Assembly: GCA_023480885.1 (NCBI GenBank) | Contig: JAMCWX010000066.1 | Span: 37,467-101,466, forward strand | Source: Chloroflexota bacterium | Lineage (GTDB): Bacteria > Chloroflexota > UBA6077 > FW602-bin22 > JACPRP01 | Length of the DNA stretch: 64,000 bases | Direction of reading: 5' to 3' | Made by a program: the position numbers and the translations under genes | Shown: positions 1 through 64,000 of the stretch, piece after piece | Numbering within the stretch: the first letter of the stretch is position 1 | Layout of the letters: every line of letters begins with the position of its first letter | The notes under the pieces: model-generated | Databases searched by the model: none | Told to the model about the DNA's origin: nothing | What the model saw: the letters and a program-made list of their open reading frames with translations, nothing else

Positions 1-1082
1 GGGATCACGCCAGGGTGATCCATCTAAAGGCCGGGCCGCTCGAAGCTATACCCAAGAACCAGGTATTTCAGCACCTGCCAGAGTTCATCTGCAGTTTGCG
101 ACGGTTCAAGGAGGAGCAACATCTGCACTATCGCTTGCTGCATAGTCACTACTGGCTGAGTGGTTGGGTGGCCGGGTTACTGCGGCAGCGCTGGAATGTG
201 CCACATGTGGCTATGTTCCACACGTTGGGCGCACTGAAGAACCGGGCTCGACCTGAGGAAAACGAAAGCATCCAGCGCATCGAAACGGAGCACAAGATCA
301 TCGCTTCGGCGGATGTTCTGGTGGTTAGCAGCGATGACGAAAAGTCTCAGATGGTCTCGCTGTATGGGGCAAAGCCTGACAGCATACGAGTTGTACCTTG
401 TGGCGTAGACCTCGATAGATTTCGGCCTTTAGATCGGCTGGAGGCCAAGCGAAATCTCGGCCTGAAAGGGTCGCCTGCGCTGCTGTTCGTTGGTCGCATA
501 GAGCCTCTGAAAGGAGTAGACCTTCTGCTAGATGTTGTGGCCGAGTTGCGTGAGCAATTTGCCAACCTGCATCTACTCGTCCTGGGCGGGGAAGCAAGCC
601 CTTCCCCCGGAAGGGCGAGCCGGAACGGCGAGCTTCGGCGTCTGGAGAACCAGGTCCAGCGGCTTGGCGTCGCCGAGAACGTCTCTTTTGTCGGGGCTAT
701 CGACCAGGAGAAACTCCCATTGTATTACAACGCTGCGGATATCTGCGTCGTTCCATCTCACTATGAGAGTTTCAGCCTTGTGGCAGCGGAAGCTCTTGCT
801 TGTGGCACGCCGGTTGTCGCTTCAAAGGTCGGAGGGTTGCAGAGCCTTGTCGTCGATCATCACAATGGCCTGTTGGTTCCGTGGCGGTCCCCCCAGGCTT
901 TTGCCACGGAAATCAGCTTGCTCTTGCGCAACGAGGAATTGCGAAACCATTTGGCGCTTGCGGCGAGAGAATCGGTGTTCCCGCTGGGCTGGTCCGCGAT
1001 TGCGAAGGACATAGGTTTCCCAATCGACGAGCTTGCGGAGGCGGCTGTGGACAACGAACTCTGCCTCTGCGGCAGATGGTAG
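1..1082 (+). CDS. GT4-family glycosyltransferase, MshA-like (5' end outside window)
   Basis: The frame is open from base 3 to the stop at 1080-1082. The product shows a retaining GT-B/GT4 pattern (HSHYWLSG, FVGRIEPLKG, PSHYESFSLVAAEALACGTPVVAS) typical of MshA/BshA-type enzymes. Confidence 0.8.
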   Translation, partial: DHARVIHLKAGPLEAIPKNQVFQHLPEFICSLRRFKEEQHLHYRLLHSHYWLSGWVAGLLRQRWNVPHVAMFHTLGALKNRARPEENESIQRIETEHKIIASADVLVVSSDDEKSQMVSLYGAKPDSIRVVPCGVDLDRFRPLDRLEAKRNLGLKGSPALLFVGRIEPLKGVDLLLDVVAELREQFANLHLLVLGGEASPSPGRASRNGELRRLENQVQRLGVAENVSFVGAIDQEKLPLYYNAADICVVPSHYESFSLVAAEALACGTPVVASKVGGLQSLVVDHHNGLLVPWRSPQAFATEISLLLRNEELRNHLALAARESVFPLGWSAIAKDIGFPIDELAEAAVDNELCLCGRW

Positions 1083-1111
1083 TGTATAACTAGAGGGGCG
1101 AGGGGGAATAG

Positions 1112-1801
1112 ATGGCAACAGATATACCAACGAGAGTCCTGGCGATTATGGCCCATCCTGATGACTGCGAGTTCACTTCCGCTGGCACGTTCGCAAAGTG
1201 GGTTGCGGAAGGGAGCGTCGTCGAATATGTTCTCTGTACCAGCGGCAACAAGGGCACGTGGGATCCCAATGTAACGCCTGAGAAGATCGCGGCCATCAGG
1301 GAGCAGGAACAACTGGCGGCTGCTAAAGAGTTAGGAGTGGCCCAGTGCATCTTCTTGAGGCACAATGATGGAGAACTGGAAACAACATTGAAGTTTCGCG
1401 AGGAACTTGCCCTGGTGATTCGCCAGCGCAAGCCACAGGTGGTGGTGACGCACGATCCGTGGCGGCACTATATGATCCATCCCGATCACCGTGCTGTCGG
1501 GTTCACGGCAATTGACGCGGTGGCCGCTGCGCGCGATCACCTGTACTATCCCCACCAGCTCAGAGGAGAACTAACACCGCACCGCGTCGAAGAGTTGTAC
1601 CTCTTTGGCCCGCAGGAGCCAAACTTCTGGGTCGACATCTCCAACACATTCGAGAAAAAGCTGGCCGCGTTGTCTAAGCATAAGAGCCAGGTATCGGCTA
1701 TCGACGACTTGCGGGAGAGGCTGCGCGATCTGTCGGCGAGATGGGGCAAGCCCCAGGGGCTTGACCTCGCTGAGGCGTTTCGGCGTGTAGAGGTGCTATA
1801 A
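1112..1801 (+). CDS. PIG-L/LmbE-family N-acetylglucosaminyl deacetylase
   Basis: AIMAHPDDCEF and HPDH motifs mark the PIG-L zinc deacetylase fold. The gene starts 29 nt after the GT4 gene on the same strand. Confidence 0.85.
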   Translation: MATDIPTRVLAIMAHPDDCEFTSAGTFAKWVAEGSVVEYVLCTSGNKGTWDPNVTPEKIAAIREQEQLAAAKELGVAQCIFLRHNDGELETTLKFREELALVIRQRKPQVVVTHDPWRHYMIHPDHRAVGFTAIDAVAAARDHLYYPHQLRGELTPHRVEELYLFGPQEPNFWVDISNTFEKKLAALSKHKSQVSAIDDLRERLRDLSARWGKPQGLDLAEAFRRVEVL

Positions 1802-1841
1802 CAGCATTCTAACGTACAGACGTATAATAGATGGCTAGCAA

Positions 1842-1870
1842 TTGACAAAGAAGCTGTCCGAGGGTATACT
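1842..1870 (+). promoter_or_regulatory. sigma70-like promoter candidate
   Basis: TTGACA (1842-1847), 17-nt spacer, TATACT (1865-1870), about 85 nt upstream of the next start codon. Confidence 0.4.
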
Positions 1871-1954
1871 TCTGTTGAAATGTTTGTTGGCACGTGTATT
1901 GCTGCCCTGGCAAATTGACTCACTGTGTCTTGGCCGGAGAGGAGATCTAGCGCC

Positions 1955-2512
1955 GTGATTGAGATGGTCGTCGAGAGCGTTAGAGTGAACCTGCAGACCT
2001 ATCAGCGCGTAGTTGTGTTGAAAGAGAAGGCTTCCGATCGGTATCTTCCTATCTGGATAGGAAGTAACGAGGCTGACGCCATCGTCATTCAATTACAGAA
2101 TGTGGCTGTCCCTCGCCCACAGACCCATGACCTGCTGAAGTCTGTAATCCTCGAGCTGGGTGCCAAAGTAACAAAGATCGTGGTCAACGATCTGGCCGAT
2201 GACGTTTTCTATGCGCGTATCCTGATAGATTTTGATGGAAGACACGTCGAGGTGGACTCTCGTCCAAGCGACGCCATTGCGCTCGCGGTGCGCTTGAAAG
2301 TGCCGATCTTCGTCGAGGAGGCTGTCCTCGAAAAGGCCGCTATAACCTTGGACGCCGATGCTATCGAAGGGGCAGGTGAGCGCGCTGAGGCCAGGCCGCC
2401 TCAGATAAGAGAGGAGGAACTCAAGAAGCTATCTGCTTTTCGTGAGTTCATCAACACTCTCGACCTCGACGACTTCGACAAAGGCGAACGTAGAGAAGAT
2501 AAGGATCAATGA
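1955..2512 (+). CDS. bifunctional nuclease (DUF151/BFN) family protein
   Basis: Motifs LPIWIGSNEADAI, RPQTHDLL and DSRPSDAIALAVR fit the family. GTG 1955 lies 10 nt after GGAGAGGAG. ATG 1964 is an alternative, and the track ORF starts at 1925. Confidence 0.75.
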   Translation: MIEMVVESVRVNLQTYQRVVVLKEKASDRYLPIWIGSNEADAIVIQLQNVAVPRPQTHDLLKSVILELGAKVTKIVVNDLADDVFYARILIDFDGRHVEVDSRPSDAIALAVRLKVPIFVEEAVLEKAAITLDADAIEGAGERAEARPPQIREEELKKLSAFREFINTLDLDDFDKGERREDKDQ

Positions 2513-2564
2513 TGTTAGCGCTTGCTACGCGCCCATCCGATTCGGAGTGGTTTAGAGTGAGAAT

Positions 2565-2924
2565 GTGCGAGCGATGAACATCGATGAGCGGCGCGTCAAA
2601 GAGATAGTCCTGTCGACCGTTACAAAGTGCGGCTCGTGTGGCCGCGAGTATACCATCGAAAACGTCAGTATCCTGGGCCACGAAGAGGAACTCTGGTTCT
2701 TGATGATCGTTTGCGACGGCTGCAACAGTCGCGGTCTCATCGCCGCCCTAATTAAAGAGCAAAAACAGCGGCCGATGATCACCGAGCTGAGTGAAGAACA
2801 ATTCTCGAAATTTGCCGCCAAGGTAGGCGCCGATGACGTGTTGGCAATGCACGAGTTCCTGAAGGATTTCGACGGCGATTTCGTCAATCTATTCGATAAG
2901 AAGGAAGGCGCTCACGGTGTCTGA
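2565..2924 (+). CDS. hypothetical protein with a CxxC...CxxC zinc-ribbon-like pair
   Basis: The 119-aa ORF contains CGSCG and CDGCN pairs. ATG 2574 is an alternative start. I do not recognise a family. Confidence 0.5.
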   Translation: MRAMNIDERRVKEIVLSTVTKCGSCGREYTIENVSILGHEEELWFLMIVCDGCNSRGLIAALIKEQKQRPMITELSEEQFSKFAAKVGADDVLAMHEFLKDFDGDFVNLFDKKEGAHGV

Positions 2925-3008
2925 CTGAGGCCGCAAGCTGGCTCCTACGCGCCTCAGCGAGGCAAACGCGGCGCCGCGCGAAGTTGAGTGCTATTTGGTA
3001 AGTTCAGT

Positions 3009-3043
3009 TCCCTTTTGACTCGAAGCAAAAGGGACTTTTTGTT
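3009..3043 (+). terminator. rho-independent terminator candidate
   Basis: 9-bp stem TCCCTTTTG/CAAAAGGGA (3009-3017 / 3026-3034), 8-nt loop, then CTTTTTGTT. Confidence 0.5.
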
Positions 3044-3067
3044 CGGATTGGGAGGAGTGGACAGCAG

Positions 3068-4777
3068 ATGAAAAAGGGGTATTTTTGCTTTGTACTTCAC
3101 AGCCACCTACCATATGTGCGGAAGGCAGGTAGATGGCCTCACGGCGAAGAGATGGTGCACGAAGCTCTCGCCGAAACCTATATCCCGCTGCTCGACGCGT
3201 TGTATGACCTGAAACAAGACGGCTTTGCCCCAAAGCTTACGCTTGGGTTGACGCCTATTCTGATCGAACAGCTCTCGGACAAAGCGGTAAAGGAGCACTT
3301 CGAGCTCTATCTCTTGGAAAGGTTGGAGACCGTACAAGAAGACGTAGAGCGCTACGAAAGGGAGCAGCACGGCCATCTGCTCTACCTGGCGAGGTTCTAT
3401 CGCGACTGGTACCGCCACATTCTAGAGAGCTTCCAGGAGCGTTACAAGCGCGATGTCGTCAAAGCATTCGGTCGGCTTTTGCGCGATGGCAACGTCGACA
3501 TCATCACTAGCGCGGCGACGCACTGCTATCTCCCCCTGGCCGAACGGGACTCGACGATCTACGGCCAGCTCAAGACTGGTATCGAGAGCTATCGTCGGCA
3601 CTTCGGGCAGAGTCCGCGTGGCATCTGGCTACCTGAGTGCGGCTACCGCCCAGGCTACTTCAAAGAAAACGGCAAGGCATACTACAAGCCAGGACTGGAG
3701 GAGTTTCTGGCCGATTTCAATCTGCAGTATTTCTTCACCGACACTCACGTGATCCAGGGGGGCGAGCTTATTGGCAAGGTCGCCGGGGACGTCGCTGGCC
3801 CGTATGGGGGGTTACCAAATCGCAAGCTTGTCACGAAGGTCGACAAGCGACCGAAGGCCAAGGATAGGACGACTTTCAGACCATACTACGTCGAGTCGAC
3901 GAAAGTGGCCGTCTTTGGCCGCGATGCGAGGACAGGCCTTCAGGTGTGGTCGGCAGCTCATGGCTACCCGGGGGATTTCGTATACAGGGAATTCCATCGG
4001 AAGGACAGCGCTTCAGGCATGCAGTATTGGAAGGTGACCGGGGCGGGCACCGACCTGGGCGATAAGGAGTTCTACGATCCAGCGCCAGCGCTTGAAACTG
4101 CGCGGCATCACGCCCAACATTTCGCCCACCTGGTACAGGGCCTGGTTAACGGCTACTACACTCGTAAGGAATCGCCTGGCATCGTGGTATCAGCCTACGA
4201 TACCGAATTGTTCGGCCACTGGTGGTTCGAAGGTGTTTACTGGCTCAAGGAAGTGCTCAGGAACCTCTGCCAGAACGAAGATGTCGGACTAACGACGGCC
4301 TACGACTACATCAAGTCTTATCCGCCGCAGGAAGTCCTCTCGATTCCCGAGAGCTCCTGGGGATTGGGTGGTGGACACTGGACGTGGTCGAATCCTGGGA
4401 CGGAATGGATGTGGCCGCTCATCCATGCGGCGGAGCGCAGGATGGAGCAGGTCGTGGAGAGGTATCCAGATTCAAGCGGCGACCAGTTGGCGCTGCTCAA
4501 CCAGGCTGCCAGGGAGTTAGTGCTGCTCGAGTCTAGCGACTGGCCGTTCCTGATCAGCACCGGCCAGGCCAAGGAGTACGCCACAGGAAGGTTCCAGCAG
4601 CACGTGGCGCGGTTCAACCATCTGCTATCGATCGTCGAGGCAGGTCAAGTCAGTTCCGAGGATGCCCGATTCCTCCATACGACGGTTGATCTCGATAACC
4701 CATTCCCGACCATCGATTACCGCGCGTTCAAGGAGCGGGAGCAAGCAGCAACGCCGCCAGTGGCGGCCGCAAGGTAG
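3068..4777 (+). CDS. GH57-family 1,4-alpha-glucan branching enzyme
   Basis: The N-terminus FVLHSHLPYVR...WPHGEE plus TELFGHWWFEG and ESSDWPFLISTGQAKEYA are collinear with Thermus-type GH57 branching enzymes, as I recall them. Confidence 0.9.
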   Translation: MKKGYFCFVLHSHLPYVRKAGRWPHGEEMVHEALAETYIPLLDALYDLKQDGFAPKLTLGLTPILIEQLSDKAVKEHFELYLLERLETVQEDVERYEREQHGHLLYLARFYRDWYRHILESFQERYKRDVVKAFGRLLRDGNVDIITSAATHCYLPLAERDSTIYGQLKTGIESYRRHFGQSPRGIWLPECGYRPGYFKENGKAYYKPGLEEFLADFNLQYFFTDTHVIQGGELIGKVAGDVAGPYGGLPNRKLVTKVDKRPKAKDRTTFRPYYVESTKVAVFGRDARTGLQVWSAAHGYPGDFVYREFHRKDSASGMQYWKVTGAGTDLGDKEFYDPAPALETARHHAQHFAHLVQGLVNGYYTRKESPGIVVSAYDTELFGHWWFEGVYWLKEVLRNLCQNEDVGLTTAYDYIKSYPPQEVLSIPESSWGLGGGHWTWSNPGTEWMWPLIHAAERRMEQVVERYPDSSGDQLALLNQAARELVLLESSDWPFLISTGQAKEYATGRFQQHVARFNHLLSIVEAGQVSSEDARFLHTTVDLDNPFPTIDYRAFKEREQAATPPVAAAR

Positions 4778-4840
4778 GCTTGCGGGCTGAAACAAGGGCC
4801 GAAGTGGCTTGAAAACATTGGATTAATTGGGGCTTTGAGT

Positions 4841-4880
4841 AGCACAGTGCTGCGCTAAACGCGGCGCTGTGCTCTTTTTT
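4841..4880 (+). terminator. rho-independent terminator candidate
   Basis: Imperfect GC-rich hairpin AGCACAGTGCTGCGC / GCGGCGCTGTGCT followed by the T-run 4875-4880. Confidence 0.55.
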
Positions 4881-4896
4881 CGCGTGCGCCGCTGCC

Positions 4897-4925
4897 TTGA
4901 CGCCTTTTTGTGAGTAGCTTACAAT
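4897..4925 (+). promoter_or_regulatory. sigma70-like promoter candidate
   Basis: TTGACG (4897-4902), 17 nt, TACAAT (4920-4925), about 50 nt before ATG 4974. Confidence 0.5.
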
Positions 4926-4973
4926 ATTCTTGCATCTGAATGGATTTCGGCGTTGGGACGGTAACTCTTGGCT

Positions 4974-6149
4974 ATGCGAATCATCCTATACACGGGCAAA
5001 GGCGGGGTTGGGAAGACTAGCGCGGCAGCGGCGACGGCGCTGCGCTGCGCCGAGATGGGCTATCGCACTATCGTGATGAGCACCGACGCGGCTCACAGCC
5101 TCGCCGACTCCTTCGATCAACAGTTAGCTCCTTATCCAAAGAAGGTCGCGCCGAATCTTTGGGGGCAGGAAGTTGACATATTCCACGAGATAAGAGATCA
5201 CTGGGGCACCATCCAGGAGTATCTCGTCGCCCTTATGGCCTGGCGAGGTCTCGACGAGATCGTCGCCGAGGAGTTGACGGTGCTGCCGGGAATGGAGGAG
5301 CTTTCCAGCCTGCTGCTCATCACGCACTATCACGACAGCGGGGACTACGACGTCATCGTCGTCGACTGTGCTCCAACAGGCGAGACCCTGCGCCTGCTGA
5401 GCTTCCCTGAGGTGGCGCGCTGGTGGCTCGAAAAAGTCTTCCCTGTGCAGCGCAAGGCATACAAGCTGCTCAGGCCAATGGTCAAGCCGTTCTCAGATTT
5501 CCCTCTGCCCGGAGAGGATGTATTCGATTCGGTCGAGGACCTGTTTGTGAAACTGGACCAGATGCACGCTCTCTTGTCCGACAAAGACAAGTCGTCTTTG
5601 AGGCTGGTTCTCAATCCTGAGAAAATGGTGATCAAGGAGGCACAGCGCACCTACACTTACCTCAACCTTTATGGCTACAGCACCGATGCCATCGTCTGCA
5701 ACCGCCTCATTCCCCAGGAGGCGCAAGATGGGTACTTTGCTCAGTGGAAGGCAATTCAAAGCAAGCACTACCATCTTATCGAAGAGTGCTTCTCGCCGCT
5801 TCCTATCCTGAAGATCCCGTTCTTCGACCAGGAAGTGCTGGGAATGCAAATGTTGAAGTTGATGGCCGACGCAATGTTCGGCGGCGACGACCCGACCAAG
5901 ATAATGTTCCAGGGGGAGGCGCATAGCATCGAAAAGAATGGCGATGACTTCGTGTTGAGGGTTCCTCTGCCATTTGTGAACAAGGGTGACGTCGAGCTAA
6001 CGCGCTCCGGCGACGAGTTAATCGCGCGGATCGGCAATCAGAAGCGCAACTTGATCCTGCCGCGCGCCGTCGTCGGATTAGAGACGAAGCAGGCGAAGCT
6101 TGAGGACCACGTTCTTAGGGTAGTTTTTGGAAACAACGGTAACTCTTAG
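4974..6149 (+). CDS. ArsA/Get3-family ATPase with a C-terminal HSP20-like domain (not a bona fide arsenite ATPase)
   Basis: It has a deviant Walker A (GKGGVGKT) and the VVDCAPTGET switch. The C-terminal ~90 aa (DDFVLRVPLPF...VELTRSGDELIARIG) look like an alpha-crystallin/HSP20 fold. The As(III)-binding Cys of true ArsA are absent. The track ORF starts at TTG 4968. Confidence 0.8.
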   Translation: MRIILYTGKGGVGKTSAAAATALRCAEMGYRTIVMSTDAAHSLADSFDQQLAPYPKKVAPNLWGQEVDIFHEIRDHWGTIQEYLVALMAWRGLDEIVAEELTVLPGMEELSSLLLITHYHDSGDYDVIVVDCAPTGETLRLLSFPEVARWWLEKVFPVQRKAYKLLRPMVKPFSDFPLPGEDVFDSVEDLFVKLDQMHALLSDKDKSSLRLVLNPEKMVIKEAQRTYTYLNLYGYSTDAIVCNRLIPQEAQDGYFAQWKAIQSKHYHLIEECFSPLPILKIPFFDQEVLGMQMLKLMADAMFGGDDPTKIMFQGEAHSIEKNGDDFVLRVPLPFVNKGDVELTRSGDELIARIGNQKRNLILPRAVVGLETKQAKLEDHVLRVVFGNNGNS

Positions 6150-6167
6150 CAGTTCCGTGGCAAACGA

Positions 6168-6196
6168 TAGACACTGATATTAGAAAAGTGTATAGT
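6168..6196 (+). promoter_or_regulatory. promoter candidate
   Basis: TAGACA (6168-6173), 17 nt, TATAGT (6191-6196), just after the ATPase stop and before the 76-aa ORF and the hem genes. Confidence 0.35.
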
Positions 6197-6216
6197 CTAG
6201 AAAGGTTGGCGCGCTT

Positions 6217-6447
6217 ATGGCGGACCCTGAGAAGAGAAAAGGAATGAACGCTAGCCCGAAAGAGATGGTCGGCGAGTTTCGCTCGCTGGTTCACGAGCTG
6301 TTTCCGCCTGATTTCAGGCAGCACATGTTCGCTATGCGCAAGGAGTTTTATCTCGCAATGCGCAGTCTCATCGACGCTAGAATCGACAGCATGGAGCGTA
6401 AGGAGAAGCTCTCTGCCAAGAAGGCAACGCGAGTTAACGTAGAATAG
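6217..6447 (+). CDS. hypothetical 76-aa protein
   Basis: The ORF ends 5 nt before the next gene and is predicted helical and charged. I do not recognise a family. Confidence 0.5.
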   Translation: MADPEKRKGMNASPKEMVGEFRSLVHELFPPDFRQHMFAMRKEFYLAMRSLIDARIDSMERKEKLSAKKATRVNVE

Positions 6448-6452
6448 GCAAG

Positions 6453-7277
6453 ATGGCTCAATTAAGCGCATTTCTATTTGCCCTGGCACTCCTCGGATAT
6501 TTTGCCGCGTCGGTGCTCTATATTGCTGCGTTGGTGCTAAGAAACCGTCGGCTGGGTGAATGGGCTACGCGGACGCTGGTGGTTGTCTTTGGTATCCACG
6601 GCTTGGGGCTGGGGCAACGATGGGTAGAATCGGGGCACTTGCCGCTCGTGGACCTTTTCGAGGCATTGTCGTTCTATTCGTGGTTGACGATTATCGTCTA
6701 TCTGCTGATTGAGCGTTCGTATGGCTACAAAGCGGTGGGCGCTTTCGTCACCCCCGTCGCATTCCTATCCATCGCCCTGGCCTCCGTCGTGCCGAAGGAA
6801 TCGCGCCCGTTAGTTCCTGTTCTTGAAAGCGCCTGGCTTCCTATTCACGTGGGAATATCGTTCCTGGCCTACACTATTTTCACCATGGCTTTTGCCGTGG
6901 CGATACTCTACTTGCTTCAAGAGCGGGAGCTCAAGGTGAAGAAGCCCAATGCTCTTCTTTACAAGCTGCCTCCCTTGGAGACGATGGAGCGACTGGGCAA
7001 CAATGCCGTTGGCATCGGCTTCCCGTTTATGACGCTATCTATCGCCACGGGTGCAGTGTGGGCCGAACAAGCCTGGGGAAGCTACTGGAGCTGGGATCCA
7101 AAGCAGACAATGGCTCTTATCACCTGGCTGGTCTTTGCCGCGTATTTCCACTTGCACAACGTGGTGGGCTGGCGCGGCAGACGGACGGCGTGGCTTATAG
7201 TGATCGGATTCGCTTCCGTGCTGTTCACTTTTCTGGGGGTGAAGCTATTTGGCCAGGGCCTGCACAACTTCATCTAA
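6453..7277 (+). CDS. CcsA/HemX-like cytochrome c assembly family membrane protein
   Basis: It is polytopic and carries the Trp-rich motif WGSYWSWDPKQTMALITW. Its position directly before hemC mirrors hemX in the Bacillus hemAXCDBL operon. Confidence 0.8.
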   Translation: MAQLSAFLFALALLGYFAASVLYIAALVLRNRRLGEWATRTLVVVFGIHGLGLGQRWVESGHLPLVDLFEALSFYSWLTIIVYLLIERSYGYKAVGAFVTPVAFLSIALASVVPKESRPLVPVLESAWLPIHVGISFLAYTIFTMAFAVAILYLLQERELKVKKPNALLYKLPPLETMERLGNNAVGIGFPFMTLSIATGAVWAEQAWGSYWSWDPKQTMALITWLVFAAYFHLHNVVGWRGRRTAWLIVIGFASVLFTFLGVKLFGQGLHNFI

Positions 7278-7328
7278 CCCGACTAAACCTGCCTCAGAAA
7301 GAAGGTAATCGATATCAAAGAAATAGTT

Positions 7329-8234
7329 GTGGGGTCGCGGGGTAGCGCTTTGGCGCTCTGGCAATCGGAGCACGTCATCGAAAAGCTCCGACATCTCTGG
7401 CCAGATCATCGGTTCAGCATCAAGAAGATCACTACGCAAGGTGATGAAGTTCTCGACGTTCCCCTGGCCAGAATCGGCGGTCGAGGACTTTTCGTGAAAG
7501 AGATTGAGAGTGCGCTGATCTCAGGTGAGATCGACCTGGCAGTTCACAGCCTCAAAGATATGCCCAGCCAGATTGCGTCAGGCCTCGAGCTTGCCGCAAT
7601 TGGCGAACGCGAGGACGCGCGGGATGTTCTAGTCTCCCGTGATAACCTTTCGCTGGCGCAGCTACCCCCGGGAGCGCGCATCGGCACTAGCAGCCCTCGC
7701 CGTGCTGCCCAGCTTCTCGCTTACAGACCAGATCTGCAGTTGGTGAATATGCGCGGAAATCTGGACACCCGCCTGCGTAAAGCCAGGAGCGAGGATTACG
7801 AGGGAGCCATACTCGCTGCGGCGGGCCTGATTCGTATGGGCTGGGCAGGTTACATCAGCGAGTACATTCCAATGGACGTTTGTCTCCCAGCCATTGGCCA
7901 GGGCGCTTTAGCCATTGAAACCCGTGCTGGCGACGAGGATGTGGAGCGGCTGGTGGCACCATTGGACCATAAAGAAACGAGGGCCGCGGTTGTTGCCGAG
8001 AGGGCTTTGATGCGGGCGTTGGGCGGAGGATGCCAGGCGCCAGTGGGAGCCTATGGCCTGGCGCAGGGCAATGTTCTGGAGCTGCGAGGAGTGGTTGCCT
8101 CGCTCGACGGCGAACGCGTTCTGCGCGAGCGGATAGCTGGCAGCGCTGGCCAGGCAGAGCAACTGGGACAAGAGCTGGCGAATATCCTGCTTTCGCTTGG
8201 GGCGGCAGAGATACTCGAAGCCGCAAAAGGGTGA
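7329..8234 (+). CDS. hemC: hydroxymethylbilane synthase (porphobilinogen deaminase)
   Basis: N-terminal GSRGSALALWQ, the RGNLDTRL motif and the cofactor-Cys region GGCQAPVGAY. The GTG start is the only candidate after an in-frame TAA at 7284. Confidence 0.9.
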   Translation: MGSRGSALALWQSEHVIEKLRHLWPDHRFSIKKITTQGDEVLDVPLARIGGRGLFVKEIESALISGEIDLAVHSLKDMPSQIASGLELAAIGEREDARDVLVSRDNLSLAQLPPGARIGTSSPRRAAQLLAYRPDLQLVNMRGNLDTRLRKARSEDYEGAILAAAGLIRMGWAGYISEYIPMDVCLPAIGQGALAIETRAGDEDVERLVAPLDHKETRAAVVAERALMRALGGGCQAPVGAYGLAQGNVLELRGVVASLDGERVLRERIAGSAGQAEQLGQELANILLSLGAAEILEAAKG

Positions 8235-8240
8235 TGTCGA

Positions 8241-9782
8241 ATGGCCGAGGCTGGCAAGGTCTATCTAGTGGGGGCCGGACCTGGTGATCCTGGGTTGATC
8301 TCGATAAAAGGTCTGAGGTGCGTCGAAGAGGCAGATGTCGTAGTCTACGATCGGCTCATCGACAGACAGCTACTTGACGCAGCCAGGCCGGACGCTGAGA
8401 TGATCTACGTCGGCAAAGCGGCCAGCCAGCACACCTTACCTCAGGACGATATAAATGCCTTGCTTGTGGCCCGGGCGCGCGACGGCAAAGTGGTAACGCG
8501 TCTGAAGGGTGGTGACCCATTCGTCTTCGGACGTGGTGGTGAGGAGGCAGAAGTTCTGGTCGCAGCCGGCGTGCCCTTCGAGGTCGTCCCTGGAGTTACC
8601 TCAGCTATTGCCGTGCCTGCCTACGCGGGTATTCCGCTTACGCACCGCGATTATGCCTCTACTGTGGCGATAATCACCGGCCGCGAGGACCCCACCAAGG
8701 CTCAGTCGGGAATCGCGTGGGAGAAGATTTCAACAGGCGCAGGCACGCTGGTCTTTCTGATGGGTATGAAGAACCTTCCCCATATCGTCGAGGAACTTCT
8801 GGCGAATGGGCGTGCTCCCGATACGCCTATTGCTCTCATTAGTTGGGGCACTGGCCCACTACAGAGAACTTTGGTATCCACGCTGGCCGATGTAATTGAT
8901 CAGGTGCGGGAAGTTGGGTTCCATCCTCCTGCCGTGATAGTTGTGGGCGATGTCGTCAGTTTGCGCGAGAAGCTTCGCTGGTTCGACAATCGTCCCCTCT
9001 TCGGCAAGCGAGTGCTTGTGACGCGCGCGCGAGAGCAAGCTGGCGCACTATCGCGGCTGCTCGAAGAAAAGGGCGCGGTGGCGGTGGAAGTGCCAACCGT
9101 CAGGATCGAGCCGCCGACGGACGCCGATCCTTTTGAACGGGCCATAGCGCAGCTTGAGAGCTACGACTGGGTTATCTTCACCAGCGCCAACGGGGTGAAT
9201 GCCTTTATGAATAAACTGGGCGAGCTCGATCAGGACGTTCGTGCTCTAAAAGGTGCTCGCCTTTGCGCTATAGGGCCCGCCACTGCGGCCGAATTGAAGC
9301 GCTACAGATTGCGGATCGACTTCGTCCCCGATGAGTTTGTGGCGGAGGCCGTGATCGAGGGACTGCGAAAACTGGGCGTCGGCGGCAAGCGAATTCTGCT
9401 TCCTCGGGCTGAGGTGGCGCGTGAAGTGCTTCCCGTCCAGTTGCGTGAGGCCGGGGCGGCCGTCGATGAGGTCGCTGCCTACCGGACCACGCCGGCACAG
9501 TCGCATAGCGAACAGGCGGTGCGTAGGTTTCTGGACCGGGAAATCGATATCGTGACATTCACCAGCTCATCCACGGTGCGCAACCTCGTTGCTATTCTAG
9601 AAGCCAATGGCCGGAATCGCGCGTCGCGTTTGCTCGATGCGACGGTCAACGCTTGCATCGGTCCGATTACGGCGCAGACTGCCGAGGAGTTGGGCATCAG
9701 AGTGGACGTCGTAGCCAGGGAATATACAATCAAAGGGTTGGTTGATGCTGTTGTGGAGTATTTTCAGGAGAAGGTGAAATGA
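8241..9782 (+). CDS. cobA-hemD: uroporphyrinogen-III C-methyltransferase / uroporphyrinogen-III synthase fusion
   Basis: An N-terminal SUMT domain ([31 protein letters not shown]) is fused to a C-terminal HEM4-type synthase domain of about 250 aa. Confidence 0.9.
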
Positions 9783-10753
9783 GTGGATTTCCGCTGCAAC
9801 GTTTGAGACGCTTAAGACGAACTGCGCCACTGCGGAGGCTGGTCAGCGAGACGAGTCTGGCGGTGGACGACTTCATATATCCCCTTTTCGTGACGCACGG
9901 AAAAGGAATCAAGACCGAAATTCCTTCCATGCCGGGAAACTACCAGCTCTCGCTGGATGAGTTGGAGAGGGAAGCGGCGGAGGTCGCGGAGCTAGGCATT
10001 CCCGCAGTGCTGCTCTTCGGCCTGCCGGCGTCAAAGGATCCAGTCGGCTCGGAGGCATTCGCGTTCGACGGCGTAGTGCAGCAGGCTGTGCGTGTCATCA
10101 AGAGGGCCGCGCCGGAATTGCTCGTCGTGACTGACGTCTGCCTCTGCGAGTATACCAGCCACGGGCACTGCGGGGTCGTGGTCGATGGCTACGTGCACAA
10201 CGATCAAACGCTCGATCTCATCGCCAGGACGGCGTGGTCTCACGCAGAGGCTGGCGCAGACATCGTCGCGCCGTCGGATATGATGGATGGCCGGGTTGCC
10301 GCGATTCGAAGCATTCTCGACGAGAACGGCTTTGAGACCACGCCTATAATGGCGTACTCTGCCAAGTACGCGTCTGGATTCTACGGGCCTTTCCGCGAGG
10401 CAGCGGAGTCGACGCCCCAGTTTGGCGATCGATCCGCTTACCAGATGGATCCATCAAATGTGCGAGAAGCGTTGCGCGAGATCGATCTGGATGTCCAGGA
10501 GGGCGCGGATATCGTCATGGTGAAGCCCGCCCTGGCTTATCTTGACATAATCGCCAAGGCCCGCCAGAGGTTAGACCATCCTATCGCCGCCTACAACGTG
10601 AGTGGGGAGTTTGCTATGGTTAAAGCAGCGGCGCGCAACGGCTGGATCGACGAGCGCCGGGTGACGCTGGAGATACTCACCGGCATCAAGCGCGCCGGTG
10701 CCGACATAATCATCACTTACCACGCCAAAGAGGTGGCGAAATGGCTGAAGTAG
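9779..10753 (+). CDS. hemB: porphobilinogen synthase (delta-aminolevulinate dehydratase)
   Basis: Cys-rich Zn site [14 protein letters not shown] and active-site Lys region [11 protein letters not shown]. It overlaps the previous gene by 4 nt. Confidence 0.9.
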
Positions 10754-11853
10754 AGAAGCTGCAACCACGCCTGGTCGCCTGGGAGACGACGCATGCCTGC
10801 AATCTCGCCTGCGTGCATTGTCGCGCCGAGGCCAAATATCATCCCGACCCCAACCAGCTTACGACCGAGGAGGGTTTCCGTCTTCTGGACCAGATAGCCA
10901 GCTTCTCGAATCCCATAATCATCCTCACCGGCGGTGAGCCGCTCTTGCGTCCCGACATCTTCGAGCTCGCCGATTACGGCGTCAAGAAGGGCTTGCACAT
11001 GACGATGTCCCCTTGCGGAACATCGCTGACTCGGCAGGCGGTGCAAAAGATCAAGGACGTGGGCATTGTCCGTATCTCCATCAGCCTGGATGGTTCCTCG
11101 GCGGAAGTTCACGATGCTTTCCGTGGCACCCCGGGAGCATTCGATGCGACTATCGCAGGAATGCGTTATTGCGTCGAGGCTGGCCTGGGCTTTCAGGTGA
11201 ATACGACGATCACCAGGCGCAACGTGGACGACTTGCCGCGAATGCTGGATACCGTATTGTCGGTGGGAGCGGCGGCCTGGCACCCGTTCATGCTCGTGCC
11301 GACGGGTCGCGGCAGGGCCATTCAGAACGAGGAGGTCACGCCCGAGCAGTACGAGAGCACGCTTTCGTGGCTGGAGAAGATATCGCGCGAGCAACCCATC
11401 CACATCAAGCCGACTTGCGCGCCGCACTACGTGCGCATTATGAGGCAAGTCGCGGTGGCAGCGCGCAGGGAAGGAAGGCCGTCACCGGCCGGGCCACCGC
11501 AGGGACATCCTGGTGGGCATCCGCATGGTCTGCACGCTATCTCTCGTGGGTGCATGGCCGGCGATGGCTTCTGCTTCGTTTCTCACGTCGGCGAGGTCTA
11601 CGGGTGCGGCTTCCTACCAGTGCTGGCTGGAAACATTCGCGAAAAGCCGTTTCCCGAGATCTACCAGTTCTCACCGCTTTTCCAGCAGCTTCGCAAGTAC
11701 GACGAGCTTGGGGGCAAATGCGGCTATTGTGAATTTCGCGTGAAGTGTGGTGGCTGCCGAGCCAGGGCTCTTGCGGAAGCCGGCGACTATATGGCAGAGG
11801 AACCGTATTGCATCTATGAACCGAGGCGAAAACCTGAGCCAGAAGGGGACTGA
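10741..11853 (+). CDS. radical SAM/SPASM enzyme of the AhbC/AhbD (NirJ) type, siroheme-dependent haem synthesis
   Basis: CxxxCxxC motif ([10 protein letters not shown]), GGEPLL, and a C-terminal Cys cluster ([13 protein letters not shown]). It is embedded between hemB and hemL. Confidence 0.75.
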
Positions 11854-11859
11854 GAGGTT

Positions 11860-13149
11860 ATGAAGACTGACAAATCGCGGCAGCTTTTCGAGGAAGCAAA
11901 GGAGTTCTTGCCGGGGGGCGTAAGCAGCCCCGTGCGCGCGTTTCGCGCCGTCGGCGGCCAGCCATTGTTTCTCGCACGAGCCGAAGGTAGCCGTGTCTTC
12001 GACGTGGACGGCAATGAGTTCATCGATTACGTTTGCTCGTGGGGGCCGCTGATCCTTGGCCACTCGCCGGCCAGTCTCGTCGAGGCATTGAAATCCGCGG
12101 CGGAGAAGGGCACCAGCTACGGCGCTCCGACTGAGCTGGAGACGGTCCTGGCCAAGATGGTGGTTGAGGCTTTCCCCTCGATCGAGATGGTTCGTTTCGT
12201 TAGCTCTGGGACCGAGGCGACGATGAGCGCCATTCGGCTGGCCAGGGCGTTCACCGGGGCAGAGAAGATCATCAAGTTCGATGGCTGCTACCACGGCCAC
12301 GGGGACGGCGTCCTTGTAAAGGCGGGATCAGGAGTCCTGACGCTCGGCGCGCCCGACAGCCCCGGCGTCCCCATCGCCGCCGCGCAAAACACGATATCGG
12401 TTCCTTACAACGACCTGAGAGCAGCGCAACAGGCGTTCGAACTGCATCGCACGGAGATTGCCGCTGCTATCGTCGAACCTGTGGCGGGCAATATGGGAGT
12501 AGTTCTCCCCAAGTCTGGTTTCCTCGAAGGGCTGCGGCGATTGTGCGACGAGAACAATGCCCTGCTGATCTTCGACGAGGTTATCACGGGGTTCCGTGTA
12601 GCCTACGGAGGCGCGCAGGAGCGTTACAACGTCAAGCCCGATCTGACTTGTTTAGGCAAAATTATCGGGGGAGGCCTTCCTGTCGGCGCGTATGGCGGCC
12701 GCAGAGAGATTATGGAGCTTATGGCGCCGCTCGGGCCAGTTTACCAGGCTGGTACGCTCTCTGGCAATCCTCTGGCAATGACCGCTGGCATCGAGACGCT
12801 CAAAGCCTTGAAGCAGCCTGGAGCATACGAGCGGCTAGAGGAGAGGTCGGTGCGTCTGGCACAGGGCATTGCCGACTCTGCCGCGAAGGCAGGTGTGCCC
12901 GTTAACACCAACCGCGTTGGCTCGATGATGACAGTTTTCTTCACCGATAAGGACGTAGTCGACTACGGATCGGCCAGGACGTCGGACACAGCGCGCTACG
13001 CCGCCTATCATCGGGGAATGCTGGAGAACGGCGTGTATCTGGCTCCGTCCCAGTTCGAAGCGGGTTTCGTCTCATTGGCGCATACAGACGCGGACATCGA
13101 GACGACAATCGACGCGGCAAGGAAGGTATTGGCTTCTCTGGCCGGCTAG
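11860..13149 (+). CDS. hemL: glutamate-1-semialdehyde 2,1-aminomutase
   Basis: Class-III aminotransferase pattern, including the PLP-Lys region [12 protein letters not shown]. Confidence 0.9.
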
Positions 13150-13288
13150 CCAGTCAAAAGGTGGCAATAACGTAGATTCCTGGCACGTTGTGTGCTAAAC
13201 TAATGGGTGGTGAAACGAAAATGCTGACTGTTCTGGTCGCTTCGTTGTTCGTCATCTTGCTACATAGCGCAGGTGCTGGAGAAAATAG

Positions 13289-13325
13289 ACCCTCTCGCTA
13301 CTTTCGGACGAGAGGGTTTTGTCTT
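13289..13325 (+). terminator. terminator candidate
   Basis: 9-bp stem ACCCTCTCG/CGAGAGGGT (13289-13297 / 13309-13317), 11-nt loop, then TTTGTCTTT. Confidence 0.45.
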
Positions 13326-13413
13326 TCGTCGTTATGAGGGAGAGTCTGGAGAGCGTGTGGTGGAAAGGATGGAAGGTAGATGAGGGCTTGGAGTCGGTAT
13401 CAGGAGCAACCCG

Positions 13414-13737
13414 ATGGGACGTATTGAGGTCGACGAGGACAGGTGTAAGGGATGCGAGATTTGCGTTAGCGCCTGTCCCAAGAAAGTGATCACTCTGGCA
13501 AATCGTTACAATCGCCTGGGCTACCGCACCGCGACTTTGAGGGAGCACGAACCGCACGCTTCGGCGTCGGCGGGGAAGCACCCTTTCTTGCCCTGGCGCG
13601 ATCATCCGTTGCACGAAGATGTCGCCGAGTGCAATGGCTGCGGTATTTGCGCGCGCATGTGCCCTGACGTAGCCATCACCGTTTTCAAGCATCGGATAGA
13701 AGGCGATAGGCAACAGGGAGGCAGTGATGGAAAGTAA
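13414..13737 (+). CDS. korD: 2-oxoacid:ferredoxin oxidoreductase delta (ferredoxin) subunit
   Basis: Two CxxCxxCxxxCP motifs (CKGCEICVSACP, CNGCGICARMCP). An unusually long His/Pro-rich segment of about 25 aa separates them. Confidence 0.7.
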   Translation: MGRIEVDEDRCKGCEICVSACPKKVITLANRYNRLGYRTATLREHEPHASASAGKHPFLPWRDHPLHEDVAECNGCGICARMCPDVAITVFKHRIEGDRQQGGSDGK

Positions 13738-14794
13738 AGTGTTGATGAAGGGCAACGAGGCGATCGGAGAAGGAGCCATCCGTGCCGGATGCCAGGCATA
13801 TTTTGGCTATCCCATCACTCCTCAAACCGAGTTGCTCGAGTATATGTCGCATTGGATGATCGAGCTCGGGCGAGTGTTCGTGCAAGCTGAGAGCGAGATC
13901 GCAGCTATTAACATGTGCTATGGCGCCGCGGCTGCTGGTGCGAGAGTTATGACCTCTTCGAGCAGCCCGGGGATAAGCCTGAAGCAAGAGGGCATCTCCT
14001 ATATGGCTGGCGCTGAGCTGCCCTGCGTGATCGTTAACGTCGTCAGGGGCGGACCTGGCCTGGGAAACATCGCGCCCGCTCAAGGGGATTACTTCCAGGC
14101 CACGAAAGGAGGTGGACACGGCGACTATCGTCTTCTGGTGTTGGCTCCTGCTTCGGTGCAGGAAGCCATGGACCTTACCTCGTTGGCTTTCGATCTTGCC
14201 GACAAGTATCGGAATCCCGTGATGCTGCTAGCAGATGGCCTGATTGGCCAGGTTATGGAGCCCGTCCATCTCCACGATTGGACGCCTCAATTCGTAGCCA
14301 AACCTTGGGCTCTGACGGGCGCCGCGGGACGGGAGAAAAACGTCATCAAGTCCATTTATCTTCAACCCGAGAAGATGGAGCCACACGTGCAGCATCTGCA
14401 GCGGAAGTATGCGCAGATGCGATCTGACGAAGTGCGCTATGCCGAAATGATGGTTGCAGATGCCGACATCGTTCTGGTGGCCTATGGGACGGCTAGCCGA
14501 GTATGTCAGACGGCCCTGAAGCTCGCTCGGTCCGAAGGCCTGCGCGTTGGCCTTTTCCGTCCTATATCTTTGTTCCCGTTTCCGATCCAGCAGATAAGCG
14601 ATCTGGCGAAGAGCGCGAAGATGTTCCTGGTGGCGGAGCTAAGCTCCGGCCAGATGGTCGAGGACGTGCGCCTCGCGGCGGCAGGGAAGGTGCCTGTGCA
14701 CCTGGTAAGTCGGCTCGGTGGCATGCAACTCACTCCCGAGGAAGTCCTGGTTGCCATCAAGGAGTTAGGAGGGAATGAAGGTGGAGCGAACTGA
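13727..14794 (+). CDS. korA: 2-oxoacid:ferredoxin oxidoreductase alpha subunit
   Basis: N-terminus [15 protein letters not shown]...[10 protein letters not shown] is typical of KorA/PorA. ATG 13727 follows AGGGAGG. The track ORF starts at GTG 13724. Confidence 0.85.
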
Positions 14795-15578
14795 GATAGA
14801 AAGCCGACAGTCCTGGCGCGAGGAAATAGTTTATCAGCGTCCAAAGGCGTTATCGACGACGCGGACGCATTACTGCCCAGGTTGCACTCACGGGATAATT
14901 CATCGCCTGATCGCCGAGGTAATCGACGAGCTTGGCATAATGGAGCAGACGATTGGCGTCTTTCCAGTCGGATGCGCCGTGTTCGGCTATGACTACTTCA
15001 ATTTCGACGCCAGTGAGGCAGCCCACGGCCGCGCGCCGGCTGTGGCGACAGGCATAAAGCGCATCTATCCGGACAAGATGGTCTTCACCTACCAGGGGGA
15101 CGGTGATCTTGCCGCTATCGGCACCACGGAAATCGTTCACGCGGCTGCGCGAGGCGAAAACATAACGACGATCTTCGTGAACAACGCCATCTATGGGATG
15201 ACTGGCGGCCAGATGGCTCCGACGACGTTGCCAGGCCAGAGGACGACCTCGACCTGGCAGGGCAGAGATGTGGCTATCGCCGGGCATCCTGTGAAAGTAT
15301 CCGAGATGCTGGCGACCCAGGACGGTGCGGTCTACATCGCGCGGACGGCCGTTAATAGCCCGGCCAACGTGAACCGCGCCAAGGGGGCGATCAAAAAAGC
15401 TTTCAAAGTGCAGCAAGCGAAGCTCGGATTTGCTCTGGTGGAGGTCCTCAGCGCTTGTCCAGTCGGCTGGGGACTGGCGCCAAAGGAGGCGCTGGTCTGG
15501 ATAACCGAACATATGATCCCCAGTTATCCTTTAGGGGAATTCAAGGCCACCGACGAAGTCAAGGCCATTGTGGGTTAA
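14775..15578 (+). CDS. korB: 2-oxoacid:ferredoxin oxidoreductase beta (TPP) subunit
   Basis: CPGCTHG Cys motif and the TPP-binding GDGD region ([11 protein letters not shown]). Confidence 0.85.
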
Positions 15579-15592
15579 AGGGGAGGAGCAAG

Positions 15593-16159
15593 ATGCACGA
15601 GGATATCGTATTGTCTGGCTTCGGGGGCCAGGGAGTGATGTTCGCCGGCCAGTTGCTGGCCTACGCTGGCCTGCGCGAAGGTAAGCACGTTGCCTGGGTT
15701 CCTTCCTACGGGCCTGAGATGCGAGGAGGCACGGCCCACGTGACAGTGGTCGTCTCCGACGAGGAGATCGGCTCACTCATCGTGGCCCATCCCACTGTTG
15801 CCGTGGTTATGAACCTGCCGTCGTTCGAGCGTTTCGTGCCCGCAGTGAAACCTGGAGGGCTGTTGATCGTCAACAGTTCGCTGATCGCAGAGACGGTGGA
15901 TCGCGACGACATCTTGACGCTGCGGGTGCCTGCGAACGACATATCGCTGGAGCTTGGCAACGACAGGCTTGCCAATATGGTTATGGTTGGGGCTCTCCTG
16001 GCAAGCAGACCTGTTGTATCGAAAGAGTCTGTCGTGGAATCATTGAAGAAGATACTGCCCGAGCGACGCCAGCGACTGCTGGAGATCAACGAGCAGGCGA
16101 TGCAGCGCGGCATTGAATGCAGCAGCCCGTCGAGGTCTTCAGCGCAGTTGACTGATTAG
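15593..16159 (+). CDS. korC: 2-oxoacid:ferredoxin oxidoreductase gamma subunit
   Basis: The product from ATG 15593 (after AAGGGGAGGAG) begins MHEDIVLSGFGGQGV, the canonical gamma-subunit N-terminus. The longer track ORF overlaps korB. Confidence 0.85.
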   Translation: MHEDIVLSGFGGQGVMFAGQLLAYAGLREGKHVAWVPSYGPEMRGGTAHVTVVVSDEEIGSLIVAHPTVAVVMNLPSFERFVPAVKPGGLLIVNSSLIAETVDRDDILTLRVPANDISLELGNDRLANMVMVGALLASRPVVSKESVVESLKKILPERRQRLLEINEQAMQRGIECSSPSRSSAQLTD

Positions 16160-16186
16160 CCTGATATTGTCTATGGAGTTCAGCAA

Positions 16187-16216
16187 TTGACTTCCTTGTC
16201 CTGCTTGGTGTATCCT
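16187..16216 (+). promoter_or_regulatory. promoter candidate
   Basis: TTGACT (16187-16192), 18 nt, TATCCT (16211-16216). Confidence 0.3.
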
Positions 16217-16261
16217 TCGGGCACGTGGCTTCCCTGAATTCGCGTGTGAGGACGATTCGTT

Positions 16262-17665
16262 TTGCTTCCCGTCGGCATTCTCAAGCAGCTTCAGGCGATA
16301 GTGGGTCGCGAGCACGTCTTGACCTCGCCTGAGGAGCTTGTCTGCTACTCCTACGATTCCACGCCCGTCGTCTCCACTCCTGATGCCGTGGTCGTTCCTG
16401 GGAGCACACAAGAGATCTCAGAAATCATGCGGCTTGCCAATCGCGAGCGTGTTCCTGTGGTGCCACGCGGCTCTGGCACCGATCTCAGTGGCGGCACTGT
16501 CCCGCTGAGGAAAGGCATTGTGCTCTCGACGGCTCGTCTCAACAAGATACTTGAAATCGACGAGCAGAATCTCACGGCCACCCTGCAGCCGGCCGTTATC
16601 ACGGGCCAGTTACAGGCTGCGGTGGAGCGCCTGGGACTGTTCTATCCGCCTGATCCTTCCAGCCTTGGCGTGTCGACAATTGGCGGGAACGTGGCGGAAG
16701 GGGCTGGAGGCGCGCGCTGTCTGAAGTACGGCACGACCAAAGATTACGTTCTCGGCCTGGAAGTCGTCCTGGCTTCCGGCGATTTGATTCGCACCGGCGG
16801 CAAGACCGTGAAGAACGTCAGCGGCTACAACTTGACGCAACTGTTCGTTGGCTCGGAGGGAACCCTGGGAGTCGTCACGGAGGTAACCGTGCGGCTCATC
16901 CCGCTGCCCGAGGCCAAGCAAACGCTTCTCGCGGTTTTCGGCGACCTGGACGACGCCGCCAGGACTGTTTCCGCAATCATCGCCGCCAAGATCGTACCGA
17001 CCACGCTGGAGCTAATCGATGGCACCTCGATCAAGAAGATCGAGGCGTATAGATCGTTGGGATATCCGCTCGACGCGGAAGCAGTGCTATTGATCGAGGT
17101 GGATGGCAGCGAAGTGGAAGTGCAGCGACAGACCGGGCGCGTCGAAGACATCGTCCGTGCAAATGGCGCGCGAGAGCTGAGAGTCGCTCGGAACGGAGAT
17201 GAGGCCGATCATCTCTGGTTAGGTCGCCGTGTATCGTTCGCTGCGCTGGCGAGAAGCAAGCCCACGGCGGTGACGGAGGACGTGACCGTGCCACGCGCGA
17301 AGGTGCCGGCGCTGGTGCGCCGTCTCAAGGAACTGGCCAGGAAATACGATCTGGACGTCGCCATAATGGGGCACGCTGGCGATGGCAATATGCATCCTTT
17401 GGTGATGACCGACTTTCGCGACAAGGACGAGATGGCGCGAATGAACAAATTCTTCGACGAGACTTTTCGGATCACGCTGGAGCTGGGAGGAACGCTCACC
17501 GGGGAGCATGGCATCGGTCTCCTGAAAGCCCCATACATGAAAATGCAATTCGGCAAAGAAGGGGTGGAGGCCATGCGCGCGATCAAGCTGGCGCTGGACC
17601 CGAACAACATCTTGAATCCTGGAAAGATAATCCCGGATGGTAGCGACGAAACCGAACCTCGATGA
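16262..17665 (+). CDS. FAD-linked oxidase, GlcD / D-lactate dehydrogenase-like
   Basis: FAD_binding_4 pattern (VVPRGSGTDLSGG) and C-terminal GEHGIGLLK. The TTG start lies 8 nt after GAGGA. Confidence 0.8.
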   Translation: MLPVGILKQLQAIVGREHVLTSPEELVCYSYDSTPVVSTPDAVVVPGSTQEISEIMRLANRERVPVVPRGSGTDLSGGTVPLRKGIVLSTARLNKILEIDEQNLTATLQPAVITGQLQAAVERLGLFYPPDPSSLGVSTIGGNVAEGAGGARCLKYGTTKDYVLGLEVVLASGDLIRTGGKTVKNVSGYNLTQLFVGSEGTLGVVTEVTVRLIPLPEAKQTLLAVFGDLDDAARTVSAIIAAKIVPTTLELIDGTSIKKIEAYRSLGYPLDAEAVLLIEVDGSEVEVQRQTGRVEDIVRANGARELRVARNGDEADHLWLGRRVSFAALARSKPTAVTEDVTVPRAKVPALVRRLKELARKYDLDVAIMGHAGDGNMHPLVMTDFRDKDEMARMNKFFDETFRITLELGGTLTGEHGIGLLKAPYMKMQFGKEGVEAMRAIKLALDPNNILNPGKIIPDGSDETEPR

Positions 17666-18872
17666 AGCGCTGAAATGTATACGATGCGGGCTATGCCAGG
17701 CCGTCTGCCCTGTATTCGGCGCCGTCGGCTCGGAGCCCTCGGTCGCCAGGGGCAAGGTGCAGCTTATCCGCGCGCTCGACGAGGGCAATTTGAGCCCCTC
17801 GGACGCGTTGAAGAAGTTCGTTTTCCTGTGTCTGAACTGTGGTGCGTGCACGGCAAACTGTCCCAGCGGTGTGAATATCGGCGAGCTGATCGTAACTGCG
17901 CGGGCCCACCTGATGGCGGAGCTAGGACAGCCCTATGTCGAGAAATTTCTTCTGCGCGGCCTGGCAGCCAGCGCCGGCAGACTGGAAGTGGGTGCGAAGG
18001 GACTTGCTCTTTATCAGAAGACAGGGCTGAGATGGCTTGCGCGCAAGGTCGGCCTGCTGGATGTGGCACCTGGGCGGCTGCGCGAGAAAGACGATCTCTT
18101 GCCGGCTTCGTCGTTCCGAACGGCAAAGGCCACGTTCCACAGGGTGTCTGGCCCTGGCGACGCCAGACAAATGGTCGCGTATTACGTCGGCTGCGCCACT
18201 AACCTCTTCGATCATCGAGTCGGTCGCGCGGTTATCGATGTGCTGACGCGACGAGAGTGCCAGGTCATTATCCCTGGACACCTTGAATGTTGTGGCATGC
18301 CGCATCGTAACGTCGGCGATCTGGAGACCGCAGCCGTGCTCCAGCGGAAAAACGTCGAAGCGCTGAACCGCGCCGAGGCCGATGCAATCGTCGTCGATTG
18401 TGCCACGTGCGGCAGCACGCTCAAGGGGTACAAGGGGTTGAACGCGCCCGTCTACGACATCTCCGAGTATGTGGTGAACGTTTTGGGCTTCGGCGACGAT
18501 GCGCGCTCCCTGTCTGGCACGGTGACCTATCACGATCCGTGCCACCTGGTGCGCGGGCAGGGGATCGGTGCGGCGCCGCGGGAGCTTCTGAAGAGCATCG
18601 AGGGCCTGATTTTCAGGGAGATGTCCGAGGCTGACAGATGCTGTGGCGGCGGCGGCTCCTTTGCGCTCACGCATTACGATATCTCGATGCGTATCCTCGA
18701 CCGCAAGATGGGCAACATCGCGGAAACCGGGGCCGAGATCGTCGCCAGTGGCTGTCCTAGCTGCCGCTTGCAACTGAAGCAAGGCGTCCTTATGGAGCTG
18801 AGGAAGGATAGCAGGGCTGTTACAAAGCGAAGGGTGGTGCATCCCGTCGAGTTGCTCGCAGAAGCTCGTTAG
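17637..18872 (+). CDS. Fe-S oxidoreductase, GlcF / heterodisulfide-reductase-like (CCG domains)
   Basis: Two ferredoxin motifs (CIRCGLCQAVCP, CLNCGACTANCP) plus two CCG motifs (LECCGMP, RCCGGGG). Confidence 0.8.
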   Translation: MVATKPNLDEALKCIRCGLCQAVCPVFGAVGSEPSVARGKVQLIRALDEGNLSPSDALKKFVFLCLNCGACTANCPSGVNIGELIVTARAHLMAELGQPYVEKFLLRGLAASAGRLEVGAKGLALYQKTGLRWLARKVGLLDVAPGRLREKDDLLPASSFRTAKATFHRVSGPGDARQMVAYYVGCATNLFDHRVGRAVIDVLTRRECQVIIPGHLECCGMPHRNVGDLETAAVLQRKNVEALNRAEADAIVVDCATCGSTLKGYKGLNAPVYDISEYVVNVLGFGDDARSLSGTVTYHDPCHLVRGQGIGAAPRELLKSIEGLIFREMSEADRCCGGGGSFALTHYDISMRILDRKMGNIAETGAEIVASGCPSCRLQLKQGVLMELRKDSRAVTKRRVVHPVELLAEAR

Positions 18873-18873
18873 A

Positions 18874-20289
18874 TCACCAGTTTGACGTGCTGTTCTTGTC
18901 CGTCCTGGGGAAGTACGTGTTATATACGTGCTGGACGACGTAGAAGCGTGAGTAGGTGCTGAAGGGCGTCTCAACCCCGTTTACATCCCTGCCTTTTATG
19001 TGCCACTGGTATCGGCCCAGCGCCCACGCGCCGAGGGGCCAGGATGTCGAGGGAGTCCAGCCATACTGTATCGTGGCGCCTGTATCCAAGTTTTGAAGCT
19101 CGCCGAGATAGTTGGCCCATCCTGCGCTCCACATTAGAGTGATGTTGGAGCCTACCTGGAAAAGCGCCCCGCTGAATGGGCTGATGGGTGCCGGTGGAGA
19201 CTTGGTCACCGTGATTCCTGTGTAGTACCAGTTCAGTATTCTCAGATAATCCCATTCGTACGGCTTTTCCGCCCAGTAGTATGCTCCCCACTGGCACATC
19301 CCCACGCCGTGTCCGTAATAGCCACAACTGCTACTGTACGGCTGGTGCCCGTTGCAAGATCTGGCTCGCAGGTAGGGTGAGTAGTTCCACGGATGCTCGG
19401 AGCAAACTAGCCATTTGCCGTTGTCGTCAGATCCCATTGCGTGCTCACTGTCGCGCGTAGTTTTTCCGTTGCAGCGAGAAAAGTACACTGCCGAGATGAT
19501 GTTGTCCTGATAGGTCGCGACCTGGCCGTGCGTCTGATCCACGGCCATTTCGGCGTTACTGCCAGGGAAGCGATCGTTCGTGTAAACCTGGCAAGAAGTC
19601 GTCGTACAAATAGGTTTGGCGCCGCCCTGGGTGTAGGCCACAGCATAGGTTCTCGCCGCCACAGCCTGAGCTTTCAACGCTTCGAGAGGCCAGTCAGGGG
19701 GCATCTCGAAGGGCACCACGCCTTTCAGATAGTAATCAAGATCCAGGGTTTGCTGAGTGCCGTCGGGCCACTCGACAACAATGGTCGATGGCACGGTAAC
19801 TGTGGGAGCGATGCCCTGCGGGGTTTGCTGGCCAGGCGCCAGGAAAGCTTGTTCGAGCGAACCCTGGGGGGAAGCGATCAGCCTTTCGTAGATGATTTGT
19901 GCCTCTTCCTCTGAGGGATTGAGGGGCACCATCGCGAAGTCCGCGACCAGGAGAGATGAAGGCCCGACTTCCTGGTGAACTCTTGACATATCCAGGAATC
20001 CAGGCGCCGTGACCAGGATCTCGTAGATGCCGGGAGGCAACTCGAGGTCGAACTGTCCCATGGCATCGGTGGTGACGGTGCTCGTCAGCCCCGAAGCGCT
20101 CACAGTCGCGCCGGCGAGGGGTTGGCCGGTCACGATCTCTGTCACTGTGCCGGCGATTCCCGATCTACCGCTTGCTTGATTTATGACCAGGGGTTGGCTC
20201 TGAGCGCGGAGGAGACTTCTGCCCCAAACCACAAACCCACCCAACACCACCCCCAGGGCTTTGAGGAAATCCCTGCGATTCAGTCTCAT
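18874..20289 (-). CDS. Tat-exported SpoIID/LytB-domain protein with a carboxypeptidase-regulatory-like domain
   Basis: Twin-arginine leader MRLNRRDFLKALG, a CarboxypepD_reg-like segment (GTVTEIVTGQPLAGATVSASG) and a SpoIID motif region (EALKAQAVAARTYAV). Confidence 0.75.
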   Translation of the reverse strand: MRLNRRDFLKALGVVLGGFVVWGRSLLRAQSQPLVINQASGRSGIAGTVTEIVTGQPLAGATVSASGLTSTVTTDAMGQFDLELPPGIYEILVTAPGFLDMSRVHQEVGPSSLLVADFAMVPLNPSEEEAQIIYERLIASPQGSLEQAFLAPGQQTPQGIAPTVTVPSTIVVEWPDGTQQTLDLDYYLKGVVPFEMPPDWPLEALKAQAVAARTYAVAYTQGGAKPICTTTSCQVYTNDRFPGSNAEMAVDQTHGQVATYQDNIISAVYFSRCNGKTTRDSEHAMGSDDNGKWLVCSEHPWNYSPYLRARSCNGHQPYSSSCGYYGHGVGMCQWGAYYWAEKPYEWDYLRILNWYYTGITVTKSPPAPISPFSGALFQVGSNITLMWSAGWANYLGELQNLDTGATIQYGWTPSTSWPLGAWALGRYQWHIKGRDVNGVETPFSTYSRFYVVQHVYNTYFPRTDKNSTSNW

Positions 20290-20380
20290 CCTTCCGTGGC
20301 AGACAGAGCATTCTTTCGATGCCTGGCGGAGTCAGTCGACGATTTCAGACGTCGTCACGCCGAACCAAATGGTCGGCAAG

Positions 20381-20830
20381 CTACTCGTAAATCCATCTAT
20401 CGATATCGCGAGCGTAAGACACGATTTCGTTGGGACTGAAGAAGAGATCGATCTCAGCCGTGGCTGTATCAGGGCTATCCGAAGCGTGGATCAGGTTACG
20501 GAGCCCGGTGAGGGCGAAATCGCCGCGAATCGTTCCCGGCGCGGCCTCGTGCGGGCGCGTAGCACCTACCATAGCACGGACAACTCTAATGCCCTCGGTT
20601 CCTTCGAGGACCATCACGGCCACAGGGCCCGACGTAATGTAATTCACGAGCTCCTCGTAGAAGAACTTACCTTTGTGGATAGCGTAGTGCCGCTCAGCCA
20701 GATCGCGATCTATCTGCATAAACTTCAGGGCGGCGATTCGCAGCCCGCGGCTCTCGAAGCGCGCTAAAATAGGGCCTGTCAGTGCCCTTTGCACGCCATC
20801 TGGCTTGATGATAACTAGCGTTCTTTCCAT
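20381..20830 (-). CDS. ndk: nucleoside-diphosphate kinase
   Basis: MERTLVIIKPDGV N-terminus and active-site His in NLIHASDS. Confidence 0.95.
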   Translation of the reverse strand: MERTLVIIKPDGVQRALTGPILARFESRGLRIAALKFMQIDRDLAERHYAIHKGKFFYEELVNYITSGPVAVMVLEGTEGIRVVRAMVGATRPHEAAPGTIRGDFALTGLRNLIHASDSPDTATAEIDLFFSPNEIVSYARDIDRWIYE

Positions 20831-20866
20831 GAATTCTCCTCAGAAGTTAAATGGCTATCGCCAGCT

Positions 20867-20895
20867 ATGTTAGCCGAAGAGCGATTCCTGGTCAA
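20867..20895 (-). promoter_or_regulatory. promoter candidate for ndk
   Basis: On the minus strand: TTGACC (20895-20890), 17 nt, TAACAT (20872-20867). Confidence 0.4.
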
Positions 20896-21018
20896 TAGGA
20901 AAAAGGGCTGGTGTCGTAACTACAATACATCATCTCATGCTCGTCCATAATCACCTCCGGGAAATAACAATCGGCGTGAACTCGTGTCCGCTTTCCTCAG
21001 GAGAATCCGCGATTATCC

Positions 21019-21816
21019 CTAGACACCGCCACGCAAGTCCACTTGTCCCGCAGAGGCGAATAGAACCCGCTTCAGCCATAGCGAGACGTAAACGAGCCCC
21101 ACGAGCACCGGCACCTCGATGAGCGGACCGACTACCGCGGCCAGCGCCTGGCCAGAGGCAATGCCGAAAACAGCCACGGCGACCGCTATGGCCAGCTCGA
21201 AATTGTTGGACGCTGCCGTGAAGGACAGCGTGACGGTTTCCCTGTACTTGAATCTTAGCATCCAGGACATAAGGAAAGACGCGCCGAACATCAGGGCAAA
21301 GTAGGCGACCAGAGGGATGGCAATGCGCAGCACATCCATTGGCAGAGTCACGATGTACTCACCCTTGAGCGAGAACATAACCACGATGGTGTAAAGCAGC
21401 GCCAGCAGCGCTGTCGGCGCCAGACCGATCATGATGAGACCGGTGCGATACTCGGGCAGATCAGGCAACAGTAGCCAGGCAAGAGCGAACATAATGAGTG
21501 GGCCGATGATCCAGTTCTGGATGAGCGAGACGGCGAAGATCTGCCAGGAGGAAGCTACTTTGCCCAGTTCCTCATACTTGACTCTCGCCAGCACTGGATA
21601 CATCATCCAGAGCAGTCCTAATGCAATTGGCAACGATACGCTACTGATGCGGGCGGCGTCCAGGATCGTCGCTATATTCGGGAAAACGTACCCGAGACCG
21701 AGTCCCAACGCCATAGCGATGAATATCCAGAGGGGAAGAAACCGGTCGAGGGTTGATAATCGGCCGATAACATTGCCGGATGGCACTTCGGCCACCTCCG
21801 AGTTAGACACGCACAT
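21019..21816 (-). CDS. acr3: ACR3-family arsenite efflux permease carrying an in-frame internal deletion (possibly non-functional)
   Basis: The N-terminal 133 aa (LDRFLPLWIF...SLIQNWIIGPLIMF...GLIMIGLA) and the C-terminal 132 aa (YTIVVMFSLKGE...FTAASNNFELAIAVAVAVFG...GPLIEVPV) match ACR3. It is only 265 aa against about 350, and the ARCIAMV Cys segment is missing. Confidence 0.8.
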   Translation of the reverse strand: MCVSNSEVAEVPSGNVIGRLSTLDRFLPLWIFIAMALGLGLGYVFPNIATILDAARISSVSLPIALGLLWMMYPVLARVKYEELGKVASSWQIFAVSLIQNWIIGPLIMFALAWLLLPDLPEYRTGLIMIGLAPTALLALLYTIVVMFSLKGEYIVTLPMDVLRIAIPLVAYFALMFGASFLMSWMLRFKYRETVTLSFTAASNNFELAIAVAVAVFGIASGQALAAVVGPLIEVPVLVGLVYVSLWLKRVLFASAGQVDLRGGV

Positions 21817-21872
21817 TCGCTACACCTCTTCTTTATTCGGAACACCACGATCTTCTGAATCGCAACAAGCGG

Positions 21873-22115
21873 CTAGAGTCGCATCTGCCTAGTGGTATCC
21901 AGGATATCACGTAAGGTCGTCTGGAACGCCGCTACGCCAACAGGATCGAGTTTGTAGTAAACCCAACGCGCGTCGTGAAGATCACGCCTGTCCTGAACCA
22001 ATCCCGCCCGCTTCAAGAGTCCTATATGGTAGGATACTGTGCCTTGACTGAGGCCAAGCGTCTCGGTCAGGTGGCAAACGCACTGCTCGCGCTCCAGCGA
22101 GAGCGAGGAGAACAT
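21873..22115 (-). CDS. arsR: ArsR/SmtB-family metalloregulator (start uncertain)
   Basis: CVCHLTETLGLSQGTVSYHIGLLKRAGLV...WVYYKL is a winged HTH with a CVC pair. ATG 22115 avoids overlap with the divergent arsR. The open frame continues to 22253. Confidence 0.6.
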   Translation of the reverse strand: MFSSLSLEREQCVCHLTETLGLSQGTVSYHIGLLKRAGLVQDRRDLHDARWVYYKLDPVGVAAFQTTLRDILDTTRQMRL

Positions 22116-22120
22116 CTGGC

Positions 22121-22152
22121 ATATTGATAAAGTTCGATATGCGTGGTAGACT
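22121..22152 (+). promoter_or_regulatory. promoter plus candidate ArsR operator
   Basis: TTGATA (22124-22129), 17 nt, TAGACT (22147-22152), ending 9 nt before ATG 22162 (near-leaderless). It is overlapped by the imperfect palindrome ATATTGA-N6-TCGATAT (22121-22140). Confidence 0.4.
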
Positions 22153-22161
22153 ATTGTCGTT

Positions 22162-22482
22162 ATGGGACTTGCGGGTAATCCAACAAATAACCGGATATGC
22201 TCCATAGTTGAGCTCACGTGTCCGGAGTCCAAAGAGGCAGCTCGTCTGTTCAAAGCTCTGTCCGACGAGGTGCGGCTGGCGATACTCAGGCACCTTCGCC
22301 AACAAGGTGAGACGTGTGCCTGCGAGTTCTCAGGGTGCTGCGGATTGAGCCAACCGACGATCTCTTACCATCTAAAGACATTGCGCGAGGCATGCTTGGT
22401 TGAGGCGGAGAAGCGTGGCTCCTGGGTTTATTATCGTCTGAACGTTACAAAGCTGGAACTGCTGCACAATCTATTGCCATAG
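22162..22482 (+). CDS. arsR: ArsR/SmtB-family metalloregulator
   Basis: LFKALSDEVRLAILRHL...CACEFSGCCGLSQPTISYHLKTLREACLV...WVYYRL. Cys pairs sit in and after helix 3. Confidence 0.75.
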   Translation: MGLAGNPTNNRICSIVELTCPESKEAARLFKALSDEVRLAILRHLRQQGETCACEFSGCCGLSQPTISYHLKTLREACLVEAEKRGSWVYYRLNVTKLELLHNLLP

Positions 22483-22623
22483 CGTCTTCTCTTTCTTGCT
22501 GATGGACTCCTTATTCGGAATGTAGTCAGGAGGTATGCACAGATGGAGTCGAAAAAGGATTTGCCGGCCCAGGCTTCGGGGCTGTCGAACGGCTCTGGCT
22601 CGTGATGAGGATCGGAATCGAGC

Positions 22624-22836
22624 GTGCGGATTCACACGCTGAGCATCGACGGCGACCTGGTAGGTATCATTGGCATGGGAGAGATTGTGGCCGAAGTGAA
22701 GGCGCTGGGTCTCAAGCAAGAAGGCGAGATCAAGGAAGAACTCCTGACAAGAGTTCAGAGAAGGAACCATGTTGCCCGCGGGAGCGAGGAGGGTTACCGC
22801 AAAGCCTTGTGGGGGGAATACCTTGGAAGGCAATAA
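22624..22836 (+). CDS. hypothetical 70-aa protein
   Basis: ORF downstream of arsR with no Cys and no recognised family. An overlapping alternative-frame ORF (22602-22844) makes the call uncertain. Confidence 0.4.
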   Translation: MRIHTLSIDGDLVGIIGMGEIVAEVKALGLKQEGEIKEELLTRVQRRNHVARGSEEGYRKALWGEYLGRQ

Positions 22837-22857
22837 GACCGTGACCAGATCTTTGGT

Positions 22858-23226
22858 CTACTTGGCAGTCTTAATGTATGCCAACAAATCGACTATGCCT
22901 TGATCATTTAGCTGCTCACGAGAGAATTGCGGCATAGGATGGCGTCCTGTGCGGACCACCTTCATCAGGGCATCGGCCGTCTGGTATTTGCCTTTGAATC
23001 CATCTGAGACGAAAGATGGGCCGACCTTTGCTTCCGGCGCGTGGCAGCCATAGCAGAGCGACACGTAAATCGCTTTTCCTTTGGCCTCGTCACCATGCGC
23101 CAGAGGGGTCGGCGTTGCCGCCGACACTGAGGGTTTAACCGAGGACGTGCCACTCGACGTGCATCCGGCGACAACCACCAATCCGACGACCAAGATCACC
23201 ATTACGACGGTAACAATCCTTCGCAT
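22858..23226 (-). CDS. monohaem class-I c-type cytochrome, lipoprotein
   Basis: Signal peptide with lipobox VVAGC, a single CYGCH haem motif, and a downstream Met candidate in HPMPQF. Confidence 0.8.
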   Translation of the reverse strand: MRRIVTVVMVILVVGLVVVAGCTSSGTSSVKPSVSAATPTPLAHGDEAKGKAIYVSLCYGCHAPEAKVGPSFVSDGFKGKYQTADALMKVVRTGRHPMPQFSREQLNDQGIVDLLAYIKTAK

Positions 23227-23229
23227 CTC

Positions 23230-24390
23230 TCATTGCTCCTTCCCCTTACTGGCTAACGACAATGCTCGTGACTGTTTGGACGGACCAAGGGAGAAGAAGT
23301 CGTCGATCCCGCTTCCCTTCTTGCAGGAAGGACAGAGATCTTCCCCATTTGGACTGGCGAACTTGCGCCCGCAAGCGGTGCAAGTGATCTTGTCGGCGTG
23401 CACGATAGTGGTGTACTGCCCTGCAACCATCCGAAACAGCTCCCTGGAATTGCCATAGTGAAGTCCATTCGTCGGACAGATATCGGCACAAGCCTGGCAA
23501 TCCAGACAGCGCCATGTATCGAGCCGAAGCTCCCAGGCGCCGGCAGTTTCCTGGATTTTGAGGGCACCAGAAGGGCATGCCGCGGCGCAGATGCCGCAAA
23601 ACTCGCACTTGTCGGGAGGTAAGGGACGGCCAAGAGGAATACGGCTTTGTTGGAGGTCATCCCGTGGGTTTGCCATCAGCGCCGCCATCTGGTGTTGTAA
23701 GAGGGCGTGCTTGAATGAAATCTTATCGGTCGAGGTTGGTGGCCCCTGAGTGAAGTAAAGGGTCTCGTCCAGCATTTCATCCACCGATTCCACAGCTACC
23801 TTTAATGCTTGCCCCCTCACGTAGTTGAGGAAGTCACGCCGGGACCGCTGCTGTTCCATCATCTGGGGCTCGCGTGCCGTGTCATCGAGGATAATAGTCT
23901 TTCTGCTGCCCAGCGCGTTGAGGACCGAATTGGCACGCGCCACCGTGCGGTCTATGATGGCCCTCGCACTCGTCAATTGACACTTATGACAGTGGCTTAC
24001 GTCGAGCGAGAGAATTCGACGTCTAGCGATCGCTGCTATAAGCATTCCTTCGCTGAGTATCCCCAGACAGGGGACTTCGATACCCCTGCTAGGCCCGCCT
24101 TCAACGCGTGAACAATGTAATCTTCCCCCATTCGTTTCAATGGAAGATGCCAATCGCTCGACTGCCGGCGAAACAAAAGCTCCTGTGGGGCAGACGTTGG
24201 CACAGATGCCGCACCCCGTACAGCGCGATTCATCCAGCCGTGGAGTACTCCCCAGTTGGATCGCCTGCGTTGGGCAATCTTGCAGGCACCTGTCGCAAGT
24301 TGCTCTTCGGAACTTGCGAACGCATCGCTGCGCATCGACCTCTGGTTTCTCTTCCTCCAGCAGCTTGCCCAGGAGCTTTAGACCGAACAC
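23230..24390 (-). CDS. cytoplasmic poly-ferredoxin (four 4Fe-4S-type motifs) with a C-terminal zinc ribbon, NapF-like role possible
   Basis: CTGCGICANVCP, CEFCGICAAACP and CLDCQACADICP, plus an atypical first motif and a terminal CTACG...CPSC. No signal peptide. It overlaps the chaperone gene by 13 nt. Confidence 0.75.
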   Translation of the reverse strand: MFGLKLLGKLLEEEKPEVDAQRCVRKFRRATCDRCLQDCPTQAIQLGSTPRLDESRCTGCGICANVCPTGAFVSPAVERLASSIETNGGRLHCSRVEGGPSRGIEVPCLGILSEGMLIAAIARRRILSLDVSHCHKCQLTSARAIIDRTVARANSVLNALGSRKTIILDDTAREPQMMEQQRSRRDFLNYVRGQALKVAVESVDEMLDETLYFTQGPPTSTDKISFKHALLQHQMAALMANPRDDLQQSRIPLGRPLPPDKCEFCGICAAACPSGALKIQETAGAWELRLDTWRCLDCQACADICPTNGLHYGNSRELFRMVAGQYTTIVHADKITCTACGRKFASPNGEDLCPSCKKGSGIDDFFSLGPSKQSRALSLASKGKEQ

Positions 24391-25172
24391 ACGTCACCGC
24401 TCCCCATTGCGCCGTCAACAATTACACTCGCTTGCCGGCGTAGTTCCTCCACGTCAGATAGGACGAACCCCAAAGTAAGATTGGCTATGCCGCGATAGAA
24501 GGGGTGGCGAGCGGCGTTCCCAACAGCCTGGCAGAACCTGTCTATCCACGGCGCCAACTGGGTCTCCAGGAAAGCCAGTTGCAGTCGAACGGATTCCTCA
24601 GCGGCCAGGATTCGCCCCGTGTTTAATGCCTCGGCCTCTCGGCCACACAAATGCTGCAAGAATTGCAATTCCAGGCCGATGTGGTCCGGCACCTCTCGCA
24701 GCTCGCCAGTCACGGCGAGCCCAGCTTCCAGGTACATTCTCTCCGCCGCTACGGCGGAGTCTCCCCAGAGTTGCCGTTTGTCCAGCCGCTTCCCATCGTT
24801 CGCTAGAGCTGTGCTGCCATCGCTTAACTCGTCAGAGTACATCGACTGGTATGGCGGGACGTAGTCCGGACCGGGAGCCACGAATAGCCGCGTGTATTCG
24901 ATTTCCATCTCCTCTAGCAGATCTTTCGCATCACGTCCGGGAACGAAAGCGTCCAGTTCCGCCGCGACGTGATCGAGCCCGACGTCGCGGAATGCTCGGA
25001 GCAATGTCCCATCCGCTATGGCTCGAACGACTTGCAGGGATGGAGGTTCCGCGTAGGCGCTGGCCAGGAGATTGTAGATGTTGGCCCGAGCCAGGGCGAC
25101 GATAGCCTTCTCTCCTCTTGCTGCTTCGATTTCGTGGTTATCACAAGCTACATTTCTGACCACGTGCGTCAC
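24378..25172 (-). CDS. TorD/DmsD-family molybdoenzyme maturation chaperone
   Basis: It is all-helical with ARANIYNLLASAYAEPP and FLQHLC segments typical of the family. GTG 25172 follows AGGAAGG by 5 nt and keeps the 25221-25251 palindrome intergenic. The track start is 25259. Confidence 0.7.
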   Translation of the reverse strand: MTHVVRNVACDNHEIEAARGEKAIVALARANIYNLLASAYAEPPSLQVVRAIADGTLLRAFRDVGLDHVAAELDAFVPGRDAKDLLEEMEIEYTRLFVAPGPDYVPPYQSMYSDELSDGSTALANDGKRLDKRQLWGDSAVAAERMYLEAGLAVTGELREVPDHIGLELQFLQHLCGREAEALNTGRILAAEESVRLQLAFLETQLAPWIDRFCQAVGNAARHPFYRGIANLTLGFVLSDVEELRRQASVIVDGAMGSGDVCSV

Positions 25173-25220
25173 CAATGCCTTCCTAAGTAGATTGGCTTTG
25201 TCGCTGCTATCCGTCCGCTT

Positions 25221-25251
25221 GGTAGAGGCAGGTTTCAAACCTGCCTCTACC
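25221..25251. repeat. perfect 15-bp-arm palindrome
   Basis: GGTAGAGGCAGGTTT-C-AAACCTGCCTCTACC lies between the catalytic-subunit stop (25324) and the chaperone gene. Confidence 0.85.
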
Positions 25252-25323
25252 AGGGACACGCTTTGTGCCCGATGGTTTAGTGTAGGTGCCGCTATGCCCG
25301 CGACGGTCGGTATCCCGCCATCG

Positions 25324-27711
25324 CTATGCCTTGTACACCTTCACACACACCTCTTTGTGCAGCGCCATGCCCGAGATCGGATCGGATTTGGTCACGTTGA
25401 ACTGTCCGTCCGCCGTGCCCTTCCCTTTGGCCACCTTGCCGAAACCCCAATGGCCGAAGCCATGCTGCCAACCGACCACTTCGGGATGGATGCCTTGCGT
25501 CACGCGGGCAATGGCCTTCGCTTTACCATATGGGGATTCGACCCAGATCTCATCGCCATCTTGTATCCCGAGCTTCCCTGCCGTCACGTCGTTGATGGCC
25601 AGTCTGTTCCAGTTCTGAATCTCCATCAGATAGGGATTATTGAAGGTGCGGGAATGTGTATGGTGTGATTCCTTCCAGTTGATAAGGAACAGCGGGAACT
25701 TGTCATCGGGATACCAGTCACGTGGCGTGTAGGCTGGCAGACCGTCAATAGGGTTGCCATTGATGTCTTTCTTACTGGCAAGGCTCTCGGAGAAGAACTC
25801 CAGTTTCCCGGTCGGCGTGGCGAATCCCTTGTGCACTTTGTCGCCGACCTTTACCCCGACCAGCTTGCCGTCTTTGTCCTTGACCGAGCCAGTTTTCGGG
25901 TCGACGGTGGCTCCCTCCGGTGGCTTCACCTCGGCGAGGTGTTTCTCGTACTGAGTTCCCTTGGGATCCATCCATACTGCGCCAGGCAAAGCCTTGAGTT
26001 CTTCCAGGGTTATCTTCGCCGATCCGCCCTGGATCATCTTGCTGATGTAATCCTCGTACTTCAGGCTCTCGAAGAAAGGAGCGCCGTCGGCATCCTTCAA
26101 ACCCAGACGTTTGCCGAGCTGAATGACCACGTCGTACTCCGGTAGCTGCCCGAATATGGGCGGGACCACGGGCTGACGCAGGCTTACCACAGGCCAGGTC
26201 ACCCATTGGCCGATCACTTCGTAGCGCTCCAGGTAGGTGCTTCCCGGCAGCACGATATCCGCCATCTCGGCGGTCTCGCTCAGGTAGATGTCGTCGACCA
26301 CCACGTAATCCAGCTTCTTCAGCGCCTCGATGACGTTGTTCGTCCCAGGGATGGACAGCACCAGGTTTTGGAACATAACCACAGCCATTTTGGGCTGGTA
26401 GGGTCCCTTGCCGTCGAGGATACGGCTGATGATCTCAGTGTAGACCCCGGAGCTGTGGCCCATGGGGAATTTGGACAGACCGTCCAGACGGGGTTTGTCA
26501 GTCTTTTTCACCCTGATTGGCGGGTGGGCGCCACCGCCCTTGTTCGGGATCATAATCGTGCCTGGCTTGTCCACATTGCCCGTCAGCGCCGCCAACACGG
26601 CGATGGCACGACCACCTTGCACTGCGTTGGAATGTTGGCCAGGGCCGGACCAGGCGTCGACGATAGCCGGCTTGGTCGTGGCAAACTCCCGTGCGATGCG
26701 GCGTATAGTATCCGCGGGCACGCCCGTGATCTTCTCCGCCCACTCGGGTGTCTTGTCCTTTACATATGCCGAGAACTGGTCGAACCCCACTGCCCAGTCG
26801 TCGACGAACTTCTGGTCGTATAGCTTCGACTCGATGATCACGTTGGCCATCGCTAGAGCCATAGCACCATCCGTAGATGGCTTGATAGGTATCCATTCGT
26901 GGGCCTTGGAGGCAGTAAAGCTGCAATAAGGGTCCACCACGATGAACCTGGCACCGTTCTCGATGCCGCGGGTTATCGTTCTCGGTAGGTGTGACCACTT
27001 GGTCGCGGACAGTGGGTTCCAGCCGAAGAAGAGGATGTACTTGGAATTCACCGTATCGCCCAGCGGCCGGTCGTGGCCCATCACCGACTTAAAAATAGCT
27101 TTGCGGGAGACGTCGCACAGGTTGGAGTGCATACTGTAATTTGGCGTCCCGTAGAGGTCGCAGAAGTCCGCCTGGATGTCCGTGAAACTGGAGTCCTCTG
27201 TGAACCAGAGAAGAGTGTGGGCTTCTCCATTGTCACGAAGCGCTTTCAGCTTGGCAGCGATCTCATCCAGAGCTTCGTCCCAGGAGATCTCCTTCCACTT
27301 CGGATCGACGCCCTTGCCCTTTTCGGGGTTCGTACGCTTCAACGGCTTCTTGACCCTGTCTGGATCGTAAAGGGTAAAGATGCCGGCGTTGCCCTTGGGA
27401 CACATCGCCGCCCCTTCGCTCTTGTGCTGCCAGTAGTCGGAGGATACATTGGCCAAGCCGATGGGATTGTCCGTGTTGGGCTTGATTTTGGCCACGCGGC
27501 CGTTCACCACGTTACAGAGGATACCGCTGGTGCCGCCGCACATGTGGCAACAGGTGGGTATCCACTGGCCCTCACTAAGAGAGGGTTCGGCCGCGCCGGC
27601 GGGCGTTATGGTTTGCGGCAGGGGTACGAAACGGCTGCCCAGCGCGGCGACGCCCGCCGTGGCCGCGGAGAGTGCCAGAAACTGCCGTCGAGATAGCTTT
27701 GGTATCGACAT
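25324..27711 (-). CDS. Tat-exported molybdopterin oxidoreductase catalytic subunit (Psr/Phs/Ttr/Arr-like, substrate unknown)
   Basis: Twin-arginine leader MSIPKLSRRQFLALSAATAGVAALG, N-terminal Fe-S motif CCHMC-x7-C...C, a Cys-containing MHSNLCDVSRK segment at the expected Mo-ligand region, and 795 aa overall. Confidence 0.9.
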   Translation of the reverse strand: MSIPKLSRRQFLALSAATAGVAALGSRFVPLPQTITPAGAAEPSLSEGQWIPTCCHMCGGTSGILCNVVNGRVAKIKPNTDNPIGLANVSSDYWQHKSEGAAMCPKGNAGIFTLYDPDRVKKPLKRTNPEKGKGVDPKWKEISWDEALDEIAAKLKALRDNGEAHTLLWFTEDSSFTDIQADFCDLYGTPNYSMHSNLCDVSRKAIFKSVMGHDRPLGDTVNSKYILFFGWNPLSATKWSHLPRTITRGIENGARFIVVDPYCSFTASKAHEWIPIKPSTDGAMALAMANVIIESKLYDQKFVDDWAVGFDQFSAYVKDKTPEWAEKITGVPADTIRRIAREFATTKPAIVDAWSGPGQHSNAVQGGRAIAVLAALTGNVDKPGTIMIPNKGGGAHPPIRVKKTDKPRLDGLSKFPMGHSSGVYTEIISRILDGKGPYQPKMAVVMFQNLVLSIPGTNNVIEALKKLDYVVVDDIYLSETAEMADIVLPGSTYLERYEVIGQWVTWPVVSLRQPVVPPIFGQLPEYDVVIQLGKRLGLKDADGAPFFESLKYEDYISKMIQGGSAKITLEELKALPGAVWMDPKGTQYEKHLAEVKPPEGATVDPKTGSVKDKDGKLVGVKVGDKVHKGFATPTGKLEFFSESLASKKDINGNPIDGLPAYTPRDWYPDDKFPLFLINWKESHHTHSRTFNNPYLMEIQNWNRLAINDVTAGKLGIQDGDEIWVESPYGKAKAIARVTQGIHPEVVGWQHGFGHWGFGKVAKGKGTADGQFNVTKSDPISGMALHKEVCVKVYKA

Positions 27712-27724
27712 CTTCGTGAACCTC

Positions 27725-28768
27725 CTAGTTGAGCGGGATCATCTGGCCACCGACGACGGTGACGTAGCGCATTGCGTAGACGCCGACGAGGACGAGTATC
27801 GATGCGGCAGACAGCGCGACTCGGCTCTGGTTGATCCTGGGCATGGCCAGAATCAGGAGCGGAGCGAACAGGCCAAGGATGATTTCAACGCCCACGAACA
27901 AGGGAGCGAAGCTCCCTTGAAGGATGAGCATCGCCGCGGCGTAGTCGTCCGGTCGTGACGAGGTCAACACAAGCACTTCGGACACGACAAAGAGAAAGTC
28001 GAGGACGATGAAGCCCGCGAGTATCTTGCTGAGGTCGTAGACCACGTCATTTGCGATGGTGGGAAAGTACTTTAGCACCGCGACGCTGTTGCCCAAAACC
28101 TTTTGCCTCAGAATACACAACAGAATCAGGAATGCTGTTCCAGAGACCATTGCCGACACCAGAAAATACATCGGCATCAAGGAGACGTTCCACATCGCTC
28201 GTCCCTGTCCCAGACCCACGATAAAGCCGGTGTATCCGTGGACCAAGATGGCTAGCGGAATGCCGAGGCTACCGAAGAACTTCATCCATTTCCTGTTCGA
28301 GTTTGTCTTAGTGATCTTGACGTCGGCGATCTGGCTACCACCAGCCACTGGCTGCAGCTTGAAGGCACCATCCTTGTCCTTACTCACGTCAAGCGCGGTC
28401 GCGCCTTCGGCCTTGTAGATGAAGAAGAGGTAAACTAGGCAGTTGATGGGATAGAGCGTCAGCAAAAAGGTACCCCAGGTTACCGGCGACCGGAAATTAA
28501 ACATGTAGAACAGATGGAAGAAGCGGAGTGGCTGCTCCAGGTCGATGACCAGGAACAACGGTGCGATCATCAATACGATAGGCGCCACCACTGCGCCGAT
28601 TCTGCCCGCCGGCTTGAACTTCTCCATTCCGAACACGTACGCGAGCGTCGATATGAGGAAGGATGCCGCGCTAATGCCGGTCAGGAAGAAATAGGTGGAT
28701 ATATATGTGGTGAGCGGTATGACGTGCGGAACGTTGAAAAGCACTCTCACCGAATCGTTTGGGTCCAT
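27725..28768 (-). CDS. NrfD/PsrC-type integral membrane quinone-interacting subunit
   Basis: 347-aa polytopic protein with an NrfD-like pattern (TYFFLTGISAASF, IDLEQPLRFFHLF). Confidence 0.85.
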   Translation of the reverse strand: MDPNDSVRVLFNVPHVIPLTTYISTYFFLTGISAASFLISTLAYVFGMEKFKPAGRIGAVVAPIVLMIAPLFLVIDLEQPLRFFHLFYMFNFRSPVTWGTFLLTLYPINCLVYLFFIYKAEGATALDVSKDKDGAFKLQPVAGGSQIADVKITKTNSNRKWMKFFGSLGIPLAILVHGYTGFIVGLGQGRAMWNVSLMPMYFLVSAMVSGTAFLILLCILRQKVLGNSVAVLKYFPTIANDVVYDLSKILAGFIVLDFLFVVSEVLVLTSSRPDDYAAAMLILQGSFAPLFVGVEIILGLFAPLLILAMPRINQSRVALSAASILVLVGVYAMRYVTVVGGQMIPLN

Positions 28769-28800
28769 TTCCCTTTACCTCCTCTGCTCAGCGATCAACC

Positions 28801-29529
28801 TCATCGTATCGGTCGATTGCTGTCGATACGATAGTCGTAGAAGCGGTCCGCGCGGGAGATACCTTCCAATGCCTTGTGTCGCTCCCGAATATCGTCTTCA
28901 CTCAGGCTGATCTCCTGCTTCAGGTCACGATGGTAGTATTTGATGTAATTGGCGTCCGTGCCGCGCGTTTCCATCGCCAGTTCGTCAGGGTAAACATAAT
29001 AGACCCGTGGGCCCGTGCCACTGTCGGGTTTGAGGGGACTGACCGGCAAATCGGCGATGAGACGTGAAACATCGCTGTTCGGATCGTTCATATCGCCGAA
29101 CGTGCGCGCCTTACCCATACAGGTTTCGACGCAAGCGGGTTTCTCTCCTCGGTCCACCCTGTGAACACAGAAAGTGCATTTCTCGACCGTCTTCCTCAAG
29201 GGATTGACAAACCTGACATCGTAGGGACAGGACGCTATACAATACTTGCAGCCAATGCACCGGTCGTAGTCGATAAGAACGATCCCGTCCTCTCGCTGGT
29301 ATGACGCCTGGACGGGGCAGTTCTGCACACAGATCGGCTTCTCGCAGTGATTGCAGAGAGCGGGAAGCGAGACTTTGCGGACGTTAGGATATCTTCCCTT
29401 CTCCACCTGCTTGACCCAGGTCCGAAAAGCCGTGACAGGGACGTTGTTCTCTTGTTTGCAGGCCACCGTGCAGGCGTGACAGCCAACACAGCGGCGCAGG
29501 TCTATGACCATCACATATCTCTTTGACAC
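28801..29529 (-). CDS. four-cluster 4Fe-4S electron-transfer subunit (PsrB/DmsB-like)
   Basis: MVIDLRRCVGCHACTVACK plus CNHCEKPICVQNCP, CIGCKYCIASCP and CTFC...CVETC. The GTG start lies 6 nt after GGAGGA. Confidence 0.9.
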   Translation of the reverse strand: MSKRYVMVIDLRRCVGCHACTVACKQENNVPVTAFRTWVKQVEKGRYPNVRKVSLPALCNHCEKPICVQNCPVQASYQREDGIVLIDYDRCIGCKYCIASCPYDVRFVNPLRKTVEKCTFCVHRVDRGEKPACVETCMGKARTFGDMNDPNSDVSRLIADLPVSPLKPDSGTGPRVYYVYPDELAMETRGTDANYIKYYHRDLKQEISLSEDDIRERHKALEGISRADRFYDYRIDSNRPIR

Positions 29530-29571
29530 CTTGGTCCTCCGTTCAAGCTCGACAGTGAGACGCCATCTACT

Positions 29572-29673
29572 CTAGCCAGCGGCAGCCCAGGCAATCGCAA
29601 TCGTGTAGTACAATGCGAGCGCCGCTGCTCCGCCGAAGGCAACCAGAAACGCGACGAAGACTTTGCCTGACAA
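29572..29673 (-). CDS. candidate 33-aa single-TM micro-protein (below the ORF-track cutoff)
   Basis: The TTG start lies about 7 nt after AAGGGGTG. The product is MSGKVFVAFLVAFGGAAALALYYTIAIAWAAAG. It ends 42 nt before the Fe-S subunit gene and lies downstream of the promoter candidate. Confidence 0.3.
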   Translation of the reverse strand: MSGKVFVAFLVAFGGAAALALYYTIAIAWAAAG

Positions 29674-29704
29674 GATTTCACCCCTTCACTCTGAGTTTTG
29701 GATG

Positions 29705-29733
29705 AGTATAACCCTGTTGTGCCGAAGTGTCTG
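29705..29733 (-). promoter_or_regulatory. activator-type promoter candidate for the molybdoenzyme operon
   Basis: On the minus strand: weak -35 CAGACA (29733-29728), 17 nt, TATACT (29710-29705). The -35 overlaps the first TGTCGGGGA repeat. Confidence 0.4.
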
Positions 29734-29816
29734 TCGGGGAAAGTTGCAGACTTATGAAGATGATTGTCGGGAATAACCGCTATTTGTAGACGATGCTGTC
29801 AGGATTTTCCCGACAG
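29732..29816. promoter_or_regulatory. phased direct repeats TGTC(G/A)GG(G/A)(A/T), candidate response-regulator sites
   Basis: Copies lie at 29732-29740, 29765-29773 and 29797-29805 (32-33 bp apart), plus an inverted copy CCCGACAG at 29809-29816. Confidence 0.4.
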
Positions 29817-29831
29817 GGATGGATTCCCGCC

Positions 29832-30104
29832 TCAGCGGAATGCACCACGGAGACACAGAGACACGGAGAAGATCAGAAGGTTCCCCTCCGTGCCTCCGTG
29901 GTGAACATCGTACCCTTTTCAGGGGAATGCACCACGGAGACACAGAGACACGGAGAAGATCAGAAGGTTCCCCTCCGTGCCTCCGTGGTGAACATCGTAC
30001 CCTTTTCAGGGGAATGCACCACGGAGACACAGAGACACGGAGAAGATCAGAAGGTTCCCCTCCGTGCCTCCGTGGTGAACATCGTACCCTTTTCAGCGGA
30101 ATGA
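29832..30104. repeat. three tandem copies of an 87-bp hairpin-forming unit
   Basis: Unit starts at 29838, 29925 and 30012 (period exactly 87), nearly identical. Each holds CACCACGGAG-ACACAGAGA-CACGGAG...CTCCGTG-C-CTCCGTGGTG. The array is flanked by TCAGCGGAATG on both sides. Confidence 0.95.
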
Positions 30105-30132
30105 CGGCTGGCAGAACGCAGAAACCCTGGGG

Positions 30133-30822
30133 TTACGTGGCTGAGTTGGACGAGTCGATCTCGGGCGAGAGCAGGCCCACTTGCAGGGCATACCTCACAA
30201 GTTGTGCCCTGCTGCGCAAGCCGAGCTTGTTCATGACGCGCGCTTTGTAGGTTTCGACGGTCTTGAGGCTCAAGAACAGCATATCGGCAACCTGCTGACT
30301 CGTGTAGCCTTGCGCCAATAGGCGCAAGACCTCTGTTTCGCGTTCGCTGAGCCGATGAACTTCCCTCTCCACCTTTTCGTCGCCTTGCTTGCTCTCGTTG
30401 CCGATCAGCTCGCTCACCAGGATTCTCGTCAGCGAGGGATCGAGGAATATCTCTCCACGGTTGACAGCCCTGATAGCCGAGAGAAGCTCGGTGTCCGCGG
30501 CTTTTTTCAGTGCGTAACCAGAGGCGCCAGATCTCAGCGCTTCACGCAAGTAGCTTTCGTCGTCGTGCATGCTGAGGATGAGTATCTTCGAAGCAGGACA
30601 AGCTTTTCTGATATGGCGGATAGCCTGCAAGCCGCCAGTTCCAGGCATGGTAACATCCAAAAGGATGATGTCTGGGCGCAATTCACGGGCTTTCACCATC
30701 GCTTCTGAGCCATCGCCGGCTTCGCCGACGACTTCCATATCAGATTCTGCGTTCAATAGAACCCGAAGACCGGCACGCAACACGCCGTGGTCGTCGGCGA
30801 TGAGGATTCGCACCTTGCTCAT
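30133..30822 (-). CDS. NarL/LuxR-family response regulator
   Basis: Receiver domain (ILIADDHGVLR...LLDVTMPG) plus GerE-type HTH (LSERETEVLRLLAQGYTSQQVADMLFLSLKTVETY). Confidence 0.9.
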   Translation of the reverse strand: MSKVRILIADDHGVLRAGLRVLLNAESDMEVVGEAGDGSEAMVKARELRPDIILLDVTMPGTGGLQAIRHIRKACPASKILILSMHDDESYLREALRSGASGYALKKAADTELLSAIRAVNRGEIFLDPSLTRILVSELIGNESKQGDEKVEREVHRLSERETEVLRLLAQGYTSQQVADMLFLSLKTVETYKARVMNKLGLRSRAQLVRYALQVGLLSPEIDSSNSAT

Positions 30823-32324
30823 GCTATCGACCTTTCCAGTTCCAGCGGAGCCTCGACGAAGACCGTGGTGCCTGCGCCAGGCTCAGATTCGATGGTCAAC
30901 CTACCGCCGATCAGCGCCGCTCTTTCCTGCATACCGAACAGTCCCAGCTTCCCCTCCGTGGATCTGGATTCCAGCAAGGCTTTAACGTCGAAGCCTCTGC
31001 CATCGTCTTCGACGATGGCCACAACAGTCGAAGCCCTTCGCTCGAGCGTTACACTCACAGTTCTTGCCTCTGCATATTTCGCAGTGTTGGTAAGCGCTTC
31101 CTGGATGATGCGATACATCGCCAGTTCCGTCTGCGAGGGCAGGCGAACTCCTTCGATCCCTGTCGCCTGGAAATCGACCTCGCAGTCGTGCCTTCGCGCG
31201 TACTCGCGGACGTGCCGATCGAGAGCCGCGACCAAACCGAGGTCGTCGAGCGTGCTTGGCCGAAGCTCCAAAGCCAGGTCATGTACCGCATCGAGCGTTT
31301 TCGACGCCTGGGCTCGCAGTTCCGCGGCCACAGCACCGACTTCCGCTGGATCGCATTGTTCAAGCACCTTGAGCCCTACGATCAAAGAGGTCAGAGACTG
31401 GCTCGTCTCGTCGTGCAACTCGCGGGCGATTCTTTTTCGTTCCTCCTCCTGGGCCGACATAACCTTGACCAGTAGCTGAGAACGCAGCTCCTCTTTTTCG
31501 CTGAGTTCCGCCCAGAGCGCCGAGAGTTCCTCGTTGCGACGGACGAGTTGCTTGTTGAACTCGTCAATATCTCGCTTAGATATTGCCAGCGCAGTCGTCA
31601 TCGAATTGAATGCCTCTCCAAGCTGGCCGACCTCGTCTCTGGCCCAGATGCGGGCTTTGCGCGCCAGGTCCCCTTGGGCCACCGCCCTGCTAGCCTCGAC
31701 CAGTTCACGAACCGGCTTCGTGAGGATTGACGTTAGGAGGAAGGCAGCGATTATGCCCAGTAAAGAAGCGAGGGCAGTGGCGGCGAGAAGGCGTTCCGTG
31801 GCCGACGTGACAGAACGCCTCATTCCAGCATCGGACATCCCAACTCTGACTACACCGGCTCGGCCCTCGAAAACAGGCACCGCGATGTCCCGAATCAGGC
31901 CCTCCTCGGTATCCAGTATTTCCAGCTTGTATCTGTCCTGAGGCGCCGCCGTGTTGGCTGCGATCAAATCCTGCGGTACAGCCTGGCCCAAGGTATTTAC
32001 TAGGACGTTCCCGTTCTGGTCCAGAACGATAACATAGCGCACGTCCTCGTTGTTCTCTACAGTATCGCGCAGCAGCTCGTACAGAGCATAGGAATTGTTT
32101 GTGAGAATAAGGTCGGTGGCGCGAGCCGACACGTCTCTGGCTATCGATATCCCTCGTTTCTCTAACTGCCTGCTGAGGGTATCGACCATGTTTTCCCTCA
32201 CCTCCCACGTCATACCAACGCCGAGGAGCAGAATTGTGCCCAGCACGATACCCATGATCTTCGTTCGAACGGACACGCTATCGGTTTCGGCCAAGAAAAG
32301 CTGCCAAATGTTACTTAGCCTCAC
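30819..32324 (-). CDS. membrane sensor histidine kinase (HAMP, HisKA_3, HATPase)
   Basis: Two TM segments flank an extracytoplasmic region of about 150 aa. It has a HAMP domain, the NarX-type H-box ARELHDETSQSL and an ATPase G-boxes. It overlaps the regulator gene by 4 nt. Confidence 0.85.
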   Translation of the reverse strand: MRLSNIWQLFLAETDSVSVRTKIMGIVLGTILLLGVGMTWEVRENMVDTLSRQLEKRGISIARDVSARATDLILTNNSYALYELLRDTVENNEDVRYVIVLDQNGNVLVNTLGQAVPQDLIAANTAAPQDRYKLEILDTEEGLIRDIAVPVFEGRAGVVRVGMSDAGMRRSVTSATERLLAATALASLLGIIAAFLLTSILTKPVRELVEASRAVAQGDLARKARIWARDEVGQLGEAFNSMTTALAISKRDIDEFNKQLVRRNEELSALWAELSEKEELRSQLLVKVMSAQEEERKRIARELHDETSQSLTSLIVGLKVLEQCDPAEVGAVAAELRAQASKTLDAVHDLALELRPSTLDDLGLVAALDRHVREYARRHDCEVDFQATGIEGVRLPSQTELAMYRIIQEALTNTAKYAEARTVSVTLERRASTVVAIVEDDGRGFDVKALLESRSTEGKLGLFGMQERAALIGGRLTIESEPGAGTTVFVEAPLELERSIA

Positions 32325-33243
32325 TCTGCAACCTCACCTTCGCGTCCATCTGGCGAATCGGATCGTAGGCTCGATCGTCGGGAATGACGAACCGATCGAT
32401 CATTAGGTCATGCAATATAGCTTTTCCGGCGTCGTCCTCGTTCATCCTGAGCAGGATATCTCTCAGCTCCTGTTTGAAGTCCGCGTTGATCGCCGGATGG
32501 ACGACAACTGGCGGACTGCCGTAAGGAGGGGACTTCCACACGATCCGCGTCTTGCCGCTATACTCCGGACTCTTGGCGATGGTATAGTCATAGACAAGAC
32601 TATCTACCGCCGCCGCGTCCACCAGTTTTTCCGCCACGGCTTTGATCGAGTTGTCGTGGCTATAGGTGAAGACGTACTTGCTGAAGAACGAATCAGGCGT
32701 TTCCCCCATCTGGAAAAGCAGGTAGGTGGGAGCAAGGCGACCGGAATTGGAGAGCGGATCGGTGAAGGCAAACGTCTTGCCCTTCAAATCCTGCACTTGT
32801 CTAACGGAGCTATCGCGGGGCACGATAATGTAAGAGTAATACAACGCCTCGCCCCGAACTTCAGGCGCCACGAGCATCTCCATACCAAAATCCCTGTTGC
32901 CCTGGACGTACGCTTCGCTGCACACGAAGGCCAAGTCGGCGTTGCCCGAGCGCAACAGCTCGTTGATTTCCGCGTACGTCGACCGTTGCACCAGTTGGAC
33001 TGGGCGATCGAGCTTCTTCCCCAAGTAATCCAGCATCTGATTGTAAGTGCGCAGGGTCTCCTTGGGCGAAATAACCCCGGCTATTGCCACTCGGAGGGCG
33101 GTTTTTCCGGGCCTAAGAGGCTTTGCCGGCAAATCCTGCGTGCCAGTATTTAGGCTCACCTTCTTGTATTGTGCGTTGCCTGCACAGCTTACAAGGAGGC
33201 CAAACAAGAGAAGTAAGACGATCAATTGATACCTTGTCCTCAT
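32311..33243 (-). CDS. PhnD-like (phosphonate-binding-type) periplasmic solute-binding lipoprotein
   Basis: Lipoprotein signal LLFGLLVSCAGN and a type-2 PBP pattern (VAIAGVISPKETLRTYNQMLDYL...). It overlaps the kinase gene by 14 nt. Confidence 0.8.
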   Translation of the reverse strand: MRTRYQLIVLLLLFGLLVSCAGNAQYKKVSLNTGTQDLPAKPLRPGKTALRVAIAGVISPKETLRTYNQMLDYLGKKLDRPVQLVQRSTYAEINELLRSGNADLAFVCSEAYVQGNRDFGMEMLVAPEVRGEALYYSYIIVPRDSSVRQVQDLKGKTFAFTDPLSNSGRLAPTYLLFQMGETPDSFFSKYVFTYSHDNSIKAVAEKLVDAAAVDSLVYDYTIAKSPEYSGKTRIVWKSPPYGSPPVVVHPAINADFKQELRDILLRMNEDDAGKAILHDLMIDRFVIPDDRAYDPIRQMDAKVRLQSEAK

Positions 33244-33628
33244 AGCTCCGTTGCTCAGTTTTATGGCAACACCTCATTTCGGCGTGTCTCTTGAAAGCTT
33301 CGTGGTCACGGGCATATCGTATGGCGAACGCGGCGACCGAGCGTGCTCCTGAAGAACTTAAACGTGCAAAGCTGTTGATGAGTAGTTTAACGCACCTCTC
33401 GAAGTAGCGCAACTCGGTTGCGCTGGAGTAATTGTTCAGAAATGAGGGGATGAGTTATCAATTATGTTCGACGGACTTAGGGAATGCTAGCCGCGAAGAA
33501 CTACTGCGGATAATCGCTCAGCAGCAACATCGAACGAAAGTGCCCTTTGTGCTAGGAACGATTAGTGCTTGATAAGACCATCTTGGATATACTTCAGTAA
33601 ATAATGCATCTTCTCATCTCGATGCATC

Positions 33629-33657
33629 TTGTCACGTATCTTCGAGTATGATACTAT
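33629..33657 (+). promoter_or_regulatory. promoter candidate upstream of the third arsR
   Basis: TTGTCA (33629-33634), 17 nt, TACTAT (33652-33657). The direct repeat ATGCATCTT (33604-33612 and 33622-33630) abuts the -35. Confidence 0.3.
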
Positions 33658-33777
33658 TTGTGCGTCGTACAATATAGGTACCGCGAGCTTACCAGAGATG
33701 GAAACTCAACAGATTACGAATGCAAGGTACGATCCATACAGTGCGCACGAAGTAGTGGAGCAAAGAGGTGAGTGACA

Positions 33778-34227
33778 ATGGTGGAACTCAGCGAATTGGC
33801 GGAGAGGCGAGTGGCGGAAATCGAACCTAGTGAAGGAAAAGTAGAACTTGTCACCGTGCTCAAGGCGGTGGCTGATCACAACAGGTTGGCTATCCTGGGT
33901 CTTCTCAGGAAGGAGGAGCTTTGTGTCTGCGAACTCGTCGAGGTGCTCCAGTTGCCACAGAATCTGGTATCGCATCACTTATCAGTGCTTAAGAAAGCAG
34001 GACTGGTCGCTTCCCGCAGAGATCAGGACGATAGCCGATGGATCTACTATTCGCTGAATCGCGAAGCGCTGGCAGCACACTTTCAAGCATATGAGCTATT
34101 CTTCGACCCCTGTAAGGCTGTGCCAGAACTCGACGGCATCGACCGCGAGGCTATCGCCGCTCGCTGGCAGCAATCTAACACCACACGGATGACACGACGT
34201 GCCACCAAGCGGCAATGTCCTAGGTAG
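33778..34227 (+). CDS. arsR: ArsR-family regulator with a canonical ELCVCE metalloid site and a C-terminal extension
   Basis: LKAVADHNRLAILGLLRKEELCVCELVEVLQLPQNLVSHHLSVLKKAGLV...WIYYSL. ATG 33778 lies 5 nt after AAGAGGTGAG. Confidence 0.8.
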   Translation: MVELSELAERRVAEIEPSEGKVELVTVLKAVADHNRLAILGLLRKEELCVCELVEVLQLPQNLVSHHLSVLKKAGLVASRRDQDDSRWIYYSLNREALAAHFQAYELFFDPCKAVPELDGIDREAIAARWQQSNTTRMTRRATKRQCPR

Positions 34228-34372
34228 CCTTACCTTCAGCTTTCAACTATCTATTCTTCCCAACTCTGAGGAAAAGAGGAGCGCTGTTACGAGCTTGGCC
34301 CGCTGGCAGCGCTCCTGTCGTAAATCCCGCCAGGGACGCGAGTGTCGTGTCACACAGGAATGTTAGCTTCGA

Positions 34373-35677
34373 CTATGGCTCAACAAAGTCTCCCGACATC
34401 TTGAACTTGCCGTTCTGCGCCTGAACAAAACCGAGCGACCGCTGTATTAGGTGTTTGCCCGGAGCCAGTGTCACCTTGTAGGCAAGGCTGCCGTCCCAAT
34501 CTTTGAGGGTTTCCAGGGCTGAGATGAAATTATCCCTGGTCAGGTCCTTGCCAGCACGCTTCAGGCCCTCGACGGTAACCTGTGCACCTGCGTAGCCCCA
34601 CATGTGGATGAGACTGGGCTCTTCCTGTGGGTAGTATTTCTTCATTATTTCTCTAAACTGTTTGATTTGTGGATCGTCGCTATCGGGCAGCTTAAAGATC
34701 GTGGAGATGTAAACGCCATTCGCGGCATCTGGTCCCGCGAGCTTGAAGATCACATCGTCGAGTCCGACGAAGCTGGCAACTGTTGGAACGTTCCAACCAA
34801 GCTTCTTCCTCTCAGTGAGGATTTTGGCAAAGTGCTCCGGGGCGGCAAAGACGACAAGCGCATCGGGATTCGCTTCCTTAACCTTGAGGACCTGGGCGCT
34901 CACATCTACATCCTTAACCTCGTAACCCTGAGTACTAACAACCTGTTGGTTGTTCTTCTGCGCTCCCTCCTGCAAGCCACTCAGATCGTCTTTACCAGAC
35001 TGATCGTTCTGATAGATCATGGCGAGCTTCGTGGCCTTGAAGTTCTGCTGAGCAAACTTCGCCAGAACCTGGCCCTCGCGGACGTAGTTGGGATACAGTG
35101 GGAAGACGTACTTGCTGGTGCTGTTGACGACCTTAGAGGCGCCACTGCCAGGGCCGATCAAAGGCACTTTCTGGTCGACAATATAGTCGACAACTGCCAT
35201 GGTCGGGGCGGTACCTAGCGGATCGGCGATAGCAAACACATGGTCCTGCTCTACGAACTGCTTGACGACAGCCGTGGTCTTGGCTGGCTGGTAGCCGTCG
35301 TCTACCATCTTGAAGTTGATCTTACGGCCGTTGACACCACCGTTCTCGTTGACATACTTGTAATAGGCATCGGCGCCTTTGCCCATTCGGAAGTACGCCG
35401 ACTCATTGCCGGTCATCGGCTGGTAGGAGCCCAGCAAGATCGAATCCGCAGTAACTCCAGGGACTGCCTCTGCCTTCTTCTCCGCCACAGGTTTGTCTGA
35501 TGCAGCCGGCTTCTTCTCGGGCTCTGCAGCCGGCTTTTGCGAGGAAGCAGCTTGTGTAGGTTGGCTGCTAGTCGCGGGCTGTTGGGCACTTTGCGAACTG
35601 CAAGCGCTGACCACAACAGATACGACCAACGCCATGGTTGCCAGGAACGTAAGTGATAGCCTCTTTGCGGGCATCAT
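34373..35677 (-). CDS. branched-chain-amino-acid-type ABC transporter substrate-binding lipoprotein
   Basis: Signal ending VVSACSS, a Pro/Ala/Ser/Gln-rich tether, then a LivK/Leu-Ile-Val-binding family pattern. Tandem ATG starts lie at 35677/35674 after AAGGGAG. Confidence 0.8.
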   Translation of the reverse strand: MMPAKRLSLTFLATMALVVSVVVSACSSQSAQQPATSSQPTQAASSQKPAAEPEKKPAASDKPVAEKKAEAVPGVTADSILLGSYQPMTGNESAYFRMGKGADAYYKYVNENGGVNGRKINFKMVDDGYQPAKTTAVVKQFVEQDHVFAIADPLGTAPTMAVVDYIVDQKVPLIGPGSGASKVVNSTSKYVFPLYPNYVREGQVLAKFAQQNFKATKLAMIYQNDQSGKDDLSGLQEGAQKNNQQVVSTQGYEVKDVDVSAQVLKVKEANPDALVVFAAPEHFAKILTERKKLGWNVPTVASFVGLDDVIFKLAGPDAANGVYISTIFKLPDSDDPQIKQFREIMKKYYPQEEPSLIHMWGYAGAQVTVEGLKRAGKDLTRDNFISALETLKDWDGSLAYKVTLAPGKHLIQRSLGFVQAQNGKFKMSGDFVEP

Positions 35678-35864
35678 CAACTCCCTTTTCCCCCTTATCT
35701 TCGAATAGCCTTTGAGTTCCGAAACATCGCTAGCCAAACCGATTCGGCCTTTTCCAAACACTAATGATGCAATGCAGCGTAGTCTGAGTTTGCTGTTGCT
35801 TCAGCACCTCCTTTCCGGTAAGAAGCGATGCCGATAGCCGCTCACTGGCCCAAGTACGAGCGCC

Positions 35865-36551
35865 TCACCTCGTCACTCTGCTGGAGCTCCTCAGCTGGGC
35901 CTGAAAGCACGATGTTTCCAGTTTGGAGCACGTAGCCCCATAATGAGCGATCGCTAAGGCCAAGAAAGCGTTCTGCTCTACCAAGAGAATAGTGGTTTTC
36001 TCTTCGACATTGATCGTCCGGATTATACTGAAGATTTCTGTGATGACCTTCGGAGCAATGCCGAGAGATGGCTCGTCCAGCAGAAGCAGCTTAGGTCTGG
36101 CCATGAGAGCCCTGCTTATGGCGAGCATCTGCTGCTCCCCTCCGCTGAGCGTTCCGGCTGGCTGCGACCTTCGCTTCCCAAGGATGGGGAAGTAGTCTGT
36201 AACACGATCCAGGTCGCCCTTGATGTTGCTCTTGTCCTTCCGGCCATAAGCTCCCATCTTGAGGTTTTCGAGGACAGAAAGGCCGGCGAATACGTGTCTG
36301 CCTTCTGGGACGTGGGCGACGCCCATGCCGACGATGCGTTCTGCTGGAACGCGGTCGATACGCTTGCCCCATAACTCTATCGTTCCGTTCAGGGGATGAA
36401 CTACCCCAGAGATCGTGCGCAGAACGGTCGTCTTGCCCGCACCGTTGGCACCCAGGAGCGCCACGATCGAACGCTCAGGCACCTCCATAGAGACGCCTTT
36501 CAAGGCTTTGATCTTCCCGTAGGATGTTTCGACATCACTAAGCTTCAGCAA
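35865..36551 (-). CDS. livF: LivF-type ABC ATPase with a 3'-terminal +1 frameshift
   Basis: Walker A GANGAGKT, LSGGEQQ and Walker B LLLLDEP are present. After ...LALAIAHYG the frame loses homology. Removing one G from the G4 run (plus-strand CCCC 35936-35939) restores GYVLQTGNIVLSGPAEELQQSDEVRRSYLGQ, ending at 35842. Confidence 0.8.
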   Translation of the reverse strand: MLKLSDVETSYGKIKALKGVSMEVPERSIVALLGANGAGKTTVLRTISGVVHPLNGTIELWGKRIDRVPAERIVGMGVAHVPEGRHVFAGLSVLENLKMGAYGRKDKSNIKGDLDRVTDYFPILGKRRSQPAGTLSGGEQQMLAISRALMARPKLLLLDEPSLGIAPKVITEIFSIIRTINVEEKTTILLVEQNAFLALAIAHYGATCSKLETSCFQAQLRSSSRVTR

Positions 36552-37314
36552 GGGCGTTCTTCTCCCCTAAATAGGCTTCTATGACTGCCGGATTGGACTG
36601 AATTTCCGCAGGCGCCCCGTGAGCGATGTTTCTCCCAAAGTCCAGCACGTAGATGCGCTCACAGATGTTCATCACTAGAGTCATATCGTGTTCGACGAGC
36701 AGCATCGTGATCCCAAACTCATTGCGGATTTGGCGAATCAGCCCGGCTAGTTCCTTCGTTTCTTGATTGTTCCTTCCAGCTGCCGGCTCGTCGAGAAGTA
36801 TCAGCTTGGGATCGGACACCAACGCTCGTCCGAGCTCGATGATCTTCTGATATCCGAAAGGCAGATTCGAGACCACCTGGTCGAGCACACGGCTCAATCC
36901 GAGAATCTCGGCCACCCGGCAAGCCTTCACATATGCTTCCCTCTCAAAACGCCGAGCACTGGGGAAGGAGAGCATATTGGTCCACACGCTTCCAGTTCGG
37001 CAATGAAGGCCCACCATCATGTTCTGTAAGGTGGTCATTGTCTTGAACAGTTCGACGTTTTGGAAGGTGCGTGCGATGCCCAGCCCGATGATGTCGTGAG
37101 GCCTGCGCTGAAGAAGCTGATGCCCCTCGAAAACTAAGCTACCCTCGTCTGGGTGATAATATCTGCTGATACAATTGAAAAGGGTGGTCTTGCCTGCGCC
37201 ATTAGGGCCGATCAAGCCGACGATTTCTCCCTGATTGACCTCAAGGCTCACCCTGTCAAGAGCTAGCAGTCCGCCAAAACGTACAGTAACATCACGAGCT
37301 TGCAGTTGCGGCAT
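36538..37314 (-). CDS. livG: LivG-type ABC ATPase
   Basis: GPNGAGKTT, LPFGYQKIIELGRAL and LILLDEPAAG motifs. Confidence 0.85.
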   Translation of the reverse strand: MPQLQARDVTVRFGGLLALDRVSLEVNQGEIVGLIGPNGAGKTTLFNCISRYYHPDEGSLVFEGHQLLQRRPHDIIGLGIARTFQNVELFKTMTTLQNMMVGLHCRTGSVWTNMLSFPSARRFEREAYVKACRVAEILGLSRVLDQVVSNLPFGYQKIIELGRALVSDPKLILLDEPAAGRNNQETKELAGLIRQIRNEFGITMLLVEHDMTLVMNICERIYVLDFGRNIAHGAPAEIQSNPAVIEAYLGEKNALAEA

Positions 37315-37320
37315 GGCTAA

Positions 37321-38388
37321 TCAACTCTCCTTCACGCCTAGCAGATCTGTCCCGCTTGCCGGCGCATTTGCAGACTGGCTTTGCTCCGGCAACCTTCCCA
37401 ATTGACCCATGGGTTTAGCCACGTGCTGCTCGATGTCCTTCGCGGTCGTCCTACCCGTAACCAGATCCAGCAAGCGAGACAGAAAGGCGCTGATGCCACC
37501 AGGCATGAACAGAAGCACGACTAGCAAGGCCGCGCCCATCAGAATGAACGATAGATCCTGGAGCTCACCGAGCACATAAGGCACCGTGACCATGAAGATG
37601 CCGCCAATAACTGAGCCAAGCACAGAGGCCAGGCCGCCGATTACGATCATAGTCAAGAAGTCGATTGATAACCACATGTTGAAGTTCTCCGGTGCCAGGA
37701 AGCGGACCAGACTGGCGAAGAGAGCGCCGGCAATGCCTGTATAGAAGGCAGACATGGTGAAGGCAAGCGTTTTATACCTCGCCAGGCTTATACCCATGGC
37801 CTGAGCGGCGATCTCGCTATCGCGCAAGGCTATGAACGCCCGACCAACGCTGGAGCGAAGAATGCTAAGGGCCAGCAACGACATCACGATAGTCACAGCT
37901 AAGACGAAGTAGAAGTAAGAGCGATCATCCAGGACAAAACCTGCCAGAGAAGGTTTAGGTACGCTCAATCCTGCCCGACCGCCCGACACGGAATCCATAT
38001 TTTGCAGTATCTGCTCCACTGCAAGGCCGAATCCCAGAGTTGCTGTCGAAAGGTATGCCCCTGACAGACGCAAGGCTGGAATACCCAGGAGGAAGCCGAC
38101 GATGCCGCTGGCGAGCCCTGCCACCAGCATTCCAACCCAGAAAGGAGCGCCCAGATCGGTAATCAGCCTGGCCGAGGTGTAGGCGCCGATAGCCAGAAAG
38201 CCGGCGTGCCCCACGGACATCTGCCCCGTGTACCCAGTGAGAATGTTTATTCCTAACGCGACGATCACGTATATACAGATGAGCGATAGTAGATAGGTGA
38301 TGAAAGTCGTAGTGAAACTAGGAAGGAAAACCAGCACAACAAGGAGCGGTACCAACCAGAGAAGATGGTGTAGCCGAAAAGCCGTCAT
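37321..38388 (-). CDS. livM: LivM-type ABC permease
   Basis: Polytopic, with the family pattern GQMSVGHAGFLAIGAY. It has a C-terminal cytoplasmic tail. Confidence 0.85.
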   Translation of the reverse strand: MTAFRLHHLLWLVPLLVVLVFLPSFTTTFITYLLSLICIYVIVALGINILTGYTGQMSVGHAGFLAIGAYTSARLITDLGAPFWVGMLVAGLASGIVGFLLGIPALRLSGAYLSTATLGFGLAVEQILQNMDSVSGGRAGLSVPKPSLAGFVLDDRSYFYFVLAVTIVMSLLALSILRSSVGRAFIALRDSEIAAQAMGISLARYKTLAFTMSAFYTGIAGALFASLVRFLAPENFNMWLSIDFLTMIVIGGLASVLGSVIGGIFMVTVPYVLGELQDLSFILMGAALLVVLLFMPGGISAFLSRLLDLVTGRTTAKDIEQHVAKPMGQLGRLPEQSQSANAPASGTDLLGVKES

Positions 38389-38402
38389 TATCCCTCTTCC
38401 TT

Positions 38403-39272
38403 TTACACCTTAGCCTGGATCCGACGCCCGAACACCCCGGTTGGGCGAACCGCAAGCACTACCACGATGAGCACGAACGCAAAGGTCGTTCGCAGCTCGG
38501 TGGAAATGAACTCTCCCGCCAGGTTCTCGGCCACACCAATGAAAAGCCCTCCCACAATGGCACCAGGAAGGCTGCCGAAGCCACCGAGCACTGCCGCAGC
38601 GTAAGCCTTTACAAGAACGTCTGACATCATATTGGGACTCAAATAGACGAGAGGAGCAAGAAGGATTCCTGCAACCGCAGCCAAGGCGCCGCTCACTCCC
38701 CAGGTAAGTGCGAAGATCCTGCTAACGTTCACGCCCATCAACCGAGCCGCCATCCTATCTTCCGCCGTGGCCCGCATTGCCAGCCCGGCCGTCGTGTAAC
38801 GGAAGAACACGAACAGCACCGCGCTTATTATGAAACCGAAGGCGAGTATCCAGAGATGTCCCTGACCTATGACCACTCCGTTGACCGAAACAGGATCGGA
38901 GGGGAGAGGCGATGGAAACGCTTTGGTATCGCGACCCCAGATGGCTCCTGCAACACCGTGCAAGATCATATAGACACCCAAGGTAGCAATCATCAGGCTG
39001 AGCATAGAGGCATTCTTCATCGGTCTAATGGTTAGCCTATCCACCACCACCGCCAGAATCGCAGTAGTAACAATAGCCACAAGCGTTGCCAGCACGAAAG
39101 GGACTTTGAACTGGGAAATGGCCATAAGCGCTACGAAGGCCGCGACCATACCAAAGTCTCCCTGAGCGAAATTGACCACGTCCGTGTTCTTGAAGATCAG
39201 AACGAGGCCGAGGGCCGTAAGGGCGTAGAGGCTGCCGGCAGCCAATCCGCTTACCATCTGTTGAGCAATCAC
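38403..39272 (-). CDS. livH: LivH-type ABC permease
   Basis: Starting at GTG 39272 (5 nt after AGGAGG) gives IAQQMVSGLAAGSLYAL, the canonical LivH N-terminus. The track ORF extends to 39371. Confidence 0.85.
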   Translation of the reverse strand: MIAQQMVSGLAAGSLYALTALGLVLIFKNTDVVNFAQGDFGMVAAFVALMAISQFKVPFVLATLVAIVTTAILAVVVDRLTIRPMKNASMLSLMIATLGVYMILHGVAGAIWGRDTKAFPSPLPSDPVSVNGVVIGQGHLWILAFGFIISAVLFVFFRYTTAGLAMRATAEDRMAARLMGVNVSRIFALTWGVSGALAAVAGILLAPLVYLSPNMMSDVLVKAYAAAVLGGFGSLPGAIVGGLFIGVAENLAGEFISTELRTTFAFVLIVVVLAVRPTGVFGRRIQAKV

Positions 39273-39364
39273 TGGCACCTCCTGAATCAAGTTCGCCTCA
39301 AGCATCGAAAGACCACTGTTGCTGACAGGATGTCGGAGTCCGCGCAGACTCCCCAATATACTAT

Positions 39365-39468
39365 TGTACAAGCAGGTGTTATATCAGTGCATACTATATC
39401 GACACGGGTTATATCGACAAGCGTTGATGTTGCGTCAATATAGCACAGGTTTTGTGCTGTGTCAACAG
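39365..39468. repeat. copy 1 of a duplicated ~104-bp intergenic module
   Basis: About 75% identical to 39542-39644. It contains ATATCGA twice (39396-39402 and 39411-39417), plus TTGATGT, TATAGCACAGGTT and GTCAACAG. Confidence 0.8.
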
Positions 39469-39541
39469 CTTTTGTCGCTTGAGTCTAAAACGACTTGCGC
39501 CCAAAACACCAGACCAATTTCACGCGAGCTGAGAAAAGGTG

Positions 39542-39644
39542 TATACAAGTGGAGGTTGTATCATTGTATACTATATCGACGGCTGTTGTATCGACAGCAA
39601 TTGATGTCGGGCAGTATAGCACAGGTTCTCGCTGCAGTCAACAG
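39542..39644. repeat. copy 2 of the duplicated ~104-bp intergenic module
   Basis: Offset 177 bp from copy 1. ATATCGA lies at 39573-39579 and GTATCGA at 39588-39594, with the same internal landmarks. Confidence 0.8.
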
Positions 39645-39729
39645 GTGTGCTCACTTGTTATGGATCGCCTGTGTGCTGGCAGGTGCACCGTTTCATCCCT
39701 CAAGGCCGAAAATAACAATGGAAAATGTA

Positions 39730-39758
39730 TTGACATCGATTGATTTATATGCTAGTAT
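39730..39758 (+). promoter_or_regulatory. sigma70-like promoter of the methyltransferase/molybdoenzyme/arsDA operon
   Basis: TTGACA (39730-39735), 17 nt, TAGTAT (39753-39758), about 95 nt before GTG 39852. Confidence 0.5.
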
Positions 39759-39851
39759 AGGGCTCGCTTGGGCTATCCCCCACATTCGAGGCAGTGGGCT
39801 CACATCCGCTCAAATGCCTCGTCAAGGTCTTTGAAAGGAAGGTCCCTAACT

Positions 39852-40907
39852 GTGAAGCCAAGAGATAGGCTACTTATGGCGATCAAACATCAGCAGCCCG
39901 ACCTGGTGCCCTTGTTCATCCGCTACGTCGGCGCTGTGAGCAGCAAACTCTCCCGCATTCACGGCATCGCCGGACGCGACCTAGAAATCAAGCTTGGCAA
40001 CGACGGCGTGATCGTCCAGATCGGCATCAACGCCGAGTACAGCCATAAAGTGGTGCCCGATGGCGAGCGCTGGACTAGCGAATGGGGCGTTACCTACGAG
40101 GGTATGCGTGGCATCAGCCAGCCCGTTGACCATCCACTTAAGGAGCCAGATGTCTCGGGCTATATATGGCCCGATCCTCATAAGCCCGAGAGGATGGCCG
40201 AGATCAAACAGGCGATGGCCAGGTATCATAGCGACTACGCGGTGATGGTCGACCTCTCCTGCACCTTTCTGGAGGCAGGCTACGCGCACCTCCGAGGCAT
40301 GGAGAAGTTCATGATGGATCTTCACCTCAGTCGGGACTTCGCCTGCCAGGTGCTGGATGGCCTCAACACCTATTACACTGCCCTCGGCGTACACGCCATT
40401 GAGCAGGGAATCGACATCATTCGAATCGGCGACGACATCGCTGGACAGAATGGTATGCTCGTGCCCCCGAAGTTGTGGCGCGAACTGGTAAAGCCGCGAA
40501 TGGAATCGATGATCCACGCCTTCAGGAAAGCCAACCCAAACATCATCGTCAAATATCACTCGTGTGGCGATTTCAGCGCTATCATCCCCGATCTCATCGA
40601 CCTGGGCGTCGACTTCATCGGGACGATGCAGCCCTGCGGCCAACAGGTGGATATGGCAGCCATTAAGGCGAAATACGGCGACAAGCTGGCCTTTCTGGGC
40701 GGCCTGGACACACAGCAGCTTCTGCCAAACGGCTCGCCCGAAGAGGTGCGGGAGGCTGTGAAAGACGTCCTGCGTAGCTACGCGCCAGGCGGCGGCTACG
40801 TTTTTATGCCAGGGCACTACGTCAACTTGGACGTGCCGCTAGAAAACGTCTGGGCGCTGCTCTCGGCGGTGCACGATTACCGCAGGTATCCTTTGAACTT
40901 CGATTAG
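39852..40907 (+). CDS. UroD/MtaA-family (MT2-type) methyltransferase 1
   Basis: Uroporphyrinogen-decarboxylase-fold pattern with a Zn-type HSCG...QPCG motif and C-terminal APGGGYVFMPGH. GTG 39852 lies about 10 nt after AAGGAAGG. The track ORF starts at 39768. Confidence 0.8.
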   Translation: MKPRDRLLMAIKHQQPDLVPLFIRYVGAVSSKLSRIHGIAGRDLEIKLGNDGVIVQIGINAEYSHKVVPDGERWTSEWGVTYEGMRGISQPVDHPLKEPDVSGYIWPDPHKPERMAEIKQAMARYHSDYAVMVDLSCTFLEAGYAHLRGMEKFMMDLHLSRDFACQVLDGLNTYYTALGVHAIEQGIDIIRIGDDIAGQNGMLVPPKLWRELVKPRMESMIHAFRKANPNIIVKYHSCGDFSAIIPDLIDLGVDFIGTMQPCGQQVDMAAIKAKYGDKLAFLGGLDTQQLLPNGSPEEVREAVKDVLRSYAPGGGYVFMPGHYVNLDVPLENVWALLSAVHDYRRYPLNFD

Positions 40908-40942
40908 CCAGCTGAGGCAAGAAGAAGCTTGAGGTGTTCTTC

Positions 40943-41632
40943 ATGGAGATATCTACACAGGACGGTGAACGCTCAATGGCTGAAATAATGAAATCAGGAA
41001 CCCTGGAGAAGCTAGCGCAGGCCGTGCTAGAGGGGGCAGCGGAAGACGCCAAGAGACTTACAGAGAAAGCCCTGTCAGAGAGCTTACCCCCAAACACGGT
41101 TCTCGTCGAAGGGCTCTCGGCAGGAATGACAGTAGTGGGCGGGTTGTTCCGCCGCAACGAGATGTTCATCCCAGAGGTGCTGCTGTCAGCCCGAGCGATG
41201 CGTTTTGGTATGGAAGTGCTTCGGCCTCTACTGGCAGAGACGGGGGCCAAGCCTGTGGGCAAGGTGATCCTGGGAACGGTAGCCGGCGACCTGCACGACA
41301 TCGGCAAGGATATCGTGCACATGATGCTGGAAGGAGCCGGCTTTCAAGTGTTCAACCTGGGCATCAACGTGGAAGCTCATAAGTTCATCGAGGCCTTCCA
41401 AGAACACAAGGCACCAGTCATTGCGCTTTCCGCCCTCCTGAGCACCACTATGCCGCAGCAGAAGGCGGTAATCGAGGCATTCGAGAAGGCTGGCTTGCGC
41501 GGCGAGGTAAAGATACTGATCGGTGGGGCGCCTGTCACTCAAGAATACGCCGATAAGATAGGGGCAGATGGTTTCGCTCCTGATGCCGCTTCGGCAGTAC
41601 TGAAAGCAAAGGAACTCCTTGGAATCAGCTAA
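40943..41632 (+). CDS. corrinoid (B12-binding) protein 1
   Basis: N-terminal helical cap, then a B12-binding Rossmann domain with DxHxxG (GDLHDIGKDIV) and SALLSTT. ATG 40976 is an alternative start. Confidence 0.85.
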   Translation: MEISTQDGERSMAEIMKSGTLEKLAQAVLEGAAEDAKRLTEKALSESLPPNTVLVEGLSAGMTVVGGLFRRNEMFIPEVLLSARAMRFGMEVLRPLLAETGAKPVGKVILGTVAGDLHDIGKDIVHMMLEGAGFQVFNLGINVEAHKFIEAFQEHKAPVIALSALLSTTMPQQKAVIEAFEKAGLRGEVKILIGGAPVTQEYADKIGADGFAPDAASAVLKAKELLGIS

Positions 41633-41659
41633 TCTCCTACTTAATTGCGAGGTGTCGTT

Positions 41660-42829
41660 GTGACAAAAGCGATGACTTCACGGCAGCGCGTGCAAGTGGC
41701 GCTCGACCATCGCGAACCTGACAGGGTGCCGCTTGGCATTTGGTCGACGCTCGACGGCTACAAGAGACTACGATCCTATCTCGGTCTCCCAATCGCTGAA
41801 CAATATCCCGTCGGCTCCACTACATGGTCACGTGACGTTCCCGTCGAGTTCGACGTTATCGATAAGCTCGGCCTGGACGTCATCAGGGTCTGTGGACGAT
41901 GCCCCGGCGGCAAATCCCTGGAGAAAACTCCCGATGGCCTGTGGATCGACGAGTGGAGCGTCAAGAGAAAGCTCGTCGAGCATCCTTCGGGAACGTATCT
42001 CGAAATCGTCAATCCGCCCTTGAAGGACGCCACTGTAGATGACCTGGCGGATTATCCCTGGCCAGACCCATCAGACCCGGCAGTGTGGGAAGGGCTTGAA
42101 GAGAGAGTGAAACGCCTCTACGACGAGACCGACCTGGCCATCCTGGCTCAATTCGGCAGAGGTGGTATCTTCGAGCAGGCCAAGTACCTCCGCGGCTACG
42201 ACACCATTATGTACGATATGGCCGCAAATCCAGAATTTGTTATTGCCCTCTTCGACAAGCTGACGGAGGTCGAGATGAAGTTCAACGAGATCGGCATCGG
42301 TCTCATCGGCCAGTACATCAACATCCTTCGCCTTTCGCCCGAGGACCTGGCCACTGGCGACAGCACCTTCGTCTCGCCAAAAATGTTCGAGCGCATGCTC
42401 AGACCCTATTACAAGCGCAGCTTCTCCCTCGCCAGAAAACTCTTGAAAGAGAAGAATCCTCAGGCGAGGCTGCAGTTCCACAGCTGCGGCGCCGTTTATC
42501 CGTTGCTGAACGCACTCATCGAGGACGGAATGGAAATCTTCGATCCGTTGCAGCCGAGAGTGGCTGAAGGCTCTAGGCCTGCCAGGCTCAAGCAAGCCTT
42601 CGGAGACCGCATCGCTTTCTGGGGAGGAATTGACGTTCAGGTCACGCTTCCACGCGGCACCAAAGAGGAGATCGCCAAGGAGGTCAGGACGAGGATCGCG
42701 GAAGTGGCGCCAGGCGGAGGTTATATCCTCAGCTCCTCACACCGCATCCAACCAGATATCCCTCCTGAGAACGTCGTCGCGATGTATGAAGCAGCCAAAG
42801 AACACGGGGAATACCCGATAAAAGCATAG
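41660..42829 (+). CDS. UroD/MtaA-family methyltransferase 2
   Basis: Same fold as methyltransferase 1 (FHSCGAVYPLL, APGGGYILSSSH), but without the second Cys of the QPCG position. GTG 41660 lies 5 nt after GAGGTG. Confidence 0.8.
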   Translation: MTKAMTSRQRVQVALDHREPDRVPLGIWSTLDGYKRLRSYLGLPIAEQYPVGSTTWSRDVPVEFDVIDKLGLDVIRVCGRCPGGKSLEKTPDGLWIDEWSVKRKLVEHPSGTYLEIVNPPLKDATVDDLADYPWPDPSDPAVWEGLEERVKRLYDETDLAILAQFGRGGIFEQAKYLRGYDTIMYDMAANPEFVIALFDKLTEVEMKFNEIGIGLIGQYINILRLSPEDLATGDSTFVSPKMFERMLRPYYKRSFSLARKLLKEKNPQARLQFHSCGAVYPLLNALIEDGMEIFDPLQPRVAEGSRPARLKQAFGDRIAFWGGIDVQVTLPRGTKEEIAKEVRTRIAEVAPGGGYILSSSHRIQPDIPPENVVAMYEAAKEHGEYPIKA

Positions 42830-42844
42830 TGCGGGGAGATATGC

Positions 42845-43495
42845 ATGGAAATCTTTGAGCAAATCAGCAATGCCGTCATCGAGGGCGAGTTCGGCGAAAT
42901 CACAGACCTTGTGCAGAGTGCGCTCGATCAGGGAATCGGAGCCAACGAAGTCATCCGAGAGGGCCTGTCGAAGGGAATGACTGAGGTGGGACGCCGCTTC
43001 CGCGAAGGCGAATATTTTATGCCTGAGGTCCTGGTTTCCGCCAAGACCATGAACACCGCGCTGTCGATACTGAAACCACTTCTCGTCGGCGATACCACCC
43101 AAGAGAACGTGGGAACCTTTCTTATCGGCACCGTCAAAGGCGACGTGCACGACATTGGCAAGAATATGGTATCCATGATGATGGAAGGCGCTGGCTTTAG
43201 AGTGATCGATATTGGCGTCGACGTAAAGCCAGAGGTCTTCGTGAAAGAGATAACGGAAAAGCAGCCCGATGTCGTTGGACTTTCAGCCTTGCTCTCCACG
43301 ACGATGATCTCGCAGAAAGAGACCATCGAGGCGCTCAAAGAGGCGGGCGTACGAGATAGAGTGATCGTTCTTGTTGGAGGAGCTCCTGTCGACCAAAACT
43401 GGGCCAACACTATTGGGGCAGACGGATATGCTCCCAATGCCAGCGTAGCGGTTGAGAAGGCGAAGGAGCTACTGCAGCGGCGACCCCACAGCTAG
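42845..43495 (+). CDS. corrinoid (B12-binding) protein 2
   Basis: DxHxxG as GDVHDIGKNMV, SALLSTTM and GGAPV. Paralogous to corrinoid protein 1. Confidence 0.85.
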   Translation: MEIFEQISNAVIEGEFGEITDLVQSALDQGIGANEVIREGLSKGMTEVGRRFREGEYFMPEVLVSAKTMNTALSILKPLLVGDTTQENVGTFLIGTVKGDVHDIGKNMVSMMMEGAGFRVIDIGVDVKPEVFVKEITEKQPDVVGLSALLSTTMISQKETIEALKEAGVRDRVIVLVGGAPVDQNWANTIGADGYAPNASVAVEKAKELLQRRPHS

Positions 43496-43521
43496 CTCGA
43501 TCTAGATGAAGGGAGAGACAC

Positions 43522-44070
43522 ATGACCCGCTTAGCGCTAGTAATAGATTTGAACAAGTGCATTCTATGCCACGCTTGCACCGTATCCTGCAAGATTCATC
43601 ACGACCTGCCGCTCGGGCAGTTCTGGAACGAGGTCTTCACTGTCGGGCCAAGCGGAGAGTTCCCGCACACGTCTCTGTATGGATTCCCCAAAGCATGTAT
43701 GCAATGCGACAAGCCCGCCTGTGTTTCCGTTTGTCCAGCAAGGGCCACGGAAAAGGACAAGGAAACTGGGGTGGTCAAAATCTACGAGGACAAGTGCGTT
43801 GGTTGCCGCTCCTGCATCGTGGCCTGCCCTTACGGTGCGCGTGCCTTCGACGAGACTAAAGGAACGACGTTCAAGTGCGAACTCTGCCCAGAGAGGCGCG
43901 AGCAAGGCAAGCAACCCATCTGCGTCGAGACCTGTGTCGGAGGAGCGCGAGTCTTTGGCGACATCGACGACCCAAACAGCGAAGCCTACAAGATCGTTCA
44001 CGAAAAACACGCGGTCAGGTATCTGGAGCATCTGGGCACAGAGCCCTGCACCAGCTACGTGCCAGCCTAG
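43522..44070 (+). CDS. four-cluster 4Fe-4S subunit (DmsB/PsrB-like), no signal peptide
   Basis: LVIDLNKCILCHACTVSCK, CMQCDKPACVSVCP, CVGCRSCIVACP and CELC...CVETC. Confidence 0.9.
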   Translation: MTRLALVIDLNKCILCHACTVSCKIHHDLPLGQFWNEVFTVGPSGEFPHTSLYGFPKACMQCDKPACVSVCPARATEKDKETGVVKIYEDKCVGCRSCIVACPYGARAFDETKGTTFKCELCPERREQGKQPICVETCVGGARVFGDIDDPNSEAYKIVHEKHAVRYLEHLGTEPCTSYVPA

Positions 44071-44120
44071 CTTCAGGACAACGTTCTCTGATTGGCCAGA
44101 GACGAAACAGGGGATGAAAC

Positions 44121-44981
44121 ATGAAAAGACGAAGAGCCAACACGTGGGACATTAGGATCGCCTCTTATCTTTTCCTGGCGGGCGTTGGCGCCGGAGCATT
44201 CGGGTCGCTGGCACTGCTCGATTACCTCGAAGGGGGCAAGCTGCACCTTCCCACCAGCATCACTGCCCTGCTCTCCCTCCTGCTCATAGGCATCGGAACC
44301 TTGCTGCTAGTATCGGACCTGGGAAAGCCACTGCGCTTCTGGCGAGTGCTGTTGAACCCGATGAGTTCTATGCTTTCGGTTGGCGCCTGGATACTGATCT
44401 TGTTCGCCCTCACGATGCTGGGCTACCTGGGCTTCGGGGGACCAGTGTTCAGCCTTGGTGGTGTGGTATTCGCGATAGCAACAGCAGGATACACAGGAAT
44501 CCTGCTGGGAGTAATAAAGGCTAGGCCATTCTGGAATAGTCCCGCGCTTCCACTGCTGTTCGTGACATCGGCCTTTTCCACTGGCATAGCGGTTGTGACG
44601 GTGCTCGCCTCAGCGCTGGTGATCTACGGCCTGGACGCGCAGAGCTCGCACCTGCTCTCGCAGGTCGATCTATGTCTGATCGTCGCCGAGCTAGCAATCA
44701 TTGGTTTGTACTTGACCATCATGAACAATTCCGCCGCGCCTGCGGCCAGGTCGGTTGAGATGTTGCTGAGAGGGAAGCAAGCCAACACATTCTGGGGCGG
44801 GCTGATCTTCGCCGGTCTGGTGGTACCGCTCGTTCTCGCCCTCGCCAGTTCCGAAGGGGTAACGAACCTGCTCTCCTCGATTCTGGTGCTGATAGGAGGG
44901 TTCTCTCTCAGATACACATTCCTGGCGGCAGGAACTCGTGCACTCCTGCCAGGGGAGCCCGCCGAGGCAAGTTACCTGTGA
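44121..44981 (+). CDS. NrfD/DmsC-type membrane anchor subunit
   Basis: 286-aa, about 8-TM protein with IASYLFLAGVGAGAF and SDLGKPLRFWRVL motifs. Confidence 0.8.
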   Translation: MKRRRANTWDIRIASYLFLAGVGAGAFGSLALLDYLEGGKLHLPTSITALLSLLLIGIGTLLLVSDLGKPLRFWRVLLNPMSSMLSVGAWILILFALTMLGYLGFGGPVFSLGGVVFAIATAGYTGILLGVIKARPFWNSPALPLLFVTSAFSTGIAVVTVLASALVIYGLDAQSSHLLSQVDLCLIVAELAIIGLYLTIMNNSAAPAARSVEMLLRGKQANTFWGGLIFAGLVVPLVLALASSEGVTNLLSSILVLIGGFSLRYTFLAAGTRALLPGEPAEASYL

Positions 44982-45006
44982 CGTGGTGGATAGAAGGGAG
45001 GCCTTT

Positions 45007-47220
45007 ATGATCGTAGCGACTGGGAACGAAACCCAAGCAAGCAGCATAACCTCTGCTCAATTCAATACGAATACGTCGCAGACGCGCGTTTACATAGAGG
45101 GTGACGAGAAGAAGGGCGGCTACATCGCCAGCCATTGCCTGCAATGCGTATCGAACTGCGGCCTCCGAGCTTTCGTTAAGGATGGGAAAGTACGTTACCT
45201 CGAAGGGAACCCCCTCGATCCTAACAGCAGGGGCCGAATGTGCGCCAAAGGGCAGGCTGGTGTCCAGCAGATTTACGATCCTGATCGCGTGAAGAATCCC
45301 CTGGAAAGGGTTGGTGAGAGGGGAAGCGGCAAGTGGCGTGACATCTCATGGGACGAAGCCATGCAGAAGATATCCAGCAGGCTGCGGAGGCTGCGAGACA
45401 GCGGACATCCTGAACAGTTCGTGTTCTACAGCGGCCGCAACATGCAGGCCGGTTACACTACTCGCTTCACCAATGCCTTCGGCAGTCCCAACCATTTCAA
45501 CCACGACAGCCTTTGCGCATCAGGACGCCAGATGGCCACGTTACTCACTTACGGAGACACCTGGCCTCAGATGGACATCGAGAACGCCCGCTACGTTCTG
45601 CTGTTCGGCTTCAGCGCCTTCGACGCGGGGATTTGCTTCGTTCCTGCCGCCCAGAGGCTGGTAAACGCTTTGAGCAAAGGTGCGAAGCTCGTCGTCGTGG
45701 ACCCCAGGCTGAGCAAGACGGCCGCCAAGGCCAGCGAATGGATTTCCATCGCGCCAGGGACCGATGCAGCCCTGGCTATGGGCATAATGAACGTCATAGT
45801 CTCCGAGGGCCTCTACGACCGCGAATTCGTGGAACATTGGACCGTCGGGTTCGATGATTTCGTCGAGAAGGAGTTGAAGCGCTTCACACCAGAGTACGCA
45901 TCGAGCATTTGCCGCGTGCCAGCAGAGAAAATCGGGGAGCTAGCGTGGGACTTCGCCACAACGAGGCCGGCCGTTGCGGATGCGATGCGAGGAGTGTCAG
46001 CTCATACGAATGGCACCGTGTCCATACGCGCAGTGATGGCGCTAAACGTCTTGCTTGGAAATATCGATGACATCGGTGGAATGAACCTGGACTTCGGCTG
46101 GTGGAACATCGGCCTGGGCGCTGTGGATCCCGTCCCACCGGCTCCCAAAGAGACGCGAAGGCTGGACCGTCTGGGCACTTCGCAGTACCCGCTGGCCGCC
46201 GTGCCTATCCAGCAGCAAATCCTCCCCTCGATCGCCGAGCGAGATCCGTACCCGGCCGACACCGTGATGCTGTATCACTCGAGTCCAGCCTACGCCATGC
46301 CTGACCCGAAGAAACAGATGAACATACTCAAGAATCCCGACAAAGTTCCATTCATCATCTCTGTCGATCCCTTCATGGGAGAGTCGACGACGTTCGCCGA
46401 TATCGTCCTGCCAGAAGGCACCTACCTGGAGAGATATGATGCTGTTTCCTGGCCATACAGCCTGCAATTTACCCCATACGTTTTCCTTCGCAAACCCGTG
46501 GTTCCCCCGCAACTCGAATCGAGAATGGTGAAAGACATCTTGAGAGAGCTAGCTCATCGCATAGGCGGGGGCATGGAACAATACTTCGCCGACGACGCCG
46601 TAGCTTATCATCGAAAAGAGATCGAGGGAATCACAAACGGGCCGTCGTGGGATGAGATAGTTAAGAATGGCGTGTGGGTGGCCCCTGCGAAGCGCGAAAC
46701 CCAAAGGTTCAGAAAGAACGGCTTCTTTACCCCCTCAGGCAAGATCGAGCTCTACAGCAAGCGGATGGATGATGCTGGATTCCCCCCTTTCCCAACCTAT
46801 GTTCCGGTAGCTACCCATGACGCCGAACGCCGGCAGCAATACCCATTCTGCTTGATAACCTACAAGGTGGCGATGCACAACCAGTCGCGCACAGCTAACG
46901 TGCCGTTCCTGGTCGAGGTTATGGACCGTAATTATGCCGAGATAAACCCGAAGTCGGCCGCGAGCCTTGGAATTCGCGACGGCGACGAAGTGTACGTCGA
47001 ATCCGAAATCGGACGCATCGAAGGGGTTGCACGCTTGACCAATGAGATTAGACAGGATACTATAGCGATATCCCATCACTTTGGCCATTGGGAGTACGGT
47101 AGGGTTGCGAAGGGCCGAGGCATTAGCCCGAATCCAATCGTGGCCTGCAACGACGATGGCATCGGCGCCCCGGCGGCCTTCAACAGCACCCTCGTCAGGG
47201 TCTATAAGAAGTTAAAGTAG
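45007..47220 (+). CDS. molybdopterin oxidoreductase catalytic subunit without a Tat signal (substrate unknown)
   Basis: ATG 45007 lies 5 nt after GAAGGGAGG. It has a polar N-terminus, Fe-S motif C-x2-C-x3-C-x27-C (CLQCVSNC...CAKG), candidate Mo-ligand Cys in NHDSLCASG, and 737 aa. Confidence 0.9.
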   Translation: MIVATGNETQASSITSAQFNTNTSQTRVYIEGDEKKGGYIASHCLQCVSNCGLRAFVKDGKVRYLEGNPLDPNSRGRMCAKGQAGVQQIYDPDRVKNPLERVGERGSGKWRDISWDEAMQKISSRLRRLRDSGHPEQFVFYSGRNMQAGYTTRFTNAFGSPNHFNHDSLCASGRQMATLLTYGDTWPQMDIENARYVLLFGFSAFDAGICFVPAAQRLVNALSKGAKLVVVDPRLSKTAAKASEWISIAPGTDAALAMGIMNVIVSEGLYDREFVEHWTVGFDDFVEKELKRFTPEYASSICRVPAEKIGELAWDFATTRPAVADAMRGVSAHTNGTVSIRAVMALNVLLGNIDDIGGMNLDFGWWNIGLGAVDPVPPAPKETRRLDRLGTSQYPLAAVPIQQQILPSIAERDPYPADTVMLYHSSPAYAMPDPKKQMNILKNPDKVPFIISVDPFMGESTTFADIVLPEGTYLERYDAVSWPYSLQFTPYVFLRKPVVPPQLESRMVKDILRELAHRIGGGMEQYFADDAVAYHRKEIEGITNGPSWDEIVKNGVWVAPAKRETQRFRKNGFFTPSGKIELYSKRMDDAGFPPFPTYVPVATHDAERRQQYPFCLITYKVAMHNQSRTANVPFLVEVMDRNYAEINPKSAASLGIRDGDEVYVESEIGRIEGVARLTNEIRQDTIAISHHFGHWEYGRVAKGRGISPNPIVACNDDGIGAPAAFNSTLVRVYKKLK

Positions 47221-47259
47221 CCATAAAAGCACAGCAAAGCCAAGAGGAGACAGCCAGTA

Positions 47260-48132
47260 ATGTTGCGAACCACTATATTCAGCGAGAAGCGAGAAGTGAC
47301 GATAGCACGAGACCTGCCGACCATCCTAATCGGCGAGAGGATCAACCCAACTGGCAAGAGGAAGCTTGCCACAGCGCTTATGGAAGGAAACTGGGATTAT
47401 GTGAAAGAGATGGCCATCAAGCAGGTTGAGGCTGGAGCCCACGTGCTGGACGTCAACGTTGGCGTCGGCGGCATCGACGAAGCGGAGTATCTGGTAGCTG
47501 CCATCAAAGCCGTGTCTGAGGCAGTCGACGTGCCTCTCTGCATTGACTCTTCGGATCCAAAGGCCCTGGCCGCTGCCCTCGGGTCTTATAAGGGGAAGGC
47601 GCTGGTGAATTCTGTCACAGGAGAGGAAGGCAGCCTCGAAACAGTGCTTCCCCTGGTAAAGCAGTACGGAGCAGCCGTTATCGCGCTATGCATGGACGAG
47701 CATGGATGTGCCGTGGATGTCGAGGGCCGCACAGCTGTCGCTAGAAAGATTATCGACAGGGCGGACCGACTGGGCATCCCTCGTGAAGATATCATAGTAG
47801 ACTGCCTTACCATGACAGTTGGAGCCGATTCCAAGGCTGCGCTGGTGACCCTCGAAGCAACAAGCCGTGTTGTCGCGGAGTTTGACGTGAACATAACGTC
47901 GGGCGCCAGCAATATCTCCCACGGGCTTCCGGTGCGCGAGGTGATAAACGCCGCTTTCCTGGCGATGATGATTGCTGCCGGTTTGACGGCGCCCATCGTC
48001 GACCCCACTGCCCCTGGGATAACTCAAGCGATTCTTGCAGCCGACTTAGTGATGGGCCGTGATGACTACGCCGCTCGCTATATTCGCCATTATCGCAAAA
48101 TGATGAAGGCGGCGGCTGCTCGCGCGAATTGA
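47260..48132 (+). CDS. pterin-binding methyltransferase (methyl-THF:corrinoid, MeTr/MtrH-like)
   Basis: Pterin-binding TIM-barrel pattern (ILIGERINPTG, HVLDVNVG, PLCIDSS, LVNSVTGEE, SNISHGLP). Confidence 0.8.
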   Translation: MLRTTIFSEKREVTIARDLPTILIGERINPTGKRKLATALMEGNWDYVKEMAIKQVEAGAHVLDVNVGVGGIDEAEYLVAAIKAVSEAVDVPLCIDSSDPKALAAALGSYKGKALVNSVTGEEGSLETVLPLVKQYGAAVIALCMDEHGCAVDVEGRTAVARKIIDRADRLGIPREDIIVDCLTMTVGADSKAALVTLEATSRVVAEFDVNITSGASNISHGLPVREVINAAFLAMMIAAGLTAPIVDPTAPGITQAILAADLVMGRDDYAARYIRHYRKMMKAAAARAN

Positions 48133-48155
48133 GGTAATTTGTCAGGGAGGACAAC

Positions 48156-48506
48156 ATGACGAAGGACGAAGTCAAGGTTGAGGTATTCGAGAAAGTGTCG
48201 TGCTGTGGCGGTGGCGCCTGCGGCCCCAATGCCGATCCTGAGGCAGTCGCCTTCACGGAAGCAACTTGGAGCCTTCGAAGAAGGGGCATCCCCGTTCATC
48301 TCTACTCTTTGCCCGCAGATGTCAAAGTCTTCGCCGAACACCCGCTGATCAAGAGGCTGATTTCCGAGAGCAAAGGTCCGCTGCTGCTTCCGATCACGAT
48401 AGTGAACAACATTGTCGTCAAAGTCGGCTCCAATCCTACTCTCGCAGAACTCGAAGACGCCCTCGGAATGAACAATCAGCCGGTCCAGGAAGGAACTTCC
48501 GCATGA
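48156..48506 (+). CDS. arsD: arsenic metallochaperone ArsD
   Basis: CC-x4-C site (SCCGGGACGP) and overall collinearity with ArsD (FTEATWSLRRRGIPVHLYSL...LLLPITIVNN). Confidence 0.85.
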   Translation: MTKDEVKVEVFEKVSCCGGGACGPNADPEAVAFTEATWSLRRRGIPVHLYSLPADVKVFAEHPLIKRLISESKGPLLLPITIVNNIVVKVGSNPTLAELEDALGMNNQPVQEGTSA

Positions 48507-49390
48507 GCACAAACTTTGCCTTTGTTTCAGGTAAAGGCGGAGTTGGCAAGACCTCTATTGCCTGTGCCATAGCTTTGTATCACGCCGAACACGGCGAGTA
48601 CACGCTCATTGTCACGACCGACCCCGCTCCCAACCTTTCCGACGTCTTCGAGCAGCCCATAGGGCACAACATCACCGCGATCAACAGCGTCGAGCGTCTC
48701 TCCGCGATTGAGATCGACCCAGACATCACCGCCGAAGAGTATCGGGAGCGCTATCTGGCCCCGCTGCGCGAGATTCTTCCACCAGAGATGGTGGCAGTAG
48801 TTGCCGAGCAACTGGCCTCTCCCTGCACCTCGGAAGTAGCCTCCTTTGACAAGTTTGCCGATTTCTTCGAGGCGTCCGGGGTCGACTTTATCGTTTTCGA
48901 CACGGCCCCTACTGGCCATACAGTTCGCCTCCTGGAACTGCCCGCAGATTGGACGCGGCATATTGATCGCCTCACTGAAGGTGGACATTCGTGCGCTGGG
49001 GCAGTTGCTAATATTAAGGAGTCAAGGGCCAAATATGATCGAGCAGTCGCGGCGTTGAGGAACCCCGAGCAGACGTCGTTCATATTCGTCGTGCAGCCGG
49101 AGGCGACGCCCATTGCTGAGACAGAGCGCACGCTCTCACAACTGGAGCGGGTAGGAGTGACGGCGAAAGAGTTGATTATCAACGGCATCATACCATCGGA
49201 ACAGTGCGAAGTACCCTTCTTCCGGAAGCGGCGCGAAATGCAAGACCACTACATCGAAGAGATACACCGTCGCATCCCGCTGCCAAGCAAGTCCCTTTAC
49301 TTTTTCGATGAAGAGGTCAAGGGTCTGGAAATGATACGTAAGGTTGGAAGGACACTTAATCAGAATGGACAGCTTAGTACGTCCCAATAG
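48503..49390 (+). CDS. arsA: arsenite-stimulated ATPase ArsA, N-terminal (A1) half as a separate ORF
   Basis: The ATG overlaps the arsD stop (ATGA). It has SGKGGVGKTS, DTAPTGHT, and the A1 As-binding Cys equivalents (SPCTSEV, GHSCAGA). It ends at TAG 49388-49390. Confidence 0.85.
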   Translation: MSTNFAFVSGKGGVGKTSIACAIALYHAEHGEYTLIVTTDPAPNLSDVFEQPIGHNITAINSVERLSAIEIDPDITAEEYRERYLAPLREILPPEMVAVVAEQLASPCTSEVASFDKFADFFEASGVDFIVFDTAPTGHTVRLLELPADWTRHIDRLTEGGHSCAGAVANIKESRAKYDRAVAALRNPEQTSFIFVVQPEATPIAETERTLSQLERVGVTAKELIINGIIPSEQCEVPFFRKRREMQDHYIEEIHRRIPLPSKSLYFFDEEVKGLEMIRKVGRTLNQNGQLSTSQ

Positions 49391-50324
49391 GAAAGACGGC
49401 GTGGTGGATATCATCAAGCCAGGGCCTAAGGGTGATAGGATGGTATTCTTCGCTGGCAAGGGTGGTGTCGGCAAAACTTCGACGGCGTGTGCGACTGCCG
49501 TCTGGCTGTCCCGCGCCGGGTACCGCACTCTCCTCTTGACTACCGATCCTGCTTCCCACCTCAGCGACGTATTCGAGCAGCCGGTTACAGATAAGGTGCG
49601 GGAACTCGGTGGCTTGCCTGGATTATTCGCGGCGCGGATTGATCCGAAGCGCGCGGCGGAAGACTACAAGCAGCGCATACTTGACGACATGAAGGGTAAA
49701 CACTCCGCGGATGTGCTGGCCGTCGTCGAAGAGGAACTCGACGCACCGTGCACCGAGGAAATGGCGACCTTCGACCTCTTCGTCTCTTATGCCAGTTCCA
49801 CCGAGTACGACGTGATGGTCTTCGACACCGCGCCAACGGGACACACCCTCAGGCTGCTCCAGCTTCCCATCGAATGGAGCAAGCAGATTCAAGTCAAGGT
49901 ATACGCGTCGGTAGACAGTCAGCAAGCAGGGGAGACGACTAAGGCGAAGTTTGGTCAGGTGATAGATCGCATGCGAGATGTTAGACGCACGACGTTTTCC
50001 TTTATAATGTATCCTGAGGCCACTCCCGTCGTCGAAGCGTATCGGGCGGCTCGTGACATCGAGACGTTAGGTATCAGCGTAGGATTCGTCATAGCAAATC
50101 AAGTGCTTCCCGAAGAGCATTGCACCAACGCCTATTTCAAGAAGCGCTTCGCGATGCAGCAAAAGTACCTTCAGGAAATGAAAGACCGCTTCGGCGTGCC
50201 GATTCTGCAAATGCCCCTGCTGGAGCACGACGTCAGAGGTATTAGCACCTTGATCAGAATAGGAGACGTGCTCTTCGGCCAACCAGTCAGCCCACACTCA
50301 AGGGCGACATCAGCACCATTGTGA
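49365..50324 (+). CDS. arsA: ArsA C-terminal (A2) half as a separate ORF
   Basis: AGKGGVGKTS, DTAPTGHT and the A2 Cys equivalent (APCTEEM). It is in a different frame from A1. ATG 49365 overlaps A1 by 26 nt. ATG 49440 (after AAGGGTGA) is an alternative start. Confidence 0.8.
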   Translation: MDSLVRPNRKDGVVDIIKPGPKGDRMVFFAGKGGVGKTSTACATAVWLSRAGYRTLLLTTDPASHLSDVFEQPVTDKVRELGGLPGLFAARIDPKRAAEDYKQRILDDMKGKHSADVLAVVEEELDAPCTEEMATFDLFVSYASSTEYDVMVFDTAPTGHTLRLLQLPIEWSKQIQVKVYASVDSQQAGETTKAKFGQVIDRMRDVRRTTFSFIMYPEATPVVEAYRAARDIETLGISVGFVIANQVLPEEHCTNAYFKKRFAMQQKYLQEMKDRFGVPILQMPLLEHDVRGISTLIRIGDVLFGQPVSPHSRATSAPL

Positions 50325-50462
50325 CGTGGACAATACCTGCCAGGTAGCGAGAGGCCGATTAGCTATAAGATCAAGTGATCGTGCCTGAATCTCGTTCAAC
50401 TGAAACTGAGTAGTTTCCAAGACTGCGCTGGCACAATCCGCACTTTCCCGCAAAATTCCTTA

Positions 50463-50491
50463 TTGAATACTGCTTCGTCTTCTTGTATACT
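50463..50491 (+). promoter_or_regulatory. promoter candidate for the multihaem cytochrome gene
   Basis: TTGAAT (50463-50468), 17 nt, TATACT (50486-50491). Confidence 0.45.
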
Positions 50492-50569
50492 GTGAACCGC
50501 TAGGCAACCCTCGATTGTATACCATTATGGGTGAAACCTACCTTCAAATCGAGACCAATGGAGGTCAAA

Positions 50570-51952
50570 ATGGATGACCACTCGGTGTCTTCGGTTGACC
50601 AGCGGCGCATAATCCTCATTTGCGTTGCGCTTGCGATCGCACTGCTTATCATCGTGGCCTTCCTCGGTGGTTGCACCGACCAGAAGGCAACGCCCACGTC
50701 CAAGCCAGCAGCAGAGGTCGCTCCTGCCAGCGCAACGCGCGTTGCCCAACCGACAGCAGCTCAGGGCGCGGCTTCGAAGACAGGACAGGCCGAAACCGCG
50801 AAGCCCCAGGCCACAGATGCGTCCAAGCCAGCCGCTACCCCACAGGCTAAGGAAACGCCAGCAGCAGTCGTTCAGGAGAAAGGGGCCGGGCCAAACATTC
50901 CCCACTCCCCCAAAGGACGTGACGACTGTCTAGCCTGCCACTCCAGACTGGTGGTGTGGCCCGTGCCTGCAAGCCACGAAGGCCGCGGCAATGAGACATG
51001 CCAGGCTTGCCACAAGCCTTTGGCGGGCGGCCCACCAAAGATCGCCCATACACTGGACGGGAAGTCGGACTGTGTAGCGTGCCACGGCGAAGGCAAGCTA
51101 GTCAAGCTGCCGCAGAGCCACGCGAAAAGGACGTCTTCCAACGTGTGCGTTGTTTGCCACCAGCAGACTACCACGCCCACTACTATCGCGCATACGTTAG
51201 AAGGCAAAACCAACTGCACGCAGTGCCACGGCGATGGCAAGATAGTGGCGTTGCCAGCGAGCCACGCCGGCAGAACCGAGCAGATGTGCCAGGTCTGCCA
51301 CACGCAGACGACGACACCCACAAAGATCGCGCACACTCTGGAGGGCAAGACGAATTGCACCGGTTGTCACGGCGACGGCAAACTGGTGAAGCTGCCGCAG
51401 AGCCACGCCGGCAGAACCGAGCAGATGTGCACGCTCTGTCACACGCAAACGACTCAACCCAACACGATCGCACATACGTTGGAAGGAATGACAAACTGCA
51501 CATCGTGCCACGCCGATGGCAAGCTAGTGCCGTTGCCAGCAAGCCACGCCGGCAGAACGGAGCAGATGTGCCAGATTTGTCACGCGCAGACGATGCAGCC
51601 GCCCACCATCGCACACACGTTGGAAGGCAAAGTCAACTGCACGCAGTGCCACGGCACTGGGAAGCTAGTGGCGCTACCGGCTTCTCACGCCAAGAGGACG
51701 GAGCAAATGTGCGCCGTGTGTCACACGAAGACTATGGATCCGCCAAGGGCACCGCACACCACATCTGACAAGCCTTCGTGTATCGCGTGCCACGACGGCA
51801 AGAAGGTGAAGGCGGCGCCAGCGAATACCCACCAGGGTAGGACCGACCAGATGTGCGCTATCTGCCACGCGCCTGTCTCAGGAGGCGTTCCAAAGATACC
51901 GCACACGCTAGAGGGCCGCTCTGACTGCACGATGTGCCACACGAAGCAGTAG
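50570..51952 (+). CDS. lipoprotein-anchored multihaem c-type cytochrome (15 CxxCH) built of tandem modules
   Basis: ATG 50570 lies 5 nt after GGAGG. It has a signal/TM segment ending in lipobox FLGGC, an Ala/Pro/Thr/Gln/Lys-rich linker of about 75 aa, then 15 CxxCH motifs. Confidence 0.85.
   Translation: MDDHSVSSVDQRRIILICVALAIALLIIVAFLGGCTDQKATPTSKPAAEVAPASATRVAQPTAAQGAASKTGQAETAKPQATDASKPAATPQAKETPAAVVQEKGAGPNIPHSPKGRDDCLACHSRLVVWPVPASHEGRGNETCQACHKPLAGGPPKIAHTLDGKSDCVACHGEGKLVKLPQSHAKRTSSNVCVVCHQQTTTPTTIAHTLEGKTNCTQCHGDGKIVALPASHAGRTEQMCQVCHTQTTTPTKIAHTLEGKTNCTGCHGDGKLVKLPQSHAGRTEQMCTLCHTQTTQPNTIAHTLEGMTNCTSCHADGKLVPLPASHAGRTEQMCQICHAQTMQPPTIAHTLEGKVNCTQCHGTGKLVALPASHAKRTEQMCAVCHTKTMDPPRAPHTTSDKPSCIACHDGKKVKAAPANTHQGRTDQMCAICHAPVSGGVPKIPHTLEGRSDCTMCHTKQ
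50897..51949 (+). repeat. intragenic tandem repeat, 141-147-bp period (47-49-aa di-haem module, 7.5 copies)
   Basis: Module starts at 50897, 51041, 51185, 51326, 51467, 51608, 51749 and 51896. Consensus: IAHTLEGKTNCTxCHGDGKLVxLPxSHAGRTEQMCxxCHTQTxxPxx. Confidence 0.9.
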
Positions 51953-51981
51953 CGCCGTGGTCATCTAGTCTACCAGAACTC

Positions 51982-52013
51982 AAAGCGGCTCCCTATTAGG
52001 GAGCCGCTTTATT
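51982..52013. terminator. bidirectional terminator candidate between convergent genes
   Basis: 12-bp stem AAAGCGGCTCCC/GGGAGCCGCTTT (51982-51993 / 51999-52010), 5-nt loop, flanked by A-run/T-run. Confidence 0.55.
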
Positions 52014-52045
52014 AATCGAATTGACGACCAGACCGACTGCTCTAA

Positions 52046-53611
52046 TCAGCGCTTGCCCAGACACAGGTTATACTGATCGATTGCCTGCTGGAATCGGCCA
52101 GTCTTCATGAAGGCGTCTCCGAGCGCCCGATGGGCAGGAAGACAGCCAGGGTTGGAAGTCAACAGCGCTTGCAATCCTTCGATAACGCGGTCAATTAGCT
52201 CAGGCGATGACTTGACCAAGAGCTCGAACTCCTTCACCGCCTCTTCGGTTCGGCCTGAGCGGTGGTAGATCAGCGCAAGCTCGATGTGAGCCTCAAAGTC
52301 CTCCGGGTTCGCCGCAATCCGCTTGAGACAGGCTGATTCCAGAGCCGAGCTAGACTGTGGCGGCGCAGCAAGCCCTCCAATCTCGGCCAGCGCCGCGTTG
52401 ATTCTGGCCTCTGCTTCTTTGTCGAGCTCGATATCTTCGGTGAGAAGCTGGTTCCATTCTTCGTCGTACACCTCTGATTCCTGGAGTTCTGACCCTTGCG
52501 CGCTTGTCGAGCCTGAGGACACGGAGTCAAGCAAGGTCGCCTCGCCAAAGTCCTCTTTCACCTCAGAGGCTCCCTCACGGTAAGCCTCCGTGTCTTCTAT
52601 CGAAGATAGCTCCGCTGGCTCCTCTTCGCCTATGCCATCGAAATCGAGACGAATGGACGGCTCCTCTGACACGTCTTGTGAAATCAATTCGAGTTCCTCA
52701 GGGGCCAGCCCTTCCGAAGTCAGGGGCTCGATATCGAGATTGAGTGAAAGGTCGTCTGACAAATGCAAGCTATCTGCATAAGGCTCACTGTTGGTTACAT
52801 CGAGAGGTTCCTCGTCTGCGCTGAAGTCGGTTCTTGCGAGCGCGGCAGAAAGGTCGTCGAGCCCCTCAAACTCAGGTATCTCGACTTCAATTCTTGTGAG
52901 GTAGGCTATCACGCTGCTGCCGTCGAGAAGCTGGTCTGCGATGTTGTTCTCGGGATCGAGAGCCTGAGCGCAGCGCAAGAGCTCCTCTCCCTGTTCTTTC
53001 TGCCCTGATGCAAGCAGGGCATGTCCCACGATTATATTTGCCTTGAGGCAATCTGGCGAGTCCTGTAGCGCTTGTTGGCAGATGGAGTTCGCTTCATCAT
53101 AGCGCCCACTTTTCCACAGGGCCTCGCCAAGTGCAACAAGCAAATCAAGCCTGCCTGGTTGCGCATCTGAGGCGGACCGAAACTCCTGTGCGGCTCGGTC
53201 GTAAAGCTCGCCGCGGGCATAGATTCGCCCTAGGGCGCCTTTAGTCAAGTGTACTTCCCGTTGCGAAATGCGGTGCATTTCGCTCCTCAGCTCCTCGTGG
53301 CCTGGACTCAGTTCGAAGGCACGCTCCAACTCCCACTGTGCCGCCTCAGCATCCCCCTTGTCTTCCTGAAGTATGCTGAGCGCCCAGCGTGCGACCAGGT
53401 TTTCTGGATCGGCACTTAATACTCGCCGGAACGTGTCCTCTGCCTGCTCAACCATCCCCTTTTCGCGGTACGCCTCGCCGAGCAGGCAATGAGCTTCAAC
53501 GTTCTTAGGGTAAGAGCACAGCACGTGGAAGCAAAGGTCGATGGCGCGGTCGGTTGCTCCAGCAAGGATTGCCTCTTTAGCTGCCTCCAGACAGCCTCGC
53601 AACGTCGTCAA
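52046..53611 (-). CDS. TPR-repeat protein with an acidic low-complexity central region
   Basis: TPR-like helices lie at both ends, with a D/E/S/L-rich middle. TTG 53611 lies 6 nt after GGAGG and downstream of the promoter. The track start 53659 would place the -10 box inside the gene. Confidence 0.75.
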   Translation of the reverse strand: MTTLRGCLEAAKEAILAGATDRAIDLCFHVLCSYPKNVEAHCLLGEAYREKGMVEQAEDTFRRVLSADPENLVARWALSILQEDKGDAEAAQWELERAFELSPGHEELRSEMHRISQREVHLTKGALGRIYARGELYDRAAQEFRSASDAQPGRLDLLVALGEALWKSGRYDEANSICQQALQDSPDCLKANIIVGHALLASGQKEQGEELLRCAQALDPENNIADQLLDGSSVIAYLTRIEVEIPEFEGLDDLSAALARTDFSADEEPLDVTNSEPYADSLHLSDDLSLNLDIEPLTSEGLAPEELELISQDVSEEPSIRLDFDGIGEEEPAELSSIEDTEAYREGASEVKEDFGEATLLDSVSSGSTSAQGSELQESEVYDEEWNQLLTEDIELDKEAEARINAALAEIGGLAAPPQSSSALESACLKRIAANPEDFEAHIELALIYHRSGRTEEAVKEFELLVKSSPELIDRVIEGLQALLTSNPGCLPAHRALGDAFMKTGRFQQAIDQYNLCLGKR

Positions 53612-53649
53612 AGCCAACCTCCGAACTACTGCTATTGCCAGGGAATTAT

Positions 53650-53678
53650 AGCATAGCACAAATGGAATGCAGCATCAA
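53650..53678 (-). promoter_or_regulatory. promoter candidate for the TPR gene
   Basis: On the minus strand: TTGATG (53678-53673), 17 nt, TG-extended TATGCT (53655-50), overlapping TATAAT (53650-45). Confidence 0.4.
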
Positions 53679-53762
53679 TTTACCCAAAAGTACCACCACG
53701 CCCACTCCGTGGTCAGGGAGCTATAGATGGGCCTGATCAGATTCTAGCACGAGAATAGGTGA

Positions 53763-53822
53763 ACCGCAAAGACCGCCAAGAGCGCAAAGGAAATGACAGA
53801 AAATCTTTGCGTCCTTTGCGGT
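53763..53822. repeat. solitary two-step hairpin element
   Basis: ACCGCAAAG-[11-nt bulge]-CGCAAAG ... CTTTGCG-TC-CTTTGCGGT. It has the same outer-stem/bulge/inner-stem design as the 87-bp units but an unrelated sequence. Confidence 0.7.
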
Positions 53823-53915
53823 GACTGTCCAGAGGTTTTCGTCCTCGGTGGCGCCCCAGAGAGGGGCATAGAAAGCTGGTGTGAAACGCGTCGGCAGATG
53901 TGCCTGCCGCTCTGG

Positions 53916-53945
53916 TTGCAATTGCTGGAGTGAGTGTGCTATATT
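53916..53945 (+). promoter_or_regulatory. promoter candidate giving a leaderless transcript
   Basis: TTGCAA (53916-53921), 18 nt, TG-extended TATATT (53940-53945). ATG 53953 lies 7 nt downstream. Confidence 0.4.
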
Positions 53946-53952
53946 GTCCTTG

Positions 53953-54135
53953 ATGGTTATCGAAGGACATCCGTTAACCGAAGGCGACGCGGACGGCGTG
54001 CAGCCTTTCATAATGACAAGTGAGAAGGTGTGGCGAGAAGACGGCAGGTACCTCATCTATTACATCTTCAAGAGAGCACCCGAGACGCTTGTCGTCGAAG
54101 GGCAGCGAGCCGACCCGAAAAGCGTACAGGATTAG
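53953..54135 (+). CDS. hypothetical 60-aa protein, possibly leaderless
   Basis: ATG at the predicted transcription start, no SD. The product is MVIEGHPLTEGDADGVQPFIMTSEKVWREDGRYLIYYIF... It ends 5 nt before galT. Confidence 0.35.
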   Translation: MVIEGHPLTEGDADGVQPFIMTSEKVWREDGRYLIYYIFKRAPETLVVEGQRADPKSVQD

Positions 54136-54140
54136 CTTCA

Positions 54141-55118
54141 ATGTCCGAGATGCGCTGGGACCCAGTCCTAGAGGAGTGGGTAATCACGGCCACAAATCGC
54201 CACAACCGAACCTTCCTACCTCCCAAGGATTACTGCCCTCTTTGTCCTACCATTCCAGGGGTCGCTCCGACTGAGGTTCCATCCGCTGATTACGAGATAG
54301 CCGTATTTGAGAACAAGTTCCCATCGATGCGAGCCGTGCCTCCAACACCTGTCGTGGAAGGGACTGACGTGTACAGAGTAAAGCCAGCCCAGGGGCTGTG
54401 CGAAGTCGTGCTCTATTCGGCCAGGCACGAGGGAAGTCTGACCGACTTGAGCGTCGCGCAGATTACGCGGTTGATCTATGTCTGGGCGGATCGCTACGAA
54501 GAGTTGGGCAGCCTAGACTTCGTCGACTACGTCTTCATCTTTGAGAATAAGGGAGAAGTGATTGGCGTAACCGTCCCCCATCCGCACGGCCAGATATACG
54601 CGTTCCCATTCATTCCTCCGAGAATCCAGCGGGAGTTGGAGGCGGGTCGGCGCTATGTGGAGCGCACGGGGCGATGCCTGTTCTGTGACATCGTGCGAGA
54701 GGAGATGGCCGACGGCCGCCGCCTGGTCGCGCACAGCGAATCTTTCGTAGCCTTCGTTCCTTTTTCTGCTCACTATCCTTACGAACTGCACGTCTACGCT
54801 AGAGATCATAAGCTCTCTCTCAGCGATTTCGACAGCCGCCAGAGAATCGACCTGGCTCGGATACTGAAAGTTGTGCTGACCAAGTTTGACAATCTGTGGG
54901 GCTTCCCTTTCCCGTATATAATGGTGATGCATCAGAAGCCCACTGACGGAGGTTCTCACGACAGCTATCATTTCCATATCGAGTTTTATCCACCTCATCG
55001 AGCCAGGGATAAGTTGAAGTACCCTGCTGGGACGGAGGTGGGAGGAGGGGTATTTGTCAACGATACCCTGCCCGAGGAGAAGGCAGAGGAATTGAGGCAG
55101 GTCGAGCCCAGGAGTTGA
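54141..55118 (+). CDS. galT: galactose-1-phosphate uridylyltransferase
   Basis: N-terminus MRWDPVLEEWVI, CPLCP zinc motif and active-site HPHGQIYAFPF. ATG 54141 is preferred over the longer track ORF. Confidence 0.9.
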   Translation: MSEMRWDPVLEEWVITATNRHNRTFLPPKDYCPLCPTIPGVAPTEVPSADYEIAVFENKFPSMRAVPPTPVVEGTDVYRVKPAQGLCEVVLYSARHEGSLTDLSVAQITRLIYVWADRYEELGSLDFVDYVFIFENKGEVIGVTVPHPHGQIYAFPFIPPRIQRELEAGRRYVERTGRCLFCDIVREEMADGRRLVAHSESFVAFVPFSAHYPYELHVYARDHKLSLSDFDSRQRIDLARILKVVLTKFDNLWGFPFPYIMVMHQKPTDGGSHDSYHFHIEFYPPHRARDKLKYPAGTEVGGGVFVNDTLPEEKAEELRQVEPRS

Positions 55119-55124
55119 CCTCCG

Positions 55125-55874
55125 TCAGGCCATCGAGTAGCCGCCGTTGACGCTCAACGACTGTCCCGTGATGAAGCTGGCTGCGTCGGAGGCAAGGAAG
55201 ACTACGGCGTTGGCGATGTCCTCTGGTTTCCCCAGCCGACGTATGGCGTAGCTCTTGACCACCTGATCGACGTTATCGCCCAGGAGACCCATCGCCAAGG
55301 GCGTCTCAATCGTCCCCGGCGACACCGAGTTAACGTTGATGCCGTACCGCCCTAACTCCTTGGCGAGCGCCTTAGAGAAAGCGATGATGCCCGCTTTTGC
55401 GGCGGAGTAGGTGACGAGCCTGGCTTCACCTATCTTCCCCGCATCAGAAGCGATGCTAACGATCTTGCCGTAGCGACGATCGATCATGTGCTGTACGACG
55501 GCGCTGGCACAGTTCATTGCTCCGAGAAGGTTCACATTGATGTCGATGTCCCAATCCTTCCTGGTCGACTGCGCGAAGAACTTGTGGAAGGCGGTTCCAG
55601 CGTTGTTCACCAGGATGTCGATCTGGCCGAACTCGGTCAGGACCTTGTCGACCATCGCTCGAACCTGGGCTTCATCGGTGACGTCTGCTTGAATCGAGAT
55701 TGCCTCACCGCCGAACTGATTGATCTCGTCGGCGACGTCCGCGGCAGTGGCGGGATTCTTGTCGGCGACGGCCACACGGGCGCCTTCATTTGCGAAAGCC
55801 AGGGCGATTGCACGGCCGATTCCCTGGCCGCCTCCGGTGATCAAGGCAACTTTGCCTCGCAGGTTAAGCTCCAT
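55125..55874 (-). CDS. short-chain dehydrogenase/reductase (FabG-like)
   Basis: ATG 55874 lies 6 nt after AGGAGG. It has TGGGQGIG, NNAG and the YSAAK catalytic motif. The longer track ORF runs over the tRNA gene. Confidence 0.9.
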   Translation of the reverse strand: MELNLRGKVALITGGGQGIGRAIALAFANEGARVAVADKNPATAADVADEINQFGGEAISIQADVTDEAQVRAMVDKVLTEFGQIDILVNNAGTAFHKFFAQSTRKDWDIDINVNLLGAMNCASAVVQHMIDRRYGKIVSIASDAGKIGEARLVTYSAAKAGIIAFSKALAKELGRYGINVNSVSPGTIETPLAMGLLGDNVDQVVKSYAIRRLGKPEDIANAVVFLASDAASFITGQSLSVNGGYSMA

Positions 55875-55963
55875 AGCAAACCTCCTGGGAAAGGAAGTAA
55901 TGCACGGTAGAAATCGCCTCGGGTGGGGCATTGATGGGCGACCTGGACTGCGGGGACCAGAAT

Positions 55964-56039
55964 TGGTGGAGCTGAGGGGATTCGAACCCCTGGCCTCTAC
56001 AATGCGAGTGTAGCGCTCTCCCGGCTGAGCTACAGCCCC
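55964..56039 (-). tRNA. tRNA-Ala (anticodon CGC), CCA encoded
   Basis: The reverse complement GGGGCTGTAGCTCAGCCGGGAGAGCGCTACACTCGCATTGTAGAGGCCAGGGGTTCGAATCCCCTCAGCTCCACCA folds as a cloverleaf. It has the G3:U70 alanine identity pair and anticodon loop CTCGCAT. Confidence 0.95.
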
Positions 56040-56093
56040 GGCTTGGCTTTGTGCACGATCACATCGTTTCATTAGTGAGCGAGCTGCTTAGAT

Positions 56094-56123
56094 ATTATAC
56101 GGGATTGGCGCCGATGGCGTCAA
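56094..56123 (-). promoter_or_regulatory. promoter candidate for tRNA-Ala
   Basis: On the minus strand: TTGACG (56123-56118), 18 nt, TATAAT (56099-56094), about 50 nt upstream of the tRNA 5' end. Confidence 0.5.
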
Positions 56124-56174
56124 GGCGCTGGCAGGGGGCGCGGCAACTCTGCCAAAGGCATAGCCACATGCCGC

Positions 56175-56203
56175 TTGTAAGGCGGTATGTGCTATGCTAT
56201 TAT
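56175..56203 (+). promoter_or_regulatory. promoter candidate for the phosphoesterase operon
   Basis: TTGTAA (56175-56180), 17 nt, TATTAT (56198-56203). Confidence 0.4.
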
Positions 56204-56287
56204 GCGCCAGTGAGCTAGAGCGCGGTTTTCTCCGCTGAATCGGTGTAAAATATTAGTATTACATGCAGTCGTGGACGACGAAGCAAG

Positions 56288-57331
56288 GTGTCAACTCTTA
56301 GGACAAATAGGCGAAAAGCTAGAGAAACGAAGTTGAGAATAGGCCTCATCGCGGACACCCACGAGGCCGGTGATCCTCTGACGCTGATACGCTTGCTAGG
56401 AAGGCAGCGATGTGATCTCAACGTCCACCTCGGGGATATCGGCGGCTCGGAATACACTTCCAAGCTGGTTCACGAGTTTAAGGAAAACCTGGGCAATCTG
56501 GATCACCTCAGCCCAGAAGACCAGGAGAGCTACGCTGAACTTCGGAAGAAGGGAACGCCAGCCATCTGGGCATATATCGAGATGCGAACGCGCCACGATC
56601 CCAACAGCCACGAACGGAGAGCTCTCGAGACGACCCAAAGCTATGCGTCGGTAATCGAAGCTATGTCTCGGCTTCGACGCGTTTTCTTTGTCAGCGGCAA
56701 TATCGATAGAGCGCTTTCCAAAATGGATGGGGTCAGGACCATCCTGGAGGAGAATGGCGTCGATTTGATCGCCGAGCCTAAGCTCATCGAATTGGGGGAT
56801 CAAGCGATTGCGTTGTGGCCGTCGATGAAGCCAGTAACGCAGAAGCTGGCTCGTCGTCTGGACACGATCGTTGCCGATTTCGTCAACCGTCTGGAGGACA
56901 AGCGGCGCTTGGTCGTCCTTGCCCACGAGCAATTGTTCAAAGGGCCAGTGCCGGAGACGTACAGGGAGAACGTCAAGAGAGCAGGCATGAAAGCGCTGAC
57001 GGTGCCGTTTTACGAGCCGAATCCGACGTGGGTGCATCTGATGAGCCTGTTCAGGCTCCTTCCCGCCCACGTGGATCTGGTCTTCGTGCACGGCCACGTT
57101 CACGATCCCTGTGATGTGATTATGGCCGGGGTGCCCTATCTGAAGGGAACGCCAGAGTTGGGGCTGGCGTATCGTTTGTATGGATTCGGCTCGCCGCCGT
57201 CCACGGATAACTGCGACAGGAGGGGGCGGAGAACCGTGCGCATCTTTTGCGTGCCAGCGGATGAGGCAATGATTATCGTTCTCGATGGCCAGGGGGTGAG
57301 AATGGAGAGGTTGGGAGGGAGCCAATCTTGA
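56288..57331 (+). CDS. calcineurin-like metallophosphoesterase family protein
   Basis: GLIADTHE, HLGDIG and VHGHVHDP metal-binding motifs. Confidence 0.7.
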   Translation: MSTLRTNRRKARETKLRIGLIADTHEAGDPLTLIRLLGRQRCDLNVHLGDIGGSEYTSKLVHEFKENLGNLDHLSPEDQESYAELRKKGTPAIWAYIEMRTRHDPNSHERRALETTQSYASVIEAMSRLRRVFFVSGNIDRALSKMDGVRTILEENGVDLIAEPKLIELGDQAIALWPSMKPVTQKLARRLDTIVADFVNRLEDKRRLVVLAHEQLFKGPVPETYRENVKRAGMKALTVPFYEPNPTWVHLMSLFRLLPAHVDLVFVHGHVHDPCDVIMAGVPYLKGTPELGLAYRLYGFGSPPSTDNCDRRGRRTVRIFCVPADEAMIIVLDGQGVRMERLGGSQS

Positions 57332-57816
57332 CCCAAGCTACTAAGGAGAAAATCCTGGCATATATGCAGGAACACAATACTTTAACGTTGTCGACTTGCG
57401 GCGAAGGTATGCCCTGGGCCGCGTCGGTCTTCTTCGCCAACGATGATTTGGTTCTCTATTTCCTTTCAGATCCCAAGACACAACACGGTCGCCATTTAGC
57501 TTCGAATCCTATGGTTGCGGCTACGATTAACGAGGATTACCGTGATTGGCGCAAGATCAAAGGTATTCAATTAGAGGGCAAGGCTGAGATAGTCACCAGC
57601 CGCGGAGAAAAAGCCAAGGGATTTGCCGTCTACGTGCGCAAATTCCCTTTCGTCGCCGAGTTCTTCTCTTCTCCAACAAAGCTCGCCCTCGCGATGTTTC
57701 CCAAGATATCGTCCACCACTTTGTATAAGATCACTCCCTCGAGAATATTGTTCTTAGACAACGAGCAGGGCTTTGGCTGCCGAGAGGAGCTGATTATTGA
57801 GCGTACGGTCGACTAA
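57328..57816 (+). CDS. pyridoxamine-5'-phosphate-oxidase-like FMN-binding protein
   Basis: Split-barrel pattern (TLTLSTCGEGMPWAASVFF...LYFLSDPKTQHGRHL...GIQLEGKAE). It overlaps the previous gene by 4 nt. Confidence 0.7.
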   Translation: MTQATKEKILAYMQEHNTLTLSTCGEGMPWAASVFFANDDLVLYFLSDPKTQHGRHLASNPMVAATINEDYRDWRKIKGIQLEGKAEIVTSRGEKAKGFAVYVRKFPFVAEFFSSPTKLALAMFPKISSTTLYKITPSRILFLDNEQGFGCREELIIERTVD

Positions 57817-57885
57817 ATGTGATATAATAGGTCCCGAAATGCGTCTTGGTGTCGTCTTGGCCTGTATCGTTCTTAAGGTGCGATA

Positions 57886-60558
57886 ATGCGAGAACGTGAG
57901 GGTGGGTCTTGGGGCCGGGGTCGGTTGACTGGGTTGATCGATGGCGAGGCGCTGCGCGAATTACTGAATAATCTCCGCCTTGCAACTGGTCTTCCAATGG
58001 AAATACGTGATGACCACGGATTCCCTCTTGTCAGCGCCGATGCTCTGCCAGCCTTTTGCACCTTGGTGCGCGAGCGTCCTAGAGGCATGAGCCTTTGCTG
58101 CAAGAAAGCTGTTGCCCATTGTCCAACGACGGTCGGCAAGACCGCTCAGTTCGCCACGTACGACGGGGTCCATCATCTCATCTCTCCCATCCTAGCGGAG
58201 GGGGAATTCACTGGCGCATTGCTGGTCGGCCCATTCCTGCTGTCCGCTTTGTCTGAAAGAGCCGTGCCGCTGCGGGCACATTTTCTCTCTTTGCCCGAAG
58301 ATCAATTGTTGCAGGCCGCGAGCGACATTCCTACTGTTGGAGCGGAGCAAGTCGAGGCTTCACAGCGACTGCTGGCAGCCTTCTCTACCATCCTTTCGCA
58401 GCAGGCAACGCTGGCATCTCGAAACGAGGCAGCGCGACTGGAGCAGCGGCGGAGCCTCGAGGAAATAGCGACGCTGCGACACGTCATGCAAGTGATCAAT
58501 TCTGGTCTCGATCTAGGACGAACCCTTAACCTGATCGCCCAGTTCGCGCTGGAGATGACGAAGAGCGACGCCGCGTTGATCAGGTTGCTAGAGGCGGACG
58601 ATCTGGTGGTGAGAGGCGAGGCGGGCTTAAGGACCGTTCGCTCGAAGCATTCGCGAATTAAGTTGGGAGAGTACGTTGCTGGCAGGGTCGCTGCAGAGGG
58701 GAAGGCCATTACCCTGATCGACATTCAGCAGTGTGGCTTGGCGCAGCCCAGCAGGTTTGTTTCACGAAACCGTTTTCACGGTTATCTTTGCATTCCCATT
58801 CAAGCGAGGGGCAAAGTGCTTGGAGTGCTGTCGACGTTTAAGCGCAAGCGCTACCGTTATTCTGATGACGAGGTCAAGAGGCTGAGTTCACTGGCCAACG
58901 AGGCGGCAGTGGCCGTCGAGAATGCGCTGCTTTACGAGGAGCGCGTTCGAGCGGAAAACCGAGCCTCTCTGCTTGCAGAGGCAGGCAAGCTTTTTGCTTC
59001 GAGCTTGGACGTTGAAGAGATTCTGCAGGTGGTTGCGGAGAAAGTAGGGAAGTCGCTCGACGTGCTCTGCGGCATTTATCTCCTGGAAGCGGACGGTGAG
59101 ACCCTGACGCTCAAGGGTGTCCACCACCCGAACCAGGCAAAGGTCGACCTGGTGCTGAAAATGATCGAGGCCAGCCCTGTTCGTGTTGGCCGTGGCCTTG
59201 CCGGGCGCGCGATAATGGCCAGTCGAACGATAGTCGTCGATGGTCAGGGGCCTGACGCTTTTCCTGGCTGTGACCGACCTTACTTTCGCGCTATGAACCC
59301 GACTTCGGCCATATCTGTTCCGCTGAGAGCGAAAGACCGGATTCTGGGTGCTATGATCGTATCGATCACCGATTCTGACAGGAGATTCGACGCAGGCGAT
59401 ATCGGGCTGGTGGAGCAACTGGCAGAGCGAACCGCGACTTCTATAGAAAACGCTCAGCTCTATCATCGTGCCAGGACCGAGCAAATGAAGCTCGAGGCCG
59501 TTATCTCAGGTATGGCCGATGGGGTAGTCATCGTCGATAAAGATGGCAAAATGGTGACGGCGAACAGAGCAGCTCAGGAGATATTTGGCAAACCCACTGA
59601 GGCCAGGATGCGAGACACAGGAAGCTCACCTCTTCGTGAGCCCTCTACAATCGATTGCCCGTCCTGCCCCATCGATGTGTTGCCTCTCAACAAAGTGTTG
59701 ACAAACGGCGGTGGTGTAGTCATCGAGGAGATCACCCTTCGACGCGACGATGGCGACTCCCGCACCTGCCAGGTCAGCGCGGCGCCAGTTCTGGATGCCG
59801 CTGGAGCCATAACTGGAGCCGTCGCGGTCTTGAGAGACGTGACAGCTATCAGAGAAGTCGAGAGAATGAAGGACGAGTTTATTTCTGTCGTTTCGCACGA
59901 GCTTCGTGCGCCGCTCACAGCCATTTCCGGATATACTCAGATGCTGGCTCGTCAGCTTTCCAAGCGGCCTAGCCTCGAAGTTGAGCTTGGCGAGCTTGAC
60001 CTCGTGAACGCTCACGCCCAGCGTCTTACCACGCTAGTCCAGGAAATACTGGATATCCCGCGCCTGGAATCTGGTCGCTTGCGGTTGAACAAGCATAGCG
60101 TCTCTTTGCAAGCTCTGACCAAGGCTTTCGTCGATCGTTTGAGGCTTCCGTCAGACGCACACACCGTTAAGGTTCGAGTGCCCAAAGATTTGCCGCCAGT
60201 TTACGCGGATCCAAGGCGTGTAGAGCAAATCCTTTGGAACCTGATTAACAACGCCGTGAAATACTCTCCGAATGGGGGTCAGGTGCTCGTGAGCGTGAAG
60301 CCTCACGGGCAAGAAGCGATTGTGTCTGTGCGCGACTGGGGGATTGGCATCGAGCGCAAGGAATTGCACAAATTGTTCGAGAGGTTTTATCGGGTGGACA
60401 ACAAAGAGAATCGGGAGTTCGAGGGCATAGGCCTGGGCCTGCACATAGCCAGGATGCTGGTAGAGTCGCATGATGGCAGTATCTGGGCTACGAGCCGAAA
60501 GGGGCATGGCAGCGCCTTTAGCTTCTCACTTCCTTTTGTAGGAGGCAAGAGTGACTAG
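57886..60558 (+). CDS. cytoplasmic multi-domain sensor histidine kinase (PocR, 2x GAF, PAS, HisKA, HATPase)
   Basis: N-terminal PocR-like Cys-containing domain (FCTLVRERPRGMSLCCKKAVAHC), two GAF-like blocks, a PAS block, H-box SHELRAPL and G-boxes. No TM segments are evident. Confidence 0.85.
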   Translation: MREREGGSWGRGRLTGLIDGEALRELLNNLRLATGLPMEIRDDHGFPLVSADALPAFCTLVRERPRGMSLCCKKAVAHCPTTVGKTAQFATYDGVHHLISPILAEGEFTGALLVGPFLLSALSERAVPLRAHFLSLPEDQLLQAASDIPTVGAEQVEASQRLLAAFSTILSQQATLASRNEAARLEQRRSLEEIATLRHVMQVINSGLDLGRTLNLIAQFALEMTKSDAALIRLLEADDLVVRGEAGLRTVRSKHSRIKLGEYVAGRVAAEGKAITLIDIQQCGLAQPSRFVSRNRFHGYLCIPIQARGKVLGVLSTFKRKRYRYSDDEVKRLSSLANEAAVAVENALLYEERVRAENRASLLAEAGKLFASSLDVEEILQVVAEKVGKSLDVLCGIYLLEADGETLTLKGVHHPNQAKVDLVLKMIEASPVRVGRGLAGRAIMASRTIVVDGQGPDAFPGCDRPYFRAMNPTSAISVPLRAKDRILGAMIVSITDSDRRFDAGDIGLVEQLAERTATSIENAQLYHRARTEQMKLEAVISGMADGVVIVDKDGKMVTANRAAQEIFGKPTEARMRDTGSSPLREPSTIDCPSCPIDVLPLNKVLTNGGGVVIEEITLRRDDGDSRTCQVSAAPVLDAAGAITGAVAVLRDVTAIREVERMKDEFISVVSHELRAPLTAISGYTQMLARQLSKRPSLEVELGELDLVNAHAQRLTTLVQEILDIPRLESGRLRLNKHSVSLQALTKAFVDRLRLPSDAHTVKVRVPKDLPPVYADPRRVEQILWNLINNAVKYSPNGGQVLVSVKPHGQEAIVSVRDWGIGIERKELHKLFERFYRVDNKENREFEGIGLGLHIARMLVESHDGSIWATSRKGHGSAFSFSLPFVGGKSD

Positions 60559-60934
60559 GGTTCTTGTAGTGGATGATGATGTGTCGGTAGCCAAATTGCT
60601 TGCGACTCTGTTATCGGAGGAAGGATTCGAAGCTATCCCGATCACATCAGGCCAAAGGGCGCTTGAGGTGGCGCGGGGGACGAAACTCGACGTGATCCTG
60701 TTAGATCTAATGATGCCTGTGGTGAGCGGCTCGATGGTCTGCGAGCAGTTGAAGGCTGATGATGCCACCAAGCACGTGCCTGTGATTATTATCTCCGGCG
60801 ATGGCAGGGTAGAAGAGAAGGCGCGCCATCTTGGAGCTACCGATTTCATCCTCAAACCCTTCGACCTCGACGACGTCGTCAATCGGGTCAGGAAATGTTG
60901 TGGCGATATGACGAAGGTCCCCGCTGACGTATGA
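60551..60934 (+). CDS. stand-alone receiver-domain response regulator
   Basis: VLVVDDD...LLDLMMPVVSG...KP receiver pattern with no output domain. It overlaps the kinase gene by 8 nt. Confidence 0.85.
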   Translation: MTRVLVVDDDVSVAKLLATLLSEEGFEAIPITSGQRALEVARGTKLDVILLDLMMPVVSGSMVCEQLKADDATKHVPVIIISGDGRVEEKARHLGATDFILKPFDLDDVVNRVRKCCGDMTKVPADV

Positions 60935-60939
60935 GCGCC

Positions 60940-61203
60940 TCACCTTCCCAGACTTGATCCAATATCACCGCAAAATCTGATACAGTGAGACCCGAGCGCG
61001 CTCAGGATGGTGATCTTGCCCAGGCGGAAGTACCAATTGCTCGGCAGCCCGAGAGCCCACCAGTAGTCGAGCTACTGGCCGTCGACCGATTTATCTAGTA
61101 GGCGGCAGGATAGCAGAGCCAGGGCAGGGACCACGAAGACGTAGGCCGCTGGAATGCTCAGGCCAAGGAGGGAGAGCGCCCATAAGGAAGGTGCTAGCCG
61201 CAA
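60940..61203 (-). pseudogene. possible remnant of a membrane-protein gene with an in-frame TAG
   Basis: The minus-strand frame reads LRLAPSLWALSLLGLSIPAAYVFVVPALALLSCRLLDKSVDGQ*LDYWWALGLPSNWYFRLGKITILSALGSHCIRF... The stop lies at 61072-61074. I do not recognise a family. Confidence 0.25.
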
Positions 61204-61248
61204 CTACAAGAGGGAGATTCGGTCCTGTCTGTCGGTGAGCGTTTCGAG

Positions 61249-61278
61249 TTGGTGAAATCCTCGACGATGTGCTATAAT
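61249..61278 (+). promoter_or_regulatory. promoter candidate for the mod leader
   Basis: TTGGTG (61249-61254), 18 nt, TG-extended TATAAT (61273-61278). Confidence 0.45.
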
Positions 61279-61289
61279 GTGCCAAACTT

Positions 61290-61412
61290 TGACACCGACG
61301 TTTGTCGACGCTTCTCCGAGTCTTCCGGCCTAATGGCAATGCCTATGGCTGAGCAGACCGATTCGGGTAGGGGAGGAAACGATCCTGCCTCCGCGTGCTT
61401 GGAAAGGAGAGG
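61290..61412 (+). promoter_or_regulatory. candidate molybdenum-cofactor (Moco) riboswitch
   Basis: The leader contains CTCCGAG (61314-61320), internal hairpins, GCCTCCGCG (61387-61395) and TGGAAAGGAG (61400-61409). These are the blocks I recall as conserved in the Moco RNA motif, and the element lies upstream of mod genes. Confidence 0.45.
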
Positions 61413-61542
61413 GCGCGCTTTTGGGCGACCAGCTATCTCTGCGAAACAGGCACGAGATGCTGGTTTTCTTTTTCTGATTCTCTCAGTAAGGTCGACGCGT
61501 CCTGAAGAAATTCAGCTTTCGCTTGCCAGGGAGTTCTGACGC

Positions 61543-61842
61543 GTGGGCGAGGTGGACCTTTTCCCACTGTATTTGTCGCTGAAGGTGGCGGGGTTGGCCA
61601 CGGTGCTTTCTTTCATCGTGGGCACGGCTTTGGCTTTCACCAGGGCGCTAGGAGAGTTCGGGGCTACGTTGATGGTGGCGGGGAACATCCCTGGTCTGAC
61701 GCAGACAATGCCCATCGCGATTTACGACGCGGTTCAGTCTGGCAACACTGCCCTGGCCAATATTCTTGTGGGGCTGGTTACCGTCTTCGCGCTCGTGACC
61801 TTACTACTTCTCGAACGCGTCGGCAAGGTGACGCGGTGGTAA
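61543..61842 (+). CDS. modB: ModB-like ABC permease remnant (in-frame internal deletion; probably non-functional)
   Basis: The 99-aa product joins a ModB N-terminus ([25 protein letters not shown]) directly to a ModB C-terminus ([28 protein letters not shown]...). About 125 aa, including the EAA loop, are missing. Confidence 0.75.
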
Positions 61843-61857
61843 TGGAGCCTTGGCTAA

Positions 61858-62979
61858 ATGATCGAAGTCGACATTGAAAAACGACTGAATGGCTTCCATC
61901 TGCGAGCTGCGTTCAAGGCAGGGAACGAGTTGGTGTCGCTGTTCGGGCCATCAGGCTCAGGCAAGACGCTGACGCTGCAGTCGATCGCCGGATTGGTCAG
62001 GCCGGATGAGGGCAGGATAGCAATCGGCGACCGAGTGGTATTCGATTCGCGCCTGGGAATCAACTTGCCGCCACAGAAGCGGCGGGTGGGATACGTTTTC
62101 CAGGATTACGCCCTGCTGCCGCATCTCTCAGTAGCCGAAAACATCGGCTACGGCCTACACGCGCTGCCGACAAAGGCGCGACGGGAGAAGGTTGTCGAAA
62201 TGCTCGATCTAATGCGTCTCGAAGGACTCGAAGCGCATCGGCCGCACGAGCTTTCAGGCGGACAACGGCAGCGGGTGGCCCTGGCTCGGGCCCTGGTCAT
62301 CCAGCCCTCCATTCTCCTCCTCGACGAGCCTTTCTCGGCGCTGGATAGCGCAATTCGCAGCAAGCTCCGGGCCGAACTGCTGCAACTGCTGCGGGGCATC
62401 GACATCACCGCGATCCTGGTAACGCACAGCCTCGAAGAGGCATACGTGCTCAGCGAAACTATGGTGGTATACGACGCTTCCACCGAGGCAGGTTCTGCGC
62501 AAACCAGAAAAGGCCGAGTGTTGCAGATCGGAAATCGTGAAGAGATTCTATATCGGCCCGCCTCGCGCGCAGTGGCTCGTTTCACTGGCGCTAAGAACAT
62601 CTTCTCCGGCACGGTGATTTCAGCGGGCAAAGATGGCCTGGAAATCCTCAGCGAAGGCTTCAGCATCGTCTCTCCTCCGTACGAACGTGCTGTAGGCGAT
62701 AAGGTAGAGTTTTGCATACGGCCCGAGCACATAATGCTGCTTCGACCTGACCAGGGGCTGGGTGCCCGCGTCAAGGAAAACCGACTACGAGGGCGCATCG
62801 TCCAGGAAATCAGCCGTGGGAGCAGCTTCACCCTCCTCTTCAAGATCGATGGCTTGCAGAACGGCAGGCCTTACGACTTGCAGGTCGAAATCCCCGCCCA
62901 CGTATACCAGAAGCTAGCCCTGGCCGATATCAAGGAATGGGTAGTGTCGCTGAAGAAAGACGCTATACACGTCTTCTGA
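61858..62979 (+). CDS. modC: molybdate-type ABC transporter ATPase with a C-terminal TOBE/Mop-like domain
   Basis: GPSGSGKT, RRVGYVFQDYALLPHLSV, LSGGQRQRVALARAL and LLLDEP, plus a C-terminal beta-rich domain of about 130 aa. Confidence 0.85.
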   Translation: MIEVDIEKRLNGFHLRAAFKAGNELVSLFGPSGSGKTLTLQSIAGLVRPDEGRIAIGDRVVFDSRLGINLPPQKRRVGYVFQDYALLPHLSVAENIGYGLHALPTKARREKVVEMLDLMRLEGLEAHRPHELSGGQRQRVALARALVIQPSILLLDEPFSALDSAIRSKLRAELLQLLRGIDITAILVTHSLEEAYVLSETMVVYDASTEAGSAQTRKGRVLQIGNREEILYRPASRAVARFTGAKNIFSGTVISAGKDGLEILSEGFSIVSPPYERAVGDKVEFCIRPEHIMLLRPDQGLGARVKENRLRGRIVQEISRGSSFTLLFKIDGLQNGRPYDLQVEIPAHVYQKLALADIKEWVVSLKKDAIHVF

Positions 62980-63026
62980 GTTCGGACGCTTGTCTGGCTT
63001 GATTGGCCTTCTCTAGTGGAGGATAG

Positions 63027-63866
63027 CTACAGGAGACTGGAGGAACTGACCTCGCAGTCGAACAGGGCGTCGATGTCTTGTTCCAGGAGTTCTTCGAGGG
63101 GTGTATGTTCCAGATAGCGCGGCCGGAACCACAGCTCTTGTCCCTCGCAACTAAGCACGAACGCCGATTGCGACCCGCATTCTAGGCGCTTGTTGCCGAA
63201 AGTCGCGCCAACTAACGCCTGGACGGAGTCGGCCATGCAACCGTCTTCGCCGACGGAGAGAACCACGCGCGGGTCCTTCTGGGCGACGCCGAAGATCTTC
63301 ATAGCGTGATACACCATCCTGGCGCCCGCGACGACGCCCGCGCAGCGCTCGCCGTGGAAGTTCTCCGCTTCGCGAACCATGCTGCGAAGGGCGTGCTCGG
63401 AATCCGGGTCGGCGAGCCGAGAAAGGTCACGCGCGCTGCGAGCGCAGAAAACCCCGTCGAAGCCGGCGGCGTGGGGCTTTAGATCGAGGACCGGCGTGCC
63501 GTCTGTCATATCCAGGCCATCTACGTGAAGCACGTTACCTTCGACGTTCAGCAGCTTCACAATCGTGACGCCGAGAGGATTGGGCCGCACAGGCGCGCGG
63601 CAAGCGAAGACGCCTCTCCGCACCTCGGTTTCCGTGTACCGCGGACGGCGCACCTGAAGAACGTCTCTATCAGCCTGGTGAAGCCAGCCCAAGACCATCA
63701 CGTGCGTGCTTCGCTCGATGCCCAACAAGCCTGGCGCGTACTCTGAGAATACCTCTACTCTGGCGGGAATGCCTTGCTTGGGCATCTCGCTGGATTTGCT
63801 GATCTGGCAGCGCACGACGCCGATGGGGCGCAGGTTCAGGCTGTTCAACTCCTGCCCTCCTGCCAC
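63027..63866 (-). CDS. fusion of a TsaA/TrmO-like domain and an FmdE-like domain
   Basis: The N-terminal half has the TrmO/YaeB pattern (RRGVFACRAPVRPNPLGVTIVKLL...LDMTDGTPVLDLKP). The C-terminal half has an FmdE-like pattern (FHGERCAGVVAGARMVYHAM...EDGCMADSVQALVGATFG). GTG start. Confidence 0.75.
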   Translation of the reverse strand: MAGGQELNSLNLRPIGVVRCQISKSSEMPKQGIPARVEVFSEYAPGLLGIERSTHVMVLGWLHQADRDVLQVRRPRYTETEVRRGVFACRAPVRPNPLGVTIVKLLNVEGNVLHVDGLDMTDGTPVLDLKPHAAGFDGVFCARSARDLSRLADPDSEHALRSMVREAENFHGERCAGVVAGARMVYHAMKIFGVAQKDPRVVLSVGEDGCMADSVQALVGATFGNKRLECGSQSAFVLSCEGQELWFRPRYLEHTPLEELLEQDIDALFDCEVSSSSLL

Positions 63867-64000
63867 TTATGCAGAAACATCAGGACCGCTTCGAGGACGC
63901 CACCACCGATAGCGAGCGCCTTATCTGAGACCGTGAAGCAGTGGTCAGGAATGGCTCTGGGATCGACATCGCCGATCTTCATACCCTTGAAAACGGAGAC
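63845..64000 (-). CDS. 3' end of an unidentified gene (5' end outside window)
   Basis: The minus-strand frame is open from the window edge to TGA at 63845-63847 (...KIGDVDPRAIPDHCFTVSDKALAIGGGVLEAVLMFLHKWQEGRS). It overlaps the next gene by 22 nt. Confidence 0.4.
   Translation of the reverse strand, partial: VSVFKGMKIGDVDPRAIPDHCFTVSDKALAIGGGVLEAVLMFLHKWQEGRS

What the first reader, a model, noticed from the sequence alone, without database searches (positions are those of the whole stretch)
39852..50324. Eleven-gene operon joining a corrinoid methyl-transfer system, a membrane-anchored molybdoenzyme and arsDA
**Seen in the sequence:** Eleven same-strand ORFs follow one promoter (TTGACA-17-TAGTAT, 39730-39758), with junctions of -26 to +50 nt.
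- Two pairs of UroD/MtaA-type methyltransferase plus B12-binding protein (DxHxxG as GDLHDIG and GDVHDIG).
- A 4x[4Fe-4S] subunit, an NrfD-type membrane subunit and a 737-aa molybdopterin subunit.
- A pterin-binding MeTr/MtrH-like methyltransferase.
- ArsD (CC-x4-C), whose stop overlaps the ArsA start (ATGA).
- ArsA in two halves that retain all three As(III)-binding Cys positions.

**Established knowledge:** Methyltransferase/corrinoid/pterin-methyltransferase sets move methyl groups between a substrate and tetrahydrofolate. DMSO-reductase-family enzymes reduce X=O compounds such as DMSO, TMAO and arsenate. ArsD delivers As(III) to ArsA.

**Inference:** I know of no described system in which these three modules are co-transcribed.
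- One coherent reading is anaerobic demethylation of methylated oxy-arsenicals. The Mo enzyme would reduce the pentavalent species, two methyltransferase/corrinoid pairs would remove two methyl groups to THF, and ArsDA would capture the As(III) product.
- The reverse process, corrinoid-dependent metalloid methylation, is also possible.
- Alternatively this could be a DMSO/DMS-type or methoxy-aromatic-type pathway that merely recruited arsDA.

The operon contains no RamA-type corrinoid activase and no efflux permease.
Basis: partly seen in the sequence, partly recalled or inferred. Interest (0 to 1): 0.88.

Follow-up and report, generated by a model that had tools for sequence, protein, structure and literature searches.

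The report
Corrinoid methyl-transfer, molybdoenzyme and arsDA operon
An uncultured Chloroflexota bacterium from mine waste has one operon joining a vitamin-B12 methyl-transfer system, a cell-interior molybdenum enzyme and arsenite-handling genes, and the same combination recurs in other microbes, which makes it the best gene-level candidate so far for oxygen-free removal (or addition) of methyl groups on arsenic.

Summary
Eleven co-directional genes (39852-50324) encode MT-A, CP-A, MT-B, CP-B, FeS, NrfD, a Mo subunit, a pterin methyltransferase, ArsD, ArsA1 and ArsA2. Junctions run from -26 to +50 nt. All family calls and motifs hold. Independent assemblies bridge the Mo-Pter-arsD-arsA junctions.

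- **Conservation:** The MT-A/MT-B/corrinoid/Mo core is a conserved, rare and patchily distributed module, seen here in about 11 diverged lineages.
- **Mo subunits:** They belong to two non-sister Psr/Phs-like clades. All lack the Tat signal that most relatives carry, so the enzyme should face the cytoplasm.
- **Arsenic genes:** Bona fide ars genes (ArsD, ArsA, ArsR, ArsC, Acr3) flank the core in 5 of 10 assessable lineages, in different arrangements.
- **Mosaic 3' end:** The window's Pter-arsD-arsA block is homologous and syntenic to the block in a cluster with the other Mo type.
- **Importer:** An orthologous LIV-type ABC importer accompanies the core in five lineages.
- **Soil homologues:** These have no Mo enzyme and sit among methyl-THF oxidation genes, which favours demethylation.

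No paper searched describes this combination, and papers up to 2026 call anaerobic arsenic demethylation mechanistically unresolved.

The best reading (about 0.45) is import and corrinoid-dependent demethylation of a methylated oxo-arsenical, with a Mo-catalysed redox step and ArsDA capture of As(III). The substrate is not shown. Organosulfur/selenium and arsenic-methylation readings remain open.

The parts
33772..34227 (+). ArsR/SmtB-family regulator with an ELCVCEL metal(loid)-binding box. It is a candidate regulator of the neighbouring operons, which is an inference.
   Evidence: Pfam HTH_5 at 57 bits. The sequence shows EELCVCELVE, the same box as the ArsR inside the related cluster L029.
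34373..39371 (-). Divergent five-gene LIV/HAAT-type ABC importer. Genes: SBP 34373-35761, ATPases 35865-36551 and 36538-37314, permeases 37321-38388 and 38403-39371. It is the probable uptake system for the substrate.
   Evidence: Pfam Peripla_BP_6, ABC_tran x2 and BPD_transp_2 x2. The SBP is 53-63% identical to SBPs beside the related clusters L027, L128, L139 and L142.
39367..39657 (.). Tandemly duplicated ~115-nt control region (39367-39481 and 39544-39657, period 177). Each copy carries a - strand promoter-like site facing the importer genes.
   Evidence: the repeat finder families D1-D3. Promoter-like sites at 39465-39437 and 39641-39613.
39730..39758 (+). Promoter-like site TTGACA-17-TAGTAT ahead of the operon
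   Evidence: Consensus scan, 10 of 12 positions with a TG extension. Not tested experimentally.
39852..40907 (+). MT-A, a UroD/MtaA-fold corrinoid methyltransferase of subfamily A
   Evidence: URO-D at 112 bits. It is 61-64% identical to orthologues in 6 other clusters, with invariant H-S-C-G-D and MPxH.
40934..41632 (+). CP-A, a corrinoid protein (GDLHDIG)
   Evidence: B12-binding and B12-binding_2 domains. Orthologues are 56-59% identical.
41645..42829 (+). MT-B, a UroD/MtaA-fold corrinoid methyltransferase of subfamily B. It is only 26-29% identical to MT-A. The probable true start is 41672.
   Evidence: URO-D at 77.5 bits. Alignment A1 shows invariant H279-S-C281-G and H366. The AF2 model has pLDDT 92.8, and its best fold match is M. 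mazei MtaA 4ay7.
42845..43495 (+). CP-B, a corrinoid protein (GDVHDIG)
43522..44070 (+). Four-cluster FeS electron-transfer subunit with no signal peptide
   Evidence: Fer4_11 at 89 bits, with NrfC/TtrB/DsrO-like NCBIfam hits. Orthologues are 55-56% identical.
44121..44981 (+). NrfD-type integral membrane quinol-interacting subunit
   Evidence: NrfD at 133 bits.
45007..47220 (+). Mo/W-bisPGD catalytic subunit, type alpha. It is Psr/Phs-like, keeps the FS0 cysteines and the Cys Mo ligand, has no Tat motif, and is predicted to face the cytoplasm.
   Evidence: - **Family scores:** PhsA model 448 bits (cut-off 694) and ArrA model 255 bits (cut-off 1600).
- **Solved structure:** the best match is T. 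thermophilus PsrA 2vpw, with the query Cys aligned to the Mo ligand Cys173.
- **Tat motif:** none, whereas 96 of the 116 next homologues have one.
- **Tree:**
47260..48132 (+). Pterin-binding methyl-corrinoid:tetrahydrofolate methyltransferase (MeTr/AcsE-like)
   Evidence: NF005719 at 297 bits, above the cut-off of 259. It is 53-55% identical to Pter of the beta-type clusters L035, L127 and L139, but 37-39% identical to Pter of alpha-type clusters.
48156..48506 (+). ArsD As(III) metallochaperone. It is the only ArsD found in the genome.
   Evidence: PF06953 at 72 bits. The three Cys align with ArsD structures. A single genomic hit.
48503..49390 (+). ArsA1, the N-terminal-type half of a split ArsA ATPase
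   Evidence: PF02374 at 248 bits. Equivalents of Cys113 and Cys172, plus DTAPTGH. It is 53% identical to the N half of L035 ArsA.
49365..50324 (+). ArsA2, the C-terminal-type half of the split ArsA. The start is either 49365 or 49440.
   Evidence: PF02374 at 246 bits. Equivalent of Cys422, plus DTAPTGH. It is 59% identical to the C half of L035 ArsA.

Best explanation
The operon, together with the divergent LIV-type ABC importer, encodes a horizontally mobile pathway for a small methylated oxo-compound. That compound is most likely a methylated arsenical such as dimethylarsinate, methylarsonate or trimethylarsine oxide; an antimony analogue is possible.

**Proposed mechanism**
1. The substrate is imported.
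2. Two different UroD-fold methyltransferases act on it. MT-A works with CP-A and MT-B with CP-B. Each moves one methyl group from arsenic to the Co(I) of its corrinoid protein.
3. The pterin methyltransferase passes the methyl groups to tetrahydrofolate. From there they enter the organism's Wood-Ljungdahl/C1 metabolism.
4. The membrane-anchored, cytoplasm-facing Mo enzyme, linked to the quinone pool through NrfD, carries out the two-electron As(V)/As(III) step that a stepwise (reverse Challenger) demethylation needs. This step either prepares the substrate or re-oxidises/reduces the intermediate between the two methyl transfers.
5. The As(III) end product is caught by ArsD and handed to the split ArsA ATPase. 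ArsA then drives an Acr3 pump encoded elsewhere in the genome.

**Shown:** gene content, motifs, conservation, cytoplasmic topology signals and recurrent ars linkage.

**Inferred:** the substrate, the direction of methyl flow, the role and direction of the Mo enzyme, and co-transcription.
For: **Family assignments and catalytic or binding residues**
- These are intact for every part.

**The core is a conserved unit**
- MT-A, MT-B, CPs, FeS and Mo are orthologous at 46-69% identity in about 11 diverged lineages.
- The unit is otherwise rare. It was not found in 400 other genomes of the host phylum, and was found in 1 of 4, 1 of 2 and 2 of 201 genomes in the orders of other carriers.

**A redox step in the cytoplasm is required**
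- Two non-sister Psr-like Mo clades serve orthologous MT sets (34-36% identical; tree).
- All 10 Mo subunits lack a Tat motif, while 96 of the 116 next homologues have one.
- The beta type uses a NarI/HdrE-like cytochrome b anchor, which is typical of cytoplasm-facing complexes.

**Arsenic link: bona fide ars genes abut the core in 5 of 10 assessable lineages**
- Window: arsD-arsA1-arsA2.
- L029: arsA-arsR-arsD.
- L035/L127: arsR-arsD-arsA-arsC.
- L139: arsD.
- L128: acr3.

**Arsenic link: further support**
- L029 ArsA and ArsD are only 30-43% identical to the window's, which implies separate recruitment.
- The window's Pter-arsD-arsA block is homologous and syntenic to that of L035 despite a different Mo module.
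- A beta-clade Mo enzyme, beside a methyltransferase of a different family, is followed by an ArsC-type reductase and sits near an ArsR-like gene with C-terminal CC pairs.
- The window has an ELCVCEL ArsR next to the importer.
- The operon's arsD, and the only ArsA with the three arsenic-binding cysteines that I found, are in this operon.

**Direction of methyl flow**
- Homologous MT-A/MT-B pairs in soil contigs sit among MetF, FTHFS, a cyclohydrolase and RACo, which is a methyl-oxidising context.
- L027 has FolD and a cyclohydrolase nearby.
- The host has FTHFS and two ACS genes.

**Habitat**
- The DNA is held by mine-tailings, mine-drainage and sediment metagenomes from 3 studies.

**Literature**
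- Anaerobic demethylation of methylarsenicals is observed, but its enzymes are unknown (PMC10579292; PMC12478174; bioRxiv 10.64898/2026.08.27.747368).
Against: - **No functional data.** There is no expression or biochemical evidence.
- **Half the lineages lack ars genes.** No ars gene is in view in L031, L038 or L039. L027 and L130 carry only broken MIP genes, and L027's ArsP_1-family permease scores best as SaoE or a Cu/Zn efflux protein.
- **The ars associations are not fully independent.** The window and L035 share one Pter-ars block.
- **The Mo subunits are not Arr/Arx-like.** They are closest to polysulfide/thiosulfate reductases.
- **The importer family is not known for arsenic oxyanions.** LIV/HAAT-type importers are known for amino acids, urea, amides and aromatic acids.
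- **The soil homologues have no ars genes**.
- **The predicted metal site is uncharacterised.** MT-A and MT-B have His-Cys-His rather than the His-Cys-Cys of S/Se methyltransferases, or the carboxylate-containing sites of O-demethylases (PMC10418091). This neither supports nor excludes arsenic.
- **One direction is thermodynamically hard.** If the Mo enzyme must oxidise a trivalent intermediate with a low-potential quinone, that step is uphill (my inference).
- **Substrate supply.** Environmental methylarsenic concentrations are usually low for a catabolic substrate.
Confidence: 0.45

Rival explanations
1. This is an organosulfur or organoselenium pathway.
1. The cytoplasmic Psr/DMSO-reductase-family enzyme reduces dimethyl sulfoxide. 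It could instead act on a methyl di- or polysulfide, or on a selenium analogue.
2. MT-A and MT-B then strip the two methyl groups, dimethyl sulfide to methanethiol to sulfide, onto corrinoid proteins and on to tetrahydrofolate.
3. The ars genes are neighbours in metal-rich habitats, not part of the pathway.
For: - The Mo subunits score best against thiosulfate/polysulfide reductase models and against PsrA 2vpw.
- UroD-fold enzymes (MtsA, Mlp/Sdm) are the known methyl-S/Se transferases (PMC10418091).
- The Mo-less soil clusters fit a substrate that needs no redox step.
- The AmiS/UreI, MIP and AmiC-like SBP transporters suit small neutral solutes such as DMSO.
- L039 lies near Sox genes.
- Half of the lineages have no ars genes.
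Against: - It does not explain ArsD, ArsA, ArsR, ArsC or Acr3 next to the core in 5 of 10 lineages, in three or more different arrangements.
- It does not explain retention of the Pter-arsD-arsA block across a swap of the Mo module.
- The third predicted zinc ligand is His, not the Cys that S/Se methyltransferases of this fold carry (PMC10418091).
- Sulfide as an end product needs no chaperone or pump.
Confidence: 0.2
2. The same parts run the other way, as corrinoid-dependent arsenic methylation (a Challenger pathway without SAM).
1. Methyl-THF methylates the corrinoid proteins through the pterin methyltransferase.
2. MT-A and MT-B methylate As(III) and then MAs(III), giving pentavalent products.
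3. The Mo enzyme reduces each product with quinol. This step is exergonic and possibly energy-conserving.
4. ArsD supplies As(III).
5. Trivalent methylarsenicals leave the cell as toxins or volatiles.
For: - Oxidative methylation of As(III) by methyl-Co(III), alternating with two-electron reduction, is chemically natural. It needs exactly two methyltransferases plus one reductase (inference).
- Quinol-driven reduction at a cytoplasm-facing NarI- or NrfD-anchored enzyme is the usual direction for this enzyme family.
- ArsD is an As(III)-binding chaperone.
Against: - A conserved high-affinity importer for an organic-type solute accompanies the core in five lineages, yet As(III) needs none.
- The homologous soil clusters look catabolic, with MetF, FTHFS and RACo.
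- ArsA and Acr3 extrude inorganic As(III), which would drain the substrate.
- No arsP-type exporter is conserved in the clusters.
Confidence: 0.12
3. The pathway acts on another methylated compound, such as a methoxylated aromatic acid or an N-methyl amide, urea or N-oxide.
- The Mo enzyme performs a hydroxyl-transfer or N-oxide/other reduction on the demethylated or parent molecule.
- The ars genes are adjacent by chance or through shared regulation in an arsenic island.
For: - UroD-fold MT I plus corrinoid protein plus pterin MT II is the architecture of bacterial O-demethylases (established knowledge; PMC10418091).
- LIV-type SBPs and AmiS/UreI channels are known for amino acids, amides, urea and aromatic acids.
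- GntR-, AraC-, PadR- and BTAD-type regulators accompany several clusters.
Against: - It offers no explanation for the recurrent ars genes.
- A quinone-linked membrane anchor is not expected for a transhydroxylase.
- O-demethylases of this fold usually replace the Cys zinc ligands by carboxylates, but here His-x-Cys is invariant (PMC10418091).
Confidence: 0.13
4. The Mo/FeS/membrane complex is not a substrate-converting enzyme. Instead it feeds low-potential electrons from the quinone pool, driven by the membrane potential, to re-reduce inactive Co(II) corrinoid proteins, replacing the ATP-dependent RACo activase. This reading can be combined with any substrate.
For: - Occurrence is complementary. 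Mo-containing clusters lack RACo, and the Mo-less soil clusters contain RACo.
- Two unrelated Mo modules can serve the same MT set.
Against: - The Mo-ligand Cys, the FS0 cysteines and the cofactor-binding domains are conserved in all ten subunits. Known electron-transfer-only relatives have lost them (established knowledge for QrcB/ActB).
- The host has a RACo gene elsewhere.
Confidence: 0.05

Closest known systems
Bacterial corrinoid-dependent demethylase systems (MT I of the UroD fold, corrinoid protein, pterin-binding MT II, RACE activator; for example the Mtv, Odm and Vdm O-demethylases)
   Same: - UroD-fold methyltransferases.
- Small corrinoid proteins with DxHxxG.
- A MeTr-like methyl-corrinoid:THF methyltransferase that scores above its curated cut-off.
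   Different: - Two conserved, mutually distant MT subfamilies (26-29% identity) are always present together.
- There is no activase in the operon.
- The predicted metal site is His-Cys-His.
- The system is coupled to a membrane-anchored Mo enzyme, an ABC importer and ars genes.
Methanogen methylthiol:CoM methyltransferases (MtsA/MtsB), and the type-1 mlp (sdm) gene clusters for methyl-sulfur/selenium metabolism (Kountz and Balskus, PMC10418091)
   Same: Several MtaA-like UroD-fold proteins sit next to a corrinoid protein. The best structural match of MT-B is M. mazei MtaA.
   Different: - The mlp clusters carry RACE, lack a THF methyltransferase and have His-Cys-Cys sites.
- Here a THF methyltransferase is present, RACE is absent, the third ligand is His, and a Mo enzyme and ars genes are attached.
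- I could not compare sequences directly with Mlp1-3.
Polysulfide/thiosulfate reductase PsrABC/PhsABC (T. thermophilus 2vpw)
   Same: - A three-subunit build: Mo-bisPGD subunit with an FS0 cluster and a Cys ligand, a four-cluster FeS subunit and an NrfD anchor.
- It is the best sequence match, at 313 bits over the full length.
   Different: - There is no Tat signal, so the enzyme is predicted to face the cytoplasm.
- It scores below the PhsA cut-off (448 against 694).
- It is embedded in a methyl-transfer operon.
- In sister clusters a different Psr-like clade with a NarI/HdrE-like anchor takes its place.
arsRDABC-type arsenic resistance operons, including split ArsA1/ArsA2 (reported for Alkaliphilus metalliredigens; from my own knowledge)
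   Same: - ArsD with its three cysteines, and an overlapping arsD-arsA junction.
- ArsA with its three As(III)-binding cysteines and DTAPTGH motifs.
   Different: - There is no ArsR, ArsB/Acr3 or ArsC in the operon.
- arsDA follows 23 nt after a pterin methyltransferase gene.
- The pump genes lie elsewhere.
Known arsenic methyl-cycle enzymes: ArsM (SAM-dependent methylation), ArsI (O2-dependent C-As lyase), ArsH (MAs(III) oxidation), and methanogen-linked DMAs demethylation
   Same: If the arsenical reading is right, the net chemistry would be removal or addition of methyl groups on arsenic, with changes of arsenic valence.
   Different: - No ArsM, ArsI or ArsH homologue is involved.
- The cofactors would be corrinoid, folate and molybdopterin.
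- The pathway would be O2-independent and bacterial.
- Papers up to 2026 treat the anaerobic route as mechanistically unresolved and proxy it by mcrA or mtaB.
Respiratory arsenate reductase ArrAB and arsenite oxidase ArxAB
   Same: They belong to the same Mo-bisPGD superfamily and have an FeS partner subunit.
   Different: - The ArrA model scores 255 bits against a cut-off of 1600.
- The match to ArrA 6cz7 is partial.
- Arr and Arx are Tat-exported, and this enzyme is not.

Membership tests
Corrinoid-dependent methyltransferase system (MT I / CP / MT II / activase) | UroD/MtaA-fold substrate:corrinoid methyltransferase | tested here: met
   PF01208 at 112 and 77.5 bits. The AF2 model of MT-B has pLDDT 92.8, and its best fold match is MtaA 4ay7.
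Corrinoid-dependent methyltransferase system (MT I / CP / MT II / activase) | Corrinoid protein with B12-binding domains and the DxHxxG lower-ligand motif | tested here: met
   PF02310 and PF02607 in both CPs, with GDLHDIG and GDVHDIG.
Corrinoid-dependent methyltransferase system (MT I / CP / MT II / activase) | Pterin-binding methyl-corrinoid:THF methyltransferase | tested here: met
   NF005719 at 297 bits, above the cut-off of 259.
Corrinoid-dependent methyltransferase system (MT I / CP / MT II / activase) | RACE/RamA-type reductive activase encoded with the system | tested here: not met
   None in the operon. RACo genes lie on other contigs, with C14 next to ACS and a partial copy on C53.
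Corrinoid-dependent methyltransferase system (MT I / CP / MT II / activase) | Methyl transfer activity and substrate | not testable with these tools
   Needs anaerobic biochemistry.
Type-1 mlp gene clusters (methyl-S/Se; PMC10418091) | His-Cys-Cys zinc site in the MtaA-like proteins | tested here: not met
   MT-A and MT-B have invariant H-x-C. At the position of the third ligand they carry an invariant His (MPxH in MT-A, SSSH in MT-B). The position is assigned by motif and fold homology, not from a solved site.
Type-1 mlp gene clusters (methyl-S/Se; PMC10418091) | RACE present and no THF methyltransferase in the cluster | tested here: not met
   The opposite pattern is seen here.
PsrABC/PhsABC polysulfide/thiosulfate reductase | Mo-bisPGD subunit with FS0 cysteines and a Cys Mo ligand, a four-cluster FeS subunit and an NrfD anchor | tested here: met
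PsrABC/PhsABC polysulfide/thiosulfate reductase | Score above the curated PhsA equivalog cut-off | tested here: not met
   448 bits against 694. Sister-cluster subunits score 441-460 bits.
PsrABC/PhsABC polysulfide/thiosulfate reductase | Twin-arginine signal on the catalytic subunit (periplasmic enzyme) | tested here: not met
   No RR motif in any of the 10 cluster-linked subunits. 96 of the 116 next homologues have one.
Respiratory arsenate reductase ArrA / arsenite oxidase ArxA | Score above the ArrA equivalog cut-off | tested here: not met
   255 bits against 1600. No ArrA above the cut-off anywhere in the genome.
ArsD metallochaperone | ArsD fold family and the Cys12/Cys13/Cys18 triad | tested here: met
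   PF06953 at 72 bits, above the cut-off of 27. The CC-x4-C motif aligns with 3ktb and 3mwh. The NCBIfam equivalog model scores 67.8 bits, below its cut-off of 90.
ArsA arsenite-stimulated ATPase | Two nucleotide-binding halves, each with a P-loop and DTAPTGH, and the three metalloid-binding cysteines | tested here: met
   The two halves are separate genes. Equivalents of Cys113 and Cys172 are in ArsA1, and of Cys422 in ArsA2. The Pfam scores are 248 and 246 bits. The full-length TIGR04291 cut-off (650) cannot be reached by one half (277 bits).
ArsA arsenite-stimulated ATPase | Partner efflux permease (ArsB/Acr3) encoded alongside | tested here: not met
   None in the operon. Acr3 is on contig C69, and an Acr3-like gene with an internal gap lies at 21019-21816.

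The most novel reading that the evidence does not exclude
Bacteria possess a dedicated, horizontally mobile, oxygen-independent pathway that strips methyl groups from methylated arsenicals. It uses corrinoid proteins and tetrahydrofolate, and a cytoplasmic quinone-linked molybdoenzyme supplies the As(V)/As(III) valence change between the methyl transfers (a reverse Challenger pathway). The arsenite formed is channelled to ArsD-ArsA. This would be the missing enzymology of anaerobic arsenic demethylation, and a new use of B12 chemistry on a metalloid-carbon bond.
Probability: 0.4. Interest if true: 0.92.

Novelty: new variant of a known kind. Interest (0 to 1): 0.8.

Why it matters
**The open question.** Methylated arsenic species control arsenic toxicity and mobility. 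One example is dimethylarsenate, which causes rice straighthead disease. Anaerobic demethylation is observed in soils and enrichments, but no enzyme or gene is known. Current studies use mcrA or generic methanogen methyltransferase genes as proxies (PMC10579292, PMC12478174, bioRxiv 10.64898/2026.08.27.747368).

**What this locus offers.** It is a concrete, conserved bacterial gene set that ties B12/folate methyl transfer and a redox enzyme physically to arsenite-handling genes. That makes the question directly testable by expressing a handful of soluble proteins. It would also give a marker gene for surveys.

**If the substrate is not arsenic.** The module would still be an undescribed coupling of corrinoid methyl transfer with a cytoplasm-facing Psr-family molybdoenzyme. 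A long-postulated corrinoid route for dimethyl sulfide or DMSO breakdown in bacteria would be the obvious alternative prize.

Tried and rejected
- **Genome-collection scan with the Mo subunit.** It returned only distant relatives (26-35% identity) in unrelated contexts, so it was not used.
- **Whole-genome search of 40 relatives.** The best Mo match was 39% identical, so there is no orthologous cluster among the relatives searched.
- **Cluster name look-up.** No names or accessions were returned.
- **PDB sequence search with MT-B.** The only hit was a spurious designed repeat protein, so fold search was used instead.
- **Atlas look-alike search for MT-B.** It returned only generic URO-D clusters.
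- **Rfam scan of 20000-53000.** No riboswitch or other RNA family was found.
- **Sequencing-run search.** No RNA holder is listed, so co-transcription and induction could not be examined.
- **Sporulation test.** No Spo0A above the cut-off, so the SpoIID-domain gene is not evidence for a spore former. RpoB places the host in Chloroflexota.
- **ArsP_1 permease of L027.** I first counted it as an arsenic gene, then dropped it because it scores best as SaoE or a Cu/Zn efflux protein.
- **BLAST hits to the ArsC seed in soil loci L045 and L059.** I did not locate these hits. The L045 reading frames I annotated with Pfam showed no LMWPc domain, so they were not counted.
- **Complex prediction.** Not run. 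No claim here depends on a specific untested protein-protein contact.
- **Reference tree.** I did not build a tree against reference ArrA, ArxA, TtrA, SrdA, DmsA or AthL sequences, because no reference sequences were at hand. Curated HMM scores and PDB matches were used instead.

Full report
**1. What is in the window**

Eleven co-directional ORFs run from 39852 to 50324. Junctions are +26, +12, +15, +26, +50, +25, +39, +23, -4 and -26 nt.

Profile searches confirm every family call:
- Two UroD-fold methyltransferases: MT-A at 112 bits and MT-B at 77.5 bits. They are only 26-29% identical to each other.
- Two corrinoid proteins, with GDLHDIG and GDVHDIG.
- A four-cluster FeS protein and an NrfD membrane protein.
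- A Mo-bisPGD subunit.
- A pterin methyltransferase that passes the curated cut-off for methyl-THF:corrinoid methyltransferase (297 bits against 259).
- ArsD and two ArsA halves.

A sigma-70-like site lies at 39730-39758. No + strand terminator-like site separates the genes or follows 50324. Orthologue alignments support the starts at 39852 and 45007, and suggest 41672 for MT-B. Contigs from two other studies bridge Mo-Pter-arsD-arsA (44891-51232 and 46783-48604), so the junction to arsDA is real DNA. Co-transcription is inferred from spacing only, because no RNA run holds the stretch.

**2. The ars genes look functional**

- ArsD keeps the three cysteines aligned with solved ArsD proteins.
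- ArsA1 keeps the equivalents of E. coli ArsA Cys113 and Cys172. ArsA2 keeps Cys422. Both carry DTAPTGH.
- This is the only ArsD in the 88.7%-complete genome. The other strong ArsA-family gene of the genome (window 4968-6149) is an ArsA-HSP20 fusion in a glycogen context.
- A separate locus on contig C69 carries an ArsP_1-family permease, a thioredoxin, an MFS transporter, ArsR and Acr3, but no arsA or arsD.
- Upstream in the window lie an Acr3-like gene with a divergent pair of ArsR genes (21019-22482). An ArsR with the ELCVCEL box lies at 33772-34227.

**3. The core recurs in other lineages**

The Mo subunit has only three close homologues (53-55% identity) before a drop to 40% or less. MT-B has a graded family. 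Contexts were obtained from public contigs, a metagenome scan and whole genomes. They show MT-A, MT-B, one or two corrinoid proteins, an FeS protein and a Mo subunit together in about eleven diverged lineages. Orthologue identities are 46-69%.

Cluster architectures:
- L027: PadR - permease - AraC - MTA - CP - MIP - Pter - MTB - CP - FeS - NrfD - Mo - CobW.
- L029: MFS - MTA - CP - MIP - Pter - MTB - CP - FeS - NrfD - Mo - ArsA - ArsR - ArsD.
- L031: the same as L029, but without MIP or ars genes.
- L130: MTA - CP - MTB - CP - FeS - NrfD - Mo - MIP - Pter.
- L035/L127: BTAD - MTA - MTB - CP - Mo - FeS - AmiS/UreI - cytochrome b-like - Pter - ArsR - ArsD - ArsA - ArsC.
- L132: the same start as L035, with the contig ending early.
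- L038 and L039: rearranged cores without ars genes.
- L139: Mo - FeS - cytochrome b-like - PadR - LIV ABC - CP - MTB - CP - Pter - MTA - ArsD.
- L128: Mo - MTB - CP - CobW - LIV ABC - Acr3.

The module is rare:
- MT-B orthologues were not found in 400 other genomes sampled from the host's phylum.
- They were found in 1 of 4, 1 of 2 and 2 of 201 genomes in the orders of three other carriers.

The host is a Chloroflexota bacterium by RpoB. Its DNA is held by mine-tailings, mine-drainage and sediment metagenomes from three studies.

**4. The molybdoenzyme**

- All cluster-linked Mo subunits score best on the thiosulfate reductase PhsA model (441-460 bits), below its cut-off of 694. They score far below the ArrA cut-off.
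- The best solved relative is T. thermophilus PsrA. The query Cys aligns with the Mo ligand Cys173 and an Arg aligns with Arg332.
- They fall into two types. Type alpha (window, L027, L029, L031, L130) has an NrfD anchor. Type beta (L035, L127, L132, L038, L039) has a NarI/HdrE-like cytochrome b anchor. Alpha and beta are 34-36% identical, no closer than to the window's other Psr paralogue.
- In a 128-sequence tree, alpha is a clade of five (support 1.0) whose sister group is mostly Tat-bearing. Beta sits elsewhere. The two types meet only at the root of the sample. That sample was drawn around alpha.
- The FS0 cysteines and the Mo-ligand Cys are conserved in all ten.
- None of the ten has a twin-arginine motif, while 96 of the 116 next homologues have one. 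The FeS subunits also start without signal peptides.

I infer a catalytically competent, cytoplasm-facing, quinone-linked oxidoreductase, recruited at least twice to the same methyl-transfer set.

**5. Mosaic structure and the arsenic link**

- The window's pterin methyltransferase is 53-55% identical to those of beta-type clusters (L035, L127, L139), but only 37-39% identical to those of the alpha-type clusters whose Mo module it shares.
- It also sits after Mo, directly before arsD, as in L035.
- ArsA1 and ArsA2 are 53% and 59% identical to the two halves of L035 ArsA, but 34-43% identical to L029 ArsA.
- So the window's 3' block (Pter-arsD-arsA) shares ancestry with L035's Pter-arsR-arsD-arsA-arsC. 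L029 acquired its ars genes separately.

Counting lineages with enough flank, bona fide ars genes abut the core in 5 of 10: the window, L029, L035/L127, L139 and L128.

A beta-clade Mo subunit (P0101) also lies in a third architecture. This runs ferredoxin - Rieske - S-methyltransferase-family protein - Mo - FeS - ArsC-type reductase with the CTGNSARS motif and a Cys pair. Nearby are an ArsR-like gene carrying C-terminal CC pairs, a URO-D gene, and an LIV importer whose SBP is 53% identical to the window's.

In the host genome, ArsD, the three-cysteine ArsA and Acr3 occupy three loci in 3.1 Mb. A random 20-kb stretch therefore has roughly a 2% chance of holding one (my estimate). Even if only three of the associations are independent, the enrichment is unlikely to be chance.

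MIP channel genes occur in three clusters but are broken in all three.

**6. Importer**

The divergent LIV/HAAT-type ABC operon (34373-39371) is not incidental. Its SBP is 53-68% identical to SBPs next to the cores of L027, L128, L139 and L142, and the permeases are 48-55% identical. Other clusters carry MFS, MIP or AmiS/UreI proteins instead. Together these point to uptake of a small, probably uncharged or zwitterionic solute (inference). The intergenic region holds a tandemly duplicated ~115-nt segment with two - strand promoter-like sites.

**7. Relatives without the Mo enzyme**

- Soil contigs carry MT-A (43-44% identity) and MT-B (52-54%) in a longer cluster. Its order is MetF - Pter - MTA - CP - RACo - CobW - GntR - MTB - CP - FTHFS - formiminotransferase - FolB - cyclohydrolase - acetyl-CoA synthetase. 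This is a methyl-to-THF-to-formate context without Mo or ars genes.
- More distant MT-B relatives (48% or less) occur as simple CP-MTB pairs.
- This favours the demethylating direction for the family. It also shows that the Mo enzyme is an add-on for a substrate or condition that needs a redox step.

**8. Methyltransferase active sites**

MT-A and MT-B both have an invariant His-x-Cys. At the position where MtaA-type enzymes have the second Cys, both have an invariant His. The MT-B model is confident, and its best fold match is MtaA. According to PMC10418091, S/Se methyltransferases of this fold have His-Cys-Cys, and O-demethylases replace the Cys ligands by carboxylates. His-Cys-His is therefore a distinct, uncharacterised variant.

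**9. Literature**

Six searches found no description of UroD-type methyltransferases and corrinoid proteins joined to a Mo oxidoreductase or to arsDA. Papers from 2023-2026 state that anaerobic DMAs demethylation is driven by methylotrophic methanogens with bacterial help. They state that its mechanism is unclear, and that a bacterial role needs investigation.

**10. Mechanism**

The part I hold with about 0.8 confidence is general. An imported methylated compound donates methyl groups through two corrinoid couples to THF, and a cytoplasmic quinone-linked Mo enzyme acts on the same compound or on its intermediate.

The specific substrate is less certain. A methylated oxo-arsenical best explains the ars genes (0.45).

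On chemical grounds (my inference), a Co(I) nucleophile takes a methyl cation from As(V) and leaves As(III):
1. Dimethylarsinate would give methylarsonous acid.
2. That intermediate needs a two-electron oxidation before the second methyl can leave.
3. The second transfer yields arsenite for ArsD-ArsA.

Alternatively, the enzyme reduces an oxide or thio form on entry. The reverse, methylating direction would use the enzyme as a reductase between the steps.

Rivals are an organosulfur/selenium route (0.2), arsenic methylation (0.12), another methylated substrate (0.13), and the complex acting as a corrinoid activator (0.05).

**11. Limits**

- There is no expression, biochemical or genetic evidence.
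- Lineage sampling is small and partly non-independent.
- Several contigs end near the cluster.
- Reference sequences for formal trees were not available.

Noticed in passing
window 39367-39657: A ~115-nt segment is duplicated in tandem (period 177 nt, 75-94% identity in blocks). Each copy holds a strong - strand promoter-like site facing the LIV-type importer genes. TATCGAC-like words repeat within it, so it may be an operator array.
   Followed up: partly
window 23230-29529 (- strand), with 30133-33243: A second PsrABC-like operon: FeS 28801-29529, NrfD 27725-28768, Tat-bearing Mo subunit 25324-27711, TorD-like chaperone 24378-25259 and polyferredoxin 23230-24390. It sits next to a NarL-type two-component pair and a PhnD-like binding protein. 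Its substrate is unknown.
   Followed up: partly
window 21019-22482: An Acr3-like gene (21019-21816) lacks profile positions 116-214 in frame (278.6 bits, just under the cut-off of 282.8). Two divergently oriented ArsR-family genes flank it. It may be a decayed or variant arsenite pump.
   Followed up: partly
window 33772-34227: An ArsR-family regulator with the ELCVCEL box lies at the far end of the importer operon. The same box occurs in the ArsR inside the related cluster L029.
   Followed up: partly
window 50531-51952: A multihaem cytochrome c (473 aa) lies 206 nt downstream of arsA2, with its own promoter-like site (50463-50491). The protein has an N-terminal membrane helix, a low-complexity linker and about six near-identical repeats of a two-CxxCH unit. 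It is unclear whether it belongs to the operon.
   Followed up: no
window 4968-6149: An ArsA-family ATPase fused to an HSP20-like domain lies next to a GH57 branching-enzyme gene. It is a non-ars member of the family, and only 28-30% identical to ArsA1 and ArsA2.
   Followed up: partly
L027 5191-5850; L029 3762-4332; L130 7272-7822: The MIP (aquaporin-family) genes inside three related clusters are all split or frameshifted. This could reflect selection against an arsenite-permeable channel, or assembly errors.
   Followed up: partly
L045 (soil metagenome contig), 719-19413: A Mo-less relative of the system sits inside a complete methyl-THF oxidation cluster (MetF, Pter, MT-A, CP, RACo, CobW, GntR, MT-B, CP, FTHFS, formiminotransferase, FolB, cyclohydrolase, acetyl-CoA synthetase). 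It recurs in about 15 soil contigs, and its substrate is unknown.
   Followed up: partly
L141 1284-9330; L142 1-12699: A third architecture: ferredoxin, Rieske protein, an S-methyltransferase-family protein (PF02574), a beta-clade Tat-less Mo subunit, FeS and an ArsC-type reductase. Nearby are an MFS transporter, an ArsR-like gene, a URO-D gene and an orthologous LIV importer.
   Followed up: partly
L034 2273-10880: The nearest Tat-bearing relative of the window's Mo subunit (40% identity) follows a half-size ArsA-family ATPase. It is followed by multihaem cytochrome, cytochrome b, Rieske and cytochrome c genes, with no methyltransferases.
   Followed up: no

What the first reader, a model, noticed from the sequence alone, without database searches (positions are those of the whole stretch)
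50570..51952. Fifteen-haem lipoprotein cytochrome assembled from near-identical 47-aa di-haem cassettes
**Seen in the sequence:**
- A lipobox (FLGGC) is followed by an Ala/Pro/Thr/Gln/Lys-rich tether of about 75 aa.
- The rest of the protein is 7.5 head-to-tail copies of one module, with DNA period 141 bp for the central copies and 144-147 bp at the edges.
- The module consensus is IAHTLEGKTNCTxCHGDGKLVxLPxSHAGRTEQMCxxCHTQTxxPxx.
- The repeat region holds 15 CxxCH motifs and exactly 15 additional His residues (one AHT-type and one SHA-type per module). That is one spare His per haem, as expected for all-bis-His coordination.
- The central copies are similar even at the nucleotide level, which implies recent expansion or concerted evolution.

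**Inference:** A tethered, modular linear haem chain could act as a periplasmic or extracellular electron conduit whose length is set by copy number. It sits directly downstream of the methyltransferase/Mo/arsDA operon, with its own promoter. I do not recognise the module as a described cytochrome family.
Basis: partly seen in the sequence, partly recalled or inferred. Interest (0 to 1): 0.65.

Follow-up and report, generated by a model that had tools for sequence, protein, structure and literature searches.

The report
Tethered fifteen-haem modular cytochrome
A Chloroflexota gene encodes a membrane-tethered protein that strings 15 haem groups together from repeated two-haem modules, most likely an electron wire outside the cell membrane; the module is an already catalogued domain and similar proteins are common in this phylum, so this is a real but fairly ordinary find.

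Summary
One gene (50570-51952, +; 460 aa) encodes a lipobox signal peptide, a 74-aa Ala/Thr/Pro-rich tether and 7.5 tandem di-haem modules. These carry 15 CxxCH motifs and 15 conserved spare His, at 23.4 aa per haem.

- **Not an assembly artefact.** The gene recurs with 0-1 nucleotide differences on three contigs from separate assemblies. The longest exact internal DNA repeat is 31 bp.
- **Cassettes are not near-identical.** Central modules are 72-81% identical in protein and 64-81% in DNA, with many synonymous changes.
- **The module is already catalogued.** It matches Pfam PF09699 (Paired_CXXCH_1) end to end.
- **Relatives.** All named relatives are Chloroflexota MAGs. Orthologues carry 13-16 haems, mostly 15. 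Paralogues fuse the same module to NapC/NirT or cytochrome b domains, and distant arrays reach about 130 haems.
- **Context.** In orthologous loci the gene sits in multi-cytochrome clusters. Here it is solitary and monocistronic, and I found no sign of a link to the upstream Mo/methyltransferase/ars operon.
- **Evolution.** Central modules were homogenised in this lineage while the count stayed at 15.

Best reading: a membrane-anchored, all-bis-His extracytoplasmic electron conduit. It is a new member of a known kind, of modest interest.

The parts
50463..50491 (+). Promoter-like site, TTGAAT-17 nt-TATACT, about 80 nt upstream of the start codon.
   Evidence: Consensus scan found 1 site against 0.4 expected in shuffles. 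This is a consensus match only.
50559..50563 (+). Shine-Dalgarno GGAGG, 6 nt before ATG 50570.
   Evidence: Read directly from the sequence. Gene calls on three other assemblies start at the same ATG.
50570..51952 (+). Coding sequence of the 460-aa pentadecahaem c-type cytochrome, stop codon included.
   Evidence: The exact protein is on record on 4 contigs.
50570..50674 (+). Signal peptide with lipobox: MDDHSVSSVDQRR, an 18-aa hydrophobic core, then LGGC (Cys35).
   Evidence: The core PROSITE-type lipobox pattern matches here and in 6 of 7 orthologues (and the L007 N-terminus printed there). The single-sequence AF2 run predicted a helix over residues 21-47 in 473-aa numbering.
50675..50896 (+). 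74-aa Ala/Thr/Pro/Gln/Lys-rich low-complexity tether.
   Evidence: Composition. Orthologues carry A/P/T/S/Q-rich tethers of 39-76 aa. pLDDT is below 50 here.
50897..51184 (+). Di-haem modules 1 and 2 (48 aa each), the edge-type modules.
   Evidence: Module 1 is positionally orthologous to module 1 of P0001 (58%) and of L007 (62%).
51185..51748 (+). Di-haem modules 3-6 (47 aa and 141 nt each), the homogenised central block.
   Evidence: 72-81% aa and 64-81% nt identity between copies. No positional orthology to the L007 or P0001 modules. AF2 on modules 3-5 gave pLDDT 89.9 and pTM 0.71.
51749..51949 (+). Module 7 (49 aa) plus the terminal half module (18 aa, haem 15).
   Evidence: Module 7 is orthologous to module 7 of P0001 (55%) and of L007 (59%).
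51982..52010 (.). 13-bp stem-loop between the convergent cytochrome and TPR genes. It is terminator-like in both directions.
   Evidence: RNA fold gives -24 kcal/mol, z = -6.2, with 0 of 200 shuffles as stable. Sequence.

Best explanation
**What it is.** The gene encodes a secreted pentadecahaem c-type cytochrome of a Chloroflexota bacterium.

**Anchoring.** The protein is held on the outer face of the cytoplasmic membrane. The anchor is most likely a lipid-modified Cys35. If the lipobox is not processed, the uncleaved N-terminal helix would serve instead. A flexible 74-aa Ala/Thr/Pro-rich tether follows.

**Haem domain.** The 351-aa haem domain consists of 7.5 directly abutting Paired_CXXCH_1 modules. 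Each 47-aa module carries two covalently bound haems and two conserved distal His. The domain contains no Phe or Tyr and only one Trp, so the haems themselves form the core.

**Inferred arrangement and function.** The abutting modules are inferred to place all 15 bis-His haems in one continuous chain. Using about 8 Å per haem, as in MtrA (my own knowledge), the chain would be roughly 12 nm long. I infer that it relays electrons between a membrane quinol-oxidising module and acceptors, donors or partner cytochromes beyond the membrane, acting as a wire that needs no porin sheath.

**Shown:** the motifs, the modularity, conservation of the His and Cys residues, the anchor pattern, the reproducible repeat count, and family membership at the domain level.

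**Inferred:** haem incorporation, bis-His ligation, linear geometry, the direction of electron flow and the partners.
For: - **Motifs.** There are 15 CxxCH and 15 spare His at regular 23-25 aa spacing. The Cys and His of modules 2-7 and the half module are invariant in seven orthologues.
- **Domain assignment.** Pfam PF09699 scores 48.5 bits against a cut-off of 20.6 and aligns exactly to one module.
- **Closest solved relatives.** By sequence these are the Shewanella electron conduits: MtrA (6r2q_A, E = 2e-6 with the whole protein) and MtrF, MtrA, UndA and MtrC with the module profile.
- **Predicted structure.** AF2 on three modules with a 52-row alignment is confident about the relative placement of modules (pLDDT 89.9, pTM 0.71).
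- **Fusion evidence.** The same modules are fused C-terminally to NapC/NirT quinol-dehydrogenase domains (P0002, P0012, P0018) and to cytochrome b domains (P0022, P0256, P0257).
- **Orthologue context.** Orthologues sit in clusters with a tethered 4-haem lipoprotein, 6/7-haem proteins, a roughly 1000-1250 aa 7-haem protein, an NHL propeller, a TPR protein and a two-component system.
- **Anchor.** The lipobox and tether are conserved in 6 of 7 orthologues.
- **The gene is real.** It is identical on contigs from three assemblies whose flanks differ by 5-19 SNPs.
- **Literature.** Surface multihaem cytochromes have been proposed for electron transfer in the monoderm Chloroflexi member Ardenticatena (PMC5808234). 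Multihaem cytochromes are abundant in Anaerolineae (bioRxiv 10.1101/2021.08.23.457424).
Against: - No partner cytochrome, quinol dehydrogenase or cytochrome-maturation gene was found in the 64-kb window. This is the only ORF with 2 or more CxxCH motifs.
- There is no experimental evidence for haem loading, location or expression.
- The PROSITE lipoprotein side-rule (Lys or Arg within the first 7 residues) is not met, Cys35 sits at the upper limit of that rule, and one orthologue (L002) has no lipobox Cys.
- The AF2 model contains no haems and I could not read its coordinates, so the linear geometry is not shown.
- Foldseek found no solved structural analogue (best E = 1.9).
- The envelope type of this organism (monoderm or diderm) is unknown.
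Confidence: 0.6

Rival explanations
1. The cytochrome is the dedicated redox partner of the upstream operon. That operon holds a Psr/Phs-like molybdoenzyme with FeS and NrfD subunits, corrinoid methyltransferases and ArsD/ArsA. The cytochrome would feed or drain electrons for it.
For: It lies on the same strand immediately downstream, 245 bp after ArsA. This synteny is kept in the three strain-level contigs. Some complex iron-sulfur molybdoenzymes do use multihaem subunits, for example Qrc and ACIII (my own knowledge).
Against: The gene has its own promoter-like site and terminator-like hairpin. None of the orthologous loci examined (L001-L007) has this neighbourhood; there the gene sits among other cytochromes. 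The Mo subunit has no twin-arginine signal, so it is probably cytoplasm-facing, whereas the cytochrome is exported. The NrfD subunit already provides quinone coupling.
Confidence: 0.1
2. It is an electron store or buffer (a capacitor), or a diffusing, swinging shuttle on a leash, rather than a fixed trans-envelope wire. The 15 haems would hold charge when acceptors are scarce.
For: The long flexible tether would allow movement rather than fixed docking. Paralogues carry the same di-haem modules as separate beads on long Pro/Thr linkers (P0005, P0010, P0020), which suggests collision-based transfer. The gene is solitary in this genome region.
Against: The 15-haem count is conserved and modules abut directly in the orthologues. 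Inter-module packing is confidently predicted (pTM 0.71). Both fit a rigid rod of defined length. The two roles do not exclude each other.
Confidence: 0.2
3. It is a catalytic multihaem enzyme, such as a nitrite, hydroxylamine, sulfite or metal reductase, rather than a pure electron carrier.
For: Weak NCBIfam hits to NrfH and HmcA. Many multihaem enzymes exist.
Against: Every haem has a conserved spare His. There is no CxxCK motif, no odd motif, and no extra domain that could form an active site. All enzyme-family scores are far below their cut-offs.
Confidence: 0.05
4. The repeat array or its copy number is an assembly artefact, or the ORF is not a real gene.
For: Tandem repeats can be collapsed or expanded by short-read assemblers.
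Against: The same 1383-nt gene occurs with 0-1 differences on contigs from three separate assemblies whose flanks differ by 5-19 SNPs. The longest exact internal repeat is 31 bp. Copies differ at 19-36% of nucleotides. Five complete orthologues at 44-55% identity have the same 15-haem layout.
Confidence: 0.02

Closest known systems
MtrA/DmsE-family decahaem cytochromes (Shewanella; PDB 6R2Q chain A)
   Same: Best solved sequence relative (E = 2e-6; module profile E = 7.7e-6). It shares the Paired_CXXCH_1 type of motif, has a low polypeptide-to-haem ratio, and is an all-bis-His linear chain acting as a wire across an envelope layer (the last point is my own knowledge).
   Different: MtrA has 10 haems rather than 15. 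It has no tandem array of like modules, no lipobox or tether, and works inside the MtrB porin. TIGR03508 scores 59.7 bits against a cut-off of 192.2, so this protein is not a member.
Geobacter polymers of c7-type domains (GSU1996, GSU0592)
   Same: They follow the same design principle: a long haem chain built head to tail from repeated small multihaem domains (my own knowledge). Pfam Cytochrome_C7 (PF14522) scores above its cut-off here (64.7 against 24.8).
   Different: Their module is a tri-haem domain of about 75 aa that includes a His-Met haem, and the proteins are soluble and periplasmic. Here the module is di-haem, 47 aa, with one spare His per haem, and the protein is membrane-tethered.
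Chloroflexota paralogues with the same module fused to NapC/NirT or cytochrome b domains (e.g. P0002, P0012, P0018, P0022, P0256)
   Same: They carry the same H-x7-CxxCH-x11-H-x7-CxxCH module (28-39% identity over 50-69% of the query), come from the same phylum, and have arrays of up to 7-8 abutting modules.
   Different: They carry their own quinol-oxidising membrane domain. In many of them the modules are separated by Pro/Thr-rich linkers. The window protein has only a lipid or helix anchor.
Cell-envelope multihaem cytochromes of Gram-positive metal reducers (Thermincola OcwA and others) and the surface 7-haem protein of Ardenticatena maritima
   Same: The proposed role is the same: carrying electrons outward from the membrane of a monoderm cell (PMC5808234 and references in it).
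   Different: No sequence similarity was detected. OcwA does not appear among the PDB hits, and the architectures differ.
Giant tandem doubled-CxxCH cytochromes in metagenomes (P0122 with 129, P0129 with 131 and P0125 with 82 CxxCH motifs)
   Same: They are arrays of H-x6/7-CxxCH units at 25-28 aa per haem. They hit the query in 9-16 stretches at E = 1e-50 to 1e-79.
   Different: They are about ten times longer, use a different unit consensus (mostly H-x6 spacing), and have no lipobox plus tether architecture.

Membership tests
c-type multihaem cytochromes | Multiple CxxCH haem-attachment motifs in an exported polypeptide. | tested here: met
   15 CxxCH motifs. An N-terminal hydrophobic signal or anchor is present.
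c-type multihaem cytochromes | Covalent haem actually attached, and a maturation system (Ccm or Ccs) present in the genome. | not testable with these tools
   Among the ORFs I scanned in the 64-kb window none is a maturation gene. The rest of the genome was not available.
Paired_CXXCH_1 (Pfam PF09699 / NCBIfam TIGR01905) doubled-CXXCH domain proteins | Profile score above the curated cut-off. | tested here: met
   Pfam gives 48.5 bits against 20.6, with 6 stretches; the best covers residues 125-164 (473-aa numbering) and profile positions 1-39 of 41. The NCBIfam version is below its cut-off (19.9 against 25.2).
Paired_CXXCH_1 (Pfam PF09699 / NCBIfam TIGR01905) doubled-CXXCH domain proteins | Two CxxCH motifs about 24 aa apart within roughly 41 aa, usually in several copies per protein. 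| tested here: met
   Seven full modules of H-x7-CxxCH-x11-H-x7-CxxCH.
MtrA/DmsE decahaem family (TIGR03508) | Profile score above the cut-off, and 10 haems. | tested here: not met
   59.7 bits against 192.2. There are 15 haems.
MtrA/DmsE decahaem family (TIGR03508) | Adjacent MtrB-type porin and MtrC-type outer cytochrome genes. | tested here: not met
   The neighbours are ArsA and a TPR protein. There is no other multihaem ORF in the window.
Polymers of cytochrome c7-type domains (GSU1996 type) | Tri-haem modules of about 70-80 aa, with one His-Met haem per module. | tested here: not met
   Modules are di-haem and 47 aa, with exactly one spare His per haem. The broad Pfam PF14522 model does score 64.7 against 24.8.
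NapC/NirT/NrfH quinol dehydrogenases | PF03264 or TIGR03153 match above the cut-off. | tested here: not met
   There is no PF03264 hit. TIGR03153 scores 28.9 against 134.2. Paralogues do carry this domain.
Bacterial lipoproteins (lipobox, PROSITE PS51257-type rule) | The pattern {DERK}(6)-[LIVMFWSTAG](2)-[LIVMFYSTAGCQ]-[AGS]-C with Cys at position 15-35. | tested here: met
   LLIIVAFLGGC with Cys35. The same pattern occurs in 6 of 7 orthologues.
Bacterial lipoproteins (lipobox, PROSITE PS51257-type rule) | Lys or Arg within the first 7 residues; actual Lgt/Lsp processing. | tested here: inconclusive
   The first 7 residues, MDDHSVS, have no Lys or Arg; the Arg pair is at positions 12-13. The rule is recalled from memory. 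Processing cannot be tested here.

The most novel reading that the evidence does not exclude
The 15-haem count may be a selected 'ruler' length. On this reading the protein is a lipid-anchored, sheath-free haem rod matched to the thickness of the Chloroflexota cell envelope. The central modules turn over by gene conversion or re-duplication, while selection holds the number of haems fixed. It would be the trans-envelope element of an extracellular electron-transfer pathway particular to this phylum. The 47-aa Paired_CXXCH_1 unit would then be close to the smallest autonomous di-haem fold (23.4 aa per haem).
Probability: 0.2. Interest if true: 0.55.

Novelty: new member of a known kind. Interest (0 to 1): 0.3.

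Why it matters
If the inferred role is right, this protein and its orthologues would be a simple, porin-free way for Chloroflexota to carry electrons away from the membrane. Chloroflexota are abundant in soils, sediments and groundwater, so this bears on iron, manganese and humic-substance cycling by an under-studied phylum.

The very small, regular di-haem module could also serve as a scaffold for designing haem wires of chosen length. The pattern of homogenised central modules with a conserved count is a neat case of concerted evolution under a length constraint.

However, multihaem cytochromes built from doubled-CxxCH units are already known to be plentiful in these genomes. The find therefore adds a well-defined family rather than a new principle.

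Tried and rejected
- **AF2 on the single sequence** gave a useless model (pLDDT 36.5).
I rebuilt it from window sub-sequences and protein-search hits.
- **A profile search of the 5.8-billion protein set** with the orthologue alignment returned only P0001 and P0121 as near full-length relatives. It did not recover the GTDB orthologues.
- **Exact look-up in the cluster table** found nothing, although look-up of encoding contigs did find the protein.
- **The neighbouring TPR protein.** I compared it with the TPR protein of the orthologous clusters and found only generic TPR similarity (best segment 35% over 69 aa). I do not claim a link.
- **A functional link to the upstream Mo operon.** I considered and rejected this.
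- **A subtilase fusion as a general feature of the large 7-haem neighbour.** It holds only in L003.
- **Literature searches** for the Pfam/TIGRFAM names found only passing mentions.
Full report
**1. The observation**

The ORF list shows one long + strand frame, 50531-51952. The sequence upstream of the third in-frame start has a GGAGG box 6 nt before ATG 50570. Independent gene calls on other assemblies use that ATG and give a 460-aa product.

The translation contains 15 CxxCH motifs spaced 23-25 residues apart. There are no variant motifs. Of 31 His, 15 lie in the motifs, 15 are spare His in the repeat region, and one lies in the N-terminal n-region.

The haem domain dissects into seven 47-49-aa modules of the form H-x7-CxxCH-x11-H-x7-CxxCH plus a final half module. 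The DNA periods are 144, 144, 141, 141, 141, 141 and 147 nt. Tandem Repeats Finder and the repeat finder both see the 141-nt period.

The N-terminus is MDDHSVSSVDQRR, followed by an 18-residue hydrophobic stretch ending in FLGGC (Cys35), and then a 74-aa tether made mostly of Ala, Thr, Pro, Gln and Lys. The haem domain is 351 aa, or 23.4 aa per haem. It has no Phe or Tyr and only one Trp.

The four central modules are 72-81% identical in protein and 64-81% in DNA. Between 25% and 54% of codons for conserved residues carry synonymous differences.

**2. The array is not an artefact**

The exact 460-aa protein is encoded on four contigs. I compared three of them, from two ENA metagenome assemblies and NCBI MAG GCA_027400055.1. 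The 1383-nt gene differs from the window at 0, 1 and 0 positions, while the 6 kb of flanking sequence differs at 5-19 positions. They are therefore separate strain-level assemblies of the same array. The longest exact repeat inside the gene is 31 bp, shorter than typical short reads. Five complete orthologues at 44-55% identity show the same 15-motif layout.

**3. Transcription unit and surroundings**

- A promoter-like TTGAAT-17-TATACT lies at 50463-50491.
- A 13-bp hairpin lies 30 nt after the stop codon, between this gene and the convergent TPR gene (-24 kcal/mol, z = -6.2).
- Upstream on the same strand are, in order:
  - two MtaA-like methyltransferase and corrinoid-protein pairs;
  - an FeS protein;
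  - an NrfD protein;
  - a 760-aa Psr/Phs-like molybdopterin oxidoreductase;
  - a methyl-tetrahydrofolate methyltransferase;
  - ArsD and two ArsA genes.
- The Mo subunit has no twin-arginine motif.
- No other ORF in the 64 kb has two or more CxxCH motifs.
- The opposite-strand ORFs over the repeats have no support and are by-products of the G+C-rich repeat.

**4. What the module is**

Pfam assigns the protein to Paired_CXXCH_1 (PF09699, 'doubled CXXCH motif') at 48.5 bits against a cut-off of 20.6. The best stretch covers profile positions 1-39 of 41 and corresponds to exactly one module. The broader Cytochrome_C7, Cytochrom_CIII and MtrC/MtrF domain II/IV models also score above their cut-offs. 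So the module is a catalogued domain.

NCBIfam models for whole-protein families are all far below their cut-offs: DmsE/MtrA, OmcA/MtrC, GSU2203, NrfH, CctA and HmcA.

The nearest solved structures by sequence are the Shewanella conduits: MtrA (6r2q chain A, mislabelled in the PDB name field; E = 2e-6) and MtrC. With a 39-module profile the best hits are MtrF, MtrA, UndA and MtrC at E = 1e-3 to 1e-6. No close structure exists.

**5. Relatives**

- *Size of the family.* A word-indexed search of 5.8 billion proteins found 154 hits at E <= 1e-5, the best at 48% identity (P0001). An exhaustive HMMER scan of 1.84 billion cluster representatives found 1010 hits at E <= 1e-3, 336 at E <= 1e-10 and 44 at E <= 1e-30.
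- *Taxonomy.* Nearly all source names are Chloroflexota (two are Rudaea sp.), and so are all 26 GTDB loci: Ktedonobacterales, Anaerolineae, Dehalococcoidia and Chloroflexia MAGs from groundwater, sediment and soil.
- *Other architectures with the same module.*
  - 12-haem proteins of about 360 aa.
  - 8-haem proteins of about 270 aa.
  - Proteins in which di-haem modules are separated by long Pro/Thr linkers.
  - C-terminal arrays on NapC/NirT tetrahaem domains.
  - C-terminal arrays on cytochrome b domains.
- *Largest arrays.* Distant arrays of similar H-x6/7-CxxCH units reach 82-131 haems.
- *True orthologues* (lipobox, tether, abutting modules). P0001/L001, L002, L003 and L007 have 15 haems, L005 has 16 and L004 has 13. 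L006 is truncated. P0121 has 14 haems behind an extra N-terminal domain.
- *Anchor.* Six of seven orthologues keep the lipobox pattern, and tethers are 39-76 aa.

**6. Evolution of the array**

Between L001 and L003 the module identity matrix is diagonal-dominant (55-78% on the diagonal). The 7.5-module layout is therefore ancestral, and each position has its own identity.

In the window protein and its closest relative L007, modules 1 and 7 still match their positional counterparts (58-62% and 55-59%). Modules 3-6, however, resemble one another: 72-81% within the window protein, 60-70% within L007, and 53-70% between the two with no diagonal signal. They match the modules of P0001 only at 36-52%.

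The central block was therefore homogenised in the common ancestor of these two lineages, by gene conversion or by replacement with re-duplicated copies, and homogenised further in the window lineage. The total stayed at 15 haems. The heavy synonymous divergence shows that this is not recent.

**7. Context in relatives**

Four of the five complete orthologous loci examined (L001, L002, L003, L005) place the gene in a co-directional multi-cytochrome cluster; L007 keeps only a two-component system upstream and a 7-haem protein downstream. The cluster members seen across these loci are:

- a HisKA_3 kinase and a LuxR-type regulator;
- a TPR protein;
- an NHL beta-propeller;
- a 4-haem protein that itself has a membrane anchor (with a lipobox in L003), a Pro-rich tether and two Paired_CXXCH_1 modules;
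- one or two 6/7-haem proteins;
- the 15-haem protein;
- a 1000-1250-aa protein with seven C-terminal haems. In L003 this protein also carries a subtilase domain.

None has the Mo/methyltransferase/ars neighbourhood of the window.

**8. Most likely mechanism**

Taken together, the protein is best read as an exported, membrane-anchored, all-bis-His haem chain that relays electrons outside the cytoplasmic membrane. Five points support this:

- one conserved distal His per haem;
- a polypeptide too small to do more than wrap the haems;
- directly abutting modules with confidently predicted mutual packing;
- kinship to the MtrA/MtrC conduits;
- the 'Rosetta-stone' fusions of the same arrays to quinol-oxidising NapC/NirT and cytochrome b domains.

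Surface multihaem cytochromes have been proposed for electron exchange in the presumably monoderm Chloroflexi member Ardenticatena (PMC5808234). Multihaem cytochromes are noted as abundant in Anaerolineae (bioRxiv 10.1101/2021.08.23.457424).

The chain length (about 12 nm if spacing is like MtrA), the direction of flow, the partners and the lipid modification are inferences. The rival readings are listed with their tests: partner of the upstream Mo enzyme, charge store or swinging shuttle, catalytic enzyme, and artefact. The first is disfavoured by the lack of conserved synteny and the missing Tat signal. The last is excluded.

**9. Novelty and score**

This is a well-defined, previously uncharacterised family within a known kind: multihaem c-type cytochromes built from doubled-CxxCH domains. 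The design principle, a wire assembled from repeated small multihaem domains, is already known from Geobacter c7-domain polymers and MtrA. Far larger arrays of related units exist in metagenomes.

What is mildly notable is the purity and economy of the architecture, the conserved count of 15 despite module turnover, and the lipobox-tether anchoring in a phylum whose electron-transfer machinery is not understood.

I rate it a new member of a known kind, with interest 0.3.

Noticed in passing
window 39768-50324 (+): An unusual operon mix. It holds two MtaA-like methyltransferase and corrinoid-protein pairs, then an FeS protein, NrfD and a 760-aa Psr/Phs-like Mo-oxidoreductase. The best model for the Mo subunit is PhsA at 448 bits, below its 694 cut-off, and the subunit has no twin-arginine signal. 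A methyl-THF methyltransferase, ArsD and two single-domain ArsA ATPases follow. The substrate and logic are unknown.
   Followed up: partly
window 61302-61425 (+): A Moco (molybdenum/tungsten cofactor) riboswitch, Rfam RF01055 at 58.9 bits against a gathering score of 36. It lies upstream of an ABC-transporter ATPase gene at 61858-62979.
   Followed up: no
window 55967-56039 (-): A tRNA gene (Rfam, 69.6 bits). It overlaps the 5' extension of the mechanically listed short-chain dehydrogenase ORF 55125-56072, whose true start must lie further downstream.
   Followed up: no
window 25324-27711 (-) and 30819-32324 (-): A second molybdopterin oxidoreductase (795 aa) and a HisKA_3 sensor kinase. This is the same kinase type that precedes the cytochrome clusters in relatives L003 and L007.
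   Followed up: no
window 4968-6149 and 8241-13149 (+): A third ArsA-family ATPase with an HSP20-like C-terminal domain. Tetrapyrrole-synthesis genes are also present: a fused uroporphyrinogen-III methylase/synthase and a class-III aminotransferase (HemL-like).
   Followed up: no
L003:11676-15413; L002:3278-6571; L004:1191-4214; L005:11543-14539: Directly downstream of the orthologous 15-haem genes lie 1000-1250-aa proteins with seven widely spaced C-terminal haems and a large N-terminal region with no Pfam match. In L003 that region contains a subtilase (Peptidase_S8) domain with a fervidolysin-like prodomain, making a protease-cytochrome fusion.
   Followed up: partly
L031:2-293 (strain variant, ENA ERZ27237183): A 96%-identical fragment of the same gene reads CAVWH instead of CAVCH at the haem-12 site, 41 nt from the contig end. 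This is probably a contig-end error. If real, it would be a natural haem-site knockout. Two further amino-acid differences (S to A, I to T) are present.
   Followed up: partly
proteins P0005, P0010, P0011, P0020, P0021 (relatives): The same di-haem module occurs as isolated beads separated by 40-140-aa Pro/Thr/Ala-rich linkers. This implies that the 47-aa unit folds on its own. It also raises the question of how electrons pass between beads.
   Followed up: no
proteins P0122, P0125, P0129 (distant relatives): Giant predicted cytochromes of 2281-3592 aa with 82-131 CxxCH motifs. They are built from related H-x6/7-CxxCH units at 25-28 aa per haem.
   Followed up: no
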